Shown here: piece by piece, positions 1 to 64,000 of the stretch | How the letters are laid out: the number at the start of each line of letters is the position of its first letter | Numbering within the stretch: the stretch's first letter is position 1 | From: an uncultured Gemmatimonadota bacterium | GTDB taxonomy: Bacteria; JAAXHH01 | NCBI GenBank assembly: GCA_951812955.1 | Contig: OX638340.1 | Span: forward strand, 3,232,001 to 3,296,000 | Length of the DNA stretch: 64,000 bases | Direction: 5' to 3' | Program-made: the position numbers and the translations under genes | The notes under the pieces: generated by a model | The model's database searches: none | The model's input: only the letters and a program-made list of their open reading frames with translations | Told to the model about the DNA's origin: nothing

Positions 1-153
1 AGACGATCGAGGACCTTCGCGTGAGACTGATGGACTGGCGTATGTCCAACGAGGACGAGAGCCGGGTCAGTTGGACTTACGAACGCCGCCCCGGATTCGG
101 GCGCAATCCCTTCGTGGCGTGACCGATCTTCCCCACGAAGTACCGGAGCCGAG

Positions 154-1002
154 ATGAGCCGGCTGTTCTTCCTGGCAAGGAGATTCGTCGCGGGGGAATC
201 CCTCGAGGCCGCTGTAGACGTCGTCCGGTCGTTGAACGACGCGGGACTCGACGTGACGTTGAACATGCTCGGCGAAGGCACCCTGGAAAGGGAAAAGGCG
301 GAAGACGCAGTCAGGCAGTATCTCGTGATGCTGGATCTGATCCGGGAGGGTGCGCTCCAGGCCAATATCTCCGTCAAACTCACCCATCTGGGACTGGACA
401 TCGACGAAGCGTACTGCACGGATAACCTGAGCCGCATCCTGGAGGCCGCGAAGGAGCGGGACATCTTCATCCGGCTGGATATGGAAGGTTCGCCCCATAC
501 GCAGCGGACCCTCGACATCTTCTACACCCTGTACGACCGCTACAGGAATGCCGGCGTGGTGATCCAGGCCATGCTGCTGCGCAGTCCCCACGACATCTTC
601 GTGCTCAACAAAATCGGCGCCCGCGTGAGGCTGTGCAAGGGATCCTACCGTGAATCCTCCGAACTGGCCCTGCAGCGCATGCCCAACATCCGCGGCGCCT
701 TTCTGTCCATTGCGGAACAACTGCTCAAGGACGGCCGTTTCCCCGCCTTCGCGACCCATGACGACTATCTGATCGAAGGCGTGACCCGGAACGCCGAGCG
801 GCTGGAGGTCCCTCGGGACCAGTTCGAGTTTCAGATGCTGTACGGCCTGCGTCCCGGATTCCAGAAGGAGATGCGCGCAAGGGGCTTTCGCATGCGGATC
901 TACGTGCCCTTCGGAACGGAGTGGATGCCCTACTTCTATCGTAGGCTCAGGGAACGCAAGGAGAACGTGTGGTTCGTCCTCCGGAACCTGGTCAGACGCT
1001 GA
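154..1002 (+). CDS. FAD-dependent proline dehydrogenase (monofunctional PutA-like)
   Basis: 282-aa ORF with ATG start preceded by GGAG. The translation resembles the proline dehydrogenase TIM-barrel family (LGEGT...ISVKLT...YVPFGTEWMPYFYRRL C-terminus). Confidence 0.75.
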   Translation: MSRLFFLARRFVAGESLEAAVDVVRSLNDAGLDVTLNMLGEGTLEREKAEDAVRQYLVMLDLIREGALQANISVKLTHLGLDIDEAYCTDNLSRILEAAKERDIFIRLDMEGSPHTQRTLDIFYTLYDRYRNAGVVIQAMLLRSPHDIFVLNKIGARVRLCKGSYRESSELALQRMPNIRGAFLSIAEQLLKDGRFPAFATHDDYLIEGVTRNAERLEVPRDQFEFQMLYGLRPGFQKEMRARGFRMRIYVPFGTEWMPYFYRRLRERKENVWFVLRNLVRR

Positions 1003-1110
1003 GCTCGACGCCAGCCTGTATACGCCCGGACTCCTAATCTTTAATATGTAACATACATCTCCCTTGTGAAGTCGTAAGTAATAACCGTGATGACCGCATA
1101 CGCAATGTTC

Positions 1111-1138
1111 CACGGTAATCAACGCGCGGTAATCAACG
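1111..1138. repeat. 14-bp direct repeat x2 (c[ag]cggtaatcaacg) in promoter region of the following gene
   Basis: Two adjacent copies read directly, 35 bp upstream of the 1173 start codon. Confidence 0.5.
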
Positions 1139-1172
1139 AAAAAAATCGGTTTGCCTGCATGGGAGGTGTCGA

Positions 1173-2042
1173 ATGTTTACGCTCGCGTATAGGGTTTTTA
1201 CCATTGCCACGGTTCTCACGTTGCTGCCCGGCGGCTTGACGGGTTCTACCGGAGATGCGTTCGCAGAGGTCAGACATTATTCCAAATCGGTCGCATTCGA
1301 GCCGGGCGGCCACCTAGATGTCAAGACTCGACAGGGCAGTATTGACCTTACGACATGGGACCGTAACGAGGTGGAAATCGTTGCCCGAATCGAGTCACCT
1401 TTCGACATCGACGCCGACTACGCGAGAAAGATCGTATCGGCGCTGCAAATCGAAGTGGAGAGATCCGGGGGATCGTTGCGGATCCGGTCCGACTACGACG
1501 ATATTCCTGTTTACAAACGATGGTTTTTCAGTATGCGGCAACACCCCCTCGTCCATTACGAAATCCGAATGCCGAGGCGTACCCATCTTACATTGGAGGT
1601 CCGTCATACGGATACGACGATCCAGGGTGTGGAAGGCGCGATTCGTGTCAATGCGCATTACAGCACAGTAACGGGTGTGGGCTGGACGGGTCTCGTGCGC
1701 CTCGACATGGATCATGGTAAGCTCAGGCTGGAAAAACTTGAAGGCTCTGTCGAACTGGATGCGAAACATGCGGACGTGCGCATGGAAGCGATCCGGCTCA
1801 ACGGTGATACGCGAATACACGCGCATCGCGGTGAAACGGAATTGTACCTGCCGCGCCATCAGGGGCTCGATCTCTACTCCGATATCAGCCACGAAAGCGA
1901 ACTAGACTCCGATTTCAAGATTTCGTCAGGGGATTTCGAGCGCGGCGAAGGAATCATATCCGGCACGATAAACGGGGGCGGCTCTTTGCTCGAACTCCGC
2001 GGCGACCACACAAGATTCCGGTTGAGAACAAGCGGGTTGTAA
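1173..2042 (+). CDS. secreted hypothetical protein, DUF4097-like (putative adhesin beta-strand repeat) domain
   Basis: ATG preceded by GGGAGG; N-terminal hydrophobic signal peptide; repetitive beta-strand-like segments. The family assignment is tentative. Confidence 0.4.
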   Translation: MFTLAYRVFTIATVLTLLPGGLTGSTGDAFAEVRHYSKSVAFEPGGHLDVKTRQGSIDLTTWDRNEVEIVARIESPFDIDADYARKIVSALQIEVERSGGSLRIRSDYDDIPVYKRWFFSMRQHPLVHYEIRMPRRTHLTLEVRHTDTTIQGVEGAIRVNAHYSTVTGVGWTGLVRLDMDHGKLRLEKLEGSVELDAKHADVRMEAIRLNGDTRIHAHRGETELYLPRHQGLDLYSDISHESELDSDFKISSGDFERGEGIISGTINGGGSLLELRGDHTRFRLRTSGL

Positions 2043-2358
2043 TCCCGTTACACGCTTATCCCGATACAACCTGGCTCGTGCGGTCTACCCGACTCGCCCT
2101 GAAGTTCATCCATACCCATACTCGCCGGATCAGTACCGCGAACCTTACCGAATCGGCCGCACGCCACTACGGTACCCCGACCAAGCGTATTGTACGTGCC
2201 CGCCGTCATGCGGCGTACCGCAATCTCTGCGCCTCTTTCCGCCGTATAATCATTGACAACGTCAAGCCTGTGACATCATAATCTGGAAACCATTCGCGGC
2301 AGCATCATATTTCGTGGGTTCAGGACTACTGAAATACCCCGGGAGGGGAGGTTCGTTC

Positions 2359-2553
2359 GTGACGGACTTGACTTTTCCGTTGTGCCAGAAATGTAATGTG
2401 GGCGTGTTGATTCCGCTCTCCGACTACGGCCGTGACGGCGCGACGATCGAGTACAAGGCCTGGGCATGCACTAATCCCGATTGCGGATTCAACATCCGCA
2501 TCGACAACGGCGATATCAGTTACGGAAGACCCATGGCGCAGTCTCACAAGTGA
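2359..2553 (+). CDS. small zinc-ribbon protein (CxxC...CxxxxC), hypothetical
   Basis: GTG start with strong GGGAGGGGAGG Shine-Dalgarno 7 nt upstream; two Cys pairs (CQKC, CTNPDC). The ORF-track start at 2314 has no RBS. Confidence 0.4.
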   Translation: MTDLTFPLCQKCNVGVLIPLSDYGRDGATIEYKAWACTNPDCGFNIRIDNGDISYGRPMAQSHK

Positions 2554-2568
2554 GCCGAATGAGGCGCG

Positions 2569-3678
2569 ATGCTCATCCTCGGAATCGATACTTCCTGTGA
2601 CGAAACCGCGGCCGCCGTCGTGCGCGATGAAACGACCGTCCTTTCCAACGTAATCTCATCGCAGGGCATACATAATGAATACGGGGGCGTCGTTCCGGAA
2701 CTGGCCTCCCGGGCCCACCTGTCCCTTCTCCTGCCTGCAATCGAATCGGCCCTGCATCAGGCTTCCTGCGAACCGGACGGCCTGGATGCCGTCGCCGTGA
2801 CCTATGGGCCGGGCCTCGCGGGCTGCCTTTTGATCGGGCTTACCACGGTCAAGTCCATCGCGCTGGCCATGGACAAGCCCCTGGTCGGCGTGAATCATAT
2901 CGAAGGCCACGTGTTCGCGGGGCGCCTGGCGGACGGGGAACTCGACCCTCCGTTCATCGCGCTAGTCGTATCCGGCGGACACACGCAACTGGTGCACGTC
3001 GAGCGGTGGGGCACGTACCATATCCTGGGCAATACCCGCGATGACGCGGCCGGCGAGGCCTTCGACAAGGTAGCCAGGCTGATGCGGGTAGGGTACCCTG
3101 GCGGTCCCGTCATCGATCGGCTGTCCCGCGACGGCGATCCCGGTTTCCTGGACTTTCCCCGGACCTACCTGGATCCGGAGGGATTCGAGTTCAGTTTCAG
3201 CGGCCTCAAGAACGCCATGCGCATGTATCTTTCCAAACGGTCGGAAGCGGAGATCGACCGCGACCTGGCCCATATCGCCGCGGCATTCCAGGAAGCCGTC
3301 GTAGACGTGCTGGTCGACAAGTCCATGGCCGCCGCCGCGTCCGTCGGGGTGGACGCTGTACTGATCACGGGCGGCGTGGCGTGCAACGGCCGTCTGCGCG
3401 AGCGGATGACCGAAAGGGGCGCCGAACTGGGGTTCAAGGTGGTCTATCCCCCACCCATTCTCTGCACGGACAACGGGGCCATGATCGCGGCGGCCGGGGC
3501 CTACCGGTTCCGCCAGGGGCAACGGGACGGGCTTTCGCTTTCCGTCCAGCCTCGCGCGCGCCTGTCCGCTTACAACGGAGTCGGGCTGAACGGGCAGGCC
3601 GGGCAGGCCGGGCAGGCCGGGCAGTCCGCGAGAGTCCGGTCCGGCGGTCAGTCCTCAAACCGAAGCAGTGGACCATGA
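2569..3678 (+). CDS. tsaD: tRNA N6-adenosine threonylcarbamoyltransferase TsaD (Kae1/Gcp family)
   Basis: MLILGIDTSCDETAAAVV... N-terminus and HxxH metal-binding region typical of TsaD. The C-terminal ~30 aa are a low-complexity extension (GQAGQAGQAGQ). Confidence 0.9.
   Translation: MLILGIDTSCDETAAAVVRDETTVLSNVISSQGIHNEYGGVVPELASRAHLSLLLPAIESALHQASCEPDGLDAVAVTYGPGLAGCLLIGLTTVKSIALAMDKPLVGVNHIEGHVFAGRLADGELDPPFIALVVSGGHTQLVHVERWGTYHILGNTRDDAAGEAFDKVARLMRVGYPGGPVIDRLSRDGDPGFLDFPRTYLDPEGFEFSFSGLKNAMRMYLSKRSEAEIDRDLAHIAAAFQEAVVDVLVDKSMAAAASVGVDAVLITGGVACNGRLRERMTERGAELGFKVVYPPPILCTDNGAMIAAAGAYRFRQGQRDGLSLSVQPRARLSAYNGVGLNGQAGQAGQAGQSARVRSGGQSSNRSSGP
3592..3627 (+). repeat. 9-bp tandem repeat x4 (gggcaggcc) inside tsaD 3' extension
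   Basis: Read directly; encodes (GQA)n. Confidence 0.7.
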
Positions 3679-4988
3679 ACCTCATTGCGTCCTATTTCAG
3701 GTTCGAAGAGCGCAATACGAACTGGCGGGCCGAAGTCACCGGCGGCCTGACCACCTTCATGACGATGGCCTACATCGTCGCCGTAAACCCCGGCATCCTG
3801 TCTGAAGCGATGGGCCAGTCGTTGTTCGGGGAACTATTGTTCGCCACGTGCGTGTCCGCCGCGTTCGGCACGTTGCTGATGGCGCTGCTTGCGAACTATC
3901 CCTTTGCCCTGGCGCCCGGCATGGGACTCAACGCATTCTTCACCTACACCATCGTGTTGGGCATGGGCGTGGACTGGCGTATCGCCCTCGCCGTGGTACT
4001 CGCATCGGGTATTCTGTTTCTTCTGCTCACGTTTCTCCGGGTGCGGGAAGCGATAATCACAGCGGTTCCGGAACCGCTGAAGCGTGCGACCGCGGCCGGC
4101 ATCGGACTGTTCATCGCGTTCATCGGGCTCAAGAACGCCGGCGTCATCGTGGACGATCCGGCCACGCTGGTCAGCCTGGGCGACGTAAGGTCCTGGCCGG
4201 TTGGTCTGACCCTCGCGGGCATGTTGGCCATGGGCGTAATGCTGGCACGGGGAATGCGTGGTTCGATCCTGCTGGGTGTGGCCGGGGTCGCATTCCTGGC
4301 CATGGTATTCGGCGTGACGCCGTGGCCGGCGGGCGTAGCGAGCATGCCCACCTGGCCGTCGACCCTGTTCGGCGAGGCGGTCGTCAACCTGCCACTTGTC
4401 CTGGACTCGGCGATGCTGCACCTCGTGTTCGCCTTCCTGTTCGTGGACCTGTTCGATACCATGGGGACACTGGTCGGACTCTCGGAACGATCGGGTTTCC
4501 TGGACCGGCAGGGCCGGCTTCCCCGGGCTAACCGCGCGCTGCTCGCAGACTCCGTCGGTACGGTTTTCGGCAGTGTGATGGGCTCAGCGACCGTGACCAC
4601 ATACATAGAGAGCGCCACCGGCATTTCTTCCGGGGCGCGGACTGGATTCGCCAGCCTGGTGGTCGCCTTGCTGTTCCTCGGCACGTTGTTCCTGACCCCA
4701 CTGGTCGAATCGATACCAGTATTCGCCACCGCGCCCGCGCTGATTGTCACGGGTGTATTGATGATGGCTTCGGCGGCGCGGGTGAACTGGAGCGACGCGT
4801 CGGAAGCGGTACCCGTTTTTCTTACGTTGATTTCGATTCCGTTGACGTTTAGTATTGCCGACGGCCTGGCCGTCGGTTTCGTCGCCTATCCGGTCATCAA
4901 AAGACTGAGCGGCAGGGGCGGGGAAGTACATCCGCTCGTCGACGTCCTGGCGCTTGTCTTTATCGCACGATACGTTTTCATGACGTGA
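3675..4988 (+). CDS. NCS2-family purine permease (AzgA/GhxP-like adenine/guanine/hypoxanthine transporter)
   Basis: ATG at 3675 overlaps the tsaD stop (ATGA). MNLIASYF...GGLTTFMTMAYIVAVNP is the AzgA-family N-terminal signature, with multiple TM segments. The ORF-track 5' extension from 3381 overlaps tsaD and is rejected. Confidence 0.8.
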   Translation: MNLIASYFRFEERNTNWRAEVTGGLTTFMTMAYIVAVNPGILSEAMGQSLFGELLFATCVSAAFGTLLMALLANYPFALAPGMGLNAFFTYTIVLGMGVDWRIALAVVLASGILFLLLTFLRVREAIITAVPEPLKRATAAGIGLFIAFIGLKNAGVIVDDPATLVSLGDVRSWPVGLTLAGMLAMGVMLARGMRGSILLGVAGVAFLAMVFGVTPWPAGVASMPTWPSTLFGEAVVNLPLVLDSAMLHLVFAFLFVDLFDTMGTLVGLSERSGFLDRQGRLPRANRALLADSVGTVFGSVMGSATVTTYIESATGISSGARTGFASLVVALLFLGTLFLTPLVESIPVFATAPALIVTGVLMMASAARVNWSDASEAVPVFLTLISIPLTFSIADGLAVGFVAYPVIKRLSGRGGEVHPLVDVLALVFIARYVFMT

Positions 4989-5055
4989 TGTCTCGTTAAA
5001 GGGCCTGTACCCGTGCCCTCCAATCATCACCTGATTTCGTAGGGAGGTTTTCATT

Positions 5056-7890
5056 ATGCGCACTACGAGCGTGATATTGCTCTTGCTGTTCAGTGTATGG
5101 CCGGCGGCTGCCCAGGAGACCGGCAGCCTGGCCGGCAGGATCGCAGCCGATGACGGAATGGCGTTGTTCGGCGCCAATATCGTGATCGGGGGTGACGCGA
5201 TCGATGAATTGCGCGGAACGACGAGCGACGGCGAGGGGGCCTTTCGCGTCGACGGCCTGCCGCCTGGCGTATATGACGTGACGGCCTCCTTTCTTGGCTA
5301 TGAATCGGTCACCATGGCCGCCGTGGCGGTCCTGGGTGGCGAAACCACGCGGCTTGACATCGGCCTTGTGGCTACGACGCTGATCGGGCAGCAGGTCGTG
5401 GTTTCCGCGTCGCGTAAACAGGAGAAGCTGCTCGACGCGCCGGCTTCCGTATCCGTAGTCGAGCTGGACGAGATCATGAACCGGCCGTCGTTGTCGGTAA
5501 CCGACTATATCAAGGACCTGGGTGGCGTGGACCAGGCCAAGGTCGGCGTTTCCCAGAGCTCCACTGTGATCCGGGGATTCAACCGCACGTTTACCGGGTC
5601 CCTCCTGCAGATGGTGGACAACCGGATCGCGCGGATCGCCTCGCTCCGGCTCAACATGGGCAGTTCCATCCCCATCACTAGCGAGGACATCCAGCGCATC
5701 GAGGTCGTCCGCGGACCGGGTTCCGCCCTTTACGGTCCCAACAGCGCCAACGGGGTCATGCACATCGTGACCCGATCGCCCATCGGTTCGGAAGGCAACT
5801 CGTTGGCCGTGTACGGCGGGGAGCGCAGTCTGCGCAAGGCGACCTTCCGGCACGCCAGCAGTGTCGACGAAAAGATAGGGTTCAAGGTTTCGGGCGAGTA
5901 TTCGAAGGCCCGGGAATGGGAATACAATGACCCCGCGGAGGTCAGTCCCCGGGACTACGACAACGAACGCCTGCTCGGGGAGATACGAATCGACCTTCGT
6001 CCCACGGACGACCTGTCCATCATCGGCTCGGCGGGGTATTCCCGGATCAAAGCCATCCAGATGACCGGGCAGGGCGCGGCGCAGGCCGTCGACTGGTCCA
6101 CCCGGTTCTTCCAGGCGCGAACGCAGTACAAGGGCTGGTTCGCCCAGATCTTTCTCAACATGAACGACGCGGGCGAGACCAAGCTTCTCCGGACCAACCA
6201 GCCGATCGTGGATACCTCGAGATTGACCGTGGTGCAGCTTCAGCATAACTTCGGGCTGGGCGACCGGCAGCAGTTCACCTATGGCGCGGACATGTTGCTG
6301 ACCCGGCCCAACACTGGAAACACGACCCACGGTCAATACGAAGACCGCGACAATCTGGACGAGTATGGCCTTTACATTCAAAGCGAAACGAACCTGAACG
6401 ACCAGGTCAGCCTGATGCTGGCCGGCCGGCTGGACGAGCACAGCAAGAACGAAAACCCGGTGTTCTCACCCCGCGCGGCCCTGGTCTACAAACCTTCGAC
6501 GGAGAGCACGCTTCGGCTTACCTACAACCGGGCGTTCGGCACACCCAGTTCGGTGCATTACTTTCTCGATCTGATAGCGAGTTCCGACCCATACGGCCTG
6601 GGCATGAATTTCGGCGCCCTGGGTCTGGGATCGGACCGCACCATCGATTTGCGCACGCAGGGCGTCAACTCGCAGTTCACGTTTCGTCGGGGCGACAACG
6701 GCCTGCCCATGTACCGTTCGCCCTTCGCTCCCGTGGCGGGGCTGCCCGTGGACACCTATCTCCCCATGAACGATCCGGCCAGCACCAATCTCCTCTGGGG
6801 CGTGGCGCGCGGCGCAGTGCTTGCGCAGCTAACGCCGCAGCTCCAGGCGCTGGCGGTCCCCCTCATCACGCAGTATTTGATTTCGCTTGGGATTCCGGCT
6901 CAGAACGCGGGGCAATTGGCATCCCAGCAGGCGACGCAACTGGCCGCCGCGTTCCCGGGCGTCATCCCGTCCGCGCTTCCTGGGCTCACGAATTCACTGG
7001 GCATACTGGACACAGGTACAGGTACCTTCAATCCGGTCGATCCCGCATCGGTAAGGAACATCGACCCGATAAGACCGTCCATTACCGAGACGTTTGAAGT
7101 GGGATACAAAGGCGTCATCGACAACAAGCTGGTACTGACCGCGGATTTCTACCGGAACAAGATACACGATTTCATCAGCTCGATTCATATCGTGACGCCC
7201 AATGTCTTCCTCGATCCCGGACCGCTGAGCACGGCCCTGGGAGCGGGAATCGCGCAGCATCTGGCCGCGCCCGAGAACGCGCAATTGGCTGGTGCGCTCA
7301 ACGCGCTCGATGACCCGGCCGCGGGCGTAGGCGGCAACGGCAATGGAACGCCGGTGGACGAACTGACCGGTATATTCGTGAGTACTGCGGCCTCGATACC
7401 GTTTGGCACGGCGACCCCGGAAGAGGCTTCGGACCCCAACGCCGTGATGCTGACTTACCGCAACTTCGGAGAAGTTACGTACTACGGCACGGACATCGGG
7501 TTCTCCTATTATCCCAGCGACGTGTGGAACCTGTCGGGCAGTTATTCCTATATCAACACGAACCTGTTCGAGAACGTGGACGGCATCGACGATATACCAT
7601 TGAACGCGCCGCGTCACAAGCTATCCATGGCGATTGGGTTCAAGCCGTCGGGCACGCCGCTCACCCTCGGCGCCCGCGTGCGGTACCGCGGGCAATTCGA
7701 GATGGCCGATGGCGTGTATGTGGGGGACGTCGAGTCTCATTCCGTCGTAGACTTGAACGCCTCCTATGCGTTTTCGAATCTCACCCTGAGCGTAGAGGCC
7801 GGGAATCTGTTCAATAGCGAGTACCAGGCGTTTGTCGGAGCGCCAATGATCGGGCGCATGGTCATGGCGGGTCTTGCGGTGCGTTTCTGA
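5056..7890 (+). CDS. TonB-dependent outer-membrane receptor (CarboxypepD_reg-like N-domain + plug + beta-barrel)
   Basis: Signal peptide ending AAAQE; an N-terminal domain like GSLAGRI...DGLPPGVYDV; a C-terminal aromatic residue (…AVRF); 944 aa; GGGAGG RBS. Confidence 0.85.
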   Translation: MRTTSVILLLLFSVWPAAAQETGSLAGRIAADDGMALFGANIVIGGDAIDELRGTTSDGEGAFRVDGLPPGVYDVTASFLGYESVTMAAVAVLGGETTRLDIGLVATTLIGQQVVVSASRKQEKLLDAPASVSVVELDEIMNRPSLSVTDYIKDLGGVDQAKVGVSQSSTVIRGFNRTFTGSLLQMVDNRIARIASLRLNMGSSIPITSEDIQRIEVVRGPGSALYGPNSANGVMHIVTRSPIGSEGNSLAVYGGERSLRKATFRHASSVDEKIGFKVSGEYSKAREWEYNDPAEVSPRDYDNERLLGEIRIDLRPTDDLSIIGSAGYSRIKAIQMTGQGAAQAVDWSTRFFQARTQYKGWFAQIFLNMNDAGETKLLRTNQPIVDTSRLTVVQLQHNFGLGDRQQFTYGADMLLTRPNTGNTTHGQYEDRDNLDEYGLYIQSETNLNDQVSLMLAGRLDEHSKNENPVFSPRAALVYKPSTESTLRLTYNRAFGTPSSVHYFLDLIASSDPYGLGMNFGALGLGSDRTIDLRTQGVNSQFTFRRGDNGLPMYRSPFAPVAGLPVDTYLPMNDPASTNLLWGVARGAVLAQLTPQLQALAVPLITQYLISLGIPAQNAGQLASQQATQLAAAFPGVIPSALPGLTNSLGILDTGTGTFNPVDPASVRNIDPIRPSITETFEVGYKGVIDNKLVLTADFYRNKIHDFISSIHIVTPNVFLDPGPLSTALGAGIAQHLAAPENAQLAGALNALDDPAAGVGGNGNGTPVDELTGIFVSTAASIPFGTATPEEASDPNAVMLTYRNFGEVTYYGTDIGFSYYPSDVWNLSGSYSYINTNLFENVDGIDDIPLNAPRHKLSMAIGFKPSGTPLTLGARVRYRGQFEMADGVYVGDVESHSVVDLNASYAFSNLTLSVEAGNLFNSEYQAFVGAPMIGRMVMAGLAVRF

Positions 7891-7972
7891 TACGAAACCG
7901 GCGATAATTCGCTTGACAAATCCGCATATGTTCATATTCTATAAGTAATTATGCAGTGTGAACATCTTATCC

Positions 7973-8010
7973 GCGCCGACGCGAAATAACAACCGAAACC
8001 GCGTCGGCGC
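7973..8010. repeat. perfect 10-bp inverted repeat (gcgccgacgc/gcgtcggcgc) with 18-nt loop between the two receptor genes
   Basis: Read directly; no T-tract follows, so it is not a canonical intrinsic terminator. Confidence 0.5.
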
Positions 8011-8059
8011 CGGACCCTGGATTCCTAAAGACTCATACATGCAGGAAGGAACCGCTTAG

Positions 8060-10834
8060 ATGCGACTGGCAGGCATTTTGCTCGCCTTGATCATGACGGC
8101 GATCCCGGCGGCGGCACAGGAGACGGGCAGTCTGGGCGGCAGGATCGTATCGGACAGCGGAGAGTTTCTCTTCGGAGCCACCGTCGTGGTCAAAAGTCCC
8201 GCGATCGATGGGTTGCGGGGCTCGACGAGCGATGACAGGGGAATGTACCGCGTAGACGGACTTCCCGCCGGGGTGTACGAGGTCTCCGTTACTTTCCTGG
8301 GTTACGAGTCGTTTACCACGACCGGGGTCATGGTTCGCGGCGGTGCGCGCACGGCAAGGGATTTCGTGCTGGCCGCTTCGGTGCTCGTGGGCCAGGAGGT
8401 CGTGGTCTCGGCCTCCCGGAAGCGTGAAAAGGCCCTGGACGCTCCGGCGTCCGTCGAAGTGATCGAAATGCGGGACATCAAGGATTCCCAGGCGCTGGCC
8501 GTCAATGAACACATCAAGGACCTCAGCGGCGTCGATTACGCGAAGACGGGCGTCGTACAGGCCAGCACCGTGATCCGGGGATTCAACAAGGCGATATCGG
8601 GTCTCCTGCTTACCATGGTGGACAACCGGATCGCGCGGATCCCGTCGTTGCGTATCAACTCCTTTCAGGTCATTCCCATCACCAGCGAGGACATCGAACG
8701 CATCGAGATCGTCCGGGGCCCGGGTTCGGCGCTTTACGGTCCCAACAGCTCAAACGGCGTGATGCACATCATTTCGCGCTCCCCATTCGGGTCGGAGGGT
8801 AACTTCGTATCCCTTTCCGGGGGAGAACGCAGCCTGCGCAAGGCCTCCTTCCGCCATGCCAGCAGCGTCAATGACAAGATCGGACTCAAGATCTCCGGCA
8901 AGTACCTGAAGGCCCGGGACTGGGAATTCCACGATCCGGAGGAAATCGTGCCGCGGGATTTCGGTATCCAAGGCCAGTACGGAGAGATCAGGCTCGACTT
9001 GCGGCCTACGGAAGAACTGACGTTCATCACATCGGCCGGGTACTCCAAAAGCAGCAGCATCCAGATGACGGGACAGGGTTCGGCACAGGGCAAAGACTGG
9101 CTGTATACACATCTCCAGGGCCGCATGCAGTACAAGGGCTGGTTCGGCCAGTTCTTCTACAACAAGAGCGATGCGGGAGAAACCAGGCTGCTTCGCACCG
9201 ATGAAAGCATCGTGGACAAGTCGTCGCTGACGGTCATGCAGTTGCAGCACACCAGGGACATCGGCCAGCGCCAGCAGTTCGTCTACGGGGTGGACCTGCT
9301 GCTCACCCGTCCCCGGACCGAGGGGACCATTCACGGCGACAACGAGGACGATGACGAGACCAATGAATTCGGGGTTTACCTGCAGAGCGAGACCAGGTTT
9401 ACCGACCAGGTGAGCCTGATGCTGGCCGGCCGCCTGGACGAGCACAACAGGCTCGATAACGTTGTATTCTCGCCCAGGGCGGCGCTGGTACTCAAGCCCA
9501 ATCCGGAAAGCACCTTCAGATTCACCTATAACCGGGCGTTCAACACGCCGACGGTGACGTCGTTCTCGCTGGACTTGAAGGCGGTCAACGATGCCTTTGG
9601 TTTCGGCGCGCTTTTCGGCGACCAGGGCCTGGGTCCCGACAACACCATCGACATCCGGTCCTACGGCGCGGCCAACGCCTTCACATTCCGCCGGGACGAA
9701 GCCGGCCTCCCCATGTACCGGTCTCCTTTCGCCACGGTTTCCGGGCTATCGAGGGATACCTTCCTGCGTCTCGATGATCCGGTCGCGACCAACATGCTGT
9801 GGGGTGCGGCAAGGGAACTGTTCGTCACTGAGATGGTCAAGCAACTGGGTGAGGACAGCGGGGGCATCGTAACGCCGGAACTGGCCGCGGAGTTCACCAA
9901 CGTGATCCCTGTGCAGCTCTCGGGACTGAGGAACAGCCTTGGGCTGCTCAGTCCTGAAACGGAAGCCTTTATTCCTCTGGACGCATCATCCGTCCAGGAC
10001 TTAGACAAGATACGCCCGACCATCACGCAGACCTTTGAGGTCGGATACAAGGGCGTGATCAAGAACAAACTGGTTCTGGCAGCCGATTTCTACCGCACGC
10101 AGATGACCGACTATACCCTGCCTCTATGGATTTTCACGCCTTCCGTGTTTCTCGACGCCGAGTCTGTCCGAACCGCACTGAGACAGGGTATCGACGACTA
10201 TCTGGCCGCCCCCGAGAACGCGCTGCTTGCCAGTCTGATCGTTCTGCTCGACCAACCGGGTCTCGGCGGCAACGGGAACGGCGACCACGGGGATGAAATC
10301 AACGGATACATCGATCAGATCGCGGACGGCGCCGCGATGATCCCCTTCGGAACCATCACGCCGGAGCAGGTCTCCGATCCCACGGCGGTGGCGTTGACTT
10401 ACCGGAATTTCGGCGACGTCACGGTCTACGGCGCCGACATGGGGTTTTCCTATTTCCCCAACAGGTCCTGGAACATCACGGGCAGCTACTCCTTCATCAA
10501 CCAGAACCTGTTCGAGAACGTGGAAAGCCTCGGCGACGTTCCCCTCAACGCGCCGAAGCACAAGTTCAGCGGAGGCGTTACGTTCCGGCCGGCCAAATGG
10601 CCCCTGACTCTGGGTGGCAAGCTCAGTTACCGGGGCCCCTTCCCCATGCTGGACGGCGTGTACGGAGGGCCGATCGACTCCTATACGCTATTCGATGTAA
10701 ACGCCGCGTACGAGTTCGCGCCCCTTACCATCAGCGTGGAAGCCAGCAACCTTTTAAACAACCAATACCGTTCCTTCATCGGCGCGCCTGAAATCGGCCG
10801 GTTGCTTTCCGCCGGCGTGGCCGTACGTTTCTGA
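8060..10834 (+). CDS. TonB-dependent outer-membrane receptor, tandem paralog of 5056..7890
   Basis: 924 aa with the same domain order and many identical blocks (e.g. VVVSASRK.EK.LDAPASV, IRGFN, GPGSALYGPNS), ending ...AVRF. Confidence 0.85.
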   Translation: MRLAGILLALIMTAIPAAAQETGSLGGRIVSDSGEFLFGATVVVKSPAIDGLRGSTSDDRGMYRVDGLPAGVYEVSVTFLGYESFTTTGVMVRGGARTARDFVLAASVLVGQEVVVSASRKREKALDAPASVEVIEMRDIKDSQALAVNEHIKDLSGVDYAKTGVVQASTVIRGFNKAISGLLLTMVDNRIARIPSLRINSFQVIPITSEDIERIEIVRGPGSALYGPNSSNGVMHIISRSPFGSEGNFVSLSGGERSLRKASFRHASSVNDKIGLKISGKYLKARDWEFHDPEEIVPRDFGIQGQYGEIRLDLRPTEELTFITSAGYSKSSSIQMTGQGSAQGKDWLYTHLQGRMQYKGWFGQFFYNKSDAGETRLLRTDESIVDKSSLTVMQLQHTRDIGQRQQFVYGVDLLLTRPRTEGTIHGDNEDDDETNEFGVYLQSETRFTDQVSLMLAGRLDEHNRLDNVVFSPRAALVLKPNPESTFRFTYNRAFNTPTVTSFSLDLKAVNDAFGFGALFGDQGLGPDNTIDIRSYGAANAFTFRRDEAGLPMYRSPFATVSGLSRDTFLRLDDPVATNMLWGAARELFVTEMVKQLGEDSGGIVTPELAAEFTNVIPVQLSGLRNSLGLLSPETEAFIPLDASSVQDLDKIRPTITQTFEVGYKGVIKNKLVLAADFYRTQMTDYTLPLWIFTPSVFLDAESVRTALRQGIDDYLAAPENALLASLIVLLDQPGLGGNGNGDHGDEINGYIDQIADGAAMIPFGTITPEQVSDPTAVALTYRNFGDVTVYGADMGFSYFPNRSWNITGSYSFINQNLFENVESLGDVPLNAPKHKFSGGVTFRPAKWPLTLGGKLSYRGPFPMLDGVYGGPIDSYTLFDVNAAYEFAPLTISVEASNLLNNQYRSFIGAPEIGRLLSAGVAVRF

Positions 10835-10977
10835 AAGATCCCCACCGAGCGGGTTGTTAACCTTTTGAACACGGACAGCCGTTTATGACGGCGGACGCTT
10901 CCGGCGCCCGCTCTTTGCCTTTCCGCGCGGCGCGGGTACCTGCCTCGTCCATAAAATCGAAACTTTGTCCGGGGGTT

Positions 10978-11021
10978 TTTCGTGCAATCGAGTATGGACT
11001 TTCGTGCAATCGAGTATGGGC
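10978..11021. repeat. 22-bp direct repeat x2 (tttcgtgcaatcgagtatgg[ag]c) upstream of promoter
   Basis: Two perfect-adjacent copies read directly, 60 bp upstream of the -35 box; a candidate regulator binding site. Confidence 0.5.
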
Positions 11022-11080
11022 TTGTTCCGGGCGGGCATGTTCCGGTGCGCCGAACGGTTCCCTGAAGGTCCAATATTGGC

Positions 11081-11109
11081 TTGACACCAAGTGCGGCTTC
11101 CCGTAAGAT
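11081..11109 (+). promoter_or_regulatory. sigma70-like promoter TTGACA-N17-TAAGAT
   Basis: Consensus -35 and a good -10 with 17-bp spacing, 25 bp upstream of the AAGGAG RBS and the ATG at 11135. Confidence 0.5.
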
Positions 11110-11134
11110 GTGTCCATCTTCAAGGAGACTGAAA

Positions 11135-14100
11135 ATGCCACATAGGTTGCGGTTTATTCTGGCGTTCCTGTGCCTGCTGGCCATGCCTGCGGCAGCGTTC
11201 GCCCAGGGGGATTACTTCGGGCGGAACAAGGTCCAATACCGCGACTTCAAGTGGGAAATCATCTCCACGCCCCACTTCGAAATCTACTTCTACCAGGGAG
11301 AGGAAGAGGCGGCCTACGATGCCGCCCGGATGGCGGAACGGTCCTATAACCGTCTGAGCCGCATACTGCAGCACAGGTTTAGCGACAAGATCCCAATCAT
11401 CCTGTACGCCTCCCATACCGATTTCCAGCAGACCAACGTCCTGCCGGGCTTCATCAGCGAGGGCACCGGCGGCGTGACGGAATTCAACAAGAACCGCATA
11501 CTGCTGCCCTTCACGGGATCGTACGCGGAACTGGAGCACGTACTCACCCACGAACTCGTTCACGCCTTCCAGGGTGACGCGATCTACGGCGCCGGTCCCG
11601 GCGTCTCCATCCTGAATCCCATGGCCTTCATCGCCCCGCTGTGGTTCATGGAGGGCATGGCGGAGTACCTGTCCCTTGGCCGAATCGACGCCTATACCCA
11701 CATGTGGCTGCGCGACGCGGCGCTGCAGGGATACCTCCCAGCGTCCATCCCCGCCATGGACTACAGTTTCGGCGTCTACCGGTTCGGCCAGGCGCTCTTC
11801 GCCTACATCGGCGAACGGTACGGAGATCGCAAGATCGGCGAGATTCTCCGCAAGACCGGCCGCCTGCGAAACGTGAACGAAGCCTTCCGTTCGTCCATCG
11901 GTAAGGATATCGAGAAGCTTTCCGACGAATGGAACGAGCACGTGCGCCAGACCTACCTGCCACAGATCAAGGATTACGAAAAGCCGCAGGCCTTTGCCCG
12001 GCAACTGACCGACGTCAGGGAATCCCGGGCGGGTATACATCTCGCCCCGGCGATTTCGCCGCGTGGAGACAAGCTGGTTTTCATCTCAAATAAAAGCCTG
12101 TACAACGATATCTACCTGGCCTCCGCCATCAACGGCGAGGTGATCTCCAAGCTGGTCGAGGGCGAACGCTCGGCCGATTTCGAGTCCCTCCGGTTTTTCT
12201 CCACGTCCATTTCCTGGTCGCCCGATGAGCAGTACATCGCCTTTCCGGCCAAGGTGGGGGCGCGGGACGCCTTGTATGTCATGGACGTGAGGAAGAGGAA
12301 GGTCGTCCGGCGCATCAAGGTCGATCTCGACGGCGCCACGTCGCCGAGTTGGTCGCCCGACGGCAGCCAGCTGGTCTTCGTCGGCCTGCAGGGCGGACAG
12401 TCGGACCTGTACGTGATAGACGCCACGGGAGGGAACCTGCGCGCCCTGACCCAGGACCGGTACACCGATCGTGATCCCGTGTGGTCGCCCGACGGCAGCC
12501 AGATCGCTTTTTCCACGGACCGGGGCGACGTGACCAATTTCCGGACGCTCACTTTCGGTTATCAGCAATTGGCGGTATACGACCTGGCCACGGGGGAAGT
12601 CGATAAGATCCCCGACCAGATCGGAAAAAGCATCTCGCCTCAATGGTCCGCCGATGGCGAGAAGATCGCCTTCATATCGGACCGCACCGGTATTTCCAAT
12701 ATTTTTATTCGGGACATGAAATCAGGCGAGACCTACCAGATTACCAACATCCTCACCGGGGTGACCAACGTTACGGCCGCGGGTCCCGCCATAAGCTGGG
12801 CGCAGAAGGCTGACCGGCTGGTTTTTTCTTCCCTGTCCTGGGGCGGATTCGACCTGTTCTCCATCAGCGATCCGGTGTCGCTGATGAAAGAGCCCTACGA
12901 TCACGCAAAATCGGCGACGCCAGGCGCCTCTCCCGATGCAGCGCAACTGGCCCCTCCGCTCAGGACCGAACCTTCGGAAGAAACCGCCGACGGCGAGGAC
13001 GGCGATGGTACATCGCTGGACCCGGAAGTGGCAATCGACGGTATCGAGTCCGCGTCACCGGACTCAGACGCCGACTCCGACACGAGTCAGTCGATTTCAG
13101 CGCAGGACGACGAGAAGGTCACCGAGGAGAAGGTTACCGAGGAGAAGGATACCGAGGAGAAGGTCACCGAGGGGAAGGTTACCACGATCCAGACCGTACT
13201 TACGGAATCTCCCGATACGACGTCCACCACGAATGAAACCACACCGCGGGAGGAGCCGGAGGAGACAGGAAGTTCCGATCTTCTGCAGCAGCCGGAGTTT
13301 CCTTTCGGTCCCGTCACCAGAGGAATCGGGCCGGGTGGCGAATTGCCGGATACTACCGCATGGATCGACGGCACCTTCACGAAGAAGAAATACTCCCCCG
13401 ACTTCGGCCTCGACTATATCGGCGGGAATGCGGGTTACGCCACGAACGTCGGTCTGGTGGGAAGTTCCCTTCTTTCCTTCAGCGATATCCTGAATAACCA
13501 CAAGATTCTGGTGGGAGCCAACGTATTCGGTTCCCTGACGGACGCGAACCTGCTGCTTCAGTACACCAACCTGACTCGGCGCGTCAACTGGAGCGTGGCG
13601 GCTTTTCAGTACAGCTATGATCTGTTCTACAACTACCAGAGCCCCATCCTTACCCAGGTTACGACCCAGATCAATCGCGGCGTGCATCTCTTCGTAAGCC
13701 GGCCTTTCAGCAAGTTCAGCCGCTTGGAACTGGGTATTCAGGGGGTGCACAGGTCCCGTGAGCTGGTGGATGTGAGTTTCAATTACTTCGGCATCCGCCG
13801 GAACCGGCGCGGGAGCCTGGGCAGCGTGAATTTCGTGCAGCCCACCGCCGCCCTGGTCACCGATCACACGCTCTATGGCGTTACCGGACCGATCGCCGGC
13901 GCCCGGGGCCGCATCGAAATAACCCCGACTTTCGGCGAACTCCAGTACACGCGCGCCTTCATCGATTACCGAACGTACATCAACGTAATGCAGCGGTACG
14001 CCTTTGCCTTTCGCCTGTTCGGACTGGCCAGCGAGGGGCGCGACCAGGAACTCTTTCCCTTTGGCGGGCCCTATGATTTTCGTGGCGCCAACTACTGGTC

Positions 14101-14602
14101 CGTCTGGGGGAGCAAGGTCGCGATGGTCAACGCGGAGTTCCGTTTTCCTTTAGTCGATGTGCTGGCCATGGGGTGGCCGCTGCCGCTGGTCTTCCAACAG
14201 ATCCGGGGCTCGTTGTTCATCGACGCAGGCAGTGCTTGGGACCAGAACACAAGCGCCGTGCAGGCCAATCAGTATGCGGGCTATCCCAATGTGGGAGACT
14301 TCGTCGACGGGTCGCTGATGCGGGACAACGGGCTGGGGCCCGGCATGATGGAAGAACTGTCGGGCAGTCCGGTCGCCGTGGCCTACGGCATCGGTGCGCG
14401 GGCGCGTGTGGGTTTCCTGATACTGAAGTTTGATATAGCCCGTCAGTTCGACCTCGGTAAACGGCCCTCCTGGTACAACAACGAGAACCTTCCCACTGTG
14501 CCCAGGGGACTGGAGTCCGAGTTTCCAGGCACGCGTTCGTACCGTCTGAGGAATGCGCTGAACGATACCCAGTTCTTCTTCACGATCGGCGCCGATTTCT
14601 AG
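11135..14602 (+). CDS. multidomain outer-membrane protein: N-terminal HExxH metallopeptidase-like domain + TolB/PD40-like beta-propeller repeats + acidic repeat linker + C-terminal Omp85/surface-antigen-like beta-barrel
   Basis: Signal peptide MPHRLRFILAFLCLLAMPAAAFAQ. HELVHAFQ...MEGMAEY (HExxH+E). Repeated SPxxDGxxLxF propeller motifs (SPRGDKLVFIS, SWSPDGSQLVF, VWSPDGSQIAF, QWSADGEKIAF). EEKVTEEK repeats. The C-terminus ...FFFTIGADF is typical of outer-membrane barrels. The ORF-track start at 11081 is the TTG inside the -35 box and is rejected. Confidence 0.7.
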   Translation: MPHRLRFILAFLCLLAMPAAAFAQGDYFGRNKVQYRDFKWEIISTPHFEIYFYQGEEEAAYDAARMAERSYNRLSRILQHRFSDKIPIILYASHTDFQQTNVLPGFISEGTGGVTEFNKNRILLPFTGSYAELEHVLTHELVHAFQGDAIYGAGPGVSILNPMAFIAPLWFMEGMAEYLSLGRIDAYTHMWLRDAALQGYLPASIPAMDYSFGVYRFGQALFAYIGERYGDRKIGEILRKTGRLRNVNEAFRSSIGKDIEKLSDEWNEHVRQTYLPQIKDYEKPQAFARQLTDVRESRAGIHLAPAISPRGDKLVFISNKSLYNDIYLASAINGEVISKLVEGERSADFESLRFFSTSISWSPDEQYIAFPAKVGARDALYVMDVRKRKVVRRIKVDLDGATSPSWSPDGSQLVFVGLQGGQSDLYVIDATGGNLRALTQDRYTDRDPVWSPDGSQIAFSTDRGDVTNFRTLTFGYQQLAVYDLATGEVDKIPDQIGKSISPQWSADGEKIAFISDRTGISNIFIRDMKSGETYQITNILTGVTNVTAAGPAISWAQKADRLVFSSLSWGGFDLFSISDPVSLMKEPYDHAKSATPGASPDAAQLAPPLRTEPSEETADGEDGDGTSLDPEVAIDGIESASPDSDADSDTSQSISAQDDEKVTEEKVTEEKDTEEKVTEGKVTTIQTVLTESPDTTSTTNETTPREEPEETGSSDLLQQPEFPFGPVTRGIGPGGELPDTTAWIDGTFTKKKYSPDFGLDYIGGNAGYATNVGLVGSSLLSFSDILNNHKILVGANVFGSLTDANLLLQYTNLTRRVNWSVAAFQYSYDLFYNYQSPILTQVTTQINRGVHLFVSRPFSKFSRLELGIQGVHRSRELVDVSFNYFGIRRNRRGSLGSVNFVQPTAALVTDHTLYGVTGPIAGARGRIEITPTFGELQYTRAFIDYRTYINVMQRYAFAFRLFGLASEGRDQELFPFGGPYDFRGANYWSVWGSKVAMVNAEFRFPLVDVLAMGWPLPLVFQQIRGSLFIDAGSAWDQNTSAVQANQYAGYPNVGDFVDGSLMRDNGLGPGMMEELSGSPVAVAYGIGARARVGFLILKFDIARQFDLGKRPSWYNNENLPTVPRGLESEFPGTRSYRLRNALNDTQFFFTIGADF
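13112..13186 (+). repeat. 15-bp tandem repeat x5 (gagaaggtcaccgag) in-frame, encoding (EKVTE)n linker
   Basis: Read directly inside the 11135..14602 CDS. Confidence 0.7.
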
Positions 14603-14684
14603 GAAACTCCTCCAGCATCGGCCGCGGTCGGTCCATCCTTCGTTGAATCACCATTGCCCGAACGCGGAGATACGGCAGGTATAC

Positions 14685-15617
14685 ATGCATACGTCAGAAG
14701 AGATCAGAGCCTTAAGGGAGCAGCACTATAACGCCACACTTACCGAAATCCATGAACTGAATCCCGAACTCTGGATCATCCGGGTGAAACCGGACGAAGA
14801 TCTCCCGCCGTACCAACCCGGGCAGTACACCACCCTCGGTCTGGGTGACTGGGAACCCACCAACGATCCGGCCCATAACGAGGACGTAAACGAGAAACTC
14901 AAGAACAAACTCGTCCGCCGTGCCTACTCCATGTCCTTTCCCATGTATGAGGACGATCCCGGTCAATTGCTGGATCCGGCGGACATGGATTACTACGAGT
15001 TCTACATTACGCTCGTGGCCCGCGACGGCGAAGAAGGCCAGGATCCTTCTCTCACGCCCAGGCTGTGGATGCTGAAGGAGGGCGACCGGCTCTGGATGGG
15101 GCCGAAGGTGACCGGCCATTACACCCTGGAATACATAGCTCCGGACGACCAGGTCATTTTTGCGGCGACGGGCACCGGCGAGGCGCCCCACAACTGCATG
15201 ATCGCCGATCTGATGCGTAACGGCCACAAACCCGACATCATATCTTTGGTCTGCGTGCGATACGCCCGGGACCTGGGATACCAGGCCACCAACGAGCGGC
15301 TTGAGCGCCTGCATCCGAATTATTATTACATCACGCTCACTACCCGGGAAGCGCAGAACCTCAACCGCAAGGTGTATATACAAGACCTGGTAAGGACCGG
15401 GGAACTGGAGGAGCAGACCGGTATCGTCCTGGATCCGGAAAGGACCCACGTGTACATCTGTGGAAACCCGGACATGATCGGCGTGCCCAAATACACCAGG
15501 GAAGGCGACAAGTCCTATCCCTCGCCAACCGGCCTGGTCGAGCTGCTCGAATCGCGTGGATTCAAGGCGGATCATCGCAGGGACAAGGGCAACATACACT
15601 TCGAGGAATACTGGTAA
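14685..15617 (+). CDS. ferredoxin-NADP(+) reductase-type FAD/NAD(P)-binding oxidoreductase
   Basis: RAYS FAD-binding-type motif (LVRRAYSMSF) and a C-terminal NAD(P)-binding fold. ATG at 14685 is chosen because the ORF-track start at 14643 is a TTG. Confidence 0.6.
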   Translation: MHTSEEIRALREQHYNATLTEIHELNPELWIIRVKPDEDLPPYQPGQYTTLGLGDWEPTNDPAHNEDVNEKLKNKLVRRAYSMSFPMYEDDPGQLLDPADMDYYEFYITLVARDGEEGQDPSLTPRLWMLKEGDRLWMGPKVTGHYTLEYIAPDDQVIFAATGTGEAPHNCMIADLMRNGHKPDIISLVCVRYARDLGYQATNERLERLHPNYYYITLTTREAQNLNRKVYIQDLVRTGELEEQTGIVLDPERTHVYICGNPDMIGVPKYTREGDKSYPSPTGLVELLESRGFKADHRRDKGNIHFEEYW

Positions 15618-15652
15618 TCCATGGCCCGACCGGTCGGCGGAGGGATGCGCAG

Positions 15653-16684
15653 ATGACCCGCCTGCCGGTCCTGCCGATCGCTCCGTTCGCCCGAGCCGGT
15701 CCGCGCATTCCGTACAACGAAGAGGCCGCCATGCGGAAACAGACGCCGGACTCGGATGGAAGCCCCGGGGTATCCGGCAGCACCGTCCCTGCCTGCAACG
15801 ACCTGGAAGTGCTGGTGAAGGCACGGGCATGCGTTCTGCCGCACCGGGGTGCCGCCGGGATCAACATCGATCCGGCGCCGGATGCCAACGGCCGTCCCGC
15901 GACTTTCTGCAGGAGTTTTACGGGAATCATCGAGTCCTTCGGCGGGCGCGTGGAGTCGCTCAAGCAGGGCGACCGTGTCGTTGCCTGCCATACCGAAGGC
16001 GGCCTGTCGGAATACCATAGCGTACCCGCGTACCACATCGTAAAATTGCCGAACGGCATCAGTTTTGAAGAAGGCGCCATCTCTACCCTCATGCCGACGG
16101 TACTGAACGGCGTGGAACGCGCGCAGGTGAAAGGCAGATCGGTTTTCGTCAGCGGTGCGGGAACCACCGGGTTGCTGAGCACCCAGGTCGCGCGCCTATC
16201 GGGCGCCACGACCGTAATCGTGTCGGATCTGCACGCGACGCGCCTGCAGCGGGCGCGGAGTGCCGGGGCGGACACCGTGATCAATGCCTCGACGGAAGAT
16301 GTCCACCGGCGTGTCATGGAGAGGACCGGGGGCCAGGGCGTGGACGTATGCCTTGAATGCGCTGGCAACGAGGCTTCTTTCAGCCAGTGCGCGGCGATGC
16401 TGCGGCCGATCGGAAAACTCGTCGTCCTCAAAACCGTTACACACCCGATGTCCATCGATTTGGGGGATTGGTCGGAACGATCGCTCCAACTGATCATGGG
16501 CCGCGAGCAACCGCATGAAACGCCTTACCTGGTGGAGAAGGGATTGAGGCTGGCCGGCATCGAAGCCGTCAGGCTGCGTCCCCTTCTGACCCATGTGTTC
16601 CCCGTGCATCGCATTGCCGAAGCTGTCGAACTGATCGACGGCCATCCTAACCTGGCCGTTGAAGTCGCGCTGATATGGACGTAG
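15653..16684 (+). CDS. medium-chain dehydrogenase/reductase (alcohol/sorbitol dehydrogenase-like) oxidoreductase
   Basis: EVLVKARACVL...GDRVV GroES-like part and a GAGTTG Rossmann motif; canonical Zn ligands are partly substituted, so the substrate is unknown. Confidence 0.55.
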   Translation: MTRLPVLPIAPFARAGPRIPYNEEAAMRKQTPDSDGSPGVSGSTVPACNDLEVLVKARACVLPHRGAAGINIDPAPDANGRPATFCRSFTGIIESFGGRVESLKQGDRVVACHTEGGLSEYHSVPAYHIVKLPNGISFEEGAISTLMPTVLNGVERAQVKGRSVFVSGAGTTGLLSTQVARLSGATTVIVSDLHATRLQRARSAGADTVINASTEDVHRRVMERTGGQGVDVCLECAGNEASFSQCAAMLRPIGKLVVLKTVTHPMSIDLGDWSERSLQLIMGREQPHETPYLVEKGLRLAGIEAVRLRPLLTHVFPVHRIAEAVELIDGHPNLAVEVALIWT

Positions 16685-16795
16685 GGATCGGCCGGATACA
16701 GTGTCCTATAATGCTTGACACCCACGCCGGCGTGTTCATACTTTCAAGCCGCCGGGGAAGGGACACGAGTTCTTTCGAAAGGATATGAACGCGCT

Positions 16796-17494
16796 TTGTC
16801 ATCCGAAGTCAGTATCCTGAATCTGATTCTGGATTCGGGCACCGTCGCAAAGGTCGTCATTGTCGTCCTTCTGATCTTCTCCATCGTTTCATGGGCGATC
16901 ATGGCGGAGCGCTGGCGGTACTTTCGACGGGCCCAGGCGCAGTCTCGGCAGTTCCTCGCTTTCTTCAAGTCGCAGCGCAATTACAATCAGGTCTATACCG
17001 CCGCTTCAAAGTGGCCCTGCAGTCCCGCCGCCGTAGTGTTCCGGGCGGTGTACGAGAAGCATGCGTCGGCCTTTTCTCCCCAGGATGGAGAAGCTGACCG
17101 GTCCAGGGAGATCGACCAGGACCTGCTGGAATCCGTCTATCGCGACCTGCGTCTGGCCGCCCACCGGGAACTGGCCCGGTTCGAGAATAGACTGCCCGTA
17201 CTGGCCACTGCGGGAAGCGTGTGCCCGTTTCTCGGCCTGTTCGGAACGGTGTGGGGCGTCATGACCGCTTTTCTGGACATCAGTACCAAGGGCTCCACCA
17301 ACATCGTCGTCGTGGCGCCCGGTATCGCGGAGGCCTTGATCACGACGATCGCCGGCCTTGCCGTGGCCATTCCGGCCATGGTGGCGTACAACTACTTCGT
17401 GCAGCGATCGAGAGATCTGGGCCTGGAGCTAGAGGACCTGGCCACCGCGGTCTTGAACATCCTCCAGTTGCGGGGACGCCATGAACTCGTTTGA
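16796..17494 (+). CDS. tolQ: TolQ/ExbB-family proton-channel protein
   Basis: MotA/TolQ/ExbB core (ILNLILDSG, TM helices, ...VAPGIAEALITTIAGLAVAIPA). The start is uncertain: a TTG at 16796 with AAAGGA upstream is chosen, while the ORF-track TTG at 16715 lies in a promoter-like TATAATGCTTGACA string. Confidence 0.75.
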   Translation: MSSEVSILNLILDSGTVAKVVIVVLLIFSIVSWAIMAERWRYFRRAQAQSRQFLAFFKSQRNYNQVYTAASKWPCSPAAVVFRAVYEKHASAFSPQDGEADRSREIDQDLLESVYRDLRLAAHRELARFENRLPVLATAGSVCPFLGLFGTVWGVMTAFLDISTKGSTNIVVVAPGIAEALITTIAGLAVAIPAMVAYNYFVQRSRDLGLELEDLATAVLNILQLRGRHELV

Positions 17495-17903
17495 TTTCAA
17501 TAGCGCGGGTTCGCCCCGCGCCCTGTCTGAAATCAACGTGACGGCGCTGGTCGACGTGATGACCGTGCTACTGATCATCTTCATGATCACAACGCCGATG
17601 ATCCAGAGCGGCGTCCAGGTGGACCTGCCCAAGGCGACCGCGGCCGCGCCGGATCTGGCCGAAGGACTGGTTATCACGGTGACGAGCGAGGGTTCGCTGT
17701 ACCTGGAAGACCGGGAGCTTTCGATCAGTCAGTTCGACGGGGTGTTCCAGGCGATATTCGAGGAGCAGCAGGATAAACCGGTGTTTATCCGCGGAGACGA
17801 ACGGGTGCCCTACGGCACCGTTATTGCCGTGCTGGATAAACTCAAGGAGCACGGTGTCACCCAGATAGGACTGGCGACCAGTCTGAGACCGTCACGACAA
17901 TGA
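17481..17903 (+). CDS. tolR: TolR/ExbD biopolymer transport protein
   Basis: INVTALVDVMTVLLIIFMITTP motif; overlaps the tolQ end. Confidence 0.85.
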   Translation: MNSFDFNSAGSPRALSEINVTALVDVMTVLLIIFMITTPMIQSGVQVDLPKATAAAPDLAEGLVITVTSEGSLYLEDRELSISQFDGVFQAIFEEQQDKPVFIRGDERVPYGTVIAVLDKLKEHGVTQIGLATSLRPSRQ

Positions 17904-18523
17904 CACGCATGATCTGGGCTTCAGGCATCCTGCATATCGCGGCCATCGCCGGGCTCATCGGATGGAACACCTGGTGGCCCTCAACGGCGTCTTCCCGGGA
18001 TCAGCAGGTCTTCCGGGTCGACCTGGTAACGCTGGGCGAAACGCCATCGATTCGGCGTCCACCTCTGGTCGACGAGGACTACGAAGTCGTCTCGCGGAAG
18101 GAGGCCGCCGCACCGCAGGAGGAGGCGGCGCTGGCGCTCGAACGGACACCGCGCCTGGTGCCCGAACAACCGGATCCCGGTCCGGAAACGCCCCGGTCTT
18201 TCGAGACGGATTCCCCGGAAATCCGCCTGGACGAGCGGGACTTCGAGTTTCCATACTACCTCGGCATGATGCAGAGAAAGATACGGCAGCATTTCACGGT
18301 GCCCAGGATGCTGGGCGTTACGCACCTCGAGACGGTCATTTATTTCCGCGTGGTACGGTCGGGCCGGATTACCGGCGCCGTCGTTACGCACTCGTCTTCC
18401 AACCCGGTCTTCGACCTTGCGGCGCAGCGGGCGTTGAATGCGGCCGACCCGCTGCCGCCGCTGCCTGAAGGTTACCAGAAATCCTATCTGGGCGTGCATT
18501 TCGCCTTTCAATACGCGTTATGA
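17900..18523 (+). CDS. TolA/TonB-family energy-transducer (TonB C-terminal-like domain)
   Basis: ATGA overlap with tolR; N-terminal TM segment; Pro/Glu-rich spacer; C-terminal domain similar to TonB-C (…YPYYLGMMQRKI…VHFAFQY). It occupies the tolA position. Confidence 0.6.
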   Translation: MTRMIWASGILHIAAIAGLIGWNTWWPSTASSRDQQVFRVDLVTLGETPSIRRPPLVDEDYEVVSRKEAAAPQEEAALALERTPRLVPEQPDPGPETPRSFETDSPEIRLDERDFEFPYYLGMMQRKIRQHFTVPRMLGVTHLETVIYFRVVRSGRITGAVVTHSSSNPVFDLAAQRALNAADPLPPLPEGYQKSYLGVHFAFQYAL

Positions 18524-18557
18524 AGCAGGCGCGACCGTCTGAAATCTCCCAGCAGCC

Positions 18558-20045
18558 ATGATCGAATTCCTGTACAGTAAATCCGCGAAGAAAAGACCAT
18601 ACCGCCGGCCGGGTTGGGTCTGGCCGTTGCGGTTACTCCTTGCGGCGATCGTCCTGCCCTCCCTCGGCGAAAAGACCGTGTCGGGCCAGGACGAGGTCAA
18701 TCTCAGCGTACAGGCCCGCGTCTCCCCCCGCATACCGATCGCTTTCAAGCCCTTCTCGCCCGCGGATGGAACGGAGTTACACGCCGCCCTGCGGGACACC
18801 ATCAACCAGGTGCTCATGCGGGACCTCGCGTATTCCGGCGTGTTCGCCGTGCGGGACCTTTCCATCCCGGCCCGGGTCGGAGACGGCGGCGGCTCGCAGG
18901 TGCTGACGGACGTTTCCGGCGACACGACCTATGTGTTCCTGGATGCCGCCGGCGAGGTGGATCTCGAGTTGCTTCGCAAGCTGTCGGTGCAGGTCATGGT
19001 GTCGGGATCGTACGAAGTCTCGGGGTCCCAGGTGGAAATCGCGTTGCGGCTGGTCGACGTGGGTACCCGGCGAACGATCGTGGAGAAGGGGTACGCCGCC
19101 TTCGATCTGACCCTGAGGCGGATCGTACATCTCATGGCGGACGACATCGTATTCCAGTTGACCGGGGACCGGGGCATCGCGCAGACCCGCATCGTATTCG
19201 TCTCCCAGCGCAGCGGCGCGCCGGAACTGTACATATCGGACTACGACGGTTTCAATGTCCGCCAGTTGACCCGTGACCGATCCCGGAAATACTCGCCGAA
19301 CTGGTCGCCGGATGGCACCCGGATCGCCTACACGTCCTACAGGGACGGCCCCCACGAACTGTATTACCTCGACCTGCGGAGCGGTGAAACCAGCAAGGTT
19401 TCTTTCGATGGCAAAACGGTGTTGTCGCCACGCTGGTCGCCGGACGGACGGCACCTGATCCTGGGCTTGATCTCGGAGGGGCTTTCAAAGCTCTACATCA
19501 GCACGCTGAACGGAAACAGGCTGATCCCGCTGGCGACCGGTTACGGGATCAACGTTTCGCCGTCCTGGTCACCGCGGGGGGACCAGGTGGCATATATGTC
19601 GGACCGATTGACACAGAAGCACCTTTTCGTTATCAATATAGACGGTTCGAACGACCATCGGATCACCTTTGAAGGGGGTTACAACGGATCGCCCGCATGG
19701 TCGCCCCGGGGCGACCGCATCGCCTTCGTGGGCGGCGACCTGGTGCCAAGACGGCAGGGAGGCTCCGAACGGGTCTTCAACATCTACACCTGCGACGTCA
19801 ACGGCAGCAACATCGTGAAACTCACGGGTGTCCGCGGGCAGGAAGGCGACAACGTGAACCCGACCTGGTCCCCGGATGGCCTGCAGATCCTTTTCAGTTC
19901 CGACCGGACCCGCAGGAACGAGTACCACGTCTACCGCATGTATTGGAACGGGGGGGACGTCCACCCTGTCGTCACCGAGGGCAACAACCGTCAACCCAGT
20001 TGGGGACCGAGACCCGACGGCATCGTAACGGTCCTGGACGAATGA
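18558..20045 (+). CDS. tolB: Tol-Pal system beta-propeller protein TolB
   Basis: Signal peptide, N-terminal TolB domain and PD40 repeats (NWSPDGTRIAYTS, SPRWSPDGRHL, SPSWSPRGDQVAYMS, AWSPRGDRIAFV, NPTWSPDGLQILF). Confidence 0.85.
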   Translation: MIEFLYSKSAKKRPYRRPGWVWPLRLLLAAIVLPSLGEKTVSGQDEVNLSVQARVSPRIPIAFKPFSPADGTELHAALRDTINQVLMRDLAYSGVFAVRDLSIPARVGDGGGSQVLTDVSGDTTYVFLDAAGEVDLELLRKLSVQVMVSGSYEVSGSQVEIALRLVDVGTRRTIVEKGYAAFDLTLRRIVHLMADDIVFQLTGDRGIAQTRIVFVSQRSGAPELYISDYDGFNVRQLTRDRSRKYSPNWSPDGTRIAYTSYRDGPHELYYLDLRSGETSKVSFDGKTVLSPRWSPDGRHLILGLISEGLSKLYISTLNGNRLIPLATGYGINVSPSWSPRGDQVAYMSDRLTQKHLFVINIDGSNDHRITFEGGYNGSPAWSPRGDRIAFVGGDLVPRRQGGSERVFNIYTCDVNGSNIVKLTGVRGQEGDNVNPTWSPDGLQILFSSDRTRRNEYHVYRMYWNGGDVHPVVTEGNNRQPSWGPRPDGIVTVLDE

Positions 20046-20055
20046 AAGAGACAAG

Positions 20056-20862
20056 ATGAGCGTAAGGTCTTCAATGAACCGGGCCCGATGCATCCTGTCA
20101 GCCCTTTGCACCCTGGTTATTGCAGGCGCGTGCGGCGTGCAGTCCGACCTGACCAACCTGAAGAACGACACCACGCATTTGCGGGCCCAGATGCAGGTCA
20201 TGCGCGAGGAGGTCGCCCTCCAGGAGGACATCGACTCGCTGAAGGTCCACATCGGACGCCTTGAAACCCTGATGCGGGAACAGATGAACGAGATGTGGGA
20301 AATGCGGGCGGACCTGGGACAGCGGGTCAGCGGCCTGGAAAGCCAGTTGCAGATCCTCGCTACGCGTATATCGGAAAGCGACCGTCAGTTCTCGGCCCTG
20401 GTTCGCAGTCTGGAGAGGCTTCAGGCCCAGTGGAGCGCCACCGAACGGCCGGATACTACTTCCACGGAGCAGCCCCGATCCGTCGACCCCGGCGAACTGT
20501 ACGACCTCGCCTTGAGAGACTACCAGCAGGGCAGTTATGACGTGGCGGTCCGGCAGTTTTCCCAGTACATGGAGTATTTTCCGAACTCGGACCTGGCGGA
20601 CGACGCGCAGTACTATATCGGCGATTGCTATTATACGCAGAGTCTGTATACCCAGGCGCTAGACGCCTACGAGCAGTTGTTGAGCGCCTATCCGGACGGA
20701 AACAAGGTCCCTGCCACGCTGCTGAAGATTGCCTTCATCAAAGTCGCCAGGAAAGAACTGCCCGCGGCGAGGTCCTACCTGGAACGCGTCGTCGGTGAAT
20801 TTCCCGGTACCGAGGAGGCCCAGCTCGCAAGAATGAGACTGGATCTGATGTCGGACGAATAA
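20056..20862 (+). CDS. cpoB: Tol-Pal associated coiled-coil/TPR protein YbgF (CpoB)
   Basis: Signal peptide, N-terminal coiled coil and C-terminal TPR repeats (YDLALRDYQQGSYDVAVRQFSQY...YYIGDCYY). Confidence 0.75.
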   Translation: MSVRSSMNRARCILSALCTLVIAGACGVQSDLTNLKNDTTHLRAQMQVMREEVALQEDIDSLKVHIGRLETLMREQMNEMWEMRADLGQRVSGLESQLQILATRISESDRQFSALVRSLERLQAQWSATERPDTTSTEQPRSVDPGELYDLALRDYQQGSYDVAVRQFSQYMEYFPNSDLADDAQYYIGDCYYTQSLYTQALDAYEQLLSAYPDGNKVPATLLKIAFIKVARKELPAARSYLERVVGEFPGTEEAQLARMRLDLMSDE

Positions 20863-21074
20863 TTTGCTTTACTTTGGCAACCGAATCCGAGATTATGTTG
20901 TGGAAGTGAGGCAGGTTCAATCATACGTGATTTTGGTGAAATGGTAGCATCATGCCTGGTCTTTTACTGCGCTGCTGGATTGCCGCAATGGTTGAAACGG
21001 ATGTTAAGCGATGAACGGCAAGATTAACCCGAATTGCGCTGTATGGGTAACCTAACCATGGGAAGGAGTTCTAC

Positions 21075-21728
21075 ATGAAACGATGGAGCAACACGGCTTC
21101 GATGCTGGCGCTCTGTGTTCTGGTCGCCGCACCCGTGTGGATGGGTGCGTGCTGCGCCGTATCCCGGGGACCTTCCGCGGAGGAACTGGCCGCCATGGAA
21201 GCCGAGCGGCAGCGGGCCGTAGAGGATTCCCTCAGGGCGGTGCGCGCTGAAGAAGAAGCCCGGCTCGCGGCTGAAGAAGAGGCCCGGCGGATGGCAGAAG
21301 AGGAAGCTCGGCTCGCCGCGGAGGAAGAAGCCCGGCTCGCTGCCGAAGAGGAAGCCCGGCTCGCTGCCGAGGCGGCAGCCCTGCACGCAGAGAGGATGTC
21401 TCTGTCGACCATCTACTTCAATTACGACCGTTCCAATGTCCGGGAAGACCAGCGACCGGCTCTGGATGAGAACGCCCAAAAGTTGCGGGAGTACCAGCCC
21501 GAAGACATGGTGGTTGTCGAGGGCCACGCTGATGAGCGGGGTACGATCGAATACAACCTGGCGCTGGGCGAACGGCGCGCCCAGGCGGTCAAGACCTATC
21601 TCGTGGATGCGGGCGTGGCGGACAGCCGCATCGAAACCGTCAGTTTCGGTGAAGAGAAACCGGCGGTCATGGGCAGCGACGAAAGCGCCTGGTCGCAGAA
21701 CCGCCGAGTGGAGCTTATGCGGAAGTAA
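21075..21728 (+). CDS. pal: peptidoglycan-associated lipoprotein Pal (OmpA-C domain)
   Basis: GGAAGGAG RBS; lipoprotein signal (...WMGAC); OmpA-like C-terminal domain (IYFNYDRSNV...LEGHADERGTIEYNLALGERRAQAVKTYL...NRRVEL). Confidence 0.85.
   Translation: MKRWSNTASMLALCVLVAAPVWMGACCAVSRGPSAEELAAMEAERQRAVEDSLRAVRAEEEARLAAEEEARRMAEEEARLAAEEEARLAAEEEARLAAEAAALHAERMSLSTIYFNYDRSNVREDQRPALDENAQKLREYQPEDMVVVEGHADERGTIEYNLALGERRAQAVKTYLVDAGVADSRIETVSFGEEKPAVMGSDESAWSQNRRVELMRK
21249..21368 (+). repeat. 24-bp tandem repeat x5 in-frame inside pal (encodes EEEARLAA repeats)
   Basis: Read directly. Confidence 0.7.
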
Positions 21729-21760
21729 GCCGAAAGCACCACGGGTAACGTGTCGTACAG

Positions 21761-21790
21761 GGGCGGCCATGCACTGGCCGCCCTTTTTTT
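21761..21790. terminator. bidirectional rho-independent terminator (9-bp GC stem, T7 tract)
   Basis: gggcggcca-tgcac-tggccgccc followed by ttttttt. It sits between convergent pal (+) and amidohydrolase (-). Confidence 0.7.
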
Positions 21791-22682
21791 ATGCTTCCGG
21801 CAGGAACGCCTTCCAGTTTTCATAGATCATGTTGTGTATGGCCTCTTCCGGAAAAACGGGCAGGGATGTATTTTGCGTCAGGTCGTTCACCTTCCACTGT
21901 CCCGCTATGACCTGTGCCGGCGTTGCCGAGGGAAAATCGGAACCGAAGATCAACTTGTGCTCCACCCCATACTCCAGGGCGGACATGAATGCCATGTAAT
22001 GGCGCAGCGGACGGTAGTGCAGCGCCGATATGTCCGCGTAGAGGTTCGGATGCTTTCGGATCAGGACCACGCATTCGTCCTCCCACGGATGTCCCATGTG
22101 GGCAATCATCATCCGCAGGTCCGGGCACGCCACCGCGATGTCCTCGAGCTGAATAGGATTGGCCCACTTGAGGGGACCCGGCCGCACGAAGGACGTGCCC
22201 TGGTGCCAGATGACGGGGATATCCAGCGCTTCCGCTTTCCTGAACAGGGGCAGGTAAGCCGGGTCCTGGGGGTCGAAGTGCTGGTAGATCGGCGCGACCT
22301 TCAATCCACGCAGTCCGAGTTCGTTTACGTTGTATTCGAGCTGTTCGACGGCGTCCTCGTCATTGGGATCGACGGAACACCAGCCGATGAAACGGTCCGC
22401 GTTCTCCGCCACGAATCCCGCGACGAGTTCCTGGGGCACGTTCACCCCGCAATAAGGCGCCTTCAACCCGAACACCACAACCCTGTCGCAGTCCTCCGTC
22501 GCCTTAAGCAGCGTTTCGGGCGTGGAGTCGAAGGCGTTCTTGTACCGGTCTTCGTGACCCGCGTAGTAAACGTCGTCGGACAGGCGCATCTTGGCCTTCT
22601 TCGCCGCATAGGCGAATTCCACGAATTCATCGGACATGTGATCCGGGTACCACATCAGGTTGGTGTGGATGTCGACTAGCAT
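21789..22682 (-). CDS. amidohydrolase-2 family metal-dependent TIM-barrel hydrolase/decarboxylase-like protein
   Basis: MLVDIHTNLMWYPDH start (ATG at 22682, 1 nt after the upstream stop); conserved His/Asp pattern of amidohydrolase_2. The ORF-track 5' extension to 22820 overlaps the upstream gene and is rejected. Confidence 0.7.
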   Translation of the reverse strand: MLVDIHTNLMWYPDHMSDEFVEFAYAAKKAKMRLSDDVYYAGHEDRYKNAFDSTPETLLKATEDCDRVVVFGLKAPYCGVNVPQELVAGFVAENADRFIGWCSVDPNDEDAVEQLEYNVNELGLRGLKVAPIYQHFDPQDPAYLPLFRKAEALDIPVIWHQGTSFVRPGPLKWANPIQLEDIAVACPDLRMMIAHMGHPWEDECVVLIRKHPNLYADISALHYRPLRHYMAFMSALEYGVEHKLIFGSDFPSATPAQVIAGQWKVNDLTQNTSLPVFPEEAIHNMIYENWKAFLPEA

Positions 22683-24544
22683 GTCTCTTCTCCCCCGGGG
22701 TTCGTGTGGTCGTTTCCACGGCCTAAGCTCGCGCGGATCATGTCCGCGGCTTCTTCCAGATTGAAACAGCCGGGATCGACGGGAATCCCTGCCGCGTGGA
22801 CGGCGGTCATCAGATTGCATAGACCCGGCAGCCCGGGCCGCTCCGGCCTCTCGGGCCTCCCGGACCGCTCCGCCCGCCCCTGCGCGGACGCATCGACCGC
22901 GGCCTCCCGGGCGAACAGACGCTCCGGCGTGGTGTCCGCCGCAATGCCGCCGTTCTCCATGACCAGGACCCGGTCCGCCAGGCGGGAGACCAGGTCCATG
23001 TCATGGGTGATCAGGAAAAGAGTCGCCCCCCCATCCTTGCAGGCTTTGAAAATCGCCTCGACCTGTCGTACGCTTTGCGGATCGAGACCGGACGTGGGCT
23101 CGTCGAGGGCGAGGACGGATGGTTCCATGACCAGTATTCCGGCGATCGCGGCCCTGCGTTTTTCTCCGCCGCTTAGCGACAGGGGATGCCGATGCGAGAA
23201 CTGTGCGGGATCGAGGCGGACCCGTTCCAGCGCCCGGTTCACCAGGCTCTCGATTTTCGAATCTTCCGTGCCTGTTTGCCTGGGACCGAAGGCCACGTCG
23301 TCGAAAACGGTTTCCTCGAACAACTGGGCTTCCGGGAACTGGAAGACCAGCCCCACCTTCTGACGCAGCTTCCGCAGGTCGGTTTCCTTGGAGGTTACGT
23401 CCCCACCATCGACCCGAACCGTGCCCGAATCCGCTTTTAGCAGGCGGTTCATGTGCTGGATCATCGTGGACTTACCGGAACCGTTCGGTCCGGTCAGTGC
23501 GACGCAATCCCCGGGGTACACCCGCGTGGTCACACCGCGCAACGCCGAGATCGCCAGGGAAGTTCCGGGGGAATAGGTATGGCACACCCGGTCGAATTCG
23601 ATGATGGGCGGCGTGGCCGGAATCGCCCCCGCCGGCGGATCGACCGGTTTCTCAATAACCTCCGAACTTGCATCGGACGATGGCATGGTCCCCGGCATTA
23701 GGGACGGAGGCCTGGGCATCCTGCCAGAAAGCCACTGCACAAGGGAATCGGGATGGACGGTACCGGCCGGTACCGGAAGCCCGCGTGCGCGCAAGGCGTC
23801 CGACAGCCGCTCGGACAGCGGTGCCTCGAGTCCGTGTGCCGCGAGCCGTTCCGTATCCCGGAATACTTCCTCCGGCGTTCCCTCCGCTGCGACGGCCCCA
23901 TCCACCACCATCGCGATGCGGTCCATCCGGACGGCTTCCTCGGGAGACTGCGTGATGAAGACCACGCTGAGCCGGTATTCATCCACGATAGACAGGAGCA
24001 GGCCGAGGATGTCCTGCCGGTCGCCGGGGTCCAGTGACGAGGTGGGCTCGTCGCAAATGAGGTACCGGGGACGCATAGAGACCACGGAAGCGATAGCCAC
24101 GCGTTGTTTTTCGCCGCCGGACAGCCTGTGGGGCGGATAATGGCGGTACTTTTCCAGGTGGAACCGGTCGAGCGCCCACGCGACCCGCCGGTGGATCTCC
24201 CTCGATGGCAGGCCGAGGTTTTCGAGCCCGAAAGCCACCTCACGCTCGACCGTGGTCGAGACCAGCTGGTTGTCCGGGTTCTGGAAGATCATCCCGGTTC
24301 GCTGGTGGACCTGCCACGTGTTCGACGGTTCGGCCGTATCCAGGCCATCCACCAGGACCCGGCCGGACTGGGGTACGATCAACCCGTTTAAACAGCGGGC
24401 GAGGGTGCTCTTTCCCGAGCCGTTGGGGCCGATCACGGCCACGCTTTCGGATTCGCCGATTTCCAAAGACAGGCCTCGCAGCGTGGGGACCGCGTTTCCC
24501 GGCTGGACCCGGTAACTGAACGTTACGTCTTTGGCGATGATCAA
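22676..24544 (-). CDS. fused duplicated ECF-transporter ATPase (EcfA-EcfA' / CbiO-like), with ~60-aa C-terminal tail
   Basis: Two ABC ATPase cassettes: Walker A GPNGSGKST twice, LSGGEKQR / LSGGEKRR signatures, and Walker B DEPTS twice. TTG start overlaps the larC stop. Confidence 0.85.
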   Translation of the reverse strand: MIIAKDVTFSYRVQPGNAVPTLRGLSLEIGESESVAVIGPNGSGKSTLARCLNGLIVPQSGRVLVDGLDTAEPSNTWQVHQRTGMIFQNPDNQLVSTTVEREVAFGLENLGLPSREIHRRVAWALDRFHLEKYRHYPPHRLSGGEKQRVAIASVVSMRPRYLICDEPTSSLDPGDRQDILGLLLSIVDEYRLSVVFITQSPEEAVRMDRIAMVVDGAVAAEGTPEEVFRDTERLAAHGLEAPLSERLSDALRARGLPVPAGTVHPDSLVQWLSGRMPRPPSLMPGTMPSSDASSEVIEKPVDPPAGAIPATPPIIEFDRVCHTYSPGTSLAISALRGVTTRVYPGDCVALTGPNGSGKSTMIQHMNRLLKADSGTVRVDGGDVTSKETDLRKLRQKVGLVFQFPEAQLFEETVFDDVAFGPRQTGTEDSKIESLVNRALERVRLDPAQFSHRHPLSLSGGEKRRAAIAGILVMEPSVLALDEPTSGLDPQSVRQVEAIFKACKDGGATLFLITHDMDLVSRLADRVLVMENGGIAADTTPERLFAREAAVDASAQGRAERSGRPERPERPGLPGLCNLMTAVHAAGIPVDPGCFNLEEAADMIRASLGRGNDHTNPGGEETC

Positions 24545-25704
24545 GGCAGTTGATCCAGCGCCACGCGGCCGGCGGCTTCCCGGACGGCCGCATACACGTC
24601 GGCGAGCGGAACGCCGCTGCTGAGCGCAGCCTGGCGGCAGTCTTCGTATTCGGGGGTATATCGCCGGGAATCCCCGTGTTCCACGACCTTGATCCGGATC
24701 GCGCCGTAGGGGGTTTCAACGGTGGTTTCGCTACGGGGCAGCACGCTGCGTGAGACGGGGTAAGTTCTGAGGCCTATGGTCGTCGTTTCTCGGAAGATCA
24801 GCCCGGACAACCGCCCGGTCAATGCGGCCGGCGCAAGCACAGTGAGCAGTACGCCCGGCCGGTTTTTCTTCATGATCACCGGTGTAAGGAAGGCGTCCAG
24901 CGCGCCGGCTTCGAGCAGCAGGTCCACGACGTGGCCGTAGAACTGCGGATTCATGTCGTCGATCTGCGTTTCCAGGATCTGCACGGAACCTCCGCCGGCC
25001 ACTTCTCCAGCCACTTCGCCGGCCTCGCCCGTACACAGCCTGGCGACGTGCCCATCTCCCCGGTCATTGTCGTCCCCCCCGTAGCCCATGTTCCGCAGCG
25101 TGAAACCGGTTCTGATCATCGGTCCCGCCGACAAGGCGGTTAAAAAGGCGCATCCCGGCAGGTCGATGGGGGCGTGGTCGACGGGTTGTATTGCGGCGCC
25201 TCTCATCAGGGCGGCCTGGAGTGGCGGCGTGGATTCGATACCCGCGGCGAAGGGCAGTGCTACGTGGTGGAGGGATTCGATCCCGAGCAGGTGGAGGGCG
25301 TTGCAGAGGAGCAGAATGCGCAGGGCCGTGTGACGTCCGCCCAGCGCTTCCACGGTCGGCGCCTGGTCCTCCGTCCCCCGCAGTCCGTTTACGTTCTTTT
25401 CCAGGTGGTCGATCACCCTCGTGATGAGTACGGCGGCCGGTGAGTCCGCTCCGCCTCCCGGTATGGCACGGCAGGTCTCTGGCACGGACGCCTCGGCACA
25501 CGACAGCGAGGTGTACGTCACCCGGTACCCGGCGACAAGCCCCTCAGTAACGTTGATCCCGCAATCCACGCCATGATGGCTCTTCATGGCTGATTCAAGC
25601 GCGATCGGGTCCACTCCCGCGTCGATCATCGCGGCGAGCAGCATGTCCGCGGTAAGGCCGGACAACTGGTCGAAGTATCCTGCCAAAGCCATTGGACCCG
25701 CCAT
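24541..25704 (-). CDS. larC: LarC-family nickel insertion protein (DUF111; nickel-pincer nucleotide cofactor maturation)
   Basis: N-terminus (MA)LAGYFDQLSGLTADMLLAAMIDAGV is typical of LarC/DUF111, and the C-terminal LarC2-like region is present. The start may be the ATG at 25692. Confidence 0.75.
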   Translation of the reverse strand: MAGPMALAGYFDQLSGLTADMLLAAMIDAGVDPIALESAMKSHHGVDCGINVTEGLVAGYRVTYTSLSCAEASVPETCRAIPGGGADSPAAVLITRVIDHLEKNVNGLRGTEDQAPTVEALGGRHTALRILLLCNALHLLGIESLHHVALPFAAGIESTPPLQAALMRGAAIQPVDHAPIDLPGCAFLTALSAGPMIRTGFTLRNMGYGGDDNDRGDGHVARLCTGEAGEVAGEVAGGGSVQILETQIDDMNPQFYGHVVDLLLEAGALDAFLTPVIMKKNRPGVLLTVLAPAALTGRLSGLIFRETTTIGLRTYPVSRSVLPRSETTVETPYGAIRIKVVEHGDSRRYTPEYEDCRQAALSSGVPLADVYAAVREAAGRVALDQLP

Positions 25705-25706
25705 CC

Positions 25707-26459
25707 CTATTCGTGTTTCCGGTTGATGAGGCCGGCCGCGTAACCGGCGTTGAACCCGCCGTCGATATTCACCACCGTAACGCCCGAAGCGCAGCTGTTC
25801 AGCATGGCCAGGAGCGCTGCCAGCCCATTGAAACTGGCGCCATACCCGACGCTGGTCGGTACGGCTATCACCGGTCTGGAGACCATTCCGCCGACCACGC
25901 TGGGCAGGGCGCCCTCCATACCCGCCGCGACGACGAGCACCGATGCGTTCATGATGGCCTCATGGTGGGAAAGGAGCCGGTGGATGCCGGCCACGCCGAC
26001 GTCGTAGAGACACTCGACCCGATTGCCCAGTACCCGGGCCGTAACCGCGGCTTCTTCGGCCACCGGGATATCGCTCGTGCCCGCCGAGACGACCAGCACC
26101 TCCCCGATGCCCAGGTCCCGCCAGGAGTCCTGGACCACGATCGTCCGGGCCGCCTCGTGGTACTCCGCGCCGGGACACCGCGCCGCCACGGCGTCGTACA
26201 TGGCCGGAGTCGCCCGGGTGGCGAGCAGGTCGCTCCCAGACGCGACAATGCGTTCCGCGATACCGGCCACCTGGCCGTCGGTCTTCCCCGTGCAGAAGAT
26301 CACCTCGGGAAACCCGCACCGCATCGCCCTGTGGTGGTCCACCCGCGCGTAACCGAGATCCTCGAAGGGCAAGGACCGCAGCCTGCTCGACGCCTCGTCA
26401 ACCGACAGATCGCCGGCGCGGACCTGTTGGAGCAACTGCCTGATCTGCGATTCGTTCAT
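25707..26459 (-). CDS. larB: LarB (PurE-like pyridinium-3,5-biscarboxylic acid mononucleotide synthase, NPN cofactor biosynthesis)
   Basis: PurE-like C-terminal half (AGMEGALPSVVGGMVSRPVIAVPTSVGYGASFNGLAALLAMLNSC) plus the characteristic ~90-aa N-terminal extension. Confidence 0.8.
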   Translation of the reverse strand: MNESQIRQLLQQVRAGDLSVDEASSRLRSLPFEDLGYARVDHHRAMRCGFPEVIFCTGKTDGQVAGIAERIVASGSDLLATRATPAMYDAVAARCPGAEYHEAARTIVVQDSWRDLGIGEVLVVSAGTSDIPVAEEAAVTARVLGNRVECLYDVGVAGIHRLLSHHEAIMNASVLVVAAGMEGALPSVVGGMVSRPVIAVPTSVGYGASFNGLAALLAMLNSCASGVTVVNIDGGFNAGYAAGLINRKHE

Positions 26460-26526
26460 GAGTGGCTACAAGGTCTTCGGGGGCTGATTCGCTTACGGAG
26501 TTCCGCTGTGACACTCCATCTGGTCA

Positions 26527-26626
26527 TACGGTGACGCCCCTGACGGATTATATGGTGAAGGCCCTACCTGGTTGTGGTTGTACGGTGGCGCCCTTGCCTG
26601 GGTTGTGCGGTGACGCCATTGCCCCG
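26527..26626. repeat. three direct repeats of ~21 bp (t[ag]cggtg[ag]cgcc..tg.c.gg), two in tandem, in the larB upstream region
   Basis: Read directly between the larB start (26459) and the dipeptidase stop (26645); a candidate operator. Confidence 0.4.
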
Positions 26627-26644
26627 GGCCGGCGCCTGCCGCGT

Positions 26645-27928
26645 CTATTCCTCAATCGTAGTTTCTCCGTCCAGCACTTCGATGCGCGCGCCAGAGGCAT
26701 GGCGCGCCTGCTGCAGTCTTGCCGCCACTGCCTCCGCTTCACGCATCACGCGCAGCACGTTGCGCCCGAGGATCTTCAGGACATCCTCGTCCGAATAACC
26801 CCGCCGGATCAGTTCGGCCGTCAGCATGGGATAGGTGGACACATCCTCCAGTCCCACCGGGACCGTGGAAATGCCGTCGTAATCGCCGCCGATGCCGATG
26901 TAATCGATGCCGGCTACCTGCCGGATGTGATCGATATGGTCGGCCACCTGTGCCAGGGTGGCAGGCGGCGTGGGATTGGCCTCGTTCCAGGTGGCCATGC
27001 CTTCCGCCACCGATTCATCCGTACTGCCCGGCATCGCCGCGAGCCGCTCCCGCTCTTCGTTGCGCTTCACGCCGTGAAGGCGGGTTTCTTCCGAGATATA
27101 AGCAGGTACGAAGGTGACCATGACCACGCCGTTGTTATCGACCAGGCGCTCCAGGACGTCGTCGGGGACGTTGCGCACGTGGTTGCACATGGCCAGGGAC
27201 GAGGAATGGCTGAAGATGACGGGGGCCTCCGAAACGTCCAGGGCGTCCCGCATGGTCGCCGGGGAGACGTGGGACAGGTCCACCAACATGCCCAGGCGGT
27301 TCATCTCCCGGACCACCTCTTTTCCGAATTCCGTCAGGCCGTCGACCGCGACGGTGTCTGTAGCCGAATCGGCCCAGGGCACGTTGCGGCTGTGGGTCAG
27401 CGTCATGTATCCGACGCCCAGCCGGTGGAACATGCGGAGCGCGCCGAGGGAGGAGTCAATGGAATGTCCTCCTTCAATGCCCAACATGGACGCGATCCTG
27501 CCTGCCGCGAAGGCCGCTTCCACTTCGTCCGCCGTAGCGGCCAGTTGGAATGTGTCCGGATACCGGGCGGCCATCTGGTACACGATATCGATTTCCTCCA
27601 TGGTCGCGCGCACGGCTTCTTTTCCCTGCATGGAAGCGGGTACGTAAACCGACCAGAACTGGGCGCCGAGCATGCCCTCGCGCAGGCGGGGAATGTCGGT
27701 ATGCAGGTCCGGCTGCGATTCGGCGATGTCAATCGACCAGACGTCCCGGTTCGCCTTCCTGCGAATCTGCCAGGGAAGGTCGTTGTGCCCGTCGATCAGC
27801 GGGACTTTCGCGTGCAGTGCCCTGGCGCGTTCGACGGGATCTTCGGGCATGGGCTCTTCGGCCGGCGCACAGGCGGATGTCAGCGCGACGAGACATAGGC
27901 CAGTCAGCAACAGGATGAGTGAATGCAT
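26645..27928 (-). CDS. membrane dipeptidase (peptidase family M19, renal dipeptidase-like), lipoprotein
   Basis: ATG at 27928 with GGAGG RBS; signal/lipobox MHSLILLLTGLCLVALTSAC; IDGHNDLPW motif. Confidence 0.85.
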   Translation of the reverse strand: MHSLILLLTGLCLVALTSACAPAEEPMPEDPVERARALHAKVPLIDGHNDLPWQIRRKANRDVWSIDIAESQPDLHTDIPRLREGMLGAQFWSVYVPASMQGKEAVRATMEEIDIVYQMAARYPDTFQLAATADEVEAAFAAGRIASMLGIEGGHSIDSSLGALRMFHRLGVGYMTLTHSRNVPWADSATDTVAVDGLTEFGKEVVREMNRLGMLVDLSHVSPATMRDALDVSEAPVIFSHSSSLAMCNHVRNVPDDVLERLVDNNGVVMVTFVPAYISEETRLHGVKRNEERERLAAMPGSTDESVAEGMATWNEANPTPPATLAQVADHIDHIRQVAGIDYIGIGGDYDGISTVPVGLEDVSTYPMLTAELIRRGYSDEDVLKILGRNVLRVMREAEAVAARLQQARHASGARIEVLDGETTIEE

Positions 27929-28262
27929 GATTCCTCCGGGGTGAATCCAGTATATTGTAGGTCCAACTGTGTCAGGCCGAGGATTGGATATACGCACGGA
28001 AGGCTAAGAAAGCTGTATGCGCGTACCCATTCCTCGTGTAGTCAGTCTCCACTAAAATTAACGATATTCAGGTCAGGGCAAGGGATATTTGGGTGATTGC
28101 GCCGCTAGAACTCACCCATCCGGACGGTTCGTTGCACCCCATGGTACCTGGCATGATAGCGCTTTGAACCGCTGTCGAAATCTCATGTTGCCATTCCCAT
28201 GATACCGGGTTACTTTTCACTGGTCCAAGTGACCCGATACCCCCCCATTCCAAGGAGTCCGC

Positions 28263-29273
28263 ATGGCTCGATTTACCATTCTCGCGCCCGGCAATCCCGA
28301 TAATCCCGGTCCCAATCAGTATATCAGGGACGAACTGGAAACGATTGGCGCCGAGCTCAGGATACGTCCCTTCAGCACACTAGAGGAAATGCTGGAAGAG
28401 GCCCGGGACGTGGACGGCTTTACCCAGGGCGGCCTGACCTATAATCGGGAAACCGTGGAGCAACTGCCCGACCGCATACGCGTTGTGGGCGCGGGCGGGA
28501 TCGGCGTGGACTTCATCGACGTGGAAGCGGCCACGGAACGGGGGATCATCGTATACAACATCCAGGGCGTTTTCGAACGGGAGGTCGCCCAGCACGCCAT
28601 GATGCTGCTGCTTGCGTGCGCCCGCCGGCTGATGCCCATCAACCGGTCCATGATCGAAGGCACCCCCGTCAGCCGCGGCACCATTCAACCTGTATACGAG
28701 CAGACCCTCGGCCTCGTGTCCTTCGGGAATATCGGCCGGGCCATGGCGAAGATCGCCACCGGTTTCGATCTGCGTATCATTGCCTGCGATCCCTTCGTCA
28801 GCCAGGCCGCCGCCGATCCCTGGGGCGTGACGATGGTGGACCAGGAAACGCTGTTCAAGGAATCCGACTTCGTTTCGTGCCATGTACCCCTGACGCCCAG
28901 TACCCACCACATCATCGGGGAGCGGGATTTCCGGAACATGAAACCCTCCGCCTACTTCATCAACACGGGACGCGGCAAGGTCGTGGACGAAAAGGCGCTC
29001 ATCGAGGCGTTGCAGGAAGGGCGGCTCGCCGGCGCAGGGCTGGACGTGCAGGAGCAGGAGCCCCCGGCTCCGGACAACCCGCTGCGCAAGATGGATAACG
29101 TGGTCCTCACACCCCATTACGCTTCCGCGTCGGTTCGGGGTGGGATCGAGCGCGCAAGAAAAGCAGGCCAGCAACTGGTCACCATTCTCAGTGGCCGCTG
29201 GCCCGACGACGGCCTCGTAAATCCCGCCGTAAAGAAACTCGCCGCCGAAAAATGGGGCATGCCCGCAGAGTGA
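28263..29273 (+). CDS. D-isomer-specific 2-hydroxyacid dehydrogenase (NAD-binding)
   Basis: GxGxxG-type NAD site (FGNIGRAMAK) and the catalytic R/E/H arrangement of the family (…TGRG…, …TPHYAS…). Confidence 0.85.
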   Translation: MARFTILAPGNPDNPGPNQYIRDELETIGAELRIRPFSTLEEMLEEARDVDGFTQGGLTYNRETVEQLPDRIRVVGAGGIGVDFIDVEAATERGIIVYNIQGVFEREVAQHAMMLLLACARRLMPINRSMIEGTPVSRGTIQPVYEQTLGLVSFGNIGRAMAKIATGFDLRIIACDPFVSQAAADPWGVTMVDQETLFKESDFVSCHVPLTPSTHHIIGERDFRNMKPSAYFINTGRGKVVDEKALIEALQEGRLAGAGLDVQEQEPPAPDNPLRKMDNVVLTPHYASASVRGGIERARKAGQQLVTILSGRWPDDGLVNPAVKKLAAEKWGMPAE

Positions 29274-29303
29274 CCGGGTGACCGGCGAAGGCACGGATCC
29301 TCC

Positions 29304-30008
29304 ATGTTCTACGATACCGTGATTTTTGATGCGGCGGGTACCCTCGTCGGCCGGGATTCTCCGGATTTCTTCGAGGAGTTCTTCGTTGTCGCGGCCGGGG
29401 AGCTCGGGACCGAGGTGACACTGAACCAGGTGAAGGCCGCGCTTTCGAAATCCATGGAGGAACCGCGGTTCCGGCTTCGCGAAGGACGCATGAGCACGCC
29501 GGAGCAGACGCGCCGGTACTTTCTGGATCTCTACGCCCACGTGTTGAACGGAGCGGGCGTTGAGGGTGACCTGGCGCAGGGGTTACAGGCGTACTACGAC
29601 CGGTTCCAGGACGGCAGGTACCTGGACGTGTACAGCGACGTCCGGCCCACGCTGGAAGCGCTGAAGACCGGTGGCATGCGCCTCGGGGTGCTGTCGAACT
29701 GGTCGGAACACCTCGCGCTGGTCCTGGAGCGGCTCGACCTGGACCGGTACTTCTCCTTCCTCGTCGTTTCCGCCGAAGTCGGATGTGAAAAGCCCGACGA
29801 GGAGATCTTCCGCCTGGCCCTGGATCGTGCGGAAACCCCGATCGACCGCATCCTGTACATCGGAGACTACCCGGAGGAGGACATCCTGCCCGCCGAGCGT
29901 ATCGGGCTGGATGCCCTCCTCATCGATCGGTACGACAAGTACGGGCGATATCGCCTGCCCACCATCAACACATTGACGGATGTCCCCGGACTGATTGGCC
30001 TCTCATGA
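29304..30008 (+). CDS. HAD-superfamily hydrolase
   Basis: Motif I VIFDAAGTL; motif III/IV …YIGDYPEEDI…. Confidence 0.7.
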   Translation: MFYDTVIFDAAGTLVGRDSPDFFEEFFVVAAGELGTEVTLNQVKAALSKSMEEPRFRLREGRMSTPEQTRRYFLDLYAHVLNGAGVEGDLAQGLQAYYDRFQDGRYLDVYSDVRPTLEALKTGGMRLGVLSNWSEHLALVLERLDLDRYFSFLVVSAEVGCEKPDEEIFRLALDRAETPIDRILYIGDYPEEDILPAERIGLDALLIDRYDKYGRYRLPTINTLTDVPGLIGLS

Positions 30009-30019
30009 GGGAAGCGTCC

Positions 30020-30135
30020 TGAACGAGTGCGTCAAGAACGAAGGTGTGTCATGAACGAAGGCGAACCATGAACGAAGACGTGGCATGAACGAGTGCAAAC
30101 CATGAACGTAGGCGAACCATGAACATAGGCGAACC
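30020..30135. repeat. 17-bp tandem repeat x ~7 (catgaacgaaggcgaac) ending with the unit that contains the ATG of the next gene
   Basis: Each unit carries ATG; the last unit (catgacagagaaaccg) is the true 5' end of the 30136 CDS. Read directly. Confidence 0.8.
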
Positions 30136-31377
30136 ATGACAGAGAAACCGATCCGCGTAGGCGTAGTGGGCGTGGGCCGCGGGAAGAGTTTCGCGCAGAC
30201 CGCGTCCGGCGCCGTGGGCATGCAGCTCGTCGCGCTGTGCGACACCTGGGAGGAGCGGTTGCAGCAGTTGGCCGGGGAACTCTCCGTCGCCGCGTACACC
30301 GATTACGACGCATTCCTCACCCACGACATGGACGCCGTCGTCCTGGCCAACTACTTCCACCAACACGCGCCGTTCGCCATCAAGGCTCTGCGGGCGGGGC
30401 GGCACGTCATGAGCGAGACGGCCTCCAACGCCACCCTGGCCGAGGGGGTGGCCCTGTGCCGGACCGTTGAGGAGACCGGCCGGATCTACATGTTGGCCGA
30501 GAACTATCCGTACACGGTCTTCAATCAGGAGATGCACCGGTTGTACGGCGAGGGGGAGATCGGCGAGGTAACCTATGCCGAGGGGGAGTACAACCACCCC
30601 ATGGCCCGGGACGACAGCCTCCGCCTGTCACCGGGATTCGACCACTGGCGGGCGTGGATTCCCTCCACCTATTACTGCACCCACGCCCTGGCTCCGCTGG
30701 TATACATCACCAATACGCGGCCGGTTGGCGTGAACGCCCTTGCCATCGCGCGGCCCGAGCGCACCCTCACGCTCAGGAGAGGAGACCCGGGGTCTGTCAT
30801 CCTCTGCCGCATGGACAATGGCGCGGTGTTTCGGATCTTCGGACTCAGTATGCCGGGCCACAGCAACTGGTACCGCGTGCACGGCGAACGGGGCGCCATG
30901 GAGATCACGCGGGGACCGGGATACTTCGGACCGGGAGAGGTGCGGGTGTGGCATGAGCCGTGGCACCTGGAACCCGGCCAGGAAGCGGAACGGGTATACC
31001 GGCCGGACTGGCCCGAACACGGCGATCTCGCCCGCGAGGCTGGGCACGGGGGTGGCGACTTCTGGACCAGTTTCCATTTTGCCCGGGCCATCCGTTCGGG
31101 CGAACAGCCCTTCCTGGACGTCTACCGCGGCGTAGCCATGTCGTCGGTGGGCATCCTGGCCTGGAAAAGCGCGCTGGAAGACGGGCGCCCCTTCGAAGTG
31201 CCCGATTTCAGGGACGAGGACGACCGTAAATCCTGGGAGAACGACCACTGGTCGCCCTGGCCCGGACATGCCGGACCGGGACAGCCGCCTCCCAGCATAC
31301 TCGGCCGTCGCGACCCGGCTCCGGAACATATCCCATACGCCCGTCGCATATGGAAGGACATGGGTTACGAGGGGTAA
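30136..31377 (+). CDS. Gfo/Idh/MocA-family NAD(P)-dependent oxidoreductase
   Basis: N-terminal Rossmann IRVGVVGVGRG; C-terminal Gfo/Idh/MocA alpha/beta domain. Confidence 0.85.
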   Translation: MTEKPIRVGVVGVGRGKSFAQTASGAVGMQLVALCDTWEERLQQLAGELSVAAYTDYDAFLTHDMDAVVLANYFHQHAPFAIKALRAGRHVMSETASNATLAEGVALCRTVEETGRIYMLAENYPYTVFNQEMHRLYGEGEIGEVTYAEGEYNHPMARDDSLRLSPGFDHWRAWIPSTYYCTHALAPLVYITNTRPVGVNALAIARPERTLTLRRGDPGSVILCRMDNGAVFRIFGLSMPGHSNWYRVHGERGAMEITRGPGYFGPGEVRVWHEPWHLEPGQEAERVYRPDWPEHGDLAREAGHGGGDFWTSFHFARAIRSGEQPFLDVYRGVAMSSVGILAWKSALEDGRPFEVPDFRDEDDRKSWENDHWSPWPGHAGPGQPPPSILGRRDPAPEHIPYARRIWKDMGYEG

Positions 31378-31384
31378 AAAAGGC

Positions 31385-31413
31385 TTGCCTTTGGAAGTCC
31401 CGTTCCGTATTTT
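31385..31413 (+). promoter_or_regulatory. candidate promoter for tRNA-Glu (TTGCCT-N17-TATTTT)
   Basis: -35/-10-like hexamers with 17-bp spacing, 23 bp upstream of the tRNA 5' end. Confidence 0.4.
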
Positions 31414-31435
31414 AGGACGGCTTTTGAGGGTCCGC

Positions 31436-31510
31436 GACCCCATCGTCTAGCCTGGCCAAGGACACCGCCCTTTCACGGCGGCAACACGGGTTCAAATCCC
31501 GTTGGGGTCA
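31436..31510 (+). tRNA. tRNA-Glu (anticodon TTC)
   Basis: 7-bp acceptor stem GACCCCA/TGGGGTC; anticodon loop CTTTCAC; T-loop GGTTCAAATCC; near-identical to E. coli tRNA-Glu outside the D-loop; CCA not encoded. Confidence 0.9.
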
Positions 31511-31532
31511 TATGGAATAACCGGAAATGGCA

Positions 31533-31566
31533 AAGGGGATTGCGTGTGTGCGCAATCCCCTTTTTG
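31533..31566. terminator. bidirectional rho-independent terminator (aaaggggattgcg-tgtgtg-cgcaatcccctttttg)
   Basis: 12-bp stem plus T-tract; A-tract on the other side. It separates tRNA-Glu (+) and the convergent SBP gene (-). Confidence 0.65.
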
Positions 31567-31608
31567 CTTTCATGCCGTCCGGTTTGCTTTCTGTGCCGTC
31601 CGGGGGCG

Positions 31609-32898
31609 TCAGTGGACGAAAGGAACGACCCGGATGACTTCGATCGTACCTGCGGGAGTGAATTGCCAGACCGCCACGAATCCCGTGGCGAGGTCGCCGT
31701 TCTCGTCCCAGTCCAAAGGCATGGCCGCGCCTTCGTAGTTGATCAGGCCGCCGTCGGCCAAGATGCGTAACCCGTTCGCGATGCTGCTCGCCTCGGCAAT
31801 CACGAGTTCACCGGGCGGTCTGCCGATCGTTCGCAGCCGGTCCCGGATGGCCGCTCCCTCCAGGCTGCCCGCTGCCTGGGCCGCGAGGGCCAGGGCCACG
31901 GTGGCATCATAAGTCTGTTTCACATAGGGAAACGGGGGAGGGTTGCCATAGGCGCTTTTGTACCCGTTCTCCCAGGCCAGCGCCGATGGCGTGTCCTGCG
32001 CGGAGCCGGGAGAAGTACCGATCATGCCTGCGAGGTGTTCCGGACCGATTGAACGGAGCAGGTCCAGACTGCGGCCGGTGGGACCGAAGACAAACACTTT
32101 GTAGAGGCCGTGGTCCAGCGCTTCGCGCACGATGGTTTCCTGCTGTGGTTGAAAAGCGAGGACGACGAGCGCCTGCGTGTCTTCAAGGACGCCTTTGCTT
32201 TCTTTCAGTTCTTCTACCAGGGTAGTCTTTTCGGGATCCGCCGCGACCCTGATGAGCTTCCCCTCCCACGCGTTCTCGAAAGCGTCCGCGATGCCCCGGC
32301 CCCACACGTCGTCGCGGTAGATCATGCCCACGTTGCCGAATCCCAGTTCCAGCGTGATCTTCGCGAGGACCGGCCCCTGATCGTGGTCGGACAGGGTCGT
32401 GCGAAAGAGGAAATCGTTATCCATGGCGGTCGTGAGCATGGGAGACGAAGAAGCCGGAGAGATCATGGGAATGCCGGCATCCGCGACCACGTCTTCCACG
32501 ACCGCAAGCGTCGAAGAACTCGCCCAGGCGCCCACGATCGCGTGGACACCTTCATCTTCTACAAGGTCCATCGCCTCGGATACCGCGGTATCCTTGTCCA
32601 GCTCCGTATCGGCGACCAGACCCTCGACCGGTTCTCCGAGCACACCCGTCTCGTTGATATGCGAGATCGCCATTTCGAATCCCCGTCGCATGAGTATGCC
32701 GTGTTCCGAGCCACCCTCCGACAGGTCTATGAGCAGCCCGATCTTAAGCGCAGGCCGTTCGACCGGCTCCGGCGGTTCCGGAGGTTCAGGCGATACCGGA
32801 TCCTCTTTGCCGCACGCCAACGCCAGGGTCATCATCAGGACGATCGGCAGCCAGGATCCACGGGTAAAGATCGATCCTCGCATTCCACGCATTTTCAT
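31609..32898 (-). CDS. periplasmic substrate-binding lipoprotein (type-I PBP, Liv/branched-chain amino acid-binding-like), orphan
   Basis: Lipobox LALAC; PEPPEPPEP linker; PBP type-I fold motifs. No permease or ATPase gene is adjacent. Confidence 0.7.
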   Translation of the reverse strand: MKMRGMRGSIFTRGSWLPIVLMMTLALACGKEDPVSPEPPEPPEPVERPALKIGLLIDLSEGGSEHGILMRRGFEMAISHINETGVLGEPVEGLVADTELDKDTAVSEAMDLVEDEGVHAIVGAWASSSTLAVVEDVVADAGIPMISPASSSPMLTTAMDNDFLFRTTLSDHDQGPVLAKITLELGFGNVGMIYRDDVWGRGIADAFENAWEGKLIRVAADPEKTTLVEELKESKGVLEDTQALVVLAFQPQQETIVREALDHGLYKVFVFGPTGRSLDLLRSIGPEHLAGMIGTSPGSAQDTPSALAWENGYKSAYGNPPPFPYVKQTYDATVALALAAQAAGSLEGAAIRDRLRTIGRPPGELVIAEASSIANGLRILADGGLINYEGAAMPLDWDENGDLATGFVAVWQFTPAGTIEVIRVVPFVH

Positions 32899-33095
32899 GC
32901 CTCCTGCGCATCACAGCGCTTTCCTTCGGGTAGTTCCGGTTGCGGGTTACGAATCCGTACCAGAGTAGATATACTGCGTACCGTTTTCCCTGTCATCCCT
33001 TTTCTTATCTGTCGCGCCGACAACAACTTGAGTTGGCATTGGCCACAGGCTGAATTGCCTTGCCGCTTCCCTACCGGCGGCATACATTCAACCCC

Positions 33096-34481
33096 ATGCC
33101 CGACCATACCGCCGATTCCTCGAAACCGGCCGATAAAGAGGTCCCGCCTTCCCAGATCCTCCGTCACGTCTGGGCCATCGCCTGGCCCGTCGTGGTCGCA
33201 TCGCTGATCGACGCCACCGAAGGACTCGTAGACATCTACTTCGTGGGATTCCTGGGTCCCGCGGCGATCTCCGCCATCGGCATGAGCCGGCAGATCGTAT
33301 TCATCGTCATGGTCATGGCCATTTCGATCACCGGGGGAACGAGGACGCTGGTAGCCCAGTACTACGGGGCGGGCAGGCACGGCGACGTGAGCCGGACCGG
33401 CCAGCAGGCGATCCTGATGGGTATATACCTGGCCCTGGGTCTCGCGGCCGTCAGCATCGTGCTCACCCGGCCCGCGCTGGTCCTCCTCGGCGCTCCGGAA
33501 GAGGTGCTTGCCCACGGCATCCTTTTCCTGAGACTCTATTTCGCCGGCATGATCTTCATGATCCTCAACTACGTGATGAGCGCCATCTTCGGAGGCGTCG
33601 GCGACACCCGCACCCCGCTGAAGATCTCCGTCATCGTCATAATCGTCAAATGCGCGACGTCCTACGCGCTTATCTTCGGAACCTGGGGAATGCCCGCAAT
33701 GGGCGTGGCCGGCGCGGCCGTGGGCATGATCATCTCCCGGCTGGCGGGATGCGTCATCGGGATGGCGATCCTGATCCGGGGCCGCGGACAGGTACGTCTC
33801 TCGAGAAAATGGCGCTTGAAACCGGACTGGAGCATCATGTCCCGCATGCTCGACATCGGTCTTCCATCGGGCGCGTCGGGGTTCTTCAGAAACGGTGCCC
33901 GTGTGCTCCTGTACCGGGTGATATCGGGGGTGAACCGGCCCACCGCGGCCATCGCGGCCCTGACTATGGGTTTTCAGATCCGCCTGTTCGCGATCATGCC
34001 CGCCCTGGCCTTCTCTGTCGCGGCGACCTCCCTGGTCGGACAGAGGCTCGGCGGACGCCAGATCCGGTCGGCCGAGCAATACGGCGGGCAGACGATCCTG
34101 CTTTGCATGGTCATGATCGGGGCCGGTTCGGCCTTGATCTGGATATTCGCCCATGCGATCGCAGCCGTATTCACGACGGACGAGATGGTCCTAGGCATCA
34201 GCTCCGACATGCTGCGTTTCTTCGCCATCGCCCAGGTATTCTCCGCTCTGTCCATCGTGGCCAGCGGCGTGCTGGCCGGCGGCGGCGAGACCCGGCCGTC
34301 CCTGTACTACACGCTGTTCTCGCAGTGGGGCATCATGCTCGTGTTTTCCTACGTCCTCGCTTTTCCCCTCGGGCTGGACGTGACGGGCATATGGATCGCC
34401 TGGCTCGCCGCGGCCGTTTTGCAGGGCCTGCTTACGCTCAAGCGCTTTTTCAAGGGAACCTGGAAAAGGGCGGTAGTCTGA
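33096..34481 (+). CDS. MATE-family multidrug/sodium antiporter efflux transporter
   Basis: 12-TM protein with a duplicated MATE pattern; the ATG at 33096 is chosen (track start is 33060). Confidence 0.8.
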   Translation: MPDHTADSSKPADKEVPPSQILRHVWAIAWPVVVASLIDATEGLVDIYFVGFLGPAAISAIGMSRQIVFIVMVMAISITGGTRTLVAQYYGAGRHGDVSRTGQQAILMGIYLALGLAAVSIVLTRPALVLLGAPEEVLAHGILFLRLYFAGMIFMILNYVMSAIFGGVGDTRTPLKISVIVIIVKCATSYALIFGTWGMPAMGVAGAAVGMIISRLAGCVIGMAILIRGRGQVRLSRKWRLKPDWSIMSRMLDIGLPSGASGFFRNGARVLLYRVISGVNRPTAAIAALTMGFQIRLFAIMPALAFSVAATSLVGQRLGGRQIRSAEQYGGQTILLCMVMIGAGSALIWIFAHAIAAVFTTDEMVLGISSDMLRFFAIAQVFSALSIVASGVLAGGGETRPSLYYTLFSQWGIMLVFSYVLAFPLGLDVTGIWIAWLAAAVLQGLLTLKRFFKGTWKRAVV

Positions 34482-34508
34482 CGGTGAAACGGTGTTCGGG
34501 GGGAGAAC

Positions 34509-34527
34509 GTGGCGCCTGAGGTCAGGC
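34509..34527. terminator. GC hairpin (gcgcctga-ggt-caggcgc) between convergent MATE and rpe genes
   Basis: 8-bp perfect stem; no T-tract, so only a weak terminator candidate. Confidence 0.3.
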
Positions 34528-34528
34528 G

Positions 34529-35176
34529 CTACTCACGCAGCATCCGAATGCCATTTGCGATACCGTCCGGATGCTTGAATACGGCCGTGGCGGCCACCAG
34601 GATGTTTACGCCGGCCGACACGGCGTCGGGCGCGGTATCGGCGTTCACGCCGCCGTCCACCTCCAGGTCGCATTCGAGTCCCCGGTCCGTTATGGACCCT
34701 CGGACCTGCCGGATCTTCGGCAGTACGGAATCGATGAACCGTTGCCCCGAGAACCCCGGGTTGACGGACATGACAAGGACGAGGTCGAGTTCGTCGATAA
34801 TCTCGTCGAGGACGTGTGCCGGCGTGGCCGGATTCAGGGCGACCCCGGCCTGAATGCCCCGTTCCCTGACGGACTGCACCACCCTGTGTAGATGAGGCGT
34901 GTTCTCCTGGTGCACGATAATCACGTCCGCCCCGGCGTCCATGAATACTCCGACATACCGGTCCGGTTCCTCGATCATCAAGTGGGCCTCGAGCGGCAGG
35001 TCCGTGAGAGAGTCGATTGCCTCGACGATGAAGGGTCCCATGGAGATATTCGGCACGAACCGGCCATCCATGACGTCGATATGTATCCGGTCTGCGCCGG
35101 CGCGTTCCACCGCTCGGACCTCCTCGGCCAGCCGGGTGAAATCCGCCGACAGGATGGATGGCGAGATCTGGATCAC
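34529..35176 (-). CDS. rpe: ribulose-phosphate 3-epimerase
   Basis: GTG start (VIQISPSILSADF) with GGAGG RBS, overlapping the gnd stop (GTGA). The ORF-track 5' extension into gnd is rejected. Confidence 0.85.
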   Translation of the reverse strand: MIQISPSILSADFTRLAEEVRAVERAGADRIHIDVMDGRFVPNISMGPFIVEAIDSLTDLPLEAHLMIEEPDRYVGVFMDAGADVIIVHQENTPHLHRVVQSVRERGIQAGVALNPATPAHVLDEIIDELDLVLVMSVNPGFSGQRFIDSVLPKIRQVRGSITDRGLECDLEVDGGVNADTAPDAVSAGVNILVAATAVFKHPDGIANGIRMLRE

Positions 35177-36237
35177 GGTCCTCCCCCGTTCGGTTTCTGT
35201 TCCACGTGTCCTCCGAACTGGTGGCGCAGGGCCGAAAGCACCCGCGCCGCGTAGGAATCGTCCTGACGCGACTGGAACCTGGTGAACAGCGAGGCCGTGA
35301 GCACGTGGGCGGGCACGTCTTCCTCGATGGCCGTCTGCACGGTCCACCTGCCCTCCCCGGAGTCCTGCACGTATCCGGAATAGGCCGACAGGTCCCGATC
35401 CTCCCGCAGGGAAATCTCAAGAAGATCCAGCAGCCAGGAACTGACCACGCTCCCGTGCCGCCACACTTCGGCTATGTCATGCAGGTCCAGGTCGTACCGA
35501 TGGCGTGGGTCCACGCGGTCTGACCCGGATTCCCGGAGGATTTCAAGTCCTTCTGCAAAGGCCTGCATCATGCCGTATTCGATCCCGTTGTGGATCATCT
35601 TGACGAAGTGCCCCGCGCCTGCCGGTCCCACGTGTACATAGCCCTTCCGGGCGTTTGAGCCGTGAGCGTCCGCCGATCCCAGAGTGTCCGTCGAACCCGC
35701 AACGTCCGTCGGATCCGGAGCGTCCGTCGATCCCGACGCTTCGCGATTCTGCGCCTCGCCACCCTTCCCGGGACCGGGGGCCAGCGTCCGGAAAAGCGGG
35801 TCCAGGCGTTCGACGATCCCCGCGGGACCTCCGATGGTCATGCAATAGCCTCTCTCAAGGCCCCAGACGCCACCGCTGGTACCCACGTCGACGTAGTGCA
35901 GCTTGCGGGCGGACAGTTTCTCGGCGCGGGCGACGTCGTCCTTGAAATAGGTGTTTCCTCCGTCGATGACGGTATCGCCCGGAAACAGTGCTTCGGCCAG
36001 TTCGTCAATGGTCCGTTCAGTGACGTCGCCGGCCGGCACCATGACCCAGACCGCGCGGGGAGCGTGGAGACCGGCCACGAGATCGCACAGCGTGGATGCG
36101 CCGGTAGCGCCTTCTTGCTCCGCCCGGCCGATCGCTGAGCTGTCCCGGTCGTACGCGACGACTTCGTGGCCGCCGCGCAGCAACCGCCGCGTCATGTTGC
36201 CGCCCATCCGGCCGAGTCCGACCATGCCCAACTGCAT
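35173..36237 (-). CDS. gnd: 6-phosphogluconate dehydrogenase (decarboxylating), short Gnd-like form with a ~30-aa low-complexity insertion
   Basis: MQLGMVGLGRMGGNM Rossmann N-terminus; 6PGDH C-domain (GHFVKMIHNGIEYG). The insertion is encoded by 18-bp tandem repeats at 35664..35738. Confidence 0.8.
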   Translation of the reverse strand: MQLGMVGLGRMGGNMTRRLLRGGHEVVAYDRDSSAIGRAEQEGATGASTLCDLVAGLHAPRAVWVMVPAGDVTERTIDELAEALFPGDTVIDGGNTYFKDDVARAEKLSARKLHYVDVGTSGGVWGLERGYCMTIGGPAGIVERLDPLFRTLAPGPGKGGEAQNREASGSTDAPDPTDVAGSTDTLGSADAHGSNARKGYVHVGPAGAGHFVKMIHNGIEYGMMQAFAEGLEILRESGSDRVDPRHRYDLDLHDIAEVWRHGSVVSSWLLDLLEISLREDRDLSAYSGYVQDSGEGRWTVQTAIEEDVPAHVLTASLFTRFQSRQDDSYAARVLSALRHQFGGHVEQKPNGGGP

Positions 36238-36278
36238 GCGCGCCTCCCCTGGTCTCCGACGATAATTTCAGCAGGCGA

Positions 36279-37406
36279 TCAGGCCGGCTGCAGACGCTTT
36301 TGTTCTATGGCTTCCATCAGTTTCACGAAGGGGTCCACGAATTTCATCACCCCTTCTTCCACAAGCTGGTCGGATACCCGTTCCATCGAGATTCCGGCTT
36401 TCTCCACATTGGCCAGAACCGATCCGGCTTCGTCGATATTGGCTTCAAGGGTGTCGGACAGGCGCCCGTGATCGCGGAAAGCGCTCAGGGTTTCATCGGG
36501 CAGGGTATTGATGGTGTCTTTTCCGATCAATTCCTCGACGTACAGCACGTCCCGGTAGTCAGGGTTCTTGGTACTCGTGCTGGCCCACAGCAGCCGTTGC
36601 GGCCTGGCGCCTTTTTCGGCCAGCGCGTTCCAGCGCGGTGTCTCGTACAGCGCCTTGTACAGTTGGTAGGTCGTCTTGCCGTTGGCGATGGCTGTCTTGC
36701 CGATCAGGCCCCGGATCATGGCACGTACCTCCGGATCGTCGGCCTGCTCTTCCCGTTCCGCCAGCAATGCGTCGACGAGCGTATCGATCCGGCTGATGAA
36801 GAAACTGGCCACGCTCGCCGTGCCGCCGATCGCTCCCCCCGCGGCAAGGCGGTCCTCGAGCCCGCCGATGTAGGCTTCGGCCACGGTCTCGTACACGGCC
36901 CTGGAGAACAGCAGCGTTACGTTGATATTCAATCCCTCGCCGATCAACCGCCGAACGGCCGGTATGCCCGCCCGGGTCGCCGGTACCTTGATCATCACGT
37001 TCCTGCGGTCCACTTCCTCCCACAGCCGCCTGGCTTCCGCGACCGTTCCCGCAGTGTCATCAGCGAGTTCCGGCGATACCTCCAGACTCACGTAACCGTC
37101 GGCGCCTTCGGTGGCGTCATACACGGCGGAAAGCCGATCGGCGGCCTGCCGTATATCCGCAACCGCAAGTGCCTCGTAGATTTCCACGGCGTTGCGGCCC
37201 TGTGCCGCCAACAGCCCGATGTCGTCATCGTAATCCGTACTCCCCATGATGGCTTTCTCGAAAATGGCCGGATTCGAGGTCATGCCCTTCAGCCCGTCCT
37301 CATCGATCAGTCTGCTCAACCGGCCCGATGCGATCAGGTCGCGGCTGATGTTGTCCAGCCAGAAGCTCTGGCCGTGCCGTGCGAGTTGGACGAGAGGATT
37401 AGCCAT
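36279..37406 (-). CDS. tal: transaldolase (long form)
   Basis: SFWLDNISR...MTSNPAIFEKAI...NVTLLFS motifs. Confidence 0.9.
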   Translation of the reverse strand: MANPLVQLARHGQSFWLDNISRDLIASGRLSRLIDEDGLKGMTSNPAIFEKAIMGSTDYDDDIGLLAAQGRNAVEIYEALAVADIRQAADRLSAVYDATEGADGYVSLEVSPELADDTAGTVAEARRLWEEVDRRNVMIKVPATRAGIPAVRRLIGEGLNINVTLLFSRAVYETVAEAYIGGLEDRLAAGGAIGGTASVASFFISRIDTLVDALLAEREEQADDPEVRAMIRGLIGKTAIANGKTTYQLYKALYETPRWNALAEKGARPQRLLWASTSTKNPDYRDVLYVEELIGKDTINTLPDETLSAFRDHGRLSDTLEANIDEAGSVLANVEKAGISMERVSDQLVEEGVMKFVDPFVKLMEAIEQKRLQPA

Positions 37407-37508
37407 GGCGGATTCCTTTGTGCGCCGCGCAGCGGCGTGAACACGTGGTCCGTGCCGGCGCCAGGACGCCCGGTTCGGGCAGGCCGACGTACGGATCGTG
37501 CCGGTGGT

Positions 37509-38471
37509 TCAGGGTAACAGGACGATTTTCCCATATGCGCCCGGTTCCATCACGGCGACATGGGACTGCGCCGCTTCGGCCAGCGGCAACTCCTTGCCGA
37601 CCACCGGGTTGAGGGTTCCGTTTTCCAGTCCGGCGTACAACCCCGCGTGGATCGCGGCCAGGTCTTCCTCCGGGGCCAGCAGCAGGACCATGCCCAGGAT
37701 ACTGGCGTCGCGTGCCATGGCGTCCCGGGGGTTGATCTCGATCACGCCCCGGTTTCCGATGACGACGACTCTTCCGCCGAAGGCCAGCATGTTCAGGTCC
37801 CTGTCCAGATTGACGTTCGCCAACATTTCCATGATCACGTCGACGCCCCGGCCGCCGGTGAGATTCAAAATCTGATCCGTGTAGTCGGCTTCATGATGAT
37901 CGACCACGTGATGGGCGCCCTGTTCCGATACCAGGGCCGCGCCACGTTCGGAACCGGCCGTCCCGATGACCGTCATGCCGGCCGCCCGCGCGAGCTGTAC
38001 GGCCGCGATGCCGACTCCGCCACTGGCGCCGTGAACGAGTACGGTTTCTCCGGCCCGGCCCGACGCCCGCTGAAAAAGGCCGCGCCAGGCCGTCGCGTAG
38101 GGCACGTATACCCCCGCGCCTTGCGCGTAGGACACGTTCTCCGGCAGCGGATGGACCTGGTTCGCGGAACAAAGGGCCTGAGATGCGTAGGTACCGGTGA
38201 GCGTGCCGGCCAGGTACACCCGGTCGCCCACCGAGACGTGGGCGGTATCGTCACCGACCGCGGCCACGGTGCCGGCGCCGTCCATGCCCGGCGTGAACGG
38301 CAGGTCGGGTTTCATGGCGTAAGTGCCCGCGCGGATATAGGTGTCCACCGGATTCACGCCGGCGGCCTGCAGGTCCACCAGGATCTGCCCGTGGCCGGCC
38401 TGCAGGTCCGGGCAGGATTCGAGGTTCATAACGCCTGGTTCGCCGAACTCGTGAATTCGAATCGCTTCCAT
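37509..38471 (-). CDS. NADPH:quinone oxidoreductase (zeta-crystallin-like MDR)
   Basis: ATG at 38471 with GAGGAG RBS; MEAIRIHEFGEPGVM...; GASGGVG NADPH motif. Confidence 0.85.
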   Translation of the reverse strand: MEAIRIHEFGEPGVMNLESCPDLQAGHGQILVDLQAAGVNPVDTYIRAGTYAMKPDLPFTPGMDGAGTVAAVGDDTAHVSVGDRVYLAGTLTGTYASQALCSANQVHPLPENVSYAQGAGVYVPYATAWRGLFQRASGRAGETVLVHGASGGVGIAAVQLARAAGMTVIGTAGSERGAALVSEQGAHHVVDHHEADYTDQILNLTGGRGVDVIMEMLANVNLDRDLNMLAFGGRVVVIGNRGVIEINPRDAMARDASILGMVLLLAPEEDLAAIHAGLYAGLENGTLNPVVGKELPLAEAAQSHVAVMEPGAYGKIVLLP

Positions 38472-38493
38472 GTTACGTCTCCTCAATTCGGTG

Positions 38494-39807
38494 TCAGCCG
38501 CAGAGTGCTTCCATTACTTCGTAGAGCATCCTTGGGCCCCGTTCCATGTTCTCCACGGAGATGCGTTCGTCGTTGCCGTGGATACGTCGAAGTTCTTCGT
38601 CAACCAGCAGAAAAGGCATGAAGCCGTAGCAGTGTATACCCAGTTCGCGGAAGTAGTGGCTGTCCGTGAAACCCGAGAGAATGTTCGGTACGACCTCCGC
38701 GCGCTCATGGTGCCGGGATACGACGTCGCGCACCGCGTCGACCAGGTGCGAATCGAAGGGTGAGGACGTGTTCCCGAAGTTCAGTATGGTCTCCATTTCG
38801 ATCCCGTCGTCGCCGACCACGTTTTTCAAGTCCCGGACGAAGTCTCCGGGATCTTCACCCGGTAGCAGCCTGCAGTCCAGTTCGGCCGTCGCCGCCTGGG
38901 GTATGATATTGATTTTGTCGCTGCCCTGCAACATGGTTATCGAGATGGTATTGCGGAGAATCGCCGCGTAATGCTGGTTACGGAGCAGGTCCGACAGGAA
39001 CAGGCCGTCCCGGACGGACTCCCTTATATTCGAGAAGCGTTTGCGGTAACCGTCTTTCTGCAGGTGCGCGATGCCTTCGAAGTACCGCTCGGCCGCGTCC
39101 GTCACCTTGATCGGCGGCGTGTAGGCCATGATGGCATTCAGGGCGCGTATGAGCCGGTTAACGGCGGAATGGGGTTTCGGGCGGGAACCGTGGCCGGGTT
39201 CGCCGCGTGCGACCAGGCGGATCCAGAAAGGCGATTTCTCGGTGATGTCGATGGAATAGACGGCCCTGCCGTTTTCCAGTCGGCCCTTGCCGCTTTCGTT
39301 GATCAGAAACTCCGCGTCCGAGACGAGTTCCGGCCGGTTCCGGGTGATCCAGCGGGCGCCGGCCGCTCCGCCGGCCTCCTCGTCGGCGGTGACGAGAAAG
39401 ACGACGTCCCGTTTCAGGGGAAAATGGTTCCTGTGCAGCGCTAGAAACACCACCAGTTCGGCGATGCCCAGGTTCTTCATGTCCAGCGCGCCCCGTCCCC
39501 AGATGTATCCGTCCCGGACCAACCCGGCGAAGGGATCGACCGACCAATACGCGCGGTCGGCGGGAACCACGTCGCTGTGACTCAGCAACACGACGGCCCG
39601 TTTCGAATCGTCCCCTCTCAGCCTCGCGTAGAGGTTGGACCGGCCCGGAGCGGATTGGTGGACCTGGCAGTCGATGCCTTCTTCGGTAAGGACACGGTCC
39701 AGGAAGGCGGTCGCGCGGTCCTCGTTGCCTGGAGGATTCGTCGTGTCGATCCGCAGGTACTCGCTCAGCAGTTGTACGGCTTCCCGCCCCATCGCGTTCC
39801 AGTCCAA
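38494..39807 (-). CDS. M20-family metallopeptidase (ArgE/DapE/dipeptidase-like)
   Basis: HSDVVP...D motif, ...ADEEAGG..., and a C-terminal dimerisation domain. The start is either the TTG at 39807 or the ATG at 39792. Confidence 0.8.
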   Translation of the reverse strand: MDWNAMGREAVQLLSEYLRIDTTNPPGNEDRATAFLDRVLTEEGIDCQVHQSAPGRSNLYARLRGDDSKRAVVLLSHSDVVPADRAYWSVDPFAGLVRDGYIWGRGALDMKNLGIAELVVFLALHRNHFPLKRDVVFLVTADEEAGGAAGARWITRNRPELVSDAEFLINESGKGRLENGRAVYSIDITEKSPFWIRLVARGEPGHGSRPKPHSAVNRLIRALNAIMAYTPPIKVTDAAERYFEGIAHLQKDGYRKRFSNIRESVRDGLFLSDLLRNQHYAAILRNTISITMLQGSDKINIIPQAATAELDCRLLPGEDPGDFVRDLKNVVGDDGIEMETILNFGNTSSPFDSHLVDAVRDVVSRHHERAEVVPNILSGFTDSHYFRELGIHCYGFMPFLLVDEELRRIHGNDERISVENMERGPRMLYEVMEALCG

Positions 39808-39811
39808 AGTC

Positions 39812-40810
39812 CTAGCTGCTCCCTTCGGTTTGCACCGCCTGTTTGATCACGGCAATGGCGGCGAGATCGCCCACTTCGTCTCCCAGCCCGGCGGCTTCTA
39901 CGCGCACCGTGTCGTAAACCCGCTCCCAGGTTTCTCGCCGCAGGTAATCGCGAATGGGTTCCAGGAGCAGATCCCCGGCTTTGACCAGGATGGTGCCGAT
40001 TACGATGATTTCCGGGTTCAACACATTCACGATGTTGCCCAGTCCGGTGGCCATGTACCTTGCCGTCTCGTCCACGATTTGCCGCGCACAAGGGTCGTTC
40101 TTCCTGGCCGCGTCCATGACGGTTTCCGCCGTAATGCGGTCCGGGTCGCCGCCTGCGAATGCGATCAGGAGCGAGTCCGGCGCCGCTTGCGCCTTCTCCC
40201 GGGCCCGCCTGGCGATCGATGGTCCCGAACACAGGGACTCGAGGCAACCGCGCTTTCCGCAACCGCAGGCCGGTCCGTTCTCGACGATGGTCATGTGCCC
40301 CACTTCGCCGGCCGTGTCGTTCGGACCGCGGTAGAGCCTGCCGTCGAGTATGATGCCGCCGCCGATGCCGGTGCTCATGGTCATGTATACCATGTGGCGG
40401 AAGCCCCGGCCGGCCCCGAAGGACCACTCCGCGAGGGCGCACGCGTTGGCGTCGTTCTCGACGAATGCCGGCAGCGACAGCGCATCTTCGAGCCACGCTT
40501 TAAGCGGTACCTCGTCCCAGCCCGGTAGATTGGGCGGCGCGTAGACCACGCCGGTTTCCGTGTCCAGGGGGCCGCCGCAACTAACGCCGACACCGGCCAG
40601 GTCCGACGAGGAGAGGCAGGCGCGCGCCATGGCTTCGCGGGACATGTCCACCAGCGTCGCCACCACGGCTTCCGGTCCCCGATCGGCTTCCGTCGGCCGC
40701 CGGACTTTGTGCAGGATGTTCCCGTTCCGGTCGGCGATTACCACGGCCAGCTTGGTTCCGCCGACGTCGTGGCCCAGAAGGTAAGGGGCGTTCCGGTCTG
40801 GCTGGGACAT
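39812..40810 (-). CDS. ROK-family sugar kinase (glucokinase/N-acetylglucosamine kinase-like)
   Basis: HDVGGTKLAVV ATP motif; ROK zinc motif CGCGKRGCLE. Confidence 0.85.
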   Translation of the reverse strand: MSQPDRNAPYLLGHDVGGTKLAVVIADRNGNILHKVRRPTEADRGPEAVVATLVDMSREAMARACLSSSDLAGVGVSCGGPLDTETGVVYAPPNLPGWDEVPLKAWLEDALSLPAFVENDANACALAEWSFGAGRGFRHMVYMTMSTGIGGGIILDGRLYRGPNDTAGEVGHMTIVENGPACGCGKRGCLESLCSGPSIARRAREKAQAAPDSLLIAFAGGDPDRITAETVMDAARKNDPCARQIVDETARYMATGLGNIVNVLNPEIIVIGTILVKAGDLLLEPIRDYLRRETWERVYDTVRVEAAGLGDEVGDLAAIAVIKQAVQTEGSS

Positions 40811-40909
40811 GGTCGCGGGTCAGGGAATGGATCCGGCAGTTAAAAAACCGCCTTCCGGTTTTGCAGGAAAGCATGCAGTAATTATAGCGCGCGGGCGTCT
40901 TATGTCAAC

Positions 40910-40955
40910 TGCTTTCAATCGGTTGTCACGCGTGCTTTCAATCGGTTGTCACGCG
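40910..40955. repeat. 23-bp direct repeat x2 (tgctttcaatcggttgtcacgcg) in divergent intergenic region
   Basis: Two perfect adjacent copies between ROK (-) and the 41109 gene (+). Confidence 0.5.
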
Positions 40956-41108
40956 GTTCGGCGCAGTCAAAAACAGATTGACAGCAACGGTCCGAACCGG
41001 GCATTTTGCAGGAGTCTGCAGGCCGCTGACCAACACGTGCGGCCTCGACCTCGACGCACGGATCCGCGGCCGTTCGACGGTCCGCTCAGGAATGGGAGGA
41101 AGACGGTT

Positions 41109-41609
41109 ATGCTGTTTGATACCAAGATACTGTGGATGTGGCTGCACGTACTGGGCGTCGTACTCTGGGCGGGCGGTTTCTTCTACGTCCTCGTCGCGCT
41201 CACCCCGGCGCTCCGGTCGGGCAGGGCATCGGAGGAGCGCGTGGAGATCATGCGCAGGACCGGCGCCATATTCCGGCGCGTTTCCTGGACGGCGATCATC
41301 ATCCTGGTCGTGAGCGGTTCGTTCAGCCTGTACAACCGGATCATGGATGGGTTAGCCGCCCGGGCGATGTCGTCCCAGCCGGAGCTTTATCCGCTGCTTC
41401 CCCCGGGCTACGAAGCGCTGATGACCGTCAAGCTCCTGATCGTCATCGCGCTGATCGTGCACCACGCGGTCAGGCTGCTGGAACCCCGGGTCCTCGATGA
41501 CGGCAGTATCGGTTTCAAGTCCAGGGCGTCGGGTATCGTGGGCGCCGTGCTTTTCGCTGCGGCGGTGCTGTTAGGCCTGATCCTGCTGACCATGAACGTC
41601 TCTGTCTGA
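41109..41609 (+). CDS. hypothetical 4-5 TM membrane protein (possible cytochrome oxidase assembly/CopD-like)
   Basis: Hydrophobic helices with conserved His residues; the context is upstream of ctaB and DUF420. No family is recognised. Confidence 0.4.
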   Translation: MLFDTKILWMWLHVLGVVLWAGGFFYVLVALTPALRSGRASEERVEIMRRTGAIFRRVSWTAIIILVVSGSFSLYNRIMDGLAARAMSSQPELYPLLPPGYEALMTVKLLIVIALIVHHAVRLLEPRVLDDGSIGFKSRASGIVGAVLFAAAVLLGLILLTMNVSV

Positions 41610-41737
41610 ATCTGCGAACGAGAGCCCCGGGCATGCCGCGGGACGGAGAACGGGCCGGACGCCGCTTCCATCTTAAGGGCTTCGGCGCTGCAGTTCACCG
41701 TTGAAGCGGCCATCCATCAGGCCAGGGAGGCCTGTCC

Positions 41738-42583
41738 ATGAAGGACTTCATCGCCCTGACCAAGCCCGGCCTGGTCATCATGCTGGTTCTGACCACCTGC
41801 GTCGGGTTCTACCTGGGTTCCGACGGACCGGTGGACTGGCTGCTACTGCTGCATACGCTGGCCGGAACCGCCCTGGCGGCCGGGGGCACGCTCGCCCTGA
41901 ACCAGTTCATTGAAAGAGACCGGGATGCGCTGATGCGTCGAACCCGGTCGCGTCCGCTCCCCGCGGGGAAGTTGCGGCCCGCGCAGGCCCTCGGGTTCGG
42001 CGTGGCCATCACGGCCGCGGGCCTGCTGTACCTGGCGCTGGTGGTCAACCTGCTGAGCTGCTCGGTCACCGCGGCGATTACCGCCACCTACCTTTTTCTA
42101 TACACGCCGCTCAAACACCGCACGACGCTGTCGACCGTATTCGGCGCGGTCCCGGGCGCGTTACCCCCGGTAACGGGATGGGCTGCGGCCCGGAACGACC
42201 TGGGGCTGGAGGCCGGCGTCCTCTTCGCCATCCTCTTTCTCTGGCAGATGCCCCACGCCCTCGCGCTGGCCTGGCTCTTCCGCGAAGACTACGCCCGCGC
42301 AGGATTTCAACTGTTGCCCGCCGTCGATCCCGAAGGCAGGTTCACAAGCGTGCAGATCCTGATCAACTGCCTGGCACTGACCGCTTTCAGCCTGGTCCCG
42401 ACCATACTCGGCATCGCCGGTGTCCTTTATTTCTACGTCGCGCTCGCCGCCGGACTGGGACTGCTCGCTTTTGCCATCCACCTGACCGTGACCCGGACCC
42501 TGGCTTCGGCCCGGACCCTGTTCTTCGCGTCCCTGGTGTTCCTGCTCGTCCAGTTCTCGGTGATGGCCTATGACAAGGTGTGA
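41738..42583 (+). CDS. ctaB: protoheme IX farnesyltransferase (heme O synthase)
   Basis: UbiA-family motifs (…DRDALMRRTRSRPLPAG…, second Asp-rich motif); 9 TM. Confidence 0.9.
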   Translation: MKDFIALTKPGLVIMLVLTTCVGFYLGSDGPVDWLLLLHTLAGTALAAGGTLALNQFIERDRDALMRRTRSRPLPAGKLRPAQALGFGVAITAAGLLYLALVVNLLSCSVTAAITATYLFLYTPLKHRTTLSTVFGAVPGALPPVTGWAAARNDLGLEAGVLFAILFLWQMPHALALAWLFREDYARAGFQLLPAVDPEGRFTSVQILINCLALTAFSLVPTILGIAGVLYFYVALAAGLGLLAFAIHLTVTRTLASARTLFFASLVFLLVQFSVMAYDKV

Positions 42584-42586
42584 AGC

Positions 42587-43009
42587 ATGCTGGAAATCTC
42601 CGACCTCCCCCTGGTGAATGCCTGCCTGAACACAATCAGCGCATCTTTTCTGGTCGCGGGCTATATCAACATCAGGAAACGCAGAATTTCCGCACACAGA
42701 GCGTGCATGCTGGGCGCGGTCGCGGCATCGGTCCTGTTCCTCACGACCTATCTGATTTACCACTTCTATCACGGAAGCACGCCCTTCACCGGCGAAGGTT
42801 GGACGCGTTACGTGTATTTCACCATCCTGATCAGCCATACGATCCTGGCGACAGCCATCGTGCCCATGGTCGTGCTGACGCTGCGGCACGCGCTGACGGG
42901 TCGTTTCGAGCGTCACGCGCCACTGGCGAGGTGGACCCTGCCGATCTGGCTTTACGTGTCCGTCACCGGTGTGCTGGTCTACCTGATGCTGTACCACTGG
43001 CAGGGATAA
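42587..43009 (+). CDS. DUF420-family membrane protein (often linked to heme-copper oxidase operons)
   Basis: 4-TM 140-aa protein with the pattern LVAGYINIRKRR...H..Y.; it lies 3 bp after ctaB. Confidence 0.55.
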   Translation: MLEISDLPLVNACLNTISASFLVAGYINIRKRRISAHRACMLGAVAASVLFLTTYLIYHFYHGSTPFTGEGWTRYVYFTILISHTILATAIVPMVVLTLRHALTGRFERHAPLARWTLPIWLYVSVTGVLVYLMLYHWQG

Positions 43010-43023
43010 GCGGGATGGCCGCT

Positions 43024-43557
43024 ATGAACATTACAATCCGGAAGATGACGCTGGCCGCGTTGATGATCGCGCTCATGACGCTGGCGACGCTGATCATTCG
43101 GATCCCCAATCCGGCTACGCAGGGATACATCAATCTGGGCGACGCCATGCTCATGACCATCGCCCTCCTCTTCGGCTGGCGTATCGGCGGCCTCGCGGGC
43201 GGTGTCGGTTCCGCCCTGGCAGATGCGCTGGGCGGCTACTTCATCTGGGCGCCGTGGACGCTCGTCATCAAGGGGATCGAAGGGATTCTGGTCGGAGTGA
43301 TCGCGGCATGGGGCTTCCGTGAAGGGTCCGGTCCCCGCCGGATCGCGGCCTTCGCCGCAATGGTCTCGGGCGGCGCATGGATGGTATTCGGGTACTACAT
43401 GGCCGGATCGGTACTGTTCGGAGGCGTCGCCGCGCTGACGGAGATCCCGGGGAACCTGACGCAGGCCGGGGTGGCAGTGGTGGTGGCCCTTCCCCTGTCC
43501 GTCCTATTGAGAAACGCCTTGAAACGGAGCGATTATGGAACTCTCGCACCTCGATGA
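43024..43557 (+). CDS. ECF-transporter S (substrate-capture) component, substrate unknown
   Basis: ~177-aa 5-6 TM protein with an S-component-like core (…NLGDAMLMTIALLFGWRIGGLAGGVGSALADALGGY…). Its 3' end overlaps moaC by 23 nt. Confidence 0.55.
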   Translation: MNITIRKMTLAALMIALMTLATLIIRIPNPATQGYINLGDAMLMTIALLFGWRIGGLAGGVGSALADALGGYFIWAPWTLVIKGIEGILVGVIAAWGFREGSGPRRIAAFAAMVSGGAWMVFGYYMAGSVLFGGVAALTEIPGNLTQAGVAVVVALPLSVLLRNALKRSDYGTLAPR

Positions 43558-44026
43558 AAAAGGACGTGTCCGCATGGTGGACGTGACGGAGAAACCGGTA
43601 ACGGAAAGGCGTGCGGTGGCCTACGGGGAAATAAGGGCCGCAACCGACACCATCCGGAAGATCTCCGCCGACGAAATGGGCAAGGGCGACGTGCTGACCA
43701 CCGCGAAGATCGCGGGCATCTCGGCGGCCAAGCGTACGGGCGACCTCATTCCCATGTGCCATCCCATCCCGCTGGACCACGTGGAGATCGACATTTCTCT
43801 GGACGAGGATGCGGCCAGGATCGGCATCCTTGCCACGGCGTTGTCATCGGGGAAGACCGGGGTGGAAATGGAAGCCCTGACGGCCGTCTCCGTGGCCGCC
43901 CTGACCATCTACGACATGTGCAAGGCCGTGGACCGGACCATGGAGATCGCTTCCATCCTGCTGGTGGAAAAGGAAGGCGGCCGTTCCGGAAGGTTTATTC
44001 GGCCGGGGTGGGAGGGGCCGGGGTAG
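43535..44026 (+). CDS. moaC: cyclic pyranopterin monophosphate synthase MoaC
   Basis: LSHLDEKGRVRMVDV...IPMCHPIPL...EMEALTAVSVAALTIYDM. Confidence 0.9.
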   Translation: MELSHLDEKGRVRMVDVTEKPVTERRAVAYGEIRAATDTIRKISADEMGKGDVLTTAKIAGISAAKRTGDLIPMCHPIPLDHVEIDISLDEDAARIGILATALSSGKTGVEMEALTAVSVAALTIYDMCKAVDRTMEIASILLVEKEGGRSGRFIRPGWEGPG

Positions 44027-44429
44027 TTTTCCTTATAGTGTTTTGAGACTGGCCCAGAACTATATTCGTAGCGCAGTAGTTGACTGTCTTGTTTACATAA
44101 TGAGCAAGGCACATACATGCCAATTTCGTCCTGATTGCAATAAGGATATATGATCTAAAATGTTTTCAGATAGCCCGTTCTAGGAGGTTTTCTAAACTAC
44201 CATTATCGAATTCTTAAAGATGGTTTCGCTTCCAACAGTTCGTGAGCGTATCGGATTCCAGACCTTCGACTCTTCCAACCCCCTTTAAAATCAGTCATGT
44301 ACTTCAGTTTCAAGAATTCCACTCTTTCGCCATACACATTTGGTTTTTCATAATCCCTCCAAAACATCCAACTTTCCAATTCCGACACGTCTTGATCCAG
44401 AAGATGATTTCTGGAAATATAGAGTTTGC

Positions 44430-44819
44430 CTACACCATCTTGTATCGAGCAGGTCCTTTCTTCCGAGCGGGAGGCAGTTTGGTTACAAAGCCCTGTTTGA
44501 CCAACCAGTTCATTGAAGCATGAACCAAGCTTCTTGACGATCTTTTGGGGTCGGCTTTTGTTTCCAACAGTCCGTTGGTTCGTAACATATGGAGTTCCTT
44601 GCAGAGATCGTCGGTATCCAATACCGAGCCGGGATGGGCAATAAACATCCGGCGGATACACTCTGTTGGGGTTTCTCTTTCAAAAAGTGTATTATCTGTT
44701 TCTGTGGACCGTGTGGCTTCATACTCCTTGTTCAATTCAAGGACGCCATTTAAACGATCTATCTCTTTCTCGAGCTCGGAAACTCTCTGTTTTACCCACG
44801 ATAAAAATGATTCATTCAC
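44430..44819 (-). CDS. hypothetical protein (N-terminal coiled coil), island-borne
   Basis: 129-aa ORF with AAAGGTGA RBS 6 nt upstream of the ATG and AT-rich codon usage; it overlaps another -strand ORF (44203..44661) in a different frame. Confidence 0.3.
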   Translation of the reverse strand: MNESFLSWVKQRVSELEKEIDRLNGVLELNKEYEATRSTETDNTLFERETPTECIRRMFIAHPGSVLDTDDLCKELHMLRTNGLLETKADPKRSSRSLVHASMNWLVKQGFVTKLPPARKKGPARYKMV

Positions 44820-44841
44820 CTTTCACCCCCGTGGAAAAGGA

Positions 44842-44870
44842 TTGACATAGATGACCAAACAAGATATCAT
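44842..44870 (+). promoter_or_regulatory. near-consensus sigma70 promoter TTGACA-N17-TATCAT
   Basis: Read directly; it points rightwards into the tRNA-like fragment and is divergent from the 44819 gene. Confidence 0.45.
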
Positions 44871-44893
44871 AATAGGCAGTTGGGAGTGAAACG

Positions 44894-44925
44894 AGGAAGC
44901 CCCGCCGGGAGTCGAACCCGGACCT
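44894..44925 (-). other. tRNA-derived 3' fragment (T-arm CCGGG-TTCGACT-CCCGG + acceptor 3' strand), no matching 5' half
   Basis: The plus strand shows ...gagtcgaacccgg..., the reverse complement of a canonical T-loop. The upstream sequence cannot pair as an acceptor or anticodon stem, so this looks like a partial att-site-like tRNA copy rather than a gene. Confidence 0.35.
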
Positions 44926-44996
44926 CACCCTTCGTGTGCAGTGGCTCTTTCCTTTAAGCTACGAGGCCCCTCGCTCTCAAACCTTCCAGCTACATC

Positions 44997-45039
44997 GGGT
45001 TGCCCTAGATCCTCCCAGATCAACGTACAGGGGCAACCC
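44997..45039. repeat. 9-bp perfect inverted repeat (gggttgccc...gggcaaccc) with 25-nt loop
   Basis: Read directly. Confidence 0.5.
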
Positions 45040-45672
45040 GACCTTCTAATATACATAACGACCATAAGATTGTCTGTCAACAGTTATTTCGTCGAGACAG
45101 TATAGAATTGCCTGTCCACACTGTTTACAGTAGACAACAGGCGTAATATCACAATAGCAAAGAAAAAGCGCAAGCAAAACAGTCAAGAGTGTTCACTGGG
45201 CAGAATCGGGGCAGAATCGTGAAAGATATCTGCCCGCACCGGCTACACCGGAACAGGTGGGAGTGTATCGTCCAAGAATAGGGCTTTGGAATAATGTCGT
45301 GAGACATGAGGACAAGAAAAATGGGTAAGTCGGTTAACCTACGAACGCTTGAGATTGATTACCTTAAGGCGGTAAATGACCGGGATCTAGCCGATCAGCG
45401 TGTAAGGGACCTAAAGCGTATCGCCCTACACCCCGTTCGTTGGCGAATTCATTCACAGCGAAATTGATGGCGTGGAATGGGAAACGAACTGGCAGCTACG
45501 GACACCCCGCTTGGCGGTAACTCGGAGGTCTATGCACTATGGTAGAAAAGTTGCCCGAGCAGTCTACAGAGGTGCTCACCAACTCTACCAACTAAGTAAA
45601 ACGGGCTTGGGCTGGACATGATTAGGAAGGCACATATCTCCTAAAGAACAGATCGATAGGCGATGTTTTTTC

Positions 45673-45700
45673 TTGACGTACTTTTAATCTTGCCTATATT
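45673..45700 (+). promoter_or_regulatory. argR promoter candidate TTGACG-N16-TATATT
   Basis: Good -35/-10 hexamers, 60 bp upstream of the argR ATG. Confidence 0.45.
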
Positions 45701-45705
45701 GCGTC

Positions 45706-45756
45706 CGTGCATGAATGGAATAATAATTCCTAATTATGGATAAATATTCATCGAAC
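45706..45756 (+). promoter_or_regulatory. ARG-box-like operator(s) (TGAAT…ATTC palindromes) overlapping argR 5' UTR
   Basis: tATGGATaaatATTCAt (45735..45752) matches the 18-bp ARG box consensus TNTGAATWWWWATTCANW with one mismatch. An upstream tgcATGAATggaataATaATTCC half-site-rich stretch is also present. Confidence 0.45.
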
Positions 45757-45761
45757 CGAGC

Positions 45762-46238
45762 ATGAACGCCAAGCACCAGCGCCAGGGAACCATACGATCA
45801 CTTATCGAGCGGGGGCACTTCCACACGCACAAGGAGGTGATCGCAGCGTTGCGCACGGAAGGGATCGACATCAACCAGGGCACACTGTCCAAGGATTTCA
45901 AGGAACTGCATGTAATCAAGATCCGCCTCGCCGACGGTCAGTACAAGTACGTGCTGCCGCGCTATTACTCGGTAGAGACGCAGGACGAACTGGTCGAACG
46001 GGAGATCCGGGATTTCGTCGTCAGCGCGGACGACGCGATGAATCAGGTCGTCCTGCACACCTCCGCCGGTCACGCGTCGGGGGTGTGCGAGGCGATCGAC
46101 CGGGCGGAATGGCCCGAGATCATAGGCAGCGTCGCGGGTGAGAATACGATTCTCCTGGTCACCAAATCGACCGATCAGGCCGGGAAGACGCTTAAACGCA
46201 TCAAGAGTATCATGAAGGAAAAGAGGGAAGGCACATGA
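45762..46238 (+). CDS. argR: arginine repressor ArgR
   Basis: Winged-helix N-domain (RQGTIRSLIERGHFHTHKEVIAALRTEGIDINQGTLSKD) and arginine-binding C-domain. Confidence 0.9.
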   Translation: MNAKHQRQGTIRSLIERGHFHTHKEVIAALRTEGIDINQGTLSKDFKELHVIKIRLADGQYKYVLPRYYSVETQDELVEREIRDFVVSADDAMNQVVLHTSAGHASGVCEAIDRAEWPEIIGSVAGENTILLVTKSTDQAGKTLKRIKSIMKEKREGT

Positions 46239-47254
46239 TTAAACTGGGTATCATCGGCGCGACGGGATATACCGGAATGGAATTGTACCGGTTGGCGTCG
46301 CGTCATCCCGGCATCGAGGTCGTTTTCGCCACGTCGGAACAGTATACCGGGCAAAACCTCGGAGAGGTCTTTCCCCGGATCGATCCGGACCGGGACACTA
46401 CGCTGAGATCCCTGGATGAAATTGCCGCCGTACCCGCGGACGTGGTCTGTTTCTGCACGCCGGACGGGGTGGCCATGGACCGGGTCGGTGCCTTCCTGGA
46501 GCGAGGCGTGCGCGTCGTGGACGTCAGTTCCGATTTCCGGTTCGACGACCCCGATGTATACACGACCTGGTACAGCCGTCCGCACACGGCGCCGGAACTG
46601 CTCGATTCGGCGGTCTACGGGATTCCCGAATTGAACCGGGACCGCATACGGACAGCCGATCTCGTTGGCAATCCGGGCTGCTATCCCACGGGCGTGATCC
46701 TCGGACTGGCCCCGCTGCTCGAAGCGGACGCCATCGACGCCTGTCAGGTCATCGTGGACGCCAAGTCGGGCGTCAGCGGCGCCGGACGGGGCCTGAAGCT
46801 GCGCAATTTATACGTGGAAGTGAACGATAGCATCACGCCGTACAACATCGGCCACACCCACCGGCACGTAGGTGAAATCGAACAGGAATTGTCCAGGTTC
46901 TCCGACGAGCAGCCCTATGTCGTCTTTTCGCCCCACCTGACGCCCATGAGCCGGGGCATTCTGGCAACCACATACGTGCGGGTGAAGAACGGCGCGGCCA
47001 ACGGCGATCTGGCGGACCTGTACGAGCAGCGTTACAGAGGGGAACCCTTTATCAGGCTGTCCCGGTCCGGCTATCCCGAGACACGGTTCGTGACCTGGAC
47101 GAATTACTGCGATCTTCGGATCGACCGGGTGGACGGATCGGACCTGGCCATCGTCACTTCCGCCGTCGACAACCTGGTCAAAGGCGCGGCCGGCCAGGCG
47201 CTCCAGAACGTGAACGTCATGTTCGGCCGGGACGAGACGACCGGGCTGATCTAA
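46235..47254 (+). CDS. argC: N-acetyl-gamma-glutamyl-phosphate reductase
   Basis: IIGATGYTG Rossmann; catalytic GNPGCYPT motif. Confidence 0.9.
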   Translation: MIKLGIIGATGYTGMELYRLASRHPGIEVVFATSEQYTGQNLGEVFPRIDPDRDTTLRSLDEIAAVPADVVCFCTPDGVAMDRVGAFLERGVRVVDVSSDFRFDDPDVYTTWYSRPHTAPELLDSAVYGIPELNRDRIRTADLVGNPGCYPTGVILGLAPLLEADAIDACQVIVDAKSGVSGAGRGLKLRNLYVEVNDSITPYNIGHTHRHVGEIEQELSRFSDEQPYVVFSPHLTPMSRGILATTYVRVKNGAANGDLADLYEQRYRGEPFIRLSRSGYPETRFVTWTNYCDLRIDRVDGSDLAIVTSAVDNLVKGAAGQALQNVNVMFGRDETTGLI

Positions 47255-47300
47255 GGAACGACCGGGCTGATCCAGGAACGACGGGCTGATCTATGGAACG
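47234..47300. repeat. ~21-bp tandem repeat x3 (g[ag]aacgaccgggctgatct[ac][ag]) = triplicated 3' terminus of argC including stop codon
   Basis: Copy 1 is the end of argC (…ACGACCGGGCTGATCTAA); copies 2-3 follow immediately, trailed by degenerate copies. Confidence 0.8.
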
Positions 47301-47384
47301 TCGCGGCACGACGCGGTAGGACAAGAAGCGGCACGACTCGGTATGACATGAGCAAATGCAGCACTGCGATCGATTGGGATCATT

Positions 47385-48173
47385 ATGGAACGAAGCATTG
47401 TGGTTAAGCTGGGTGGCGCGACGATCGAACAGGCCGGCGTGATCGAAGAGTTGGCCGCCGACCTTCGGGGCATGCCGGACGTCTTCCCGATCATCGTCCA
47501 CGGCGGCGGCTCGGAGATCGGCCGGTACCTTGAACTACTGGGCAAGGAGTTCACCTTCGTGAAGGGACTGCGGGTGACGGACGGCGACATGGTCGAAATC
47601 GTGGAAATGGTCCTGTCCGGCAAGATCAACAAGGAACTGGTTTCGCGATTCCAGCACAACGGAGTGAACGCCCTCGGCGTTAGTGGCAAGGACATGGGCC
47701 TGCTGCGGGCGGAACGTTACCGGAAGGACGGTGTGGACATCGGTTTCGTAGGTGAGATCGTGGAGGTGAATACCGCCCTGTTCGAACTGTGCGCGTCGAA
47801 CCGCGTCACGCCGGTTGTCTCTCCCATTTCAGGGGGCACGAACGGGGAAACCTACAACGTCAACGCGGACCACGCCGCGCTGGATATCGCCCGGGCTGTC
47901 GCCTGCGAGGACGTCATCTTCATTTCGGACGTGGCCGGCATCTACCGTTCAGACGGCCGTGCGCTGAGGATGCTTACCCCGGAACTGGCCGACGCGCTGA
48001 TCGAAGCGGGCGAGATCACCGGAGGGATGATTCCCAAGGTCCACTCCGCGCTGGAATGCCTGTCGCACGGCGTCGGACGGGCCCGCATCATCGCTTGGCA
48101 CGGACCCGGGACGCTGCAGAAGGAACTGGCGTCGGCAGAGAGTGTTTTTGGTACGGTAGTTACGACTGGATAA
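47385..48173 (+). CDS. argB: acetylglutamate kinase
   Basis: VVKLGGA...HGGG... amino-acid kinase motifs. Confidence 0.9.
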   Translation: MERSIVVKLGGATIEQAGVIEELAADLRGMPDVFPIIVHGGGSEIGRYLELLGKEFTFVKGLRVTDGDMVEIVEMVLSGKINKELVSRFQHNGVNALGVSGKDMGLLRAERYRKDGVDIGFVGEIVEVNTALFELCASNRVTPVVSPISGGTNGETYNVNADHAALDIARAVACEDVIFISDVAGIYRSDGRALRMLTPELADALIEAGEITGGMIPKVHSALECLSHGVGRARIIAWHGPGTLQKELASAESVFGTVVTTG

Positions 48174-48191
48174 TCGGTAGTCGTTACTGGA
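48154..48191. repeat. 17-bp tandem repeat x2 (cggtagt[tc][ag][ct][gt]actgga) spanning argB stop codon
   Basis: The 3'-terminal 17 nt of argB are re-copied 4 nt after the TAA. Confidence 0.7.
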
Positions 48192-48226
48192 AGACGTGAA
48201 GTTACCACAGGAAGAAAGGATACAGC

Positions 48227-49420
48227 ATGACCACCGAAGAGATCATCGCCCTGGAGGAACAGTACATCGCGCCGACCTACGTGCGCCCGCCCGTCGTGTT
48301 CGACCGGGGCAGCGGCGTCTACGTCTACGATCTCGAGGGCCGGCGGTATCTCGATTTCCTCGGCGGTATCGCGGTGAATTCCCTGGGCCACGGGGTGCCC
48401 GAGGTCATCGGCGCCGTGGCCCAGCAGACCGCGAAACTGATGCACATTTCCAACCTGTACCACACCGAGCCCCACGTGAGACTCGCGAAGTTGCTCGTGG
48501 ATAATGCCTTCCCGGCCAGGGTGTTCTTCTGCAACAGCGGGTCGGAGTCTATCGAGGCGGCCCTGAAATTCACCCGCCGCTGGGCGTCCGAGGCGGGCGG
48601 GGAAGCGAAGCACGAGATCGTGACTTTCGAGAATGCCTTTCACGGCCGCACGTACGGCGCCGTCAGCGCCACGGCCCAGCCCAAGTACCACGAGGGCTTC
48701 AAGCCCATGGTACCCGGCATGGTATACCTCCCGCTCAACGAGATCGAACCCCTCGAGAAGGCGATTACGGAGGAGAAGACCGCGGCCGTCATGGTGGAAC
48801 CTGTCCAGGGCGAGGGAGGCGTCAATCCCGCGCACGTGGAATTCCTGCAGCATCTGCGCAAGTTGTGCGACGAACGCAAGGTCGCCCTGATTTTCGACGA
48901 AATACAGTGCGGGCTGTGCCGCACGGGCAAGCTCTTCGCCTACCAGCATCACGGGATCGAACCGGACGTCATGACCCTGGCCAAGCCGCTAGCCGGCGGT
49001 CTGCCCATCGGCGCGGTCATCATGAAGCCGCACATCGCCGAGGTCCTCAAGCCGGGCATGCACGGTTCCACGTTCGGTGCGAACCCGGTGGCCTGTCACG
49101 TAGCCCACGCCGTCGTCAGCAAGATGATCGAAGAGGGACTGGCCGACCGGGCCGTGGAAATGGGCGGGATGCTGACGGACGGTATAAGGGCGCTGGCCGA
49201 AACCCACGGCGACATCAAGGACGTCCGCGGCGCCGGGTTGCTGATCGGCGTGGAATTCGAGGGCAAGGTCGACGCCATCCTGGGCGCCTGCCGGGAGGCG
49301 GGCCTGATCATCGGGACGGCCGGCGAGAACGTGCTCCGCTGCGCGCCGCCTCTGGTCATTGAACAGCAGCACGTGGACGAAGCGCTGGGGATCATCGGCG
49401 GGGTACTGGACGCGCGGTGA
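48227..49420 (+). CDS. argD: acetylornithine aminotransferase (class III PLP aminotransferase)
   Basis: …FDEIQCGLCRTGKLFA… PLP-lysine region; GxSGSEAIE motif. Confidence 0.9.
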   Translation: MTTEEIIALEEQYIAPTYVRPPVVFDRGSGVYVYDLEGRRYLDFLGGIAVNSLGHGVPEVIGAVAQQTAKLMHISNLYHTEPHVRLAKLLVDNAFPARVFFCNSGSESIEAALKFTRRWASEAGGEAKHEIVTFENAFHGRTYGAVSATAQPKYHEGFKPMVPGMVYLPLNEIEPLEKAITEEKTAAVMVEPVQGEGGVNPAHVEFLQHLRKLCDERKVALIFDEIQCGLCRTGKLFAYQHHGIEPDVMTLAKPLAGGLPIGAVIMKPHIAEVLKPGMHGSTFGANPVACHVAHAVVSKMIEEGLADRAVEMGGMLTDGIRALAETHGDIKDVRGAGLLIGVEFEGKVDAILGACREAGLIIGTAGENVLRCAPPLVIEQQHVDEALGIIGGVLDAR

Positions 49421-49473
49421 GCCAGCCGCGGAGGGTTAGCGGTGCCGCGGTGAGTTGCCTTCGCCGCGGTGAG
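49411..49473. repeat. 11-bp repeat x3-4 (gccgcggtgag) = re-copied 3' terminus of argD including TGA
   Basis: cgcgcggtgag (gene end) is followed by ccgcggagg, gccgcggtgag and gccgcggtgag with short spacers. Confidence 0.7.
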
Positions 49474-49514
49474 TCACCTGCGAAGCGTAGAGCATCTAAT
49501 AGAATGGGAAAGTC

Positions 49515-50879
49515 ATGACCGACAGCCGGGACATAGCACTCAAGCAACTGATGGACGATTTCCATGCTTCGATCGACGTGGACCGCCGATTGTTTCGGGT
49601 GGACATCCGGGGCAGCATTGCCTATGCCCGGGGCCTGGTACGCATCGGTGTGCTCACCGGTGAGGAAGGCCGGACGATCGAAGATGCGCTGGCGGAGATC
49701 GAAGGTGAGATCGCGAGCGGCGCTTATGCGCTGACCCGCGATCTGGAAGACATCCACATGGCGGTGGAGAAACGCCTGATCGAGAAGGCGGGTCCGGTGG
49801 GAGGCAAGTTGCACACGGGCCGGAGCCGCAACGACCAGATCGCCACGGACGAGCGCCTCTATCTACGCGAGGTGGTGGACGACATCGCCGGGCGGATTAG
49901 AGGTTGCCAGGAAGCCCTGCTGGCGCTGGCCGAGCGCACGGTGGACGTCGTCTTCCCCGGGTACACCCACCTGCAGCAGGCGCAGCCGATCCGGTTCGCC
50001 CATTACGCGCTCTCCCTGTTTTTCGGACTTCAGCGCGACCGGGAGCGCCTGGCGGACTGCCGGAAACGGATCAACATCCTGCCCCTCGGCGCCGGAGCGA
50101 TGGCGGGCAGCGCCTTTCCCATCGACCGGGCGTTTCTGGCCGAAGAACTCGGTTTCGACGGGTTGTCGCCCAACAGCATCGACGCGGTGAGCGACAGGGA
50201 CTTCATCGCCGAATTCCTCGCCGTCTGCACGATGTTGATGATCCACATCAGCCGGGCGTGCGAGGATCTGGTCATCTGGTCATCCACGGAATTCGGATAC
50301 ATCACGCAGCATCCCCGGCTGGCGACGGGCAGCAGCATCATGCCGCAAAAGAAGAACCCGGACGCCGCCGAACTGCTCCGGGGCAAGGCCGGGCGCGTCG
50401 TGGGCGACCTGGTTTCCCTCGTCACCATGCTCAAGGGCCTGCCCCACGCGTACAACAAGGATATGCAGGAAGACAAGGAACCGCTCTTCGACGCCATCGA
50501 CACGGTGACCGTCGCGCTGACTGTCTACACTGCGATCTGGGAGACCTTGGAAGTCAGGGAGGCACGCGTAAACCGGAGCATGGACGACGCCATGCTGGCC
50601 ACGGACCTGGCGGACTTCCTGACGCGATGCGGCGTGCCCTTCCGCGAGGGGCACGGTACCGTGGCCGCGCTCGTGGACGAGGCCGCAAGCAGGGGTTGCA
50701 GCCTGCGGGATCTGCCGCTCGCTTTGTACCAGCAGTATTCGGAACACTTTGATGAAGCCGTGATCGGGCAGCTCAGGTTCGACGACAGCACCGACATGCG
50801 CGCCTTACCCGGCGGAACCGGAAGGAACTCCGTGCTGCGCCAGTTGGAACAAGCCCGCGATATCCTGGCGGGCGGATAA
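49515..50879 (+). CDS. argH: argininosuccinate lyase
   Basis: Fumarate-lyase signature region (GSSIMPQKKNPD). Confidence 0.9.
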   Translation: MTDSRDIALKQLMDDFHASIDVDRRLFRVDIRGSIAYARGLVRIGVLTGEEGRTIEDALAEIEGEIASGAYALTRDLEDIHMAVEKRLIEKAGPVGGKLHTGRSRNDQIATDERLYLREVVDDIAGRIRGCQEALLALAERTVDVVFPGYTHLQQAQPIRFAHYALSLFFGLQRDRERLADCRKRINILPLGAGAMAGSAFPIDRAFLAEELGFDGLSPNSIDAVSDRDFIAEFLAVCTMLMIHISRACEDLVIWSSTEFGYITQHPRLATGSSIMPQKKNPDAAELLRGKAGRVVGDLVSLVTMLKGLPHAYNKDMQEDKEPLFDAIDTVTVALTVYTAIWETLEVREARVNRSMDDAMLATDLADFLTRCGVPFREGHGTVAALVDEAASRGCSLRDLPLALYQQYSEHFDEAVIGQLRFDDSTDMRALPGGTGRNSVLRQLEQARDILAGG

Positions 50880-50901
50880 GCCCTGGAAGCAAAGGAGCGG
50901 G

Positions 50902-51495
50902 ATGGCCATGAATAAAAAAGACATGTCCGGGATGCCGGAGTCGAACGGTAGCGAAACAATCATCCGCCCGGCCGTGATCGGGGACGTTCCCGAAATCATG
51001 GAAATCCTCGAGCCCTACATCGAAGAGGATATCCTCCTGCCTGTGTCGGTCTACCGCCTCTTCGAGCACATCCGGTACTTCGTCGTCGGCGAACGCGATG
51101 GCCAGGTGATCGGATGCGGATCCCTCGTGATCATATGGCACGACCTGGCGGAGGTACGGTCGCTGGCCGTCCGGAGAGGCTGCCATGGCGGCGGCATCGG
51201 CGGGCGCATCGTCGATGAACTGATCGCCGAGGCGGAGGAGCTGGGTGTCGCCCGGGTCTTCGCCCTGACCTACGAGACCGGTTTTTTCGGCCGCCACGGG
51301 TTCGAGGTAGTCGACCGTGATACGCTCCCGCACAAGGTATGGAAGGACTGTACCAACTGCGCCCGTTTTACCCACTGCGACGAAATCGCCGTGGCCCGGA
51401 CGCTGATCCCCGAGGACCAGCGCGCGCCCGAACCGGCCTTGCCGGCCATGCAGCAGGATCCCACCCTGATCATGCCTTCGCCCGCCCCGCGGTAA
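50902..51495 (+). CDS. GNAT-family N-acetyltransferase (short-form N-acetylglutamate synthase candidate)
   Basis: GNAT acetyl-CoA motif RRGCHGGGIGGRIVDEL; located directly after argH. Confidence 0.55.
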   Translation: MAMNKKDMSGMPESNGSETIIRPAVIGDVPEIMEILEPYIEEDILLPVSVYRLFEHIRYFVVGERDGQVIGCGSLVIIWHDLAEVRSLAVRRGCHGGGIGGRIVDELIAEAEELGVARVFALTYETGFFGRHGFEVVDRDTLPHKVWKDCTNCARFTHCDEIAVARTLIPEDQRAPEPALPAMQQDPTLIMPSPAPR

Positions 51496-51498
51496 CCT

Positions 51499-52716
51499 GT
51501 GATTAAGCGCCAGAAAGTGAACGCGTCCGGACGGCTTCCCATGTCGAACCACGTGATCGAAGCGGCGGCACAGCTCAGGTGGTGGCTGCGGCTTCCCCCG
51601 ACCAACCTCATCGACCGGGGCGACCACGTCCGTTTCCGGTACGCCCTCTACCTGATGATCCACCAGGTCGCCACCGTGCTCTACGGCATAAACGGGCTGC
51701 CCGAAAGTATGTACTATCCCTCGCGGCTCGAGGGTGCACGAAACCGCCTGGACGGGTTGACCCGGGCGCCGGAACACGCGGGCTCAATCCTCTGGACACT
51801 GGCGACCGAACGCGATCCGGAGAAAGCGTGGGCGGCCGCGGCAGGACTGATGCGGGATACCCTGGCATTGCTGGAAGAATCAGCGGATGGGCGTGGTTCA
51901 ATGGGTTGGGAAGTCGAGGAAGGATCATTCAAGCCGGATCAGTCTCGGAATCCCGATGATCTATACGCACTGGCCGCCGAAATCGCTGAGCGGCTTCGCC
52001 TCCTCGAGAAAGCAAGCGCCGTGGCTCTGGGCGGATCCCTGGGGAGGGGTTACGCAGACCGCCAGTCGGATATCGATCTGCTCTTTTTCGGGCCGAGCAT
52101 TCCCCGTGAGGTCGATCGCCGCCGGCTGATCTCGGCCTGGCCGGACATTCAACATGGACCCCTGGTCGAACCGGCCTGCGACAGCGTGGTGCTCGATGGG
52201 GCGATGGTCCATATACGCTACTGGACCAGGCAGACCGTGGAAGACATGCTGGCGGCAATTCCCAGGCCACCGGTACAGCGGATCCTTGCAGAAGAGTTAC
52301 AGAAATGCCACGTCTTGATCGATCCGGACGGAAGGCTTCTCGCGTGGAAAGGCGTTTTGCATCACATTCCATCGGAATTGGTCACGGTTATTTACGAAGA
52401 AGCGCGGGGAAGGCTGCCCGCTTTTCGTAAGCAGTGGCAGAAGGCGCAGGAGTCCGATGACCGGATCCATCTCTACTGCCTGGCCAACCAGGCCGTGAAC
52501 GATTTCCTGATTGCGCTGTATATCCGGAATGGGCGGTTTCTGAGCACGCCCAGATGGATTCACCTTGATACGCACGCGTTCGATGTCGGTCTGCCGGAAC
52601 TGGAATGCAGATTGGCTTCGTTTGTGGACGGGATAGACGACCGGAAAGATACTGCGGCGAGATGGCGCGCGCTTGAGGTTTTGTGGGGGAAGTTGGCGAG
52701 TTTGCCGCCTTCATAG
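51499..52716 (+). CDS. nucleotidyltransferase-domain protein (Pol-beta-like NTase fold + helical C-domain)
   Basis: ALGGSLGRGYADRQSDIDLLFF is the minimal NTase GS…DxD motif. High-GC, host-like composition; this is the last host-composition gene before the AT-rich island. Confidence 0.5.
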   Translation: MIKRQKVNASGRLPMSNHVIEAAAQLRWWLRLPPTNLIDRGDHVRFRYALYLMIHQVATVLYGINGLPESMYYPSRLEGARNRLDGLTRAPEHAGSILWTLATERDPEKAWAAAAGLMRDTLALLEESADGRGSMGWEVEEGSFKPDQSRNPDDLYALAAEIAERLRLLEKASAVALGGSLGRGYADRQSDIDLLFFGPSIPREVDRRRLISAWPDIQHGPLVEPACDSVVLDGAMVHIRYWTRQTVEDMLAAIPRPPVQRILAEELQKCHVLIDPDGRLLAWKGVLHHIPSELVTVIYEEARGRLPAFRKQWQKAQESDDRIHLYCLANQAVNDFLIALYIRNGRFLSTPRWIHLDTHAFDVGLPELECRLASFVDGIDDRKDTAARWRALEVLWGKLASLPPS

Positions 52717-53471
52717 GCCTTATGGTCGTCCGTGGTTGAGATTCGAAATGCTCTGCGCACATCTCGGAAATTACATCGTCTACGCGAAGGCTGAGATACG
52801 GCTATCTAAGGCGAGTCTGCTTCTGGAACAAAATAGACTTCGAGATTCAGGTTGAGAAATCGACTAATACCAGTAAGCAAGTTCCATGTAGGTATCCGTT
52901 TGACGTGTTCGGCTCTTGCGTTTGATCCACGCGTATTGTGCATTGCTACAATCATCGATCATCGGATTGCCTCTTATCGGGGCTGGATCGAATCCACGAC
53001 ATCGATCGAAGGAGTGGATTTCATGGGATGGCTCTATGAAGCCAAAAAGAGACGGCACAGGGTAGAAGGACGTGCTGAGGGCCGGAGAGAGTGACCAGGC
53101 CTACAGGGAGTGGATCAACAGGGAACAAGAGGCTGGTATGCTTGGCACACCGAAGCAAAGTCCTCCGCCGTTTCTTGATGATAGAATCTGCGATCAGGCC
53201 AACGGCTCGGATCATTGACACGGCTGGTTTTTCGATAGTCTCGGAAATCCGGGTATTGGCCTTTGGGGGACAGGATGGTTTGGCCAGTCGGATCCCCAGG
53301 ATTATTAGTAACGAATTCGGCAATGAGTCGTTTCTACGTCTGGCTCTGAACTTGCCCTATCCGGCTCAGATGTGACTACCACGTATACTGTCCTCCCCTC
53401 ATGCGAAATCGCTCGACATCGACCCGAACCTCTTCCAGAGCCTTCGCGATTCCAACCTAAAGGATGGGGCG

Positions 53472-53627
53472 CTATAAGTATGATTTCCGTTCTATTTTGT
53501 CCAGATAGGTTTCGGTCAGCATCGACCCGTTGGTGACGATCGAGGTGGTCATCCCATATCCTTTCACCATTTCAATCAGATCCGCCAACTAGGGACAGAG
53601 CGTTTGTTCGCCACCTGCGAAACTCAT
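53472..53627 (-). pseudogene. radical-SAM enzyme fragment (MoaA/QueE-like GGE-motif region) with in-frame stop
   Basis: Minus-strand translation [45 protein letters not shown] resembles the radical-SAM FxGGEPLL…TNG region. There is no CxxxCxxC upstream, and stops flank the fragment. Confidence 0.35.
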
Positions 53628-53941
53628 TTCTTCGGTCCTTGCGTTCTGCAACGTTGCCATTAGTGGCGGCATTGTTGGCTATAGAATGGACATCTACGTA
53701 GTACGGGGTTACGGCAGTCGAGGGCACGGCTCCGTTCTTCGGTCGGAAGCAAACGAGGAACCATCTAGTCGCTATTAAGGCTGAGGTGGCATTTTCAATG
53801 GCGAGCCGACACGCGGACTGGATGAAACAGGGTCGGCGAGATTATGAATACTACATCCGTGCGGAAGCGAAATGCGCACTGGCGAACGCCGCGCAGGTCA
53901 TCGACTTCTGTGAAGGTATTCTGGCTGGACCGCTCTCGACT

Positions 53942-54257
53942 GATGGAGCGTCTCAATCGAGCGGTCCGAACGCTGGGTGACCGCCACCCCGAAATCGAAT
54001 CGATCTATCTGTCCGGCTCGTTGGCGCGGGGAGACGCTGTACCCGGCAGCGACAGCGACGCGGACCTGCTGATCTTGGTGAGTCATGCCACCGAGCCGTT
54101 TCGGGATCGACCGGTCTGTTACCACACGACGGGTATGGGCGTGGACGTCGACGTGGTGGTTTACACGCGAGAGGAACTGGACGCGCTGCTGGAGACGGAC
54201 AACGAATTCGCACGGCGGGCATTGCGTGAGGGTGTCCGGTTGTTTCCGGTTCGCTGA
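53942..54257 (+). CDS. minimal nucleotidyltransferase (MNT/antitoxin-like NTase)
   Basis: MERLNRAVRTL...IYLSGSLARGDAVPGSDSDADLLILV is the classic MNT GSxxRG…DxD motif. ATG at 53942. Confidence 0.55.
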
Positions 54258-54425
54258 AGCGACCGGATACCGTGGTCTTTCTGGCCATGGTGGCAGTAAA
54301 CGGTTCGATCTTTCGGAGTTTGGGCGTTACGCGCTTTCAATCGAGATGGCCTTCGATTACGTTATAGTCGACAAGCTGTCAGGCGTCCCCAAAGGGATAA
54401 TCGCCCTGGATCTTGGAGGCGTTCG

Positions 54426-54829
54426 ATGATTAAGAATGAAAGGCAGTATTTGATTACGAAGGCTCAGGCTGCACGGTTCGTCCGCACTCTTGAAAGCCTG
54501 GATGGCGATGACGGTGTACATGATGTCATTCATAAAGCGCAACGGGATGCCGTACGAAGCCAGATCTCGGATATGAAAGCAGAGATTTCTGAGTACGAAT
54601 CGTTGAAGGCAGGGAACTCAAACCAGATCAACTTAAAACAGTCAACGAATTACCGGTGCTGCTAATCAAAGCGAGGATCGCTCAAGGCTTAAGCCAGAAA
54701 GATCTGACCGATCGGCACGGCTTAAAGGAACAACAAATACAGCGATATGAAGCCACGGACTATGTCTCCGCCGACTACCGCGACTCAGGGAGGTCGTCGG
54801 GGCCTTGGGAATCGAAGGAAAAACAATGA
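54426..54829 (+). pseudogene. HigA-like antitoxin (N-terminal domain + XRE helix-turn-helix) disrupted by a frameshift near 54620
   Basis: Frame A gives MIKNERQYLITKAQAARFVRTLESL…AEISEYESLK and stops at 54665. Frame +2 continues with PDQLKTVNELPVLLIKARIAQGLSQKDLTDRHGLKEQQIQRYEA (an XRE HTH) to the TGA at 54829. Confidence 0.5.
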
Positions 54830-54982
54830 ATTAGAATGAAACAGTCTCCGCATCTTAGTGGCCACATCAATCAATTTAACATGTTTCAACCGGTATACAT
54901 TCACACAAATATGCAAGCCATGTATCCAATGAAACAGTAGAGCCGTGGCTACCACAGCGAGCAGCAACTAGATTTGTTTAGG

Positions 54983-57900
54983 TTAGGCCATTAGATGCTC
55001 CAAAAGATTGTGGCTAACAGACCTGACTGTTCCCGTAGAAAGATCTAAAGCAACCTCCGCCATACCCACACCTTCGGATTGGGCGTTTATCTCTGAGCGC
55101 ATCCAAGCTCTTAGCCGTTCCGGCTGTTCATAGGTATCCAAAAGAAAGGAAGGGTAATTCAATTTTTCGAAGCTTGTGGGTTGGGTTTCTAGTCGGTTGA
55201 AAGCAAGCTCACGTACTTTCTTGTCACGTGTGAAACGGGCAGCTACGGCGCGCAAGCACGAAGGCAAAAACTCCCAGATATCACCACGGAGGTTCGACAT
55301 TCTCGTCTCAACTCCGATTACGAATTCATTCGGAGATGCGATTGCGGCTAACAATTGTATCTGAGCCGGAAGCAGGAGTTTAGGTTTTTCAGCTTGAACA
55401 CGGGTTCTCAGTTCTTTCCATGCTTGCGAGTCTGGCCAGCCTGCACTAAGGGCGATAACAAGCGCATTCGAATTGTCATCTAGAGTTACACAAGACTTTA
55501 GAACTTCGTAAGTTTTGGTATCGTTGGAAAATTGTTCAGCGAGAATTTCTGCAGCTACTATGCCAGGAGCAGTTTCGATCCAACTGCCTACATGGTGATA
55601 TTGAACTAAGGGGAGGCAAAGCTCGCGTAGTTGTTTCGTATTTCGCAATTGACTAGAATAAAGTTGTAGCATTGGTGCAGTCGTCATACTCTGACTAGCT
55701 TGTTCAACAATCTCGTCTGCTTTATCAGAATCTGTGGCGTGGGCAGCCATTTCCGTTAGGAATTCATCCGACATCCATCCTATTTGTTCCCAAATACTAT
55801 CACCGAACGCCTGAGTTATCCTATTCCAATGGCTGACCAAGTGTTCGGCTAATCGTAGGTTAGTGCTATGGACTACGCCAAAGCCTCGGTCATTTGTCTC
55901 ACATTCTGACCACACAGTTTTTACGATGTCAAGTCGGTCAAGCTCAAGAAGTACGGAGAAGGCCGCTTGGCGCCGGTCCCCGTAATCCGGTCCTATAACA
56001 AGCAACCCCTTTGTCAGTTTTTCAAGAAGTTCAGATGAGAGTTCATCTCGTTGAATGACTGATGCTGCGAAGCCGATTGCAGCTGCCGTTTTAACATTTA
56101 CATCTATATCTTCATCATAATCTGACAGAAGTTTATATGCGAAATCATCGTCTGGACCTAAGCGTGCAAGTCGATCGACGACAGTCAAACGGAGTTGTAC
56201 GGGGAGTGGACTACTTAGTTTGAGCAGTTCACAACGTATCTCATCACAATTTAGGTAGGCATTTGCAACGGTATTCAAGTCCCCTGCACGATTCCGTAAC
56301 TGATGAAAAGACAAGTCACGTACCTTGGGATGATTAGGAAAGTGTTTAATCAAGTCACTTACGCCCCAGTATGGTACGCCTGATGGTACCTCCCCCGAGT
56401 ATTTCTCTATAGCTGCTGGCACTACTTCCTCGTCATGCTCCTTTACTCCAAGATTGACCAATCCTATCAAAGCACCTCGGGCTGTTGAACCCGATTCATT
56501 GTTAAGAATCTCTAGTAAACGCCGCCGACATAGTACTTTATCGAGAAGAATCTCTGGCAGAAGATGTGCGGCCTTTATCGCAACATCACTATCAGCAAGA
56601 TTTAACAAAGCAGTAGCAACTTCTTTATCCTCCATACCCCATCCTAGTAACAACCACCGAGCTTGGTCCTTTGATATAACACCAGTATCCTCGTCCGGTT
56701 TAAGCAAAATACCCTTTGCCTGTTCTGATCGAGAGATGAGGCAAAGTTCGAAATCCCAAAATAACCTTCCGTTTTCTTTTTTAATTTTCCGCTCTAGCCA
56801 GTCGTCAACGGCTAGTCCTAATATCTGATGACCAGCGAATGCCTCAACGAGCGGTCCCCAGTTACCGCCAAGGCCAATTAAATGGCTAGGATAGTCTTCA
56901 GTCCGAAACAAACCTGCAATGGCCTCAGCAACCTCATCATCTTGCGGAAAACCTTCCAGCAGAATGATTCCGACGGCTCCAGAATCAACTATTACTTTAT
57001 CACCATTTCGTTCGATACTCCGTATCGCACTGTTTTTGACTCCAATGTCACCTGGCCAACCCTTGAGAAGAGCCCGAATTCGGTCGTCTTTCCAGCACCA
57101 TGATGCAAAGTGAAAATCTCGTGCAAGTTCTACTAATGTCTCGTAGTCATCCACATCCTGTTCTTTGCGTTTCACTCGATGAATTAGTGCGACACTTTGT
57201 AATGCAACATCGGCAGATGACCGCGCGTGCTTCAAGATTTCAGGAAGCCGATGATTAGTTTCCCAACCAAGGCAAAGCGCATGCAAGGAGCAGGCAAGCA
57301 GTCGCGGTTCAGAAGGAATCAATAGTAAGTCAAACAGCCATTCTGCAACAGAAGGATCACCTCCGTAAGCTCTTGCGAGTGATTCTGCTGCTATTCGTTG
57401 ATTCCAAGCTTCTTCATCAATAAAGCCACGCATTAATATCGCTTGGCCCTCGCTAGAAATACCCCATTTCGAGGCGGACTCATACATTCCGTGACGATAT
57501 TGATGTCGCAAGGGAAACCAGCGTTGAATACGGGACTCTACATGTGATCGCAGTATCTCGGATTCAAGTCCATCAAGTGCAAACTCAATAAGTCGTTCTC
57601 GAGTACCCGTGCGAACTCCGGTTTCTACAATCTCAAACGTCTCTTCCGCCAGTTTTCTGGCGACACTTGGCGAACAATGGAGATCACCAAAGGCTACTTC
57701 GGCAAGAAAGCTTTGCCGAGATAACTCCATTTCAGCCGCTAGTGGCATACTTTCGATAATCGCGACGAATTCATCCACCTCACCATACCGCGAGTTAAGA
57801 TGGCACAGGCACAAAAACACATCGTGCCACTGAGGATTCTTAAATCGTTTCTTCAATGCTTCCTTTTGCTGTTCAAATGGGAGATTAGATAGGTGTTTTG

Positions 57901-59872
57901 CAGCGAGGAATTCTTGTAAAGAGCGATGTAGAAAGCCGATCTCTATTGGTGATTTCTCGATGAGAACCCCAACTGCCTCGGTACCAATAGTGAGTAATTC
58001 TTCTGCTATACTATGTGCACCTTCCGGTTTTTTATGTAGGTGAGTTGAACAAAATCCCTGAAGCACATCCTTAGCAATGACTCTATCTAGAGCATCGCTC
58101 CCCGCTGAATCGTGGGTTTCCCAAGCCAACCTAGCCAATGCCCGTTCACGTGTTTCCTGTTGCAAATGTGAGTTGGTCCCGCGTGCGTGAACTGACTTTT
58201 CACGTCGCTTGGGCTGTTCGTCTAGCAGCAGACGTGCTAGTTCCTCGTATGCTTTGAATCTGCTGCGGGGAAGGCTCACTTTCTGAATGGCAAGAGCAAT
58301 TAGGCCATTAAGTAGTAAAGGCACCTTTGCCAGGCGGGATATCCGTAAATCACGGTGAAGGTCTTGTATGAATTGGGTGGCTTCGGATTTCGCCCTTTTG
58401 TGTCGCATGGCGATAGAGTCGCTATCTTCGCCAGGTACAGCAAGTGTGTAGGACCGATGCATGAACCATCGTTCAGCCAAGATTCCTTGTTGTTCATCTG
58501 TCAACCCAGAAAGCTGGGCTACACGCCACCTACTGCTTAGTCCACCGATCCGCGTATAACCTAGAGGACGACTGCTGACGATTGCTGGTACATTCCGTTC
58601 TCCCACGAATTGTTCGAGCAAACCAAGCGCCGTCCGAGCATCCGTGCCGTTACTCCACTCATCAAGGCCATCTACAAATAGCATTAATCTCGAATCTTCC
58701 AAAGCCTGCTGAACCAATGTAATTAGAGCTGTCTCAGCGGAAACTTTTTGAAGCCAAGCAGTGAGAACATTTGCTAACGAACACCCTGTTTCAGATTCGC
58801 TGACAAGTCGCGTCCACATGGCAAACGGAACCCAAACAGGTAAATATTGTCCCCAACGAAGAGCACTTGCCTCATAGCGCGGATCGGTACTAAGTAGATC
58901 AAGTAATACACAACGAAGCAAGGTACTCTTGCCGATACCTGGGTCTCCAAGTACAACCGACTGATCGGAGTCTGCAAGCCAGTCAATCGCTGAGCGGCGA
59001 ACTAGCGAGGGTCGAGGCAAAACTTGCGGTCTGCGGGATTGAGTAGAGTCTTCGTTTCCATCGGTGCGGAGTCGTCCTTTATTTTGATCTTCTATCGATT
59101 GATTAGTTGTTTCAATGTGGGCAGCTTGTTGTTCTTCCAGAATATCGGGAGGCACAAATCGATCGGCTAAACTGAGGGGCTGAAAGTCAGGTTTTATGGA
59201 ACCTGTTACGGACGGGATACCGGGATCGGAAATCTCGAAATGGTGAGTATAGCAACGCCGAAGAAGCTGTCGCAGTTGTACGACCTGACCAGGTTTTAAT
59301 CGGCGACTCGACAGTTTGGCAGCAGCTTCTTCGCCACAGAATTCCTGCACCCACTCGCGTCCAAAGAAGTCGTCTACTAAATCTGGATGGTTTTTTAGAT
59401 GTTCAGAAATCTGCGTGACACCAAGTGGTAGGAATTGGATGTTGCGTTCACGGAGGCGATCGCCTTGTGATTCTAATTCTATTGCAAGCTTTTTTTCTTC
59501 GGTCTTCACCGAAACTGCTAGTACAAACTTATCGGTTTTAGGTGCCCATGAGCCTTTTAAAAAACCAGTAACCGCAATGTCGATGAGATCCGAGCTGAAT
59601 TCCTTGTATCTTTTGCACTGCCAAACAGTATATCTGGATGATTCCAATGTGCGTACGTAGATATCTATACCTTCTTGATCCTGACCTGGAATCCCATACT
59701 CTTGACATCTTTCCACTTTTCCACCGCGCTGTGCGAGGCGAGCACAAAGTCTTTGAAAGAAGTTCCACGGTAAGAGGTTTAGTGGGAGTTCCTGTAATCT
59801 AGTTCTAATGGGATGAGAGACAAATGATTCAGATGGTACCCACACACTTGTGTTTTTTTTTGATTCTTCCAT
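54983..59872 (-). CDS. NACHT-domain STAND NTPase (bacterial NLR-like) with N-terminal Mrr-like PD-(D/E)xK restriction-endonuclease domain and long C-terminal alpha-helical repeat region
   Basis: ATG at 59872 with AAGGAT RBS (track TTG at 59875). The N-terminal domain matches the Mrr_cat pattern (FFQRLCARLAQ…GQDQEGIDIYV…TVWQCKRY…LIDIAV). Walker A VVLGDPGIGKSTLL, Walker B LMLFVDGLDEW and the NACHT-specific AIVSSRP motif are present. ~1,100 aa of helical repeats follow. AT-rich composition. Confidence 0.8.
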   Translation of the reverse strand: MEESKKNTSVWVPSESFVSHPIRTRLQELPLNLLPWNFFQRLCARLAQRGGKVERCQEYGIPGQDQEGIDIYVRTLESSRYTVWQCKRYKEFSSDLIDIAVTGFLKGSWAPKTDKFVLAVSVKTEEKKLAIELESQGDRLRERNIQFLPLGVTQISEHLKNHPDLVDDFFGREWVQEFCGEEAAAKLSSRRLKPGQVVQLRQLLRRCYTHHFEISDPGIPSVTGSIKPDFQPLSLADRFVPPDILEEQQAAHIETTNQSIEDQNKGRLRTDGNEDSTQSRRPQVLPRPSLVRRSAIDWLADSDQSVVLGDPGIGKSTLLRCVLLDLLSTDPRYEASALRWGQYLPVWVPFAMWTRLVSESETGCSLANVLTAWLQKVSAETALITLVQQALEDSRLMLFVDGLDEWSNGTDARTALGLLEQFVGERNVPAIVSSRPLGYTRIGGLSSRWRVAQLSGLTDEQQGILAERWFMHRSYTLAVPGEDSDSIAMRHKRAKSEATQFIQDLHRDLRISRLAKVPLLLNGLIALAIQKVSLPRSRFKAYEELARLLLDEQPKRREKSVHARGTNSHLQQETRERALARLAWETHDSAGSDALDRVIAKDVLQGFCSTHLHKKPEGAHSIAEELLTIGTEAVGVLIEKSPIEIGFLHRSLQEFLAAKHLSNLPFEQQKEALKKRFKNPQWHDVFLCLCHLNSRYGEVDEFVAIIESMPLAAEMELSRQSFLAEVAFGDLHCSPSVARKLAEETFEIVETGVRTGTRERLIEFALDGLESEILRSHVESRIQRWFPLRHQYRHGMYESASKWGISSEGQAILMRGFIDEEAWNQRIAAESLARAYGGDPSVAEWLFDLLLIPSEPRLLACSLHALCLGWETNHRLPEILKHARSSADVALQSVALIHRVKRKEQDVDDYETLVELARDFHFASWCWKDDRIRALLKGWPGDIGVKNSAIRSIERNGDKVIVDSGAVGIILLEGFPQDDEVAEAIAGLFRTEDYPSHLIGLGGNWGPLVEAFAGHQILGLAVDDWLERKIKKENGRLFWDFELCLISRSEQAKGILLKPDEDTGVISKDQARWLLLGWGMEDKEVATALLNLADSDVAIKAAHLLPEILLDKVLCRRRLLEILNNESGSTARGALIGLVNLGVKEHDEEVVPAAIEKYSGEVPSGVPYWGVSDLIKHFPNHPKVRDLSFHQLRNRAGDLNTVANAYLNCDEIRCELLKLSSPLPVQLRLTVVDRLARLGPDDDFAYKLLSDYDEDIDVNVKTAAAIGFAASVIQRDELSSELLEKLTKGLLVIGPDYGDRRQAAFSVLLELDRLDIVKTVWSECETNDRGFGVVHSTNLRLAEHLVSHWNRITQAFGDSIWEQIGWMSDEFLTEMAAHATDSDKADEIVEQASQSMTTAPMLQLYSSQLRNTKQLRELCLPLVQYHHVGSWIETAPGIVAAEILAEQFSNDTKTYEVLKSCVTLDDNSNALVIALSAGWPDSQAWKELRTRVQAEKPKLLLPAQIQLLAAIASPNEFVIGVETRMSNLRGDIWEFLPSCLRAVAARFTRDKKVRELAFNRLETQPTSFEKLNYPSFLLDTYEQPERLRAWMRSEINAQSEGVGMAEVALDLSTGTVRSVSHNLLEHLMA

Positions 59873-60376
59873 CAATGTAAATCCTTAAACCGATCGTCGA
59901 TGATGTTACCTCGATTTCGTGGACGATTTACCATTTGGGATTCAGGCTGTTTGCTTGAAGCTCCTTTCGTAGGTTGATGGTGAGAGATATCCGGGGGAAG
60001 AGTGCTTTCTCCAAGTATTGTAGAAGTCCTCGATGTATTCGAACAGTGCGAGTCTAGCCTCGGTCCCTGATTCGCTAGACCGACCGTATGTTGCAAGTGG
60101 AGAAACCTGAGAAAGTTATAGGTAGGGTTGCAAATACTATAATAAACATAGGCAATCACTACGTGGATTCGCCATCTGCACACAACCAAGGCACGCGTTC
60201 GAACGGGTTTTGGTTTCCAGTGATTAAACGATTCTTATATCGTCCTCGATATTCGAATTTCCGCAACAATATCAATTCGATATACCACTGACTTAGGCGT
60301 AAAGAATCCAATAGTGCATCCATCGAAATGTGACCATGCCTACGTTCAGGGTGAACGATATCATTACGAATCTTTG

Positions 60377-61444
60377 TTATCGCGGTCGGACCGTCCGTCC
60401 ATCCCTTCTTTTAGCAATCGCTTCCAAGTGTTTGCAGTGTGACGGAATTTTTGCTTCGATTTCTAATTCTTCGAGTGTCTTTTTTAACGATTTACCGAAA
60501 GAATACACCGTTTCCTGATTGATAATGTAGGACAGAGATTCTAGGGCAGCCTGAGTAAGAACGATTCCCACGTGAATGGCGCTGCCAGCACTATTCACAT
60601 ACCAATCTATAGCCCGACGAATGGCATCTTTCCATTCTTCCTTGGTATACAATTCCCAGAACCCACGAAAAGATCCGGAAAGACTGCCTCCCCCGTCATG
60701 TTTCGCGAGCCACGTGTGCCTGCTTTCTTGCCAGTGAGTTACGTACTTCGTTCCCCATAGTATGGACTGCTCCCCTCCACTTACATCAATTCCTTTTACA
60801 GATGTAAGACCACACGCCGTGCCACGAGCGAATGAGAAAAAGGTCCCTAATCCGTCTATTAAGGGTAATACGTCACCCACGGTAAACACTTTGTTGTTCA
60901 GAGAGTAAATTGCTCCAGTGTGGGTTATGGCATATCCTCCACTTTGTTTTAGGATCTTCTGATTCTCAAAAAAATTGCGATTTTCTTTAATCTCAATCCG
61001 CCAATGATCGACTTCTAGGATTGCGAACCCAAGTCGTCGATATACTCCATCTATTTCTATGTGTTTATCTTGTGCACCATAAAACGTTATGAAATTGAGT
61101 ATACCGAATCGCACAGATTTAAGTCGGACATCGGACCGAGCTACTGTACAAGGACTCTGAACAGGGCCTAAGGAACCTTTGAATCCAATTACTGAATCCT
61201 TATTGAGACTACATGACTTCAGCTTTACTCGAATCCTTCCGCCGCTCTTCAAGGAAATAAAAAAAGGTTCATACATAAATCTCTGTCGCATAAACAATGG
61301 ATATTCATCGGAATCGATAGAAAACTGTAATCTGGGCGACAGTCGAAGAACCGCGCGAACCTTACAAGGCGTGGATAGACATTGGTCTTGTATGTGAGTG
61401 ATACTTGTATCGTCAAGAACAACTGGTTCATTCGGTTTGCACAT
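60377..61444 (-). CDS. hypothetical 355-aa protein, co-directional between the methyltransferase and NACHT genes (possible nuclease/effector)
   Basis: ATG at 61444, 44 bp downstream of the MTase stop. AT-rich; no recognisable family. A weak D…E-x-K-like pattern (IEIDGVY…LEVDHWRIEIKE) is present. Confidence 0.45.
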   Translation of the reverse strand: MCKPNEPVVLDDTSITHIQDQCLSTPCKVRAVLRLSPRLQFSIDSDEYPLFMRQRFMYEPFFISLKSGGRIRVKLKSCSLNKDSVIGFKGSLGPVQSPCTVARSDVRLKSVRFGILNFITFYGAQDKHIEIDGVYRRLGFAILEVDHWRIEIKENRNFFENQKILKQSGGYAITHTGAIYSLNNKVFTVGDVLPLIDGLGTFFSFARGTACGLTSVKGIDVSGGEQSILWGTKYVTHWQESRHTWLAKHDGGGSLSGSFRGFWELYTKEEWKDAIRRAIDWYVNSAGSAIHVGIVLTQAALESLSYIINQETVYSFGKSLKKTLEELEIEAKIPSHCKHLEAIAKRRDGRTVRPR

Positions 61445-61487
61445 AACCTACCGATTATCCTTCAATCACCGTGAAAAGATTCTTAAA

Positions 61488-63977
61488 CTACTCCATCGCC
61501 ATAATGATTCTCGCAATCCGCCTAGCGGTTTCCGTAAAGTACTTAATCTCTTGGGGATTGAGCGCACGCCCGATCACATTGAACTCGCGGTAGGATAGCC
61601 ATTTCTTAAGTACCTGATAGCCGCCAAGCTTGTAGTTCCAGATTTTGGTGGGTACGTTATGCCAGAAGGCGCGGTCGTTCAAATACACGTCCACAGTAGT
61701 TGCACCTAGTGCGGAAATCGCCGTACCTAGGACGGCGCGTTCGTCAGCCGTGTATTTGCGTTCGACGATGCGGCCTTTGCCCGGCATTACCGTGTCGCCC
61801 CGTCCGTAGTGACCCCACCTCGCAGTCACTGCGAAATCATCATCGGTCATATTGCTACCGTGGCTAGTTGTAGGCACGGCAAGCGAAGCGATCTCAGGTG
61901 GTATCGCACCCTGAGTAACGCCCGGTACCGGGGTGTCGGGATCAAATAGACAGGCTAGTTCACGACCCCGGTCGGCCGATTCAGCGAATAACTCAGCGGC
62001 ATTTTTGGTATCCCCATTGGGCCAGCCCGGTAGTGGTATACGCGGCCAGTCCATTGCAAGCGCCCCGGCATTAGCTTCACGATATGTCGGATTGTGGAGG
62101 ATGGTAAGGATGTTGTGGAATAAGTCCTCAGGACTCGCTCGTATACGATGGAGATAGCGTTTGCCAGCCTCAGATAAGTTTGGTAGGTAATGTAATACGT
62201 TGTCACCAGCCCCAAGGACGTCGTTGTTAAGATAGATGGGGAACCATATCGCAGTACGTTCGATTAAATGCATAGCACCAAAGTGTCGGGTAACAATGGT
62301 CTGTGCCTCCGTTACGTCCTTACGAAGATGCTGAGCTGCACACAGCCACAGGTTTTCCTCGAACACCTGTCGCTTGTAGTCGGCACGCTTGTCGTTAAGG
62401 AGTTTAGTCTCTGCTTCCCAGTAAAGCCATCGGATATCGAAGGGGCGGTACGCGAAGCGAATGAACCCGCCTTCGTTCGGTCCGCCGCGTGCGAGTAGTG
62501 TTTCGCGCACAGAGTGAGCGTCAAAATGCCTCGCGGTTTTCATGATAATAGGATATCGCTGGGCAATCTCGTTGTGGCTCAAATTCACGTCGAAATAATC
62601 GGAGACGCGGGCCATTAGTCGATCAAGGTCGATATCGACAAGAAACGAGTCCCGGTTGGTCTTTGCTCCAGGAAATGAGATCGGATAAATATCGGGTAAC
62701 GTAGGCCAGTTGAACCAGCCCTCACTCACCGCCGTACGCACGAACGGCAGGCCAAGCGGCAAAGATGGCTCGATGCGGTCATAAAGTACGTTTGGTTCCG
62801 CATGCGCCGTCGCCATCAGTTCCTTGCGCTTTGTACGTCCCCACAGATGGCGAAATCCGATCTCCACTGCGGGGGTATGATTGTACTTACGTACCAGAGT
62901 TGCAATGGCCGTACCCACCTGAATGCCAACCGGATTGTCCGGCGTCGAAAAGATACTTGGGTCTGGCGAGCCATCGGGAGCGACCTTTCCGGTCTTATAT
63001 TTGTCGCCATTTAAGCAGTCGATCCGAATCGAGTCGAAAACCTTGAGGAAGCGCTCCCTCATACCAGCGAACGACAGCCCGTCGAGCCAGGAATAATTGG
63101 AAATGAAACAGATTACCCCCTGACCGGTTCGCCCAGCAATCCGTCTTTCAGCCATACGGAAGAATCGGATGTATAGATCGATCAGTCCCTTGCTTTTTTC
63201 CATCCGTACTTTGCTTGTCTTACGATAGGCTTCGAAGAGTTCGCGTTCTTCATCAATCGTTACACCGGCAAAGGCATTATAGGGTGGATTACCCAAGATC
63301 ACCAAAACCGGAGTCTCCTGCTTCACTCTCTCGGCCCGGTCACGCTCTTCCTCCAATTCAGGGAACGGCAGCACATTCTTAGTTCGCGGCTCCCATCCAG
63401 TCAGAGCGTTTGTTAGGAAGACTTGGGCTCGTTCCATCCCGTCATCGGAAAACGTCGCATCAAGTGCCTGCATGGTCAACCCGATCTGAAGATGCGATAC
63501 GACAAAAGGCGCGGGCATGATCTCGAAGCCAAACACCCGTTCTAATGCCGCCTGCTTTACCTGCGAACCGACAAGCGCACCGACTCCTTTGTTTTCAAGA
63601 TTGGAAGCAATATTGCGTAACACTTCTGCCAGATAGGTTCCGGTACCGCAGCATGGGTCGAGCACATATACGTTTTCCGCAGCTAGTCCATCTGGAATCC
63701 CCAGATCGTCTTTGAGCGCTTTGTCCACTCGTGTAACCATATAGCGCACTACTTCGATTGGTGTGTACCATACGCCTAGTTGCTTACGCAACCCAGGGTC
63801 GAATGCCTGTAGAAAGGGCTCGTAGAAATAGGTTACCGCTTCGCCTTCATTGAATCGGGTGAAGAAGGTAGTGCGGTCCACACGGTTAAGAGCAGCGGAT
63901 GTCCAATCCAACACTTCCACTAGGCCTAGAGGCTCAAGGCGAGCAGGCTGTGAGAGTTGCTGGAACAGAGATTGCAT
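61488..63977 (-). CDS. gamma-class N6-adenine DNA methyltransferase, PglX/MmeI/Eco57I-like (no N-terminal nuclease domain)
   Basis: YFYEPFLQAFDPGLRKQLGVWYTP (motif X), VLDPCCGTGTYL (motif I, FxGxG) and ILGNPPYN (motif IV, NPPY) in gamma order, with a ~550-aa C-terminal target-recognition region. The start is 23 bp from the window end, so any upstream partner genes are not visible. Confidence 0.8.
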   Translation of the reverse strand: MQSLFQQLSQPARLEPLGLVEVLDWTSAALNRVDRTTFFTRFNEGEAVTYFYEPFLQAFDPGLRKQLGVWYTPIEVVRYMVTRVDKALKDDLGIPDGLAAENVYVLDPCCGTGTYLAEVLRNIASNLENKGVGALVGSQVKQAALERVFGFEIMPAPFVVSHLQIGLTMQALDATFSDDGMERAQVFLTNALTGWEPRTKNVLPFPELEEERDRAERVKQETPVLVILGNPPYNAFAGVTIDEERELFEAYRKTSKVRMEKSKGLIDLYIRFFRMAERRIAGRTGQGVICFISNYSWLDGLSFAGMRERFLKVFDSIRIDCLNGDKYKTGKVAPDGSPDPSIFSTPDNPVGIQVGTAIATLVRKYNHTPAVEIGFRHLWGRTKRKELMATAHAEPNVLYDRIEPSLPLGLPFVRTAVSEGWFNWPTLPDIYPISFPGAKTNRDSFLVDIDLDRLMARVSDYFDVNLSHNEIAQRYPIIMKTARHFDAHSVRETLLARGGPNEGGFIRFAYRPFDIRWLYWEAETKLLNDKRADYKRQVFEENLWLCAAQHLRKDVTEAQTIVTRHFGAMHLIERTAIWFPIYLNNDVLGAGDNVLHYLPNLSEAGKRYLHRIRASPEDLFHNILTILHNPTYREANAGALAMDWPRIPLPGWPNGDTKNAAELFAESADRGRELACLFDPDTPVPGVTQGAIPPEIASLAVPTTSHGSNMTDDDFAVTARWGHYGRGDTVMPGKGRIVERKYTADERAVLGTAISALGATTVDVYLNDRAFWHNVPTKIWNYKLGGYQVLKKWLSYREFNVIGRALNPQEIKYFTETARRIARIIMAME

Positions 63978-64000
63978 GATAGGAGCACGTAAATGCCACA

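What the first reader, a model, noticed from the sequence alone, without database searches (positions are those of the whole stretch)
21789..26626. larB-larC operon fused to an orphan duplicated ECF ATPase and an amidohydrolase-2 gene, without larE, larA or ECF T/S components
The genes are translationally coupled, with overlaps or gaps of 4 nt or less. The order is LarB (NPN-cofactor carboxylase/hydrolase), LarC (Ni insertase), a fused EcfA-EcfA' ATPase with a ~60-aa C-terminal tail, and an amidohydrolase_2 TIM-barrel enzyme. In characterised lar loci the partners are LarE, LarA-type racemases or epimerases, and a complete CbiMNQO-type Ni transporter. Here the ATPase has no T or S subunit nearby, although an orphan S-component sits next to moaC at 43024. 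The only candidate cofactor client in the operon is an amidohydrolase-fold enzyme. The amidohydrolase may be a new nickel-pincer-cofactor-dependent enzyme class, or the ATPase may have been co-opted for something other than transport.
Basis: partly seen in the sequence, partly recalled or inferred. Interest (0 to 1): 0.55.

Follow-up and report, generated by a model that had tools for sequence, protein, structure and literature searches.

The report
Lar operon whose LarC lost nickel site
The larB-larC-ECF ATPase-amidohydrolase gene order is real and inherited within one marine/sponge-associated bacterial clade, but the amidohydrolase is a detachable passenger, the ATPase is an ordinary fused ECF ATPase, and the real oddity is that "LarC" has lost every residue known to be needed for nickel insertion.

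Summary
The four minus-strand genes exist as described: LarB 25707-26459, a LarC homologue 24541-25704, a fused EcfA1-EcfA2 ATPase 22676-24544, and Amidohydro_2 21789-22682. The junctions are +2, -4 and -7 nt. No LarE, LarA, EcfT or CbiM is encoded in the 64 kb, and the ECF S-component at 43024-43557 is real.

Three points need correcting.
- **ATPase tail:** it is the canonical EcfA2 C-terminal helical domain plus a low-complexity insert.
- **Amidohydrolase:** its orthologues (73-81% identical) in about 55 other species have no lar gene within 10 kb. Related loci carry the lar-ATPase block without it (L087), or carry it without the block (L026).
- **LarC:** only its CTP-binding LarC2 domain is intact. 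All ten essential His and acidic LarC1 residues checked are replaced, and the domain is deleted outright in three relatives. About 75 unrelated LarCs keep them.

The conserved core is larB + LarC2-type larC + fused ECF ATPase. The larC/ATPase 4-nt overlap is kept in 27 of 28 loci.

The amidohydrolase-as-nickel-pincer-enzyme idea is not supported. A functional lar-ATPase link is plausible but unproven. The decayed LarC1 is a new variant worth testing.

The parts
26645..27997 (-). M19 membrane dipeptidase with a lipoprotein-type N-terminus. It is probably the first gene of the operon and is a variable member of the block.
   Evidence: PF01244, 409 bits. It lies 3-6 nt upstream of larB in many relatives but is absent in L028, L037, L066, L087 and L173. 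The only sigma-70-like site on this strand is at 28227-28199 (weak evidence).
26460..26644 (-). Non-coding 185-nt spacer between the M19 gene and larB
   Evidence: Sequence read. No Rfam match at E<=1. Spacer length is 3-305 nt in relatives.
25707..26459 (-). LarB, the canonical pyridinium-3,5-biscarboxylic acid mononucleotide synthase
   Evidence: NF033503 291 bits against a cutoff of 175. PDB 7mj0 243 bits, with the NSCASG cysteine motif kept. dN/dS 0.13.
25021..25704 (-). LarC1-like domain (aa 1-228). It is predicted to fold but has lost the nickel-insertion residues.
   Evidence: Against M. thermoacetica LarC: E104V, H108R, H116T, H118E, E119A, D124H, D128R, H160 deleted, E187 replaced, R71E. 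Only D15 is kept; the essential residues come from PMC13510736. No tblastn hit to MtLarC1 at E<=10. Only 32 phmmer hits among 1.84 billion representatives. dN/dS 0.32. AF2 pLDDT about 70-97.
24541..24987 (-). LarC2 domain (aa 240-387), the CTP-binding/CMP-transfer half of LarC, intact
   Evidence: NF052512 152 bits against a cutoff of 50. PDB 6bwo 99.7 bits. Foldseek 6bwq/6bwo, 40% identity. About 30 columns are invariant across clade and canonical LarCs. dN/dS 0.19.
23729..24544 (-). ATPase NBD1 (EcfA1-type). The TTG start overlaps the larC stop by 4 nt.
   Evidence: TIGR04520 514 bits. Walker A and B present, LSGGE signature, H-loop ITQ. The 4-nt overlap is kept in 27 of 28 clade loci.
23603..23728 (-). 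Pro/Ser-rich inter-domain linker of the fused ATPase
   Evidence: Lies between the two NCBIfam matches. dN/dS 0.79, close to neutral.
22676..23602 (-). ATPase NBD2 (EcfA2-type) with the canonical C-terminal helical domain and a low-complexity insert
   Evidence: TIGR04521 507 bits. Aligns to EcfA2 4mki_B residues 7-282 of 298, tail included.
21789..22682 (-). Amidohydrolase_2 TIM-barrel enzyme of the ACMSD/LigJ/resorcylate-decarboxylase type. It is very highly conserved and is a passenger gene in this operon.
   Evidence: PF04909 122 bits. AF2 pLDDT 87. Foldseek hits: LigJ, 2,6-DHB decarboxylase, LigI-like, 3irs, all at 12-19% identity. dN/dS 0.054. Separable from the lar block in both directions.
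21759..21785 (.). G+C-rich hairpin between the convergent amidohydrolase and pal genes
   Evidence: 11-bp stem found by the terminator scan. The T-run is on the + (pal) side.
43024..43557 (+). ECF transporter S-component about 19 kb away. It shows that this genome uses modular (group II-type) ECF transport.
   Evidence: PF07155 136 bits, PF12822 40 bits. It is below the NCBIfam cutoffs for any named substrate class.
28263..29273 (+). Divergently transcribed D-2-hydroxyacid dehydrogenase, the most constant outside neighbour of the operon
   Evidence: PF02826 and PF00389. Present beside the block in 27 clade loci. Rossmann motif reads SFGNIG.

Best explanation
This is a vertically inherited, clade-specific operon: (M19 dipeptidase)-larB-larC*-ecfA1A2-amidohydrolase. 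It occurs in marine, sponge- and coral-associated bacteria whose MAGs are labelled Gemmatimonadota or Latescibacterota.

Its conserved core has three genes:
- a canonical LarB;
- a LarC whose CTP-binding LarC2 domain is intact, but whose nickel-inserting LarC1 domain has lost the essential His and acidic residues, or is deleted;
- a fused group-II-type ECF ATPase translationally coupled to larC*.

Likely working, with the status of each step:
- LarB converts NaAD to the pyridinium-3,5-dicarboxylate mononucleotide. This is inferred from strong orthology.
- The LarC2 hexamer carries out the CTP-dependent activation (CMPylation) step. This is inferred from domain conservation.
- Sulfur insertion (LarE) and nickel insertion cannot be done by this locus. 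They either depend on genes elsewhere or do not occur in canonical form. The local absence and the lost residues are shown; what happens instead is unknown.
- The ATPase is the cell's ordinary ECF energiser. It would work with an EcfT and with S-components encoded elsewhere, one of them about 19 kb away. It is co-expressed with lar genes, as LarO is in Lactiplantibacillus plantarum, plausibly to couple uptake of nickel or a precursor with cofactor synthesis. This is inferred.
- The amidohydrolase and the M19 dipeptidase are passengers with independent functions.
For: **Gene identities:**

**Clade-wide conservation:** the block is present in 24 species-level genomes plus metagenome contigs, at divergences down to LarC 37% and ATPase 47% identity.

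**Junctions:** the LarC/ATPase 4-nt overlap is present in 27 of 28 loci, while the other junctions vary.

**The core persists when the flanks change:**
- L087: Nramp upstream, and an AAA_33 protein in place of the amidohydrolase.
- L171/L172: different downstream genes.

**LarC1 decay:**
- The 11 functionally tested positions read DREHHHEDDHE in about 75 of 78 full-length LarCs from unrelated metagenome loci.
- Only D15 is ever retained in about 30 clade LarCs, and the replacements differ between subclades (residue list from PMC13510736).
- LarC is LarC2-only in L171/L172 (152 aa; NF052512 144 bits) and L066.

**All parts are under purifying selection:** LarB 0.13, LarC2 0.19, the two NBDs 0.17-0.19, LarC1 0.32 (relaxed).

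**The ATPase is an ordinary family member.** No EcfT was adjacent in the three non-clade contexts sampled through the ATPase.

**The lar-ATPase adjacency recurs independently:**
- L159: a canonical LarC followed by an EcfA 57% identical to NBD1.
- L170: two LarA homologues upstream of a fused ATPase.

**The amidohydrolase is separable in both directions**.
Against: - The rest of the genome could not be read. Whether LarE, a canonical LarC1, LarA or other pincer-cofactor users, EcfT, or a second ECF ATPase exist elsewhere is unknown.
- Flanking synteny (pal/tolB downstream, the 2-hydroxyacid dehydrogenase upstream) is also conserved in most of the clade. Part of the operon's conservation may therefore be plain vertical inheritance.
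- Only four non-clade ATPase contexts could be sampled. Two of them (L169, L175) show no lar genes.
- In L170 a toxin-antitoxin-like gene pair separates the LarA genes from the ATPase.
- LarC1 is still under some constraint (dN/dS 0.32) and is predicted to fold. It may have a function that is not recognised here.
- No experiment shows what LarC2 does without LarC1.
Confidence: 0.5

Rival explanations
1. Positional accident. The four or five genes share a transcript only because of lineage history. The ATPase is the housekeeping ECF energiser with no special relation to Lar. A complete canonical LarB/LarE/LarC set, or none at all, lies elsewhere. The LarC here is a decaying relic whose LarC2 half survives for reasons unrelated to nickel.
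For: - Wider synteny (tol-pal, 2-hydroxyacid dehydrogenase) is conserved too.
- Fused ATPases of the same family stand alone in L169 and L175.
- LarC1 shows relaxed constraint and outright loss.
- The S-component elsewhere in the window indicates a general modular ECF system.
Against: - The larC/ATPase 4-nt overlap survives in 27 of 28 loci, while the neighbouring junctions and flanks change.
- LarB and LarC2 are under strong purifying selection.
- ATPase-lar adjacency recurs in two unrelated lineages. By rough estimate, chance would give about 1% per sampled locus.
Confidence: 0.27
2. One reading: the amidohydrolase-2 enzyme is a new class of nickel-pincer-cofactor-dependent enzyme served by LarB and LarC.
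For: - It is co-transcribed with a 7-nt overlap in the window and is present in 24 species of the clade.
- Non-LarA pincer enzymes exist, including a TIM-barrel AKR (PMC13524815).
Against: - There are no lar genes within 10 kb of its 73-81% identical orthologues in about 55 other species.
- The block exists without it (L087), and it exists in the same genomic slot without the block (L026).
- Its junction to the ATPase varies from -7 to +26 nt.
- Its fold and invariant D-x-H...H...D pattern match metal-dependent ACMSD/LigJ-type enzymes.
- The adjacent LarC lacks the nickel-insertion site.
Confidence: 0.04
3. A new pathway variant. LarB, LarC2 and the ABC ATPase act together as a soluble or membrane-docked machine. 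Either it replaces LarC1-dependent nickel insertion, for example by handing over imported metal directly at an ECF transporter, or it makes a non-nickel cytidine-dinucleotide derivative of the dicarboxy-pyridinium nucleotide.
For: - Translational coupling of larC* and the ATPase is strictly conserved, even where LarC is reduced to LarC2.
- The canonical nickel site is lost across the clade while LarB and LarC2 stay constrained.
- No LarE lies within 10 kb in any clade locus, whereas a LarE-like gene is adjacent in 12 of the ~79 canonical loci.
Against: - There is no precedent for an ABC ATPase in cofactor metalation.
- The ATPase keeps all features of a transporter ATPase, including the EcfA/EcfA' C-terminal dimerisation domains, and is indistinguishable from family members unlinked to lar.
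- L159 shows the same adjacency with a fully canonical LarC.
Confidence: 0.12

Closest known systems
Lactiplantibacillus plantarum lar locus (larABCDE plus larR(MN)QO; Desguin et al. 2014, from my own knowledge; pathway as summarised in PMC13510736)
   Same: LarB and a LarC homologue are encoded together with an ECF-type ATPase (LarO there).
   Different: Here there is no LarA, LarE, LarD, Lar(MN) or LarQ within 64 kb. The ATPase is a fused EcfA1-EcfA2 of the general group-II type rather than a single CbiO-type subunit. LarC lacks the LarC1 nickel-insertion residues.
larE-larB-larC clusters without larA (for example L088, GCA_054014935.1; the class mined in PMC13524815)
   Same: LarB-LarC adjacency in a genome region without LarA. 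Such clusters are the accepted sign of unknown pincer-cofactor users.
   Different: Those clusters include LarE and a LarC with the full DREHHHEDDHE residue set. This one has neither, and it carries an ATPase instead.
Group II ECF transporter energising modules (EcfA/EcfA'/EcfT; PDB 4huq, 4mki, 5d3m) and 'duplicated ATPase components' of ECF systems (Rodionov et al. 2009, from my own knowledge)
   Same: Both halves score above the EcfA1 and EcfA2 equivalog cutoffs and the canonical C-terminal helical domains are present. An S-component is encoded separately in the genome.
   Different: The two ATPases are fused by a ~40-aa Pro/Ser linker. The NBD1 H-loop His is replaced by Gln throughout the family. 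No EcfT gene is adjacent here, in the clade loci, or in the three non-clade loci sampled through the ATPase.
Stand-alone LarC2-like proteins (MK0293, PDB 3c19) and the separately encoded LarC2 reading frame of L. plantarum
   Same: The LarC2 fold can exist as its own polypeptide. Clade members L171/L172 and L066 encode LarC2 only.
   Different: In L. plantarum a frameshift joins LarC1 and LarC2, and LarC1 is catalytically essential. Here no functional LarC1 is encoded nearby.
Amidohydrolase_2 (PF04909) enzymes: LigJ hydratase, 2,6-dihydroxybenzoate decarboxylase, LigI-type lactonase, ACMSD, and uncharacterised BB4693 (3irs)
   Same: TIM-barrel fold (best TM 0.73-0.76, to 3irs). Invariant strand-1 D-x-H, strand-5 His and strand-8 Asp.
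   Different: Only 12-19% identity to any solved structure. H-x-N replaces H-x-H at strand 1. The substrate is unknown, and the family is unusually conserved across phyla (72-98%).

Membership tests
LarB (nickel-pincer cofactor carboxylase/hydrolase) | Scores above the curated equivalog model cutoff | tested here: met
   NF033503 291 bits against a cutoff of 175; 243 bits to PDB 7mj0.
LarB (nickel-pincer cofactor carboxylase/hydrolase) | Active-site cysteine motif (NSCASG region of L. plantarum LarB) | tested here: met
   MLNSCASGVTVVNIDGGF aligns with MLNSCASGITVVNIDNGF of 7mj0. That this Cys is the catalytic one is from my own knowledge.
LarC cyclometallase (nickel insertase) | LarC2 CTP-binding domain | tested here: met
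   NF052512 152 bits against a cutoff of 50; 6bwo 99.7 bits; Foldseek 6bwq, 40% identity.
LarC cyclometallase (nickel insertase) | LarC1 histidine cluster needed for activity (Mt H108, H116, H118, H160) | tested here: not met
   These positions read R, T, E and a deletion in the window. None is retained in any clade member, whereas about 75 of 78 other LarCs keep all of them (residue roles from PMC13510736).
LarC cyclometallase (nickel insertase) | LarC1 acidic pocket (Mt D15, R71, E104, E119, D124, D128, E187) | tested here: not met
   Only D15 is kept. The other positions read E, V, A, H, R and A or P. A one-residue shift of the alignment could rescue E119 at most.
Canonical nickel-pincer biosynthetic locus (LarB + LarE + LarC) | LarE sulfur insertase present with LarB and LarC | tested here: not met
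   There is no PP-loop ORF and no tblastn hit to a LarE-like protein in the 64-kb window or in any clade locus. The rest of the genome is not testable with these tools.
Group II ECF transporter energising module | EcfA1- and EcfA2-type nucleotide-binding domains with Walker A and B, signature motif and C-terminal helical domain | tested here: met
   TIGR04520 514 bits against 315 and TIGR04521 507 bits against 330. Motifs checked. The C-terminal domain aligns to 4mki_B. The NBD1 H-loop is Gln.
Group II ECF transporter energising module | An EcfT (CbiQ-family) transmembrane partner | tested here: not met
   No PF02361 protein is found among the window ORFs, nor next to the ATPase in L087, L169, L170, L171, L173 or L175. 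Whether one lies elsewhere in the genome is not testable.
Group II ECF transporter energising module | Separately encoded S-components in the same genome | tested here: met
   PF07155 S-component at 43024-43557, 136 bits.
Nickel-pincer-cofactor-dependent enzymes (LarA, AKR NphT, ornithine cyclodeaminase): candidate is the amidohydrolase | Conserved co-localisation with pincer biosynthesis genes across lineages | tested here: not met
   About 55 species have the orthologue but no lar genes within 10 kb. The two are reciprocally separable in L087 and L026.
Nickel-pincer-cofactor-dependent enzymes (LarA, AKR NphT, ornithine cyclodeaminase): candidate is the amidohydrolase | Binds the cofactor (Lys thioamide tether and/or His-Ni ligation) | not testable with these tools
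   This needs mass spectrometry of protein incubated with the cofactor, or docking. Many Lys and His residues are invariant, which is uninformative.
Amidohydrolase_2 (PF04909, ACMSD-related TIM barrels) | Pfam score above gathering cutoff and (beta/alpha)8 fold | tested here: met
   122 bits against 26.4. AF2 pLDDT 87 with an alternating strand/helix pattern. Foldseek probability 1.0 to LigJ, gamma-resorcylate decarboxylase and 3irs.
Amidohydrolase_2 (PF04909, ACMSD-related TIM barrels) | Metal and catalytic residues on strands 1, 5, 6 and 8 | tested here: inconclusive
   D4, H6, H160, H195, H198 and D249 are invariant in 30 homologues and lie on the predicted strands. No residue-level superposition was done, and strand 1 reads H-x-N rather than H-x-H.

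The most novel reading that the evidence does not exclude
In this clade the nickel-pincer pathway has been rewired. LarB and a LarC reduced to its CTP-dependent LarC2 function work with the co-translated fused ECF ATPase. Two outcomes are possible: metalation of the pincer precursor without the LarC1 nickel site, through metal hand-over at an ECF importer; or production of a different, possibly nickel-free and sulfur-free, cytidine-dinucleotide derivative of the dicarboxy-pyridinium nucleotide for an unknown user. That user could be the constantly adjacent 2-hydroxyacid dehydrogenase with its altered Rossmann motif.
Probability: 0.12. Interest if true: 0.85.

Novelty: new variant of a known kind. 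Interest (0 to 1): 0.5.

Why it matters
LarC is the only known biological cyclometallase. In 2026 its nickel-binding histidine cluster and acidic pocket were shown to be essential (PMC13510736).

This clade spans at least 24 species-level genomes. It keeps LarB and the LarC2 half under purifying selection while it has replaced or deleted the whole nickel-insertion half. That is a natural experiment with three possible readings:
- another protein inserts nickel;
- LarC2 has a job of its own;
- LarB's product has a use outside the nickel-pincer cofactor.

The finding also warns that 'LarC present' is not a safe proxy for nickel-pincer synthesis in genome mining, where LarC is used as the search anchor (PMC13524815).

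The recurrent position of a fused ECF ATPase beside lar genes, without any membrane subunits, is a second open question, smaller than the first.

The amidohydrolase idea that motivated the finding can be dropped.

Tried and rejected
1. **Riboswitch or other RNA in the 185-nt M19-larB spacer.** There is no Rfam hit at E<=1 and the spacer length varies from 3 to 305 nt in relatives.
2. **The ATPase tail as a novel domain.** It aligns to the canonical EcfA2 C-terminus.
3. **A shared ancestral sugar-acid cluster linking the amidohydrolase with the MR_MLE enolase-superfamily genes seen near it in both the clade and Planctomycetota.** The two MR_MLE sets are only 24-30% identical, so they are not orthologous.
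4. **The two small ORFs between the LarA genes and the ATPase in L170 as hidden ECF membrane subunits.** By eye they are soluble and resemble a toxin-antitoxin (DUF2283-type) pair; this is my own reading of the sequences and was not tested.
5. **An alternative conserved histidine set in LarC1.** H43/H44, H125 and H146/H147 are conserved only in the sponge-type subclade and are absent in deeper members.
6. **Looking up the window's own genome.** It is a 3,813,436-bp contig holding 100%-identical LarC and ATPase (P0121, P0241). Exact-match look-ups returned nothing, so LarE, LarA and EcfT elsewhere could not be checked.
7. **The metagenome scan with clade-type LarC.** It served as a background set rather than finding more variants.
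8. **Literature searches.** None found a description of LarC lacking LarC1 residues or of lar-linked amidohydrolases.

Full report
**1. What is in the sequence**

On the minus strand, four tightly packed genes occupy 21789-26459.

- **LarB, 25707-26459.** NF033503 scores 291 bits against a curated cutoff of 175. The protein scores 243 bits against L. plantarum LarB (PDB 7mj0) and keeps the NSCASG cysteine motif.
- **LarC homologue, 24541-25704.** PF01969 gives 208 bits. The only NCBIfam match is the LarC2 domain model NF052512, at 152 bits.
- **Duplicated ABC ATPase, 22676-24544, TTG start.** Its halves exceed the cutoffs of the EcfA1 and EcfA2 equivalogs: TIGR04520 514 bits against 315, and TIGR04521 507 bits against 330.
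- **Amidohydro_2 protein.** Its real start is ATG 22682, giving 297 aa (PF04909, 122 bits).

The junctions are a 2-nt gap, a 4-nt overlap and a 7-nt overlap.

Upstream, after a 185-nt non-coding spacer, lies an M19 dipeptidase gene at 26645-27997. In many relatives it abuts larB with a 3-6 nt gap, so it is probably the first gene of the operon. Downstream, a G+C-rich hairpin at 21759-21785 separates the operon from the convergent pal gene.

I scanned essentially every substantial ORF of the 64 kb against Pfam.
- None is a LarE-type PP-loop protein, a LarA (Lar_N), an EcfT/CbiQ or a CbiM/N.
- tblastn with a LarE-like protein and two LarA homologues taken from other loci also finds nothing.

The observation therefore stands, with corrections to the coordinates and to two of the gene descriptions.

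**2. The ATPase 'tail' and 'orphan' status**

The C-terminal half aligns end to end with EcfA2 of PDB 4mki, chain residues 7-282 of 298. The stretch LPGLCNLMTAVHAAGIPVDPGCFNLEEAADMIRA matches the canonical C-terminal helical domain. The extra length comes from a ~15-aa low-complexity insert and a short trailing peptide. These segments evolve almost neutrally: dN/dS is 0.79 for the linker and 0.53 for the tail, against 0.17-0.19 for the two nucleotide-binding domains.

Fused EcfA1-EcfA2 proteins of 560-650 aa are common in Latescibacterota, Zixibacteria and Planctomycetota, at 41-48% identity to this one. Throughout the family they share the same motif peculiarities: Gln instead of the H-loop His in NBD1, and LSGGE signatures.

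In every context I could inspect, the gene has no EcfT next to it. This holds for L087, L169, L170, L171/172, L173/174 and L175. Standing apart from the membrane subunits therefore appears to be usual for this family, on the contexts sampled, not a peculiarity of this locus.

**3. The amidohydrolase is a separable passenger**

The protein is extraordinarily conserved. The 120 best hits are 72-97% identical, and dN/dS is 0.054.

A scan of one genome per species returned 80 loci, and tblastn of the operon proteins against them gave a clear split.
- The larB-larC-ATPase-amidohydrolase block occurs only where the amidohydrolase is at least 81% identical. That is 24 species-level genomes, from marine, sponge, coral, lake and groundwater MAGs labelled Gemmatimonadota, Latescibacterota or simply 'bacterium'.
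- About 55 other species have a 73-81% identical orthologue with no lar gene and no related ATPase within 10 kb. They are Planctomycetota, other Latescibacterota and Gemmatimonadota, Verrucomicrobiales, Acidobacteria and Poribacteria.
- In those genomes the commonest neighbours are an MFS transporter directly upstream (23 of 57 loci) and an enolase-superfamily gene.

The separation goes both ways inside the wider clade.
- In L087, larB-larC-ATPase is followed by an unrelated 535-aa AAA_33 protein and then pal.
- In L026, an 85%-identical amidohydrolase sits before pal but directly after aroA.

The ATPase/amidohydrolase junction is also variable, from -7 to +26 nt.

The AlphaFold model has pLDDT 87. 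It matches LigJ hydratase, 2,6-dihydroxybenzoate decarboxylase, LigI-type lactonases, ACMSD and the uncharacterised BB4693 (3irs, TM 0.73-0.76), all at 12-19% identity. D4, H6, H160, H195, H198 and D249 are invariant. Nothing points to a pincer cofactor.

The known non-LarA users are an aldo-keto reductase family and an ornithine cyclodeaminase (PMC13524815). An amidohydrolase would be new, but the evidence here is against it.

**4. The unexpected part: LarC has lost its nickel half**

A 2026 cryo-EM and mutagenesis study of M. thermoacetica LarC tested single alanine substitutions (PMC13510736).
- H108A, H118A and H160A nearly abolish activity.
- H116A reduces activity.
- D15A, R71A, E104A, E119A, D124A, D128A and E187A, in the acidic pocket, markedly reduce activity.

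In the pairwise alignment and in the multiple alignments, the window protein reads R, T, E, A, H and R at H108, H116, H118, E119, D124 and D128. It has an 8-residue deletion that removes H160, V at E104, E at R71, and A or P at E187. Only D15 remains.

I extracted LarC from every locus held and tabulated the 11 positions.
- About 75 of 78 full-length LarCs from unrelated metagenome contigs read DREHHHEDDHE.
- About 30 clade LarCs keep none of them apart from D15 in some, and the replacement residues differ between subclades. No alternative conserved site has therefore appeared.
- Three members encode only LarC2: L171/L172 at 152 aa (NF052512, 144 bits) and L066.

On its own, the window's LarC1 half gives no tblastn hit to M. 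thermoacetica LarC1 at E<=10. It finds only 32 proteins among 1.84 billion cluster representatives.

The LarC1 half is not a pseudogene. dN/dS is 0.32, relaxed compared with 0.19 for LarC2, and AlphaFold folds it with pLDDT about 70-97 from a clade-only alignment.

LarC2 is intact: about 30 columns are invariant across clade and canonical sequences, and Foldseek finds 40% identity to 6bwq. By these criteria the gene is not a canonical cyclometallase. I did not find this variant in the literature searches.

**5. The conserved core and the lar-ATPase link**

Across the clade the proteins diverge to LarB 70%, LarC 37%, ATPase 47% and amidohydrolase 81% identity. The larC stop and the ATPase start overlap by 4 nt in 27 of 28 evaluable loci, while all other junctions vary.

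The trio survives three kinds of change:
- a change of upstream neighbour (Nramp in L087);
- a change of downstream neighbours (methyltransferase and PhyH in L171/172);
- deletion of LarC1.

The nearest canonical LarC context (L088) is larE-like/larB/larC without an ATPase. Among the ~79 canonical loci, LarB is adjacent in roughly 35 and a LarE-like gene in 12. No clade locus has a LarE-like gene within 10 kb.

Two unrelated contexts repeat the lar-ATPase adjacency.
- In L159 a fully canonical LarC is followed, after 68 nt, by an EcfA 57% identical to NBD1. The contig ends inside that gene.
- In L170, from an 8.08-Mb planctomycete chromosome, two LarA homologues, an aldolase and an alcohol dehydrogenase lie on the same strand as a fused ATPase. 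By my own reading (not tested), a toxin-antitoxin-like pair lies between them.

Two other family members, L169 and L175, have no lar genes nearby. By rough estimate, the chance of adjacency is about 1% per locus. The recurrence is therefore suggestive, not proven.

**6. Interpretation**

*Best explanation (confidence about 0.5).* This is a clade-specific operon whose functional core is LarB, LarC2-type LarC and the ECF energising ATPase.
- LarB and LarC2 presumably carry out their known half-reactions: carboxylation and hydrolysis of NaAD, and CTP-dependent activation.
- Sulfur and nickel insertion are not encoded here.
- The ATPase is the cell's ordinary ECF energiser, co-expressed with lar genes in the way LarO is in L. 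plantarum.
- The amidohydrolase and the M19 dipeptidase are passengers.

*Rivals.*
- A purely positional operon with a relic LarC: 0.27.
- A rewired pathway in which LarC2 and the ATPase cooperate, or which makes a non-nickel product: 0.12.
- The amidohydrolase-client idea: 0.04.

*Main limitation.* The rest of the genome could not be read. The source is an unnamed 3.81-Mb MAG contig, and exact look-ups failed. LarE, a separate LarC1, LarA or AKR users, EcfT and other EcfA genes elsewhere remain untested.

**7. Verdict**

- The gene order is real and conserved.
- The amidohydrolase hypothesis and the 'tail' are not supported.
- The 'orphan' ATPase is typical of its family, but it is linked to lar genes more often than chance suggests.
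- The notable finding is a LarC lineage that has lost the nickel-insertion machinery while keeping LarB and LarC2 under selection.

I rate this a new variant of a known kind, of moderate interest. It matters mainly because it gives specialists a natural LarC1-less system to test, and because it cautions against using LarC presence as proof of nickel-pincer synthesis.

Noticed in passing
window 51499-63977: A low-GC (46-52%) island that looks like a defence island. It holds a 1630-aa NACHT STAND NTPase (54983-59875, -), a type ISP restriction-modification enzyme (61488-63977, -, runs off the window) and two NTP_transf_2 proteins (51499-52716, 53844-54257).
   Followed up: partly
window 44026-45762: A low-GC (47%) stretch between moaC and argR with no convincing ORFs. 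It holds a tRNA-like gene (44895-44968, -) that ARAGORN reads with a four-base anticodon 'cacg' and cannot assign. Rfam scores it as tRNA at only 37.7 bits.
   Followed up: partly
window 43024-44026: The ECF S-component gene overlaps the start of moaC (43535) by 23 nt. The pairing of a vitamin-type S-component with molybdenum-cofactor biosynthesis is unexplained. The S-component falls below the NCBIfam cutoffs for every named substrate class.
   Followed up: partly
window 23729-24544 and homologues P0241-P0360: The whole fused EcfA1-EcfA2 family has Gln instead of the H-loop His in NBD1 ('ITQ'), a normal His in NBD2, and LSGGE signatures. This implies built-in asymmetric ATP sites.
   Followed up: partly
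window 28263-29273: The divergently transcribed D-2-hydroxyacid dehydrogenase is the most constant outside neighbour of the operon, present in 27 clade loci. Its Rossmann motif reads SFGNIG (Ser for the first Gly of GxGxxG) in 25 of them, with the catalytic Arg, Glu and His kept. NAD-type oxidoreductases beside lar genes can be pincer-cofactor users (PMC13524815), so it is a better client candidate than the amidohydrolase.
   Followed up: partly
L170 518-7692 (8.08-Mb planctomycete chromosome): One-strand cluster of two near-identical LarA homologues, an HpcH/HpaI aldolase, an Fe-alcohol dehydrogenase, two small soluble proteins that by eye resemble a toxin-antitoxin (DUF2283-type) pair, and a fused ECF ATPase.
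   Followed up: partly
L087 249-7566: In this deeper clade member an Nramp metal transporter is divergent from larB. A 535-aa AAA_33 kinase-like protein with no NCBIfam name takes the place of the amidohydrolase.
   Followed up: no
window 21789-22682 and P0001-P0120: The amidohydrolase family is 72-98% identical across at least six phyla of mostly marine MAGs. That is far more conserved than the neighbouring genes, which suggests strong constraint or recent horizontal spread. An MFS transporter lies directly upstream in 23 of 57 non-clade loci. The substrate is unknown.
   Followed up: partly
window 24988-25020 (LarC aa 229-239): The LarC inter-domain linker carries a short tandem repeat, GEVAGEVAG. 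It is the only segment AlphaFold leaves disordered (pLDDT 41). Linker length varies widely in relatives, with LarC ranging from 375 to 440 aa.
   Followed up: no
window 5056-14602: Two paralogous ~930-aa TonB-dependent receptors with CarboxypepD_reg domains lie upstream of the tol-pal cluster. They are followed by an 1173-aa protein combining peptidase-MA, PD40/DPPIV beta-propeller and Omp85 domains.
   Followed up: no

What the first reader, a model, noticed from the sequence alone, without database searches (positions are those of the whole stretch)
30020..30135. Seven tandem 17-bp units, each containing ATG, form a ladder leading into the start codon of the Gfo/Idh/MocA gene
The unit catgaacgaaggcgaac is repeated with minor variation, and the final unit is the actual 5' end of the CDS (catgacagag…). 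This mirrors the 3'-end phenomenon in the arg operon but sits at a gene start. Because 17 is not a multiple of 3, the upstream ATGs are out of frame, and the one in-frame copy hits a TGA. The array could provide multiple decoy start codons for translational regulation or could serve as a regulator binding array. It also spawns an antisense shadow ORF (30003..30299) with repetitive peptide content.
Basis: seen in the sequence. Interest (0 to 1): 0.5.

Follow-up and report, generated by a model that had tools for sequence, protein, structure and literature searches.

The report
Start/stop-overlap mini-ORF ladder between two genes
A short DNA unit holding a start codon overlapped by a stop codon has been copied head-to-tail between two genes of one operon in a sponge-associated bacterium, giving a chain of tiny reading frames that can pass ribosomes from the first gene to the second; it resembles the repeat units used to type tuberculosis strains, but the unit is much shorter.

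Summary
The 17-nt tandem array is real and non-random. Five full units carry ATG, and two degenerate 5' units carry CTG or AAG instead. [quoted passage not shown] Every unit is a start/stop-overlap module (NTGA) of length 3n+2, so each start opens a 5-11-codon mini-ORF whose TGA overlaps the next start. This gives an unbroken chain: HAD stop, seven mini-ORFs, then the Gfo/Idh/MocA ATG.

The same junction in 21 related genomes, mostly sponge- or coral-associated, holds 0 to about 8 such units. A complete chain is present in 15 of 19 array-bearing loci, against 2.7 expected from shuffles. The TGA 16 nt upstream of the gene start is the most conserved part of the spacer. Two assemblies with identical flanking genes differ by exactly one unit, so this is a VNTR.

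My best reading is a slippage-born duplication of the gene's own translation-initiation region. It is tolerated because each copy closes itself and hands ribosomes on by termination-reinitiation. The closest known analogue is the mycobacterial MIRU. I found no evidence for a regulator-binding array, an RNA structure or a dedicated regulatory role. I rate it a new variant of a known kind, of moderate interest.

The parts
28263..29273 (+). First gene of the presumed operon: D-isomer-specific 2-hydroxyacid dehydrogenase
   Evidence: Pfam 2-Hacid_dh_C, E = 2.8e-61. It lies 30 nt upstream of the HAD gene on the same strand.
29304..30008 (+). HAD-superfamily hydrolase gene. Its stop codon TGA (30006-30008) is overlapped by the first ATG of the ladder.
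   Evidence: Pfam HAD_2, E = 1.7e-18. The C-terminus ...LTDVPGLIGLS* is conserved in relatives.
30005..30022 (+). Rung 0: ATG overlapping the HAD stop (ATGA). Mini-ORF MREAS*, in a 14-nt proto-unit.
   Evidence: The homologous TGAGGGA..NTGA unit is found next to the HAD stop in most relatives.
30019..30054 (+). Rung 1: two degenerate units (15 + 17 nt), with CTG in place of ATG at 30019 and AAG in place of ATG at 30034. The 11-codon frame LNECVKNEGVS* ends on a TGA overlapping the ATG at 30051.
   Evidence: The combined length of 32 nt is 3n+2, so the chain is kept.
30051..30071 (+). Rung 2: ATG...TGA, MNEGEP*. The stop overlaps the next ATG.
30068..30088 (+). Rung 3: MNEDVA*
30085..30105 (+). 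Rung 4: MNECKP*. This is the only upstream ATG in frame with Gfo.
30102..30122 (+). Rung 5: MNVGEP*
30119..30139 (+). Rung 6: MNIGEP*. Its TGA (30137-30139) overlaps the Gfo ATG (30136-30138). A TGA 16 nt before the gene start (here 30120-30122, overlapping this rung's ATG) is kept in 16 of 17 array-bearing relatives.
30136..31377 (+). Gfo/Idh/MocA-family oxidoreductase gene. The start at 30136 is confirmed by homologues that align from residue 1.
   Evidence: Pfam GFO_IDH_MocA, E = 6.1e-15. tblastn matches cover residues 1-413 in many relatives. Its SD is weak (anti-SD duplex -2.8 kcal/mol).

Best explanation
The array is a variable-number tandem duplication of the HAD-Gfo intercistronic junction itself: stop codon, SD-like purine stretch, start codon and the first 2-3 codons of Gfo. 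It most likely arose by replication slippage between the similar C(A/G)TGA(A/G) motifs at the HAD stop and the Gfo start.

The unit carries NTGA and is 3n+2 nt long (14 or 17 nt). Every copy is therefore a self-closing mini-ORF whose stop overlaps the next start by 4 nt. On the polycistronic mRNA, a ribosome ending HAD at UGA 30006-30008 can reinitiate at the overlapping AUG. It can then repeat termination-reinitiation at each rung until it reaches the Gfo AUG at 30136. A ribosome that enters at any rung is funnelled to the same place. Added or lost units thus leave Gfo translation and its coupling to HAD essentially intact. That explains why this kind of expansion is tolerated and why it turns over quickly between strains.

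Shown: the repeat, the complete NTGA chain, its presence and variability across 19 array-bearing loci, the conserved TGA, the strain-level unit indel, the lack of RNA structure, and the weak SD.

Inferred: co-transcription of the genes, actual translation of the rungs, reinitiation at each overlap, and the slippage origin.
For: Repeat and non-randomness.

Chain of seven mini-ORFs from the HAD stop to the Gfo ATG.

Uniqueness: this is the only ladder of 3 or more hops in the 64-kb window, and it has 8.

Relatives: a complete NTGA chain occurs in 15 of 19 loci with a spacer of at least 27 nt. Spacer shuffles give 2.7 expected. If the first hop may lie up to 15 nt after a TAA stop, the count is 17 of 19 against 4.1 expected.

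Spacing: 50 of 70 adjacent TGA-TGA spacings are 3n+2, in five length classes (8, 11, 14, 17, 20).

Last unit: TGA at -16..-14 relative to the Gfo ATG is kept in 16/17, 17/17 and 17/17 loci. These are the best-conserved spacer columns, while the base before it varies A/G/C.

Phylogeny: the outgroup L019 and L003/L015 have a plain 9-11-nt junction; L082 and L009 have two units; the window's lineage has 6-8.

VNTR: L002 and L081 differ by one 17-nt unit. Their flanks show 0 mismatches in 2,439 nt downstream and 3 in 1,068 nt upstream.

Unit origin: the unit's first 8 nt equal the first 8 nt of the Gfo CDS in L001/L002.

Gfo SD: weak in the window, -2.8 kcal/mol against -4.9 to -12.5 for 11 other genes.

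Other signals: no promoter or terminator in the spacer, no inverted repeats, fold z = +1.09, no Rfam family.

Literature: coupling by termination-reinitiation collapses at about 20 nt of intergenic distance, and the last 15 nt of an upstream ORF are enough for it (PMC10666635). MIRUs carry an ORF coupled at -4 nt to the downstream gene (PMC12548453).
Against: No expression data exist for this uncultured organism.

Rung 1 in the window starts with CTG, a poor initiator. With only ATG/GTG/TTG as starts, the strict chain holds in just 8 of 19 loci.

Seven serial reinitiations, each below 100% efficiency, would pass few ribosomes.

Any tandem copy of a 3n+2 unit containing NTGA makes a ladder automatically, so the chain in young arrays needs no selection. 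In my decay simulation the chain survives 51% of the time at 10% random change and 33% at 20%. The excess (15 of 19) therefore supports constraint only moderately, and the loci are phylogenetically related.

The neighbouring junction (2-hydroxyacid dehydrogenase to HAD) also expands to 102-112 nt in L017 and L009 without any -4 overlap at the HAD ATG. Junction expansions can therefore be tolerated without a relay.
Confidence: 0.6

Rival explanations
1. Adaptive rheostat or contingency locus. The number of rungs sets the Gfo:HAD translation ratio, because each reinitiation loses ribosomes or each weak SD adds some. Slippage then gives the population heritable, reversible expression variants. 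This is the positive version of the first reader's translational-regulation idea.
For: Copy number changes on a strain time-scale and differs among all close relatives. Arrays persist across a clade whose Gfo genes differ by about 11-14% at the nucleotide level. The window, with the most ATG rungs, has the weakest Gfo SD.
Against: There is no ON/OFF logic, because adding or removing a 17-nt unit leaves the chain and the Gfo frame intact. Rung number shows no clear pattern with phylogeny or SD strength. Similar junction duplications occur elsewhere in these genomes without such architecture, which points to a general mutational process. No expression data exist.
Confidence: 0.15
2. Inert junk repeat. 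The rungs are essentially not translated, and Gfo is initiated only de novo at its own SD and ATG. The ladder is a geometric by-product of copying a 3n+2 unit that happens to contain ATGA.
For: The ladder follows automatically from the unit's geometry. ATGA at CDS starts is common in bacteria generally (PMC5850271). The rungs have weak SD-like pairing, -1.0 to -6.1 kcal/mol. The chain is fairly robust to random change. Other junctions expand without a relay.
Against: The TGA at -16 is the best-conserved spacer feature across 17 loci, while the rest of the unit diverges. Diverged, no longer repetitive spacers (L006, L012, L013, L005) still keep the chain through different spacings. Within the window's five full units, none of the 10 differences from the consensus falls in ATGAAC; by my own arithmetic on the sequences, the chance is about (11/17)^10 = 0.013. 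Gfo's own SD is weak in the window, which makes purely independent initiation less likely.
Confidence: 0.2
3. Binding array for a DNA- or RNA-binding regulator that recognises the repeated CATGAAC/GAAGG motif.
For: The motif is repeated up to 7 times, and the core C(A/G)TGA(A/G)(C/G) is conserved.
Against: The array lies inside an operon, about 1.9 kb from the likely promoter region, with no promoter-like site nearby. Unit length and number vary freely, from 0 to about 8 units of 8-20 nt. The motif occurs nowhere else in the window or in the other fetched loci. There is no dyad symmetry and no Rfam match. The conserved core is exactly a start/stop overlap. No regulator gene was identified among the neighbouring genes that I characterised.
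Confidence: 0.03
4. Assembly artefact, that is, a mis-assembled or spuriously expanded repeat.
For: Raw reads for the window could not be inspected. Short tandem repeats can collapse or expand in short-read assemblies, so the single-unit difference between L002 and L081 could in principle be technical.
Against: Arrays of the same type sit at the same junction in 18 further independent assemblies, 19 loci with the window. These include complete chromosome-level MAGs (OY/OZ records). At about 130 nt the array is shorter than a typical read.
Confidence: 0.02

Closest known systems
Mycobacterial interspersed repetitive units (MIRU-VNTR; Supply et al. 1997, as described in PMC12548453 and PMC3184786)
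   Same: Both are tandem repeats inside operons, between co-directional genes. Each unit contains a small ORF in the same orientation, whose ends overlap the stop and start of the flanking genes (-4 nt), so the insertion or expansion is compatible with polycistronic translation. Copy number varies among strains.
   Different: MIRU units are about 40-100 bp and occur at about 40-50 loci per genome. They show signs of mobility (target duplications, imperfect terminal repeats) and are confined to Mycobacterium. Here the units are 14-17 nt and derive from the local junction itself. They were found at one locus only, within the DNA I could search, and in an unrelated lineage (MAGs labelled Latescibacterota or Gemmatimonadota).
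Overlapping NTGA gene pairs translated by termination-reinitiation (Huber et al. 2019, 2023)
   Same: The start/stop geometry is the same 4-nt overlap at every rung and at both flanking genes. The distance dependence reported for coupling explains why a 127-nt gap would need bridging.
   Different: Known cases couple two real protein genes through one overlap. Here up to eight overlaps are chained through 5-11-codon frames that show no peptide conservation.
Short upstream ORFs that 'deliver' ribosomes, and the coupling leaders used in biotechnology (as described in review PMC12548453, section 11)
   Same: A short ORF with no protein function ends on the start codon of the gene of interest and hands the ribosome over.
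   Different: Those use a single leader ORF at the 5' end of a transcript. This is a multi-copy, copy-number-variable series between two genes.
Phase-variable simple-sequence contingency loci (own knowledge: Neisseria, Haemophilus)
   Same: Both are slippage-prone tandem repeats at a gene start, with strain-level copy-number variation.
   Different: Contingency repeats switch a gene on or off by changing the frame or the promoter spacing. Here unit gain or loss is frame-neutral by construction.
Minigenes in operons (axe-txe minigene, PMC8708949; lambda bar minigenes, own knowledge)
   Same: Both are very short ORFs within operon mRNAs that influence translation of neighbouring cistrons.
   Different: Those are single elements, not tandem or chained, and act mostly negatively (peptidyl-tRNA drop-off or interference).

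Membership tests
MIRU-VNTR | Lies in an intergenic region between co-directional genes of an operon | tested here: met
   The array lies between HAD (29304-30008, +) and Gfo (30136-31377, +). No promoter or terminator is predicted between them. The adjacency is conserved in 21 relatives.
MIRU-VNTR | Units contain small ORFs whose ends overlap the stop and start codons of the flanking genes | tested here: met
   ATGA at the HAD stop (30005-30008) and ATGA at the Gfo start (30136-39). All internal rungs overlap by 4 nt.
MIRU-VNTR | Copy number varies among strains | tested here: met
   L002 has 6 units and L081 has 7, with near-identical flanks. Across the clade the range is 0 to about 8 units.
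MIRU-VNTR | Unit of about 40-100 bp belonging to the MIRU sequence classes | tested here: not met
   Units are 14 and 17 nt. Sequence similarity to MIRUs could not be tested, because no mycobacterial sequences are available in these tools.
MIRU-VNTR | Dispersed at tens of loci per genome, with signs of mobility | tested here: inconclusive
   No other copy was found in the 64-kb window or in the 160 fetched loci outside this junction. The rest of the roughly 3.9-Mb genome could not be scanned. The unit is derived from the local gene start, which argues for local duplication rather than insertion.
NTGA-overlap translational coupling (termination-reinitiation) | Co-directional ORFs with a 4-nt start/stop overlap | tested here: met
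   There are eight consecutive overlaps in the window.
NTGA-overlap translational coupling (termination-reinitiation) | Translation of the downstream ORF depends on translation of the upstream ORF | not testable with these tools
   This needs reporter assays or ribosome profiling. The only indirect hint is the weak Gfo SD.
Phase-variable contingency repeat | A change in repeat number shifts the reading frame or promoter spacing and switches the gene on or off | tested here: not met
   Units lie outside the CDS. Gain or loss of a 3n+2 NTGA unit keeps the chain and the Gfo frame: L002 and L081 both retain complete chains.
Leader-peptide attenuator or riboswitch-type leader | Alternative RNA structures or a terminator coupled to uORF translation | tested here: not met
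   No inverted repeats. The folding energy is no better than shuffles, z = +1.09. No terminator-like site and no Rfam family.
Regulator-binding repeat array (iteron- or operator-like) | A fixed-length site, conserved across species and placed at a promoter or origin | tested here: not met
   The location is intra-operonic. Unit lengths are 8-20 nt, and the sequence outside NTGA is not conserved.

The most novel reading that the evidence does not exclude
The array is a naturally evolved multi-rung translational relay that also serves as an evolvable dial. Slippage adds or removes self-compatible NTGA rungs, each of which passes on only a fraction of ribosomes. Strains of this symbiont lineage would thereby tune the stoichiometry of two operon enzymes heritably and reversibly. 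Junction duplications of this kind would then be a general, so far undescribed mode of operon evolution in Latescibacterota-like genomes.
Probability: 0.15. Interest if true: 0.65.

Novelty: new variant of a known kind. Interest (0 to 1): 0.45.

Why it matters
If the rungs are translated, this is a natural series of constructs with 0 to 8 consecutive -4 overlaps between the same two genes. It offers a ready-made test of how processive bacterial termination-reinitiation is, and bears on whether post-termination ribosomes stay on the mRNA (70S versus 30S scanning, still debated according to PMC12548453). It also shows that MIRU-like architecture, meaning polycistron-compatible repeats with overlapping mini-ORFs, can arise locally from a gene's own initiation region in a phylum far from mycobacteria. 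Practically, the locus is a candidate strain-typing VNTR for an abundant uncultured sponge symbiont. It is also a warning for gene callers, since several plausible ATGs precede the true start.

Tried and rejected
- Known RNA families: the only Rfam hits in the window are two tRNAs, none in the array.
- RNA structure: no inverted repeats, and folding is no better than shuffles.
- Internal promoter or terminator: none predicted in 30008-30136.
- Dispersed element: the unit and the ladder geometry occur nowhere else in the window. In the 160 fetched loci, the degenerate two-unit pattern matches only at this junction.
- Exact-protein look-up of the Gfo product: not on record.
- Antisense ORF 30003..30299: no family hit. 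I treated it as a shadow ORF.
- N-terminal extension of Gfo through the repeat: impossible, because every upstream frame is closed by a TGA, and homologues align from residue 1.
- Strong claim of selection on the chain: softened after the decay simulation showed the chain survives 33-51% of the time at 10-20% random change, and after the neighbouring junction was seen to expand without a ladder.
- Literature: combining VNTR, intergenic and translational coupling returned nothing. I found no description of short-unit ladders; MIRUs are the only analogue found.
- Link between the Glu-rich mini-ORFs and the downstream tRNA-Glu: the tRNA is also present in relatives without arrays, so I dropped it.

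Full report
**Observation.** The region 30019-30139 is a genuine tandem array. TRF reports period 17 with 5.3 copies over 30050-30139. It also reports a higher-order 34-nt period over 30036-30139, and weaker rows back to 30021. The repeat finder lists five copies at exact 17-nt spacing. The unit, allowing up to 3 mismatches, occurs four times in the window, all in the array, against 0.09 expected.

Reading the sequence shows five full upstream units with ATG, at 30051, 30068, 30085, 30102 and 30119. Two degenerate 5' units have CTG (30019, 15-nt spacing) and AAG (30034) instead. The gene's own ATG is at 30136. So 'seven units, each with ATG' is only partly right.

**Surroundings.** The array fills the whole 127-nt gap between two co-directional genes. 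Upstream is a HAD-family hydrolase (29304-30008). Downstream is the Gfo/Idh/MocA oxidoreductase (30136-31377). A 2-hydroxyacid dehydrogenase gene lies 30 nt further upstream. No promoter-like or terminator-like site is predicted in the gap. There are no inverted repeats. The RNA folds no better than shuffles, with z = +1.09. No Rfam family matches. The Gfo start at 30136 is supported by homologues that align from residue 1.

**Anatomy.** Each unit contains NTGA and is 3n+2 nt long. Each start therefore opens a frame that ends, after 5-11 codons, on the TGA overlapping the next start.
- In the window the chain is: ATG 30005 (overlapping the HAD stop TGA 30006-30008), CTG 30019, ATG 30051, 30068, 30085, 30102, 30119, then ATG 30136 of Gfo.
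- The peptides (MREAS, LNECVKNEGVS, MNEGEP, MNEDVA, MNECKP, MNVGEP, MNIGEP) are not conserved as peptides.
- This is the only ladder of 3 or more hops in the 64-kb window, with 8 hops.
- SD-like pairing before the rungs and before Gfo is weak. It is -1.0 to -6.1 kcal/mol for the rungs and -2.8 for Gfo, against -4.9 to -12.5 for eleven other genes of the window. This assumes a canonical anti-SD, since the 16S gene is not in the window.

**Relatives.** Scans of genome and metagenome collections returned 21 loci that keep the HAD-Gfo pair. They share 80-97% amino-acid identity and are mostly sponge- or coral-associated MAGs labelled Latescibacterota, Gemmatimonadota or simply 'bacterium'.
- Spacer length ranges from 9 to 141 nt.
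- The outgroup L019 has a plain 11-nt junction, and L003/L015 have 9-10 nt. L082 and L009 have two TGA-bounded units. The window's lineage has the most.
- A complete chain of NTGA overlaps from the HAD stop to the Gfo ATG is present in 15 of 19 loci with a spacer of at least 27 nt, against 2.7 expected from spacer shuffles. It is present in 17 of 19 if the first hop may start up to 15 nt after a TAA stop, against 4.1 expected. With only ATG/GTG/TTG as starts, it is present in 8 of 19, against 2.4 expected.
- 50 of 70 adjacent TGA-TGA spacings are 3n+2. They fall in five length classes: 8, 11, 14, 17 and 20 nt.
- Anchoring on the Gfo ATG, with no reference to the repeat, the TGA at -16..-14 is kept in 16/17, 17/17 and 17/17 loci. 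These are the most conserved spacer columns. The preceding base varies (A5, G6, C5, plus one locus with GAG).
- Spacers that have decayed beyond recognisable repetition (L006, L012, L013, L005) still keep the chain, through other spacings.

**Turnover.** L002 and L081 show 0 mismatches in 2,439 nt downstream and 3 mismatches in 1,068 nt upstream. They differ by exactly one 17-nt unit. The window, L001 and L002 are 95.7-97.2% identical in the Gfo gene but have differently arranged arrays, including adjacent identical units in L002. The array therefore behaves as a VNTR.

**Origin.** In L001, L002 and L081 the gene starts ATGAACGA, which is the first 8 nt of the unit. The HAD-proximal 14-nt unit (TGAGGGA..C NTGA) has the size and layout of the simple junction seen in L003, L015 and L019. 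The array is thus a serial duplication of the junction, or of the translation-initiation region itself. I infer it was seeded by the similar C(A/G)TGA(A/G) motifs at the HAD stop and the Gfo start.

Other tandem duplications at gene junctions occur in these genomes, which points to a general mutational tendency:
- a 21-nt x3 copy of the last codons, stop and AAGGA of ORF 46235..47254 in the window;
- a 23-nt x3.4 copy of the end of the dehydrogenase gene in L017, and an expansion to 112 nt in L009;
- a 14-nt x3 TTGA array across the stop of the Gfo homologue in L039.

**Mechanism.** Published experiments show that coupling by termination-reinitiation is strongest at -4 overlaps. About 20 nt of intergenic distance almost abolishes it, and the last 15 nt of an upstream ORF suffice for it (PMC10666635; PMC6728339). 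A 127-nt gap would therefore uncouple Gfo from HAD unless it were bridged. The ladder bridges it with eight -4 overlaps.

My best reading has confidence 0.6. Slippage creates the copies. Copies are tolerated, and kept compatible by selection on TGA and on 3n+2 length, because each closes itself and hands ribosomes to the next start. The array preserves expression rather than regulating it.

**Limits.** The ladder geometry follows automatically from copying a 3n+2 unit that contains NTGA. In a random-change simulation the chain survives in 51% of trials at 10% change and 33% at 20%. The loci share ancestry. The neighbouring junction expands without a ladder, because HAD starts ATGT. One rung in the window relies on CTG. 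Evidence for selection is therefore moderate, and translation of the rungs is inferred, not shown.

**Comparison with known systems.** The closest known case is the mycobacterial MIRU. MIRUs are intercistronic repeats with an internal ORF coupled at -4 nt to the downstream gene, variable in copy number, and thought to be tolerated for that reason (PMC12548453; PMC3184786). The present array works like a MIRU but is not a member of that family. Its units are 14-17 nt rather than 40-100 bp. They are locally derived, were not found elsewhere, and occur in an unrelated lineage. It is also not a phase-variation switch, because unit changes are frame-neutral. It is not an attenuator, because there is no structure. 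It is not a plausible operator array. A full-text search combining VNTR, intergenic and translational coupling found nothing.

**Verdict.** This is a real, conserved yet hypervariable feature. I rate it a new variant of a known kind, with interest 0.45. The most novel reading not excluded is an adaptive copy-number dial for operon stoichiometry, with probability about 0.15.

Noticed in passing
window 31436-31510 (+); L001-L019 at about 4300-4375: A tRNA-Glu(UUC) gene lies 58 nt after the Gfo stop on the same strand, followed by a terminator-like hairpin (31532-31563). It sits in the same place in all 19 genome relatives, with or without an array. It may be co-transcribed with the operon.
   Followed up: partly
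window 47237-47300: A 21-nt x3 tandem copy of the last five codons, the TAA and AAGGA of ORF 46235..47254. It is a junction duplication of the stop/SD side rather than the start side.
   Followed up: partly
L017 2151-2228; L009 about 2100-2215: The neighbouring junction (2-hydroxyacid dehydrogenase to HAD) is usually 22-30 nt. It is expanded to 102 nt in L017 by a 23-nt x3.4 copy of the gene end (..PAE* plus 13 nt), and to 112 nt in L009. HAD starts ATGT, so no -4 ladder forms there.
   Followed up: partly
L039 4186-4235: In a Lake Baikal Latescibacterota MAG, a 14-nt x3 repeat (GAGGATTGAGGATC) spans the stop codon of the Gfo homologue and gives a TTGA ladder with 14-nt steps.
   Followed up: no
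window 40910-40955, 10978-11023, 31563-31603, 26576-26623: Further short tandem duplications (23 nt x2 perfect, 22 nt x2, 21 nt x2, 25 nt x1.9) lie in intergenic DNA of the same window. L005 has a 15-nt x7 array (4451-4555) and L006 a 22-nt x3 array (4428-4496) downstream of the tRNA-Glu gene. This lineage seems prone to 14-25-nt tandem duplications outside coding sequence.
   Followed up: no
window 13108-13183 and 21249-21388: In-frame coding repeats: 15 nt x5 inside the long ORF 11081..14602, and 24 nt x5.6 (EEEARLAA-like) inside ORF 21075..21728. They are unrelated to the junction arrays.
   Followed up: no
window 30136 versus relatives: The N-terminus of Gfo in the window (MTEKP, ATGACAGAGAAACCG) differs from that of its closest relatives (MNDQP, ATGAACGATCAGCCG), although the genes are 96-97% identical overall. 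The first codons next to the array evolve unusually fast.
   Followed up: no

Follow-up and report, generated by a model that had tools for sequence, protein, structure and literature searches.

What occupies the AT-rich segment of about 1.6 kb that separates moaC from argR, and why does it contain sequence resembling part of a tRNA? The locus lies in a 64-kb stretch of DNA (the window), and the original prediction offered two answers: a degraded integrative element that left behind an att-like partial tRNA copy, or a small RNA. Our sequence comparisons indicate that the segment holds a compact, horizontally transferred cassette of two minus-strand genes, one for a structured RNA and one for a coiled-coil/winged-helix protein. 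As an overall explanation, we assign a probability of roughly 40% to a cassette of a tRNA-mimic RNA and a winged-helix protein that behaves as a selfish or conflict module. Coordinates of the features are collected in Table 1.

Table 1. Features of the moaC-argR interval, in window coordinates
Feature	Position	Strand	Basis
Flanking gene moaC	43535..44026	+	Pfam MoaC, 9.2e-56
Variable AT-rich island	44020..45664		Lies between moaC and the argR promoter
Shine-Dalgarno GGGGGUGA (44830-44823) and 129-aa ORF	44430..44830	-	GTG at 44819; stop included at 44430
Antisense promoter P2, TTGACA-N17-TATCAT	44842..44870	+	Promoter scan, 11/12 matches; kept in relatives
Closing stem, 3' strand (trailer)	44876..44896	-	Same folds as leader
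tRNA-like domain	44897..44968	-	Rfam RF00005, 37.7 bits; ARAGORN; compensatory T-stem change; 89-97% identity
Closing stem, 5' strand (leader), extends acceptor helix	44969..44993	-	MFE helices; pairing kept in relatives
5' hairpin H1	44994..45042	-	Perfect inverted repeat; MFE folds; L013 compensatory changes
Sense promoter P1	45048..45080	-	Read from sequence; equivalents at same place in relatives
Upstream box (GGACAG...CTGTCTCGAC)	45081..45126	-	Alignment of window, L001 and L002, columns ~229-270; blastn of 45076-45126 against L001
Flanking native argR promoter/operator and argR	45665..46238	+	L005-L008 conservation from 45665; Pfam Arg_repressor domains

The extent of the island was determined by blastn comparison with four sister Gemmatimonadota genomes (L005-L008), in which homology is lost after 44019 and regained from 45665, with flanks of 87-89% identity. 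The AT-rich insert of the original prediction therefore stands, but its proposed limits of 44030 and 45760 do not: the last ~96 bp of that interval (45665-45760) belong to the native argR region. A promoter scan places the argR promoter (TTGACG-16-TATATT) at 45673-45700, ahead of the gene at 45762-46238. The GC content of the island is 0.461 vs 0.594 in the rest of the window. In the sister genomes, the same slot is filled by an 829-bp segment carrying a PIN and AbrB-like VapBC pair, remnants of which were sought in the island and not found. Neighbors of the cassette in the window are moaC, an ECF transporter gene, DUF420, UbiA, argR and argC. Exact-match look-ups with the window's own ORF and ArgR retrieved no record, and a Gemmatimonadota host was deduced from the source names within the ArgR cluster. 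An imperfect 21-nt direct repeat (18/21 matching) lies close to both island ends, and the ORF list and the Pfam and PHROG searches revealed no integrase or recombinase in the 1.6-kb island.

Several other ORFs in the island were considered. The short ORF noted earlier at 45321-45467 does exist, within a plus-strand ORF at 45306-45467 that matches nothing in Pfam or PHROG and whose region has no counterpart in L001. The small plus-strand ORFs across 45306-45621 were rejected as unsupported, as they have no family match and their regions are absent from L001 and L002. The same applies to an overlapping 152-aa ORF on the minus strand (44203-44661), which also lacks a family match and a counterpart region in L001 or L002.

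The tRNA-related sequence had been described as a T arm and the 3' strand of an acceptor stem, preceded by sequence unable to form acceptor or anticodon stems. The first part of this description is correct. However, the supposedly unpairable sequence completes a 7-pair acceptor stem (GGCCUCG/CGGGGCU, with two G-U pairs) and forms a D arm (GCUU/GAGC, with GG); the anticodon arm alone is abnormal. Together with a 5-bp T arm containing UUCGA, these elements give a full cloverleaf over 72 nt that Infernal matches to the Rfam tRNA family RF00005 along its whole length (37.7 bits, gathering threshold 29, E = 7.5e-6, model positions 1-71). The partial-copy reading, which had been staked on there being no complete tRNA call at this site, does not survive this result. 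The acceptor/T geometry is 7/5, and the elbow nucleotides are intact. In place of an anticodon arm, the RNA has CACUGCACACGAAGGGUG, which lacks a 5-bp stem, a 7-nt loop and U33/R37 in register, and which folds as an irregular hairpin in the MFE structure. Membership in RF00005 accordingly refers to the cloverleaf and the score above the gathering threshold, and not to a 5-bp anticodon stem with a 7-nt loop. ARAGORN reports the domain as "tRNA-??? (cacg)", with an anticodon of four bases. In short, the RNA keeps an intact D/T elbow but has no usable anticodon loop. A conserved intramolecular target of the anticodon-like loop was sought and not found.

A covariance model (CM) of the element detects a single copy in the window. 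When the 3' half was searched for separately, no further copy within 3 mismatches appeared in the 64 kb (0 expected by chance), so the second att copy that had been anticipated is missing from the window. The exact 20-mer of the anticodon-like arm has just two matches among genome, metagenome and viral contigs (L003 and L004), both chance matches outside any tRNA context. With the RNA as query, blastn searches of phages, plasmids and E. coli yielded nothing except short T-arm matches to phage tRNAs.

Strong purifying selection acts on both the element and the linked ORF. The core of the element is 89-97% identical over four loci in which dS of the ORF is saturated, and a 37-nt block (D arm plus anticodon-like arm) shows no variation among loci with ORFs of only 51% identity. 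Moreover, the T stem of L013 has a compensatory change from C-G to U-A. We therefore consider it extremely improbable that the locus is a decayed integrative element with an att scar as its tRNA-derived piece. Such a history would suit the presence of foreign, AT-rich DNA in a syntenic slot and the imperfect repeat near both island ends, and the foreign insertion itself is upheld. However, the tRNA-like element is full length, strongly selected, linked to an ORF and present in several unrelated contexts. Also, the window offers neither an integrase nor a second att copy, and the limits of cassette homology are the ORF stop and a point shortly upstream of P1 rather than a tRNA 3' half.

The tRNA-like domain is part of a minus-strand RNA of ~170 nt, in which a 5' hairpin (H1) is followed by a long bulged stem capped by the domain. 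The earlier suggestion that the segment encodes a small structured RNA is thus borne out, in the form of a cloverleaf, a closing stem and H1. The hairpin accounts for the perfect inverted repeat previously placed at 44997-45039, which in fact comprises 11 bp (44995-45005 and 45031-45041) and is conserved. H1 consists of a 12-bp outer stem, an internal loop, a 5-bp inner stem and a UGGG-containing loop. In L013, the outer stem (GCGAUGCCCCUG/CAGGGGCAUCGC) differs from that of the window by two double, compensatory changes.

The closing stem is formed by leader and trailer sequences, with MFE helices GUAG/CUGC, UGG/CCA, UGAGA/UUUCA and CGAGGG/UCCUCG. Pairing is retained in L013, L010, L014 and L011 despite quite different sequence (the stems are just 34-46% identical), and the helix abuts the acceptor stem in all RNA-bearing loci. 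Pair 1:72 of L013 is mismatched (A-A), and an internal loop follows. Leader/trailer duplex energies range from -10 to -27 kcal/mol, compared with -2 to -15 in five control tRNAs. In the CM alignment, which was fitted to the model and has one E. coli tRNA among its rows, 94.6% of cells are paired and double changes occur at 20 of the 31 pairs. These values were reached by none of 500 shuffles, and slid controls gave 40-54%. Single-sequence MFE z-scores are modest (-1.5 to -4.3). A MAFFT-based RNAalifold analysis of the window clade misaligns the L013 hairpin and closing stem, and per-sequence folds and the CM alignment were used instead.

The cassette is organized as a sigma70-type promoter, the ~170-nt RNA, a ~55-nt spacer with a head-on antisense promoter, a Shine-Dalgarno sequence and a 129-aa ORF. 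The sense promoter P1 has its -35 element, TTGACA, at 45080-45075 and a -10 element that is either TATGTA (45057-45052, spacer 17) or TATATT (45053-45048); the promoter scan reports an overlapping CAGACA-17-TATATT. Equivalents occupy the same position in L001 and L013 (TTGAC(A/T/G)-N17-TATC(G/A)T), in L010 (TTGCGA-17-TATATT) and in L014 (TTGCAC-17-TATATA). The box upstream of P1 is conserved in the window, L001 and L002, not in L013, and is possibly an operator.

The promoter to which the original prediction attributed a small RNA is P2. Its sequence was correctly recognized, and it is kept at the same position in L002 (TTGACA-17-TATCAT), L001 (TTGACT-17-CATATT), L013 (TTGACA-17-TAACAT) and L010 (TTGACT-16-TATACT). 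However, it cannot be credited with the RNA, to which it is antisense: P2 sits between the RNA 3' end and the ribosome-binding site of the ORF and is directed into the RNA, which lies on the minus strand behind its own -35 element. The P1 region of L001 forms a 22-nt inverted repeat with the P2 region. An intrinsic terminator separates RNA and ORF in L011; in the window clade, this interval contains neither a terminator nor a recognizable sense promoter.

The ORF (44819-44430) starts ~77 nt downstream of the cloverleaf. Its predicted product has an N-terminal coiled-coil helix, which probably dimerizes the protein, and a C-terminal winged helix with an H1-S1-H2-H3-S2-wing-S3 fold. The dN/dS ratio is 0.09-0.16. 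Searches of Pfam, PHROG, PADLOC and PDB sequences assigned the protein to no significant family; the best Pfam matches (MksE 0.0087, PadR 0.015, HARE-HTH 0.057) each occur in 1-3 of 10 members and none is significant. The family is small, with 10 matches among 1.84 billion representative proteins. Tblastn searches of phages and plasmids with the ORF and P0031 gave no match, and queries A2, P0031 and P0028 found no relatives in viral contigs. Neither Pfam, PADLOC nor the fold points to a nuclease or other effector domain. Winged helices are most often found in plain DNA-binding regulators.

The pair of RNA and ORF recurs in seven further metagenomic loci (8 loci were examined in total), with protein identity from 85% down to ~25%. 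In six of the seven, the ORF is preceded, at a distance of 80-115 nt, by a tRNA-like element on its own strand. Scores are 38.9 bits in L001 and L002, 34.9 in L013, 55.2 in L014 and 53.1 in L010, and the L012 element matches partially (22.2 bits). The element of L011 is matched solely by the tRNA-like part of the tmRNA model (37.6 bits, threshold 47). A 7-nt anticodon loop is absent throughout the RNA-bearing loci, the window included: the loop has 6 nt in L014, 8 in L012, 9 in L010 and 8-10 in the window clade, and L011 lacks the anticodon arm altogether. The recognition helix of the protein hardly varies from the window to L013, nor does the RNA core; in other clades, helix and core are both different. 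RNA and protein family co-occur over deep divergence and change together clade by clade. In L009, the RNA has been cleanly deleted (~138 nt), and the ORF is intact and 79% identical to that of an RNA-bearing relative. The protein is therefore tolerated without the RNA in this locus, which fits a regulatory or antitoxin-like partner better than a toxin.

Cassettes are AT-rich relative to their hosts. In the distant members L010 and L011, they adjoin a type I restriction-modification (R-M) operon with an embedded Abi_C gene. The HsdR genes of these two loci are 88% identical, yet the cassettes are different members of the family in opposite orientation. SIR2-kinase and PIN genes follow the cassette in L010, and the neighbors in L001 are SGL, PfkB and radical-SAM genes. 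A search for a further gene conserved next to the cassette was unsuccessful, and PADLOC defense models gave no match. Context statistics remain anecdotal, because the family is tiny and just 8 loci were examined. Moreover, residence in a hotspot is by itself no proof of a role in defense or as a toxin-antitoxin (TA) system.

The function of the cassette is most likely that of a conflict-type RNA-protein module, either toxin-antitoxin or defense-like. The RNA would be its working part, a tRNA mimic embedded in, or cut from, the long stem and engaging a tRNA-binding factor. The dimeric winged-helix protein would be the cognate partner, binding either the RNA or its gene together with the two promoters that face each other there. 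The antisense promoter, or the intrinsic terminator in L011, would balance RNA and protein output and RNA turnover. Such a cassette could be of the toxin-antitoxin, abortive-infection or anti-nuclease decoy type, residing in hotspots that exchange modules of this kind. A more specific proposal is that the locus is the founding case of a new class of two-component RNA-protein conflict modules, in which the tRNA body and elbow are kept so that tRNA-binding enzymes or the ribosome recognize them, the anticodon loop is disabled, a cognate dimeric winged-helix protein binds the RNA and controls it together with an antisense transcript, and the RNA acts as effector, decoy or sensor. We advance this version only tentatively and rate it as somewhat unlikely. 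Possible roles include countering anticodon nucleases or tRNA-modifying toxins and poisoning translation, and each clade might have recruited a different tRNA scaffold.

The cassette could instead be a small regulator gene with an elaborate leader. The RNA would then be a cis-acting processing or stability element in the 5' UTR of an autoregulated winged-helix factor, such as an RNase P or RNase III entry site or a translational operator, with no function in trans. In favor of this view, RNA and ORF are co-oriented, no sense promoter can be recognized between them, and the window clade lacks a terminator. The long leader/trailer stem is also reminiscent of rRNA-type processing stems, and the protein fold is that of DNA-binding regulators. 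We nevertheless regard a leader as unlikely. An invariant 37-nt block across 51%-identical ORFs with saturated dS is more constraint than a processing signal needs. Also, the L011 terminator separates RNA from ORF, the L009 ORF is kept after precise loss of the RNA, and an antisense promoter aimed at the RNA has been retained.

Among known systems, the organization resembles type III TA loci (ToxIN, CptIN, TenpIN). There too, one transcription unit combines an RNA gene with a small, co-oriented protein gene directly downstream, and it includes a device that reduces read-through into the latter. Those loci are likewise small, AT-rich and mobile, and reside in hotspots and defense islands. The polarity of our preferred conflict-module reading could be reversed: the winged-helix protein would be a toxin (for example, one that blocks DNA transactions) and the upstream RNA an antitoxin that binds it directly. 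Such an arrangement would agree with the order of RNA, terminator or throttle, and protein under one promoter, with the replacement of a VapBC pair in the same slot, and with the joint diversification of RNA and recognition helix. However, type III antitoxins are tandem repeats, whereas the RNA here is a single tRNA-like fold with no tandem repeats within 44876-45042. Furthermore, the protein has a winged helix and no endoribonuclease fold, ToxN/CptN/TenpN-like or other, and the intact L009 ORF survives clean deletion of the RNA. We therefore judge this arrangement quite unlikely. The cassette does not fit type I TA systems either: the antisense promoter overlaps the noncoding RNA and not the ORF, and the ORF encodes a soluble 129-aa winged-helix protein rather than a hydrophobic peptide.

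The RNA might also be a working irregular tRNA, either a frameshift or four-base decoder or an aminoacyl donor for a nonribosomal reaction, with the ORF as its regulator. Its score exceeds the tRNA threshold, its elbow nucleotides are intact, ARAGORN proposes a four-base anticodon, and host tRNA genes in this DNA likewise lack an encoded CCA. Irregular and allo-tRNA-like genes combine an 8/4 or 9/3 acceptor/T geometry with 7-nt anticodon loops, some are chargeable, and such tRNAs have been noted near TA loci in soil metagenomes (Mukai et al. 2017, PMC5389517). Together with tRNA-Other of Bacillus cereus, these genes share with the present element a noncanonical tRNA shape, a probable exclusion from normal decoding and proximity to TA genes in environmental bacteria. 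In contrast, the element described here has 7/5 geometry and abnormal loops, is enclosed by a conserved stem and preceded by a 5' hairpin, and comes with a fixed partner ORF. A tRNA function is very doubtful given that loops of 6, 8, 9 and 10 nt and the armless L011 permit no single decoding solution, that the window arm lacks a 5-bp stem and in-register U33/R37, and that a conserved extended helix, interrupted in L013 by the 1:72 mismatch and internal loop, buries the acceptor end.

Bacterial Y RNAs (Yrn1 of D. radiodurans; YrlA of Salmonella and Mycobacterium) offer a close architectural comparison. These noncoding RNAs of ~100-200 nt also pair their ends as a long bulged stem, contain a tRNA-like module with D/T-arm features and are linked to a dedicated protein gene, and the "anticodon" loop of Yrn1 is noncanonical, with 6 nt (PMC4201824). 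A Y RNA whose Ro60/Rsr partner is encoded at another place in the genome would explain this architecture, and there is a weak full-length alignment to the Deinococcus_Y_RNA model. However, this alignment scores 20.9 bits, far under the family threshold of 80, and no YrlA match was obtained at E <= 10. The conserved GNCGAAN0-1G motif is absent: the nearest sequence, GAGCGAGG, has one mismatch (by inspection) and is missing from L013. Almost every YrlA gene is found within 4 kb of rsr, whereas no TROVE gene occurs within 4 kb in the window or L001, and the RNA tracks the winged-helix ORF instead. Moreover, the Y RNA partner is a Ro60/TROVE ring rather than a 129-aa coiled-coil winged-helix protein; the long stem takes the place of the anticodon arm in YrlA but is a continuation of the acceptor stem here; and rsr-rtcB loci contrast with the TA and defense hotspots occupied here. 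A Y RNA is thus highly improbable.

To our knowledge, tRNA mimicry by bacterial noncoding RNAs has so far been mainly that of tmRNA and Ro60-bound Y RNAs. The tRNA-like domain of tmRNA, like the present element, combines an acceptor stem and T arm with the lack of an anticodon arm, and the L011 member has a G3:U70 pair. Unlike tmRNA (~360 nt), the 72-nt element is accompanied by no mRNA-like reading frame and no pseudoknots. Beyond the generic tRNA family, the cassette has no match in Rfam, Pfam, PADLOC, phages or plasmids, and our literature search found no paper describing it.

tRNAs are a central battleground of phages, toxins and defense systems. If the conflict-module reading is true, a conserved tRNA mimic with a dedicated small protein, moving among VapBC, type I R-M/Abi and SIR2 hotspots, would represent a new RNA-based player. 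Since the cassette is only ~700 bp, its function is directly testable by cloning. Such elements tend to be labeled "tRNA-???", pseudo-tRNA or att scars. This mislabeling, combined with antisense ORFs called across the elements, as in L013, makes the class easy to miss.

The AT-rich interval between moaC and argR is shown by our analysis to hold a mobile cassette of RNA and protein. Its parts are a tRNA-like fold that is under selection and has no loop for decoding, two promoters that face each other, and a winged-helix protein of the dimer type. It represents a variant of bacterial tRNA-mimic noncoding RNA that had not been described before and has a dedicated winged-helix partner; the cassette is rare but conserved.

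Features in and around the cassette, in coordinates of the window
Feature	Coordinates	Strand	Details	Basis
moaC	43535-44026	+		Pfam
Foreign segment	44020-45664		GC 0.461 (remaining window, 0.594)	Homology breaks in sister genomes
129-codon ORF	GTG start at 44819	-	Behind GGGGGUGA	
Antisense promoter P2	44842-44870	+	TTGACA-N17-TATCAT, 11/12 matches	
tRNA-like domain	44968-44897	-		Rfam tRNA model
Strong hairpin	45042-44994	-	Precedes closing stem	Fold and inverted repeat
Sense promoter P1	TTGACA at 45080-45075	-	TTGACA-N17-TATGTA, overlapping TATATT	Sigma70-like
argR promoter	45673-45700		TTGACG-16-TATATT	Promoter scan
argR	45762-46238	+		Pfam

The tRNA-like domain reads GGCCUCG-UA-GCUU-AAAGGAAA-GAGC-CACUGCACACGAAGGGUG-AGGU-CCGGG-UUCGACU-CCCGG-CGGGGCU-U, with seven acceptor-stem pairs, a D arm, G18/G19 and a T arm. 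The original prediction had recognized its 3' half, and this observation is real and nonrandom. However, the half was taken for an att-like remnant left by an integrative element and unable to form an acceptor stem, and that interpretation is wrong: the seven-pair stem is present, and Infernal aligns all 71 positions of the Rfam tRNA model (37.7 bits, E = 7.5e-6, against a threshold of 29 bits). This amounts to a complete tRNA call, an outcome that the original prediction itself named as contradicting a remnant. Moreover, no second copy of the 3' half occurs within the window, and ORF calls, Pfam and PHROG reveal no integrase in the inserted segment. We therefore give an att scar little weight.

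An irregular but working tRNA also receives little weight. Although the body is tRNA-shaped, a 5-bp stem with a 7-nt loop does not form between the D and T arms, where the best fold is an irregular hairpin, and ARAGORN reports "tRNA-???" with a four-base anticodon. The lack of CCA after the element is uninformative in this genome, because the genuine tRNA-Glu(UUC) gene (31436-31510) also has no encoded CCA end. The 3' anticodon stem and variable loop, GGGUGAGGUC or the 10-nt GGGTGAGGTC (44925-44934, minus strand), are identical over these 10 nt in E. coli tRNA-Thr(GGU) (compared with L015, 755-830), and ARAGORN labels the element of a related metagenomic locus (L010) tRNA-Thr(CGU). These sequence similarities hint that the tRNA-like elements of several clades may have descended from tRNA-Thr genes.

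The RNA extends beyond this domain. In the fold of 45048-44868 (minus strand), the cloverleaf caps a long bulged stem formed by 25 nt before and roughly 21 nt after it (CGAGGG/UCCUCG, UGAGA/UUUCA, UGG/CCA and GUAG/CUGC), and the structured portion ends at about 44876. The inverted repeat first noted here is indeed present, at 11-12 bp, and constitutes the hairpin upstream of the closing stem. The TTGACA-N17-TATCAT promoter (P2) was also correctly predicted; it is located in the spacer between RNA and ORF and is directed back into the RNA. Because no sense promoter was found between RNA and ORF in the window, the ORF is probably transcribed by read-through from P1 against the head-on P2. Sense promoters with 17-nt spacers occupy the equivalent site in L001, L013, L010 and L014. 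Antisense promoters occur in L002 (with identical hexamers), L001, L013 and L010, with differing spacer sequences, and in L011 a terminator takes the position of P2. The two promoter regions of L001 constitute a 22-nt inverted repeat flanking the RNA gene.

Evidence that the structure is selected comes first from close relatives (L001, L002 and L013, which with the window form one clade). The 72-nt core is 89-97% identical within this clade, and the D arm and anticodon-like arm are invariant, while between the window and L013 the ORF has reached saturation at synonymous sites. In the same comparisons identity is just 34-46% in the hairpin and closing stems, yet pairing is kept. For example, the hairpin stem is GCGAUGCCCCUG/CAGGGGCAUCGC in L013, where the window has GUCGGGUUGCCC/GGGCAACCCGAU; the closing stem of L013 consists of GAUGCG/CGCAUC, AGCAC/GUGCU and GAUGACAG/CUGUCAUC, and the T stem shows a double change from C-G to U-A. 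A search with a covariance model derived from the four clade sequences gave a single match in the window; L014 and L010 align to this model along its whole length, including the closing stem. In this alignment, which is fitted to the model and has an E. coli tRNA as one row, 94.6% of cells are paired and 20 of 31 pairs are changed on both sides; none of 500 shuffles reached these values, and sliding the partners reduced pairing to 40-54%. Leader/trailer duplexes have energies of -10 to -27 kcal/mol, whereas five ordinary tRNA genes gave -2 to -15 kcal/mol.

We also compared the window with seven loci encoding homologues of the ORF. The order in L001, L002 and L013 is that of the window: promoter, hairpin, closing stem, tRNA-like domain, spacer and ORF. 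More distant loci carry elements at 4830-4904 in L010 (53.1 bits, 9-nt anticodon loop, 96 nt upstream of the ORF), at 889-961 in L014 (55.2 bits, 6-nt loop) and at 974-1045 in L011 (72 nt, matching solely the tRNA-like part of the tmRNA model at 37.6 bits, and separated from the ORF by an intrinsic terminator). The element of L012 scores lower (22.2 bits), although its T arm is clear. Thus, a tRNA-shaped element lies 80-115 nt upstream on the same strand in the window and six of the seven loci, and its anticodon loop never has the normal 7 nt. L009 (2545-2723), whose protein is 79% identical to that of L012, differs from L012 (1400-1725) by a clean deletion of about 138 nt that takes out exactly this element and spares the ORF. 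An IS1-like transposase gene is immediately upstream of both loci, and L009 additionally contains phage-like genes (DUF5049, methyltransferases, HNH and GH108).

The 129-codon ORF is a real gene. Its product has no match in Pfam, PHROG or PADLOC, but homologues exist (P0002, 85% identity; P0003, 67%; P0020, 51%). A profile run against 1.84 billion representative proteins gave just ten matches altogether, with the distant ones at 23-31% identity. Values of dN/dS among close members are 0.09-0.16. AlphaFold (pLDDT 81.6) predicts a long N-terminal helix (3-36) that a disordered linker joins to a winged helix (51-128). Two distant members, P0026 (269 aa) and P0029 (245 aa), have one N-terminal helix and two tandem winged-helix units, recalling KITE/MksE-like proteins.

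In four contigs of close Gemmatimonadota relatives (L005-L008), flanks are 87-89% identical to the window at the nucleotide level, but homology stops at 44019 and resumes at 45665, and this break therefore delimits the foreign segment. GC content falls from about 0.62 to 0.40-0.49 across the originally predicted insert, which was correctly called AT-rich but extended about 96 bp too far: although assigned to the insert, 45673-45760 is native, because it is conserved in the sister genomes. It contains the argR promoter and, after it, an AT-rich palindromic stretch that resembles ARG boxes. The sister slot (829 bp) instead holds a VapBC-type pair, a PIN gene (131 aa) and an AbrB-like 71-aa gene (L005, 3181-3788, and equivalents in L006-L008), of which there is no trace in the window. 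Small addiction or defence modules are swapped at this slot. Every cassette is AT-rich relative to its host; the L001 island measures 1.35 kb and is flanked by unrelated metabolic genes. In L010 (1-4509 and 5534-9343) and L011 (1706-6549), whose HsdR proteins are 88% identical, an HsdS-Abi_C-HsdR operon adjoins cassettes with different family members (31% identity over the winged helix) in opposite orientations beside hsdR. In these contexts and in the VapBC replacement, the cassettes behave like small units exchanged in toxin-antitoxin (TA) and defence hotspots. The Abi_C-domain gene between hsdS and hsdR occupies a PrrC-like position, and in L010 the genes after the cassette encode a SIR2-protein kinase fusion of 789 aa and a PIN protein. 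Searches of phages, plasmids and viral contigs found no relative.

We favor a conflict module as the role of the cassette, with a probability of about 0.4. Within the window clade the RNA core hardly varies, nor does the recognition helix of the protein, and in other clades both are different, which suggests cognate recognition between the protein and the RNA or its gene. Since L009 has kept the protein after losing the RNA, the protein looks like a regulator or neutralizer, and the RNA would be the active component. With its elbow intact and its anticodon disabled, a tRNA body of this kind could act on tRNA-binding factors as a decoy, sensor or poison; candidate factors are nucleases, modifying toxins, RNase P and the ribosome. 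RNA turnover might be set, and read-through held down, by the antisense promoter or, in L011, by the terminator. A purely cis-acting leader comes next, with a lower probability. A type III-like TA system of reversed polarity is still less probable; type III TA provides the nearest gene logic, but the cassette has neither repeats nor a nuclease toxin. The nearest architecture is Deinococcus Y RNA Yrn1, in which a long terminal stem is combined with a tRNA-like module whose "anticodon" loop has 6 nt (PMC4201824). However, the Ro-binding motif, rsr linkage and model score all fail, and a Ro-type Y RNA is accordingly given small weight. Irregular tRNAs near TA genes in soil metagenomes (Mukai et al., PMC5389517) differ in having another geometry and normal loops. 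We found no description of the cassette in open-access papers, which is absence of evidence.

Some minor features deserve mention. A 152-aa ORF (44203-44661, minus strand) shares the 3' half of the 129-aa gene, read in a different frame, and enters unconserved island sequence; it is probably spurious, because it has no family match and the part outside that gene lacks a counterpart in L001 and L002. In L013, a public 127-aa gene call (106-489, minus strand) covers the tRNA-like RNA and the hairpin on the antisense strand; it is almost certainly an artefact of annotation, and similar spurious antisense ORFs occur at 44936-45105 in the window. The 11-mer GGGCAGAATCG is perfectly duplicated in tandem (45198-45219) about 120 nt upstream of the sense promoter; by eye, no such duplication is seen upstream in L001. 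Finally, an imperfect 21-nt direct repeat (18/21 matches), ACATAATGAGCAAGGCACATA (44095-44115) and ACATGATTAGGAAGGCACATA (45616-45636), is placed near the ends of the island, about 75 bp and 30 bp in from its boundaries. Downstream of the L001 ORF (6575-6587) there is a similar sequence, AGGAAGGCACGTA, with a match quality expected there by chance. The direct repeat could represent insertion scars or chance.
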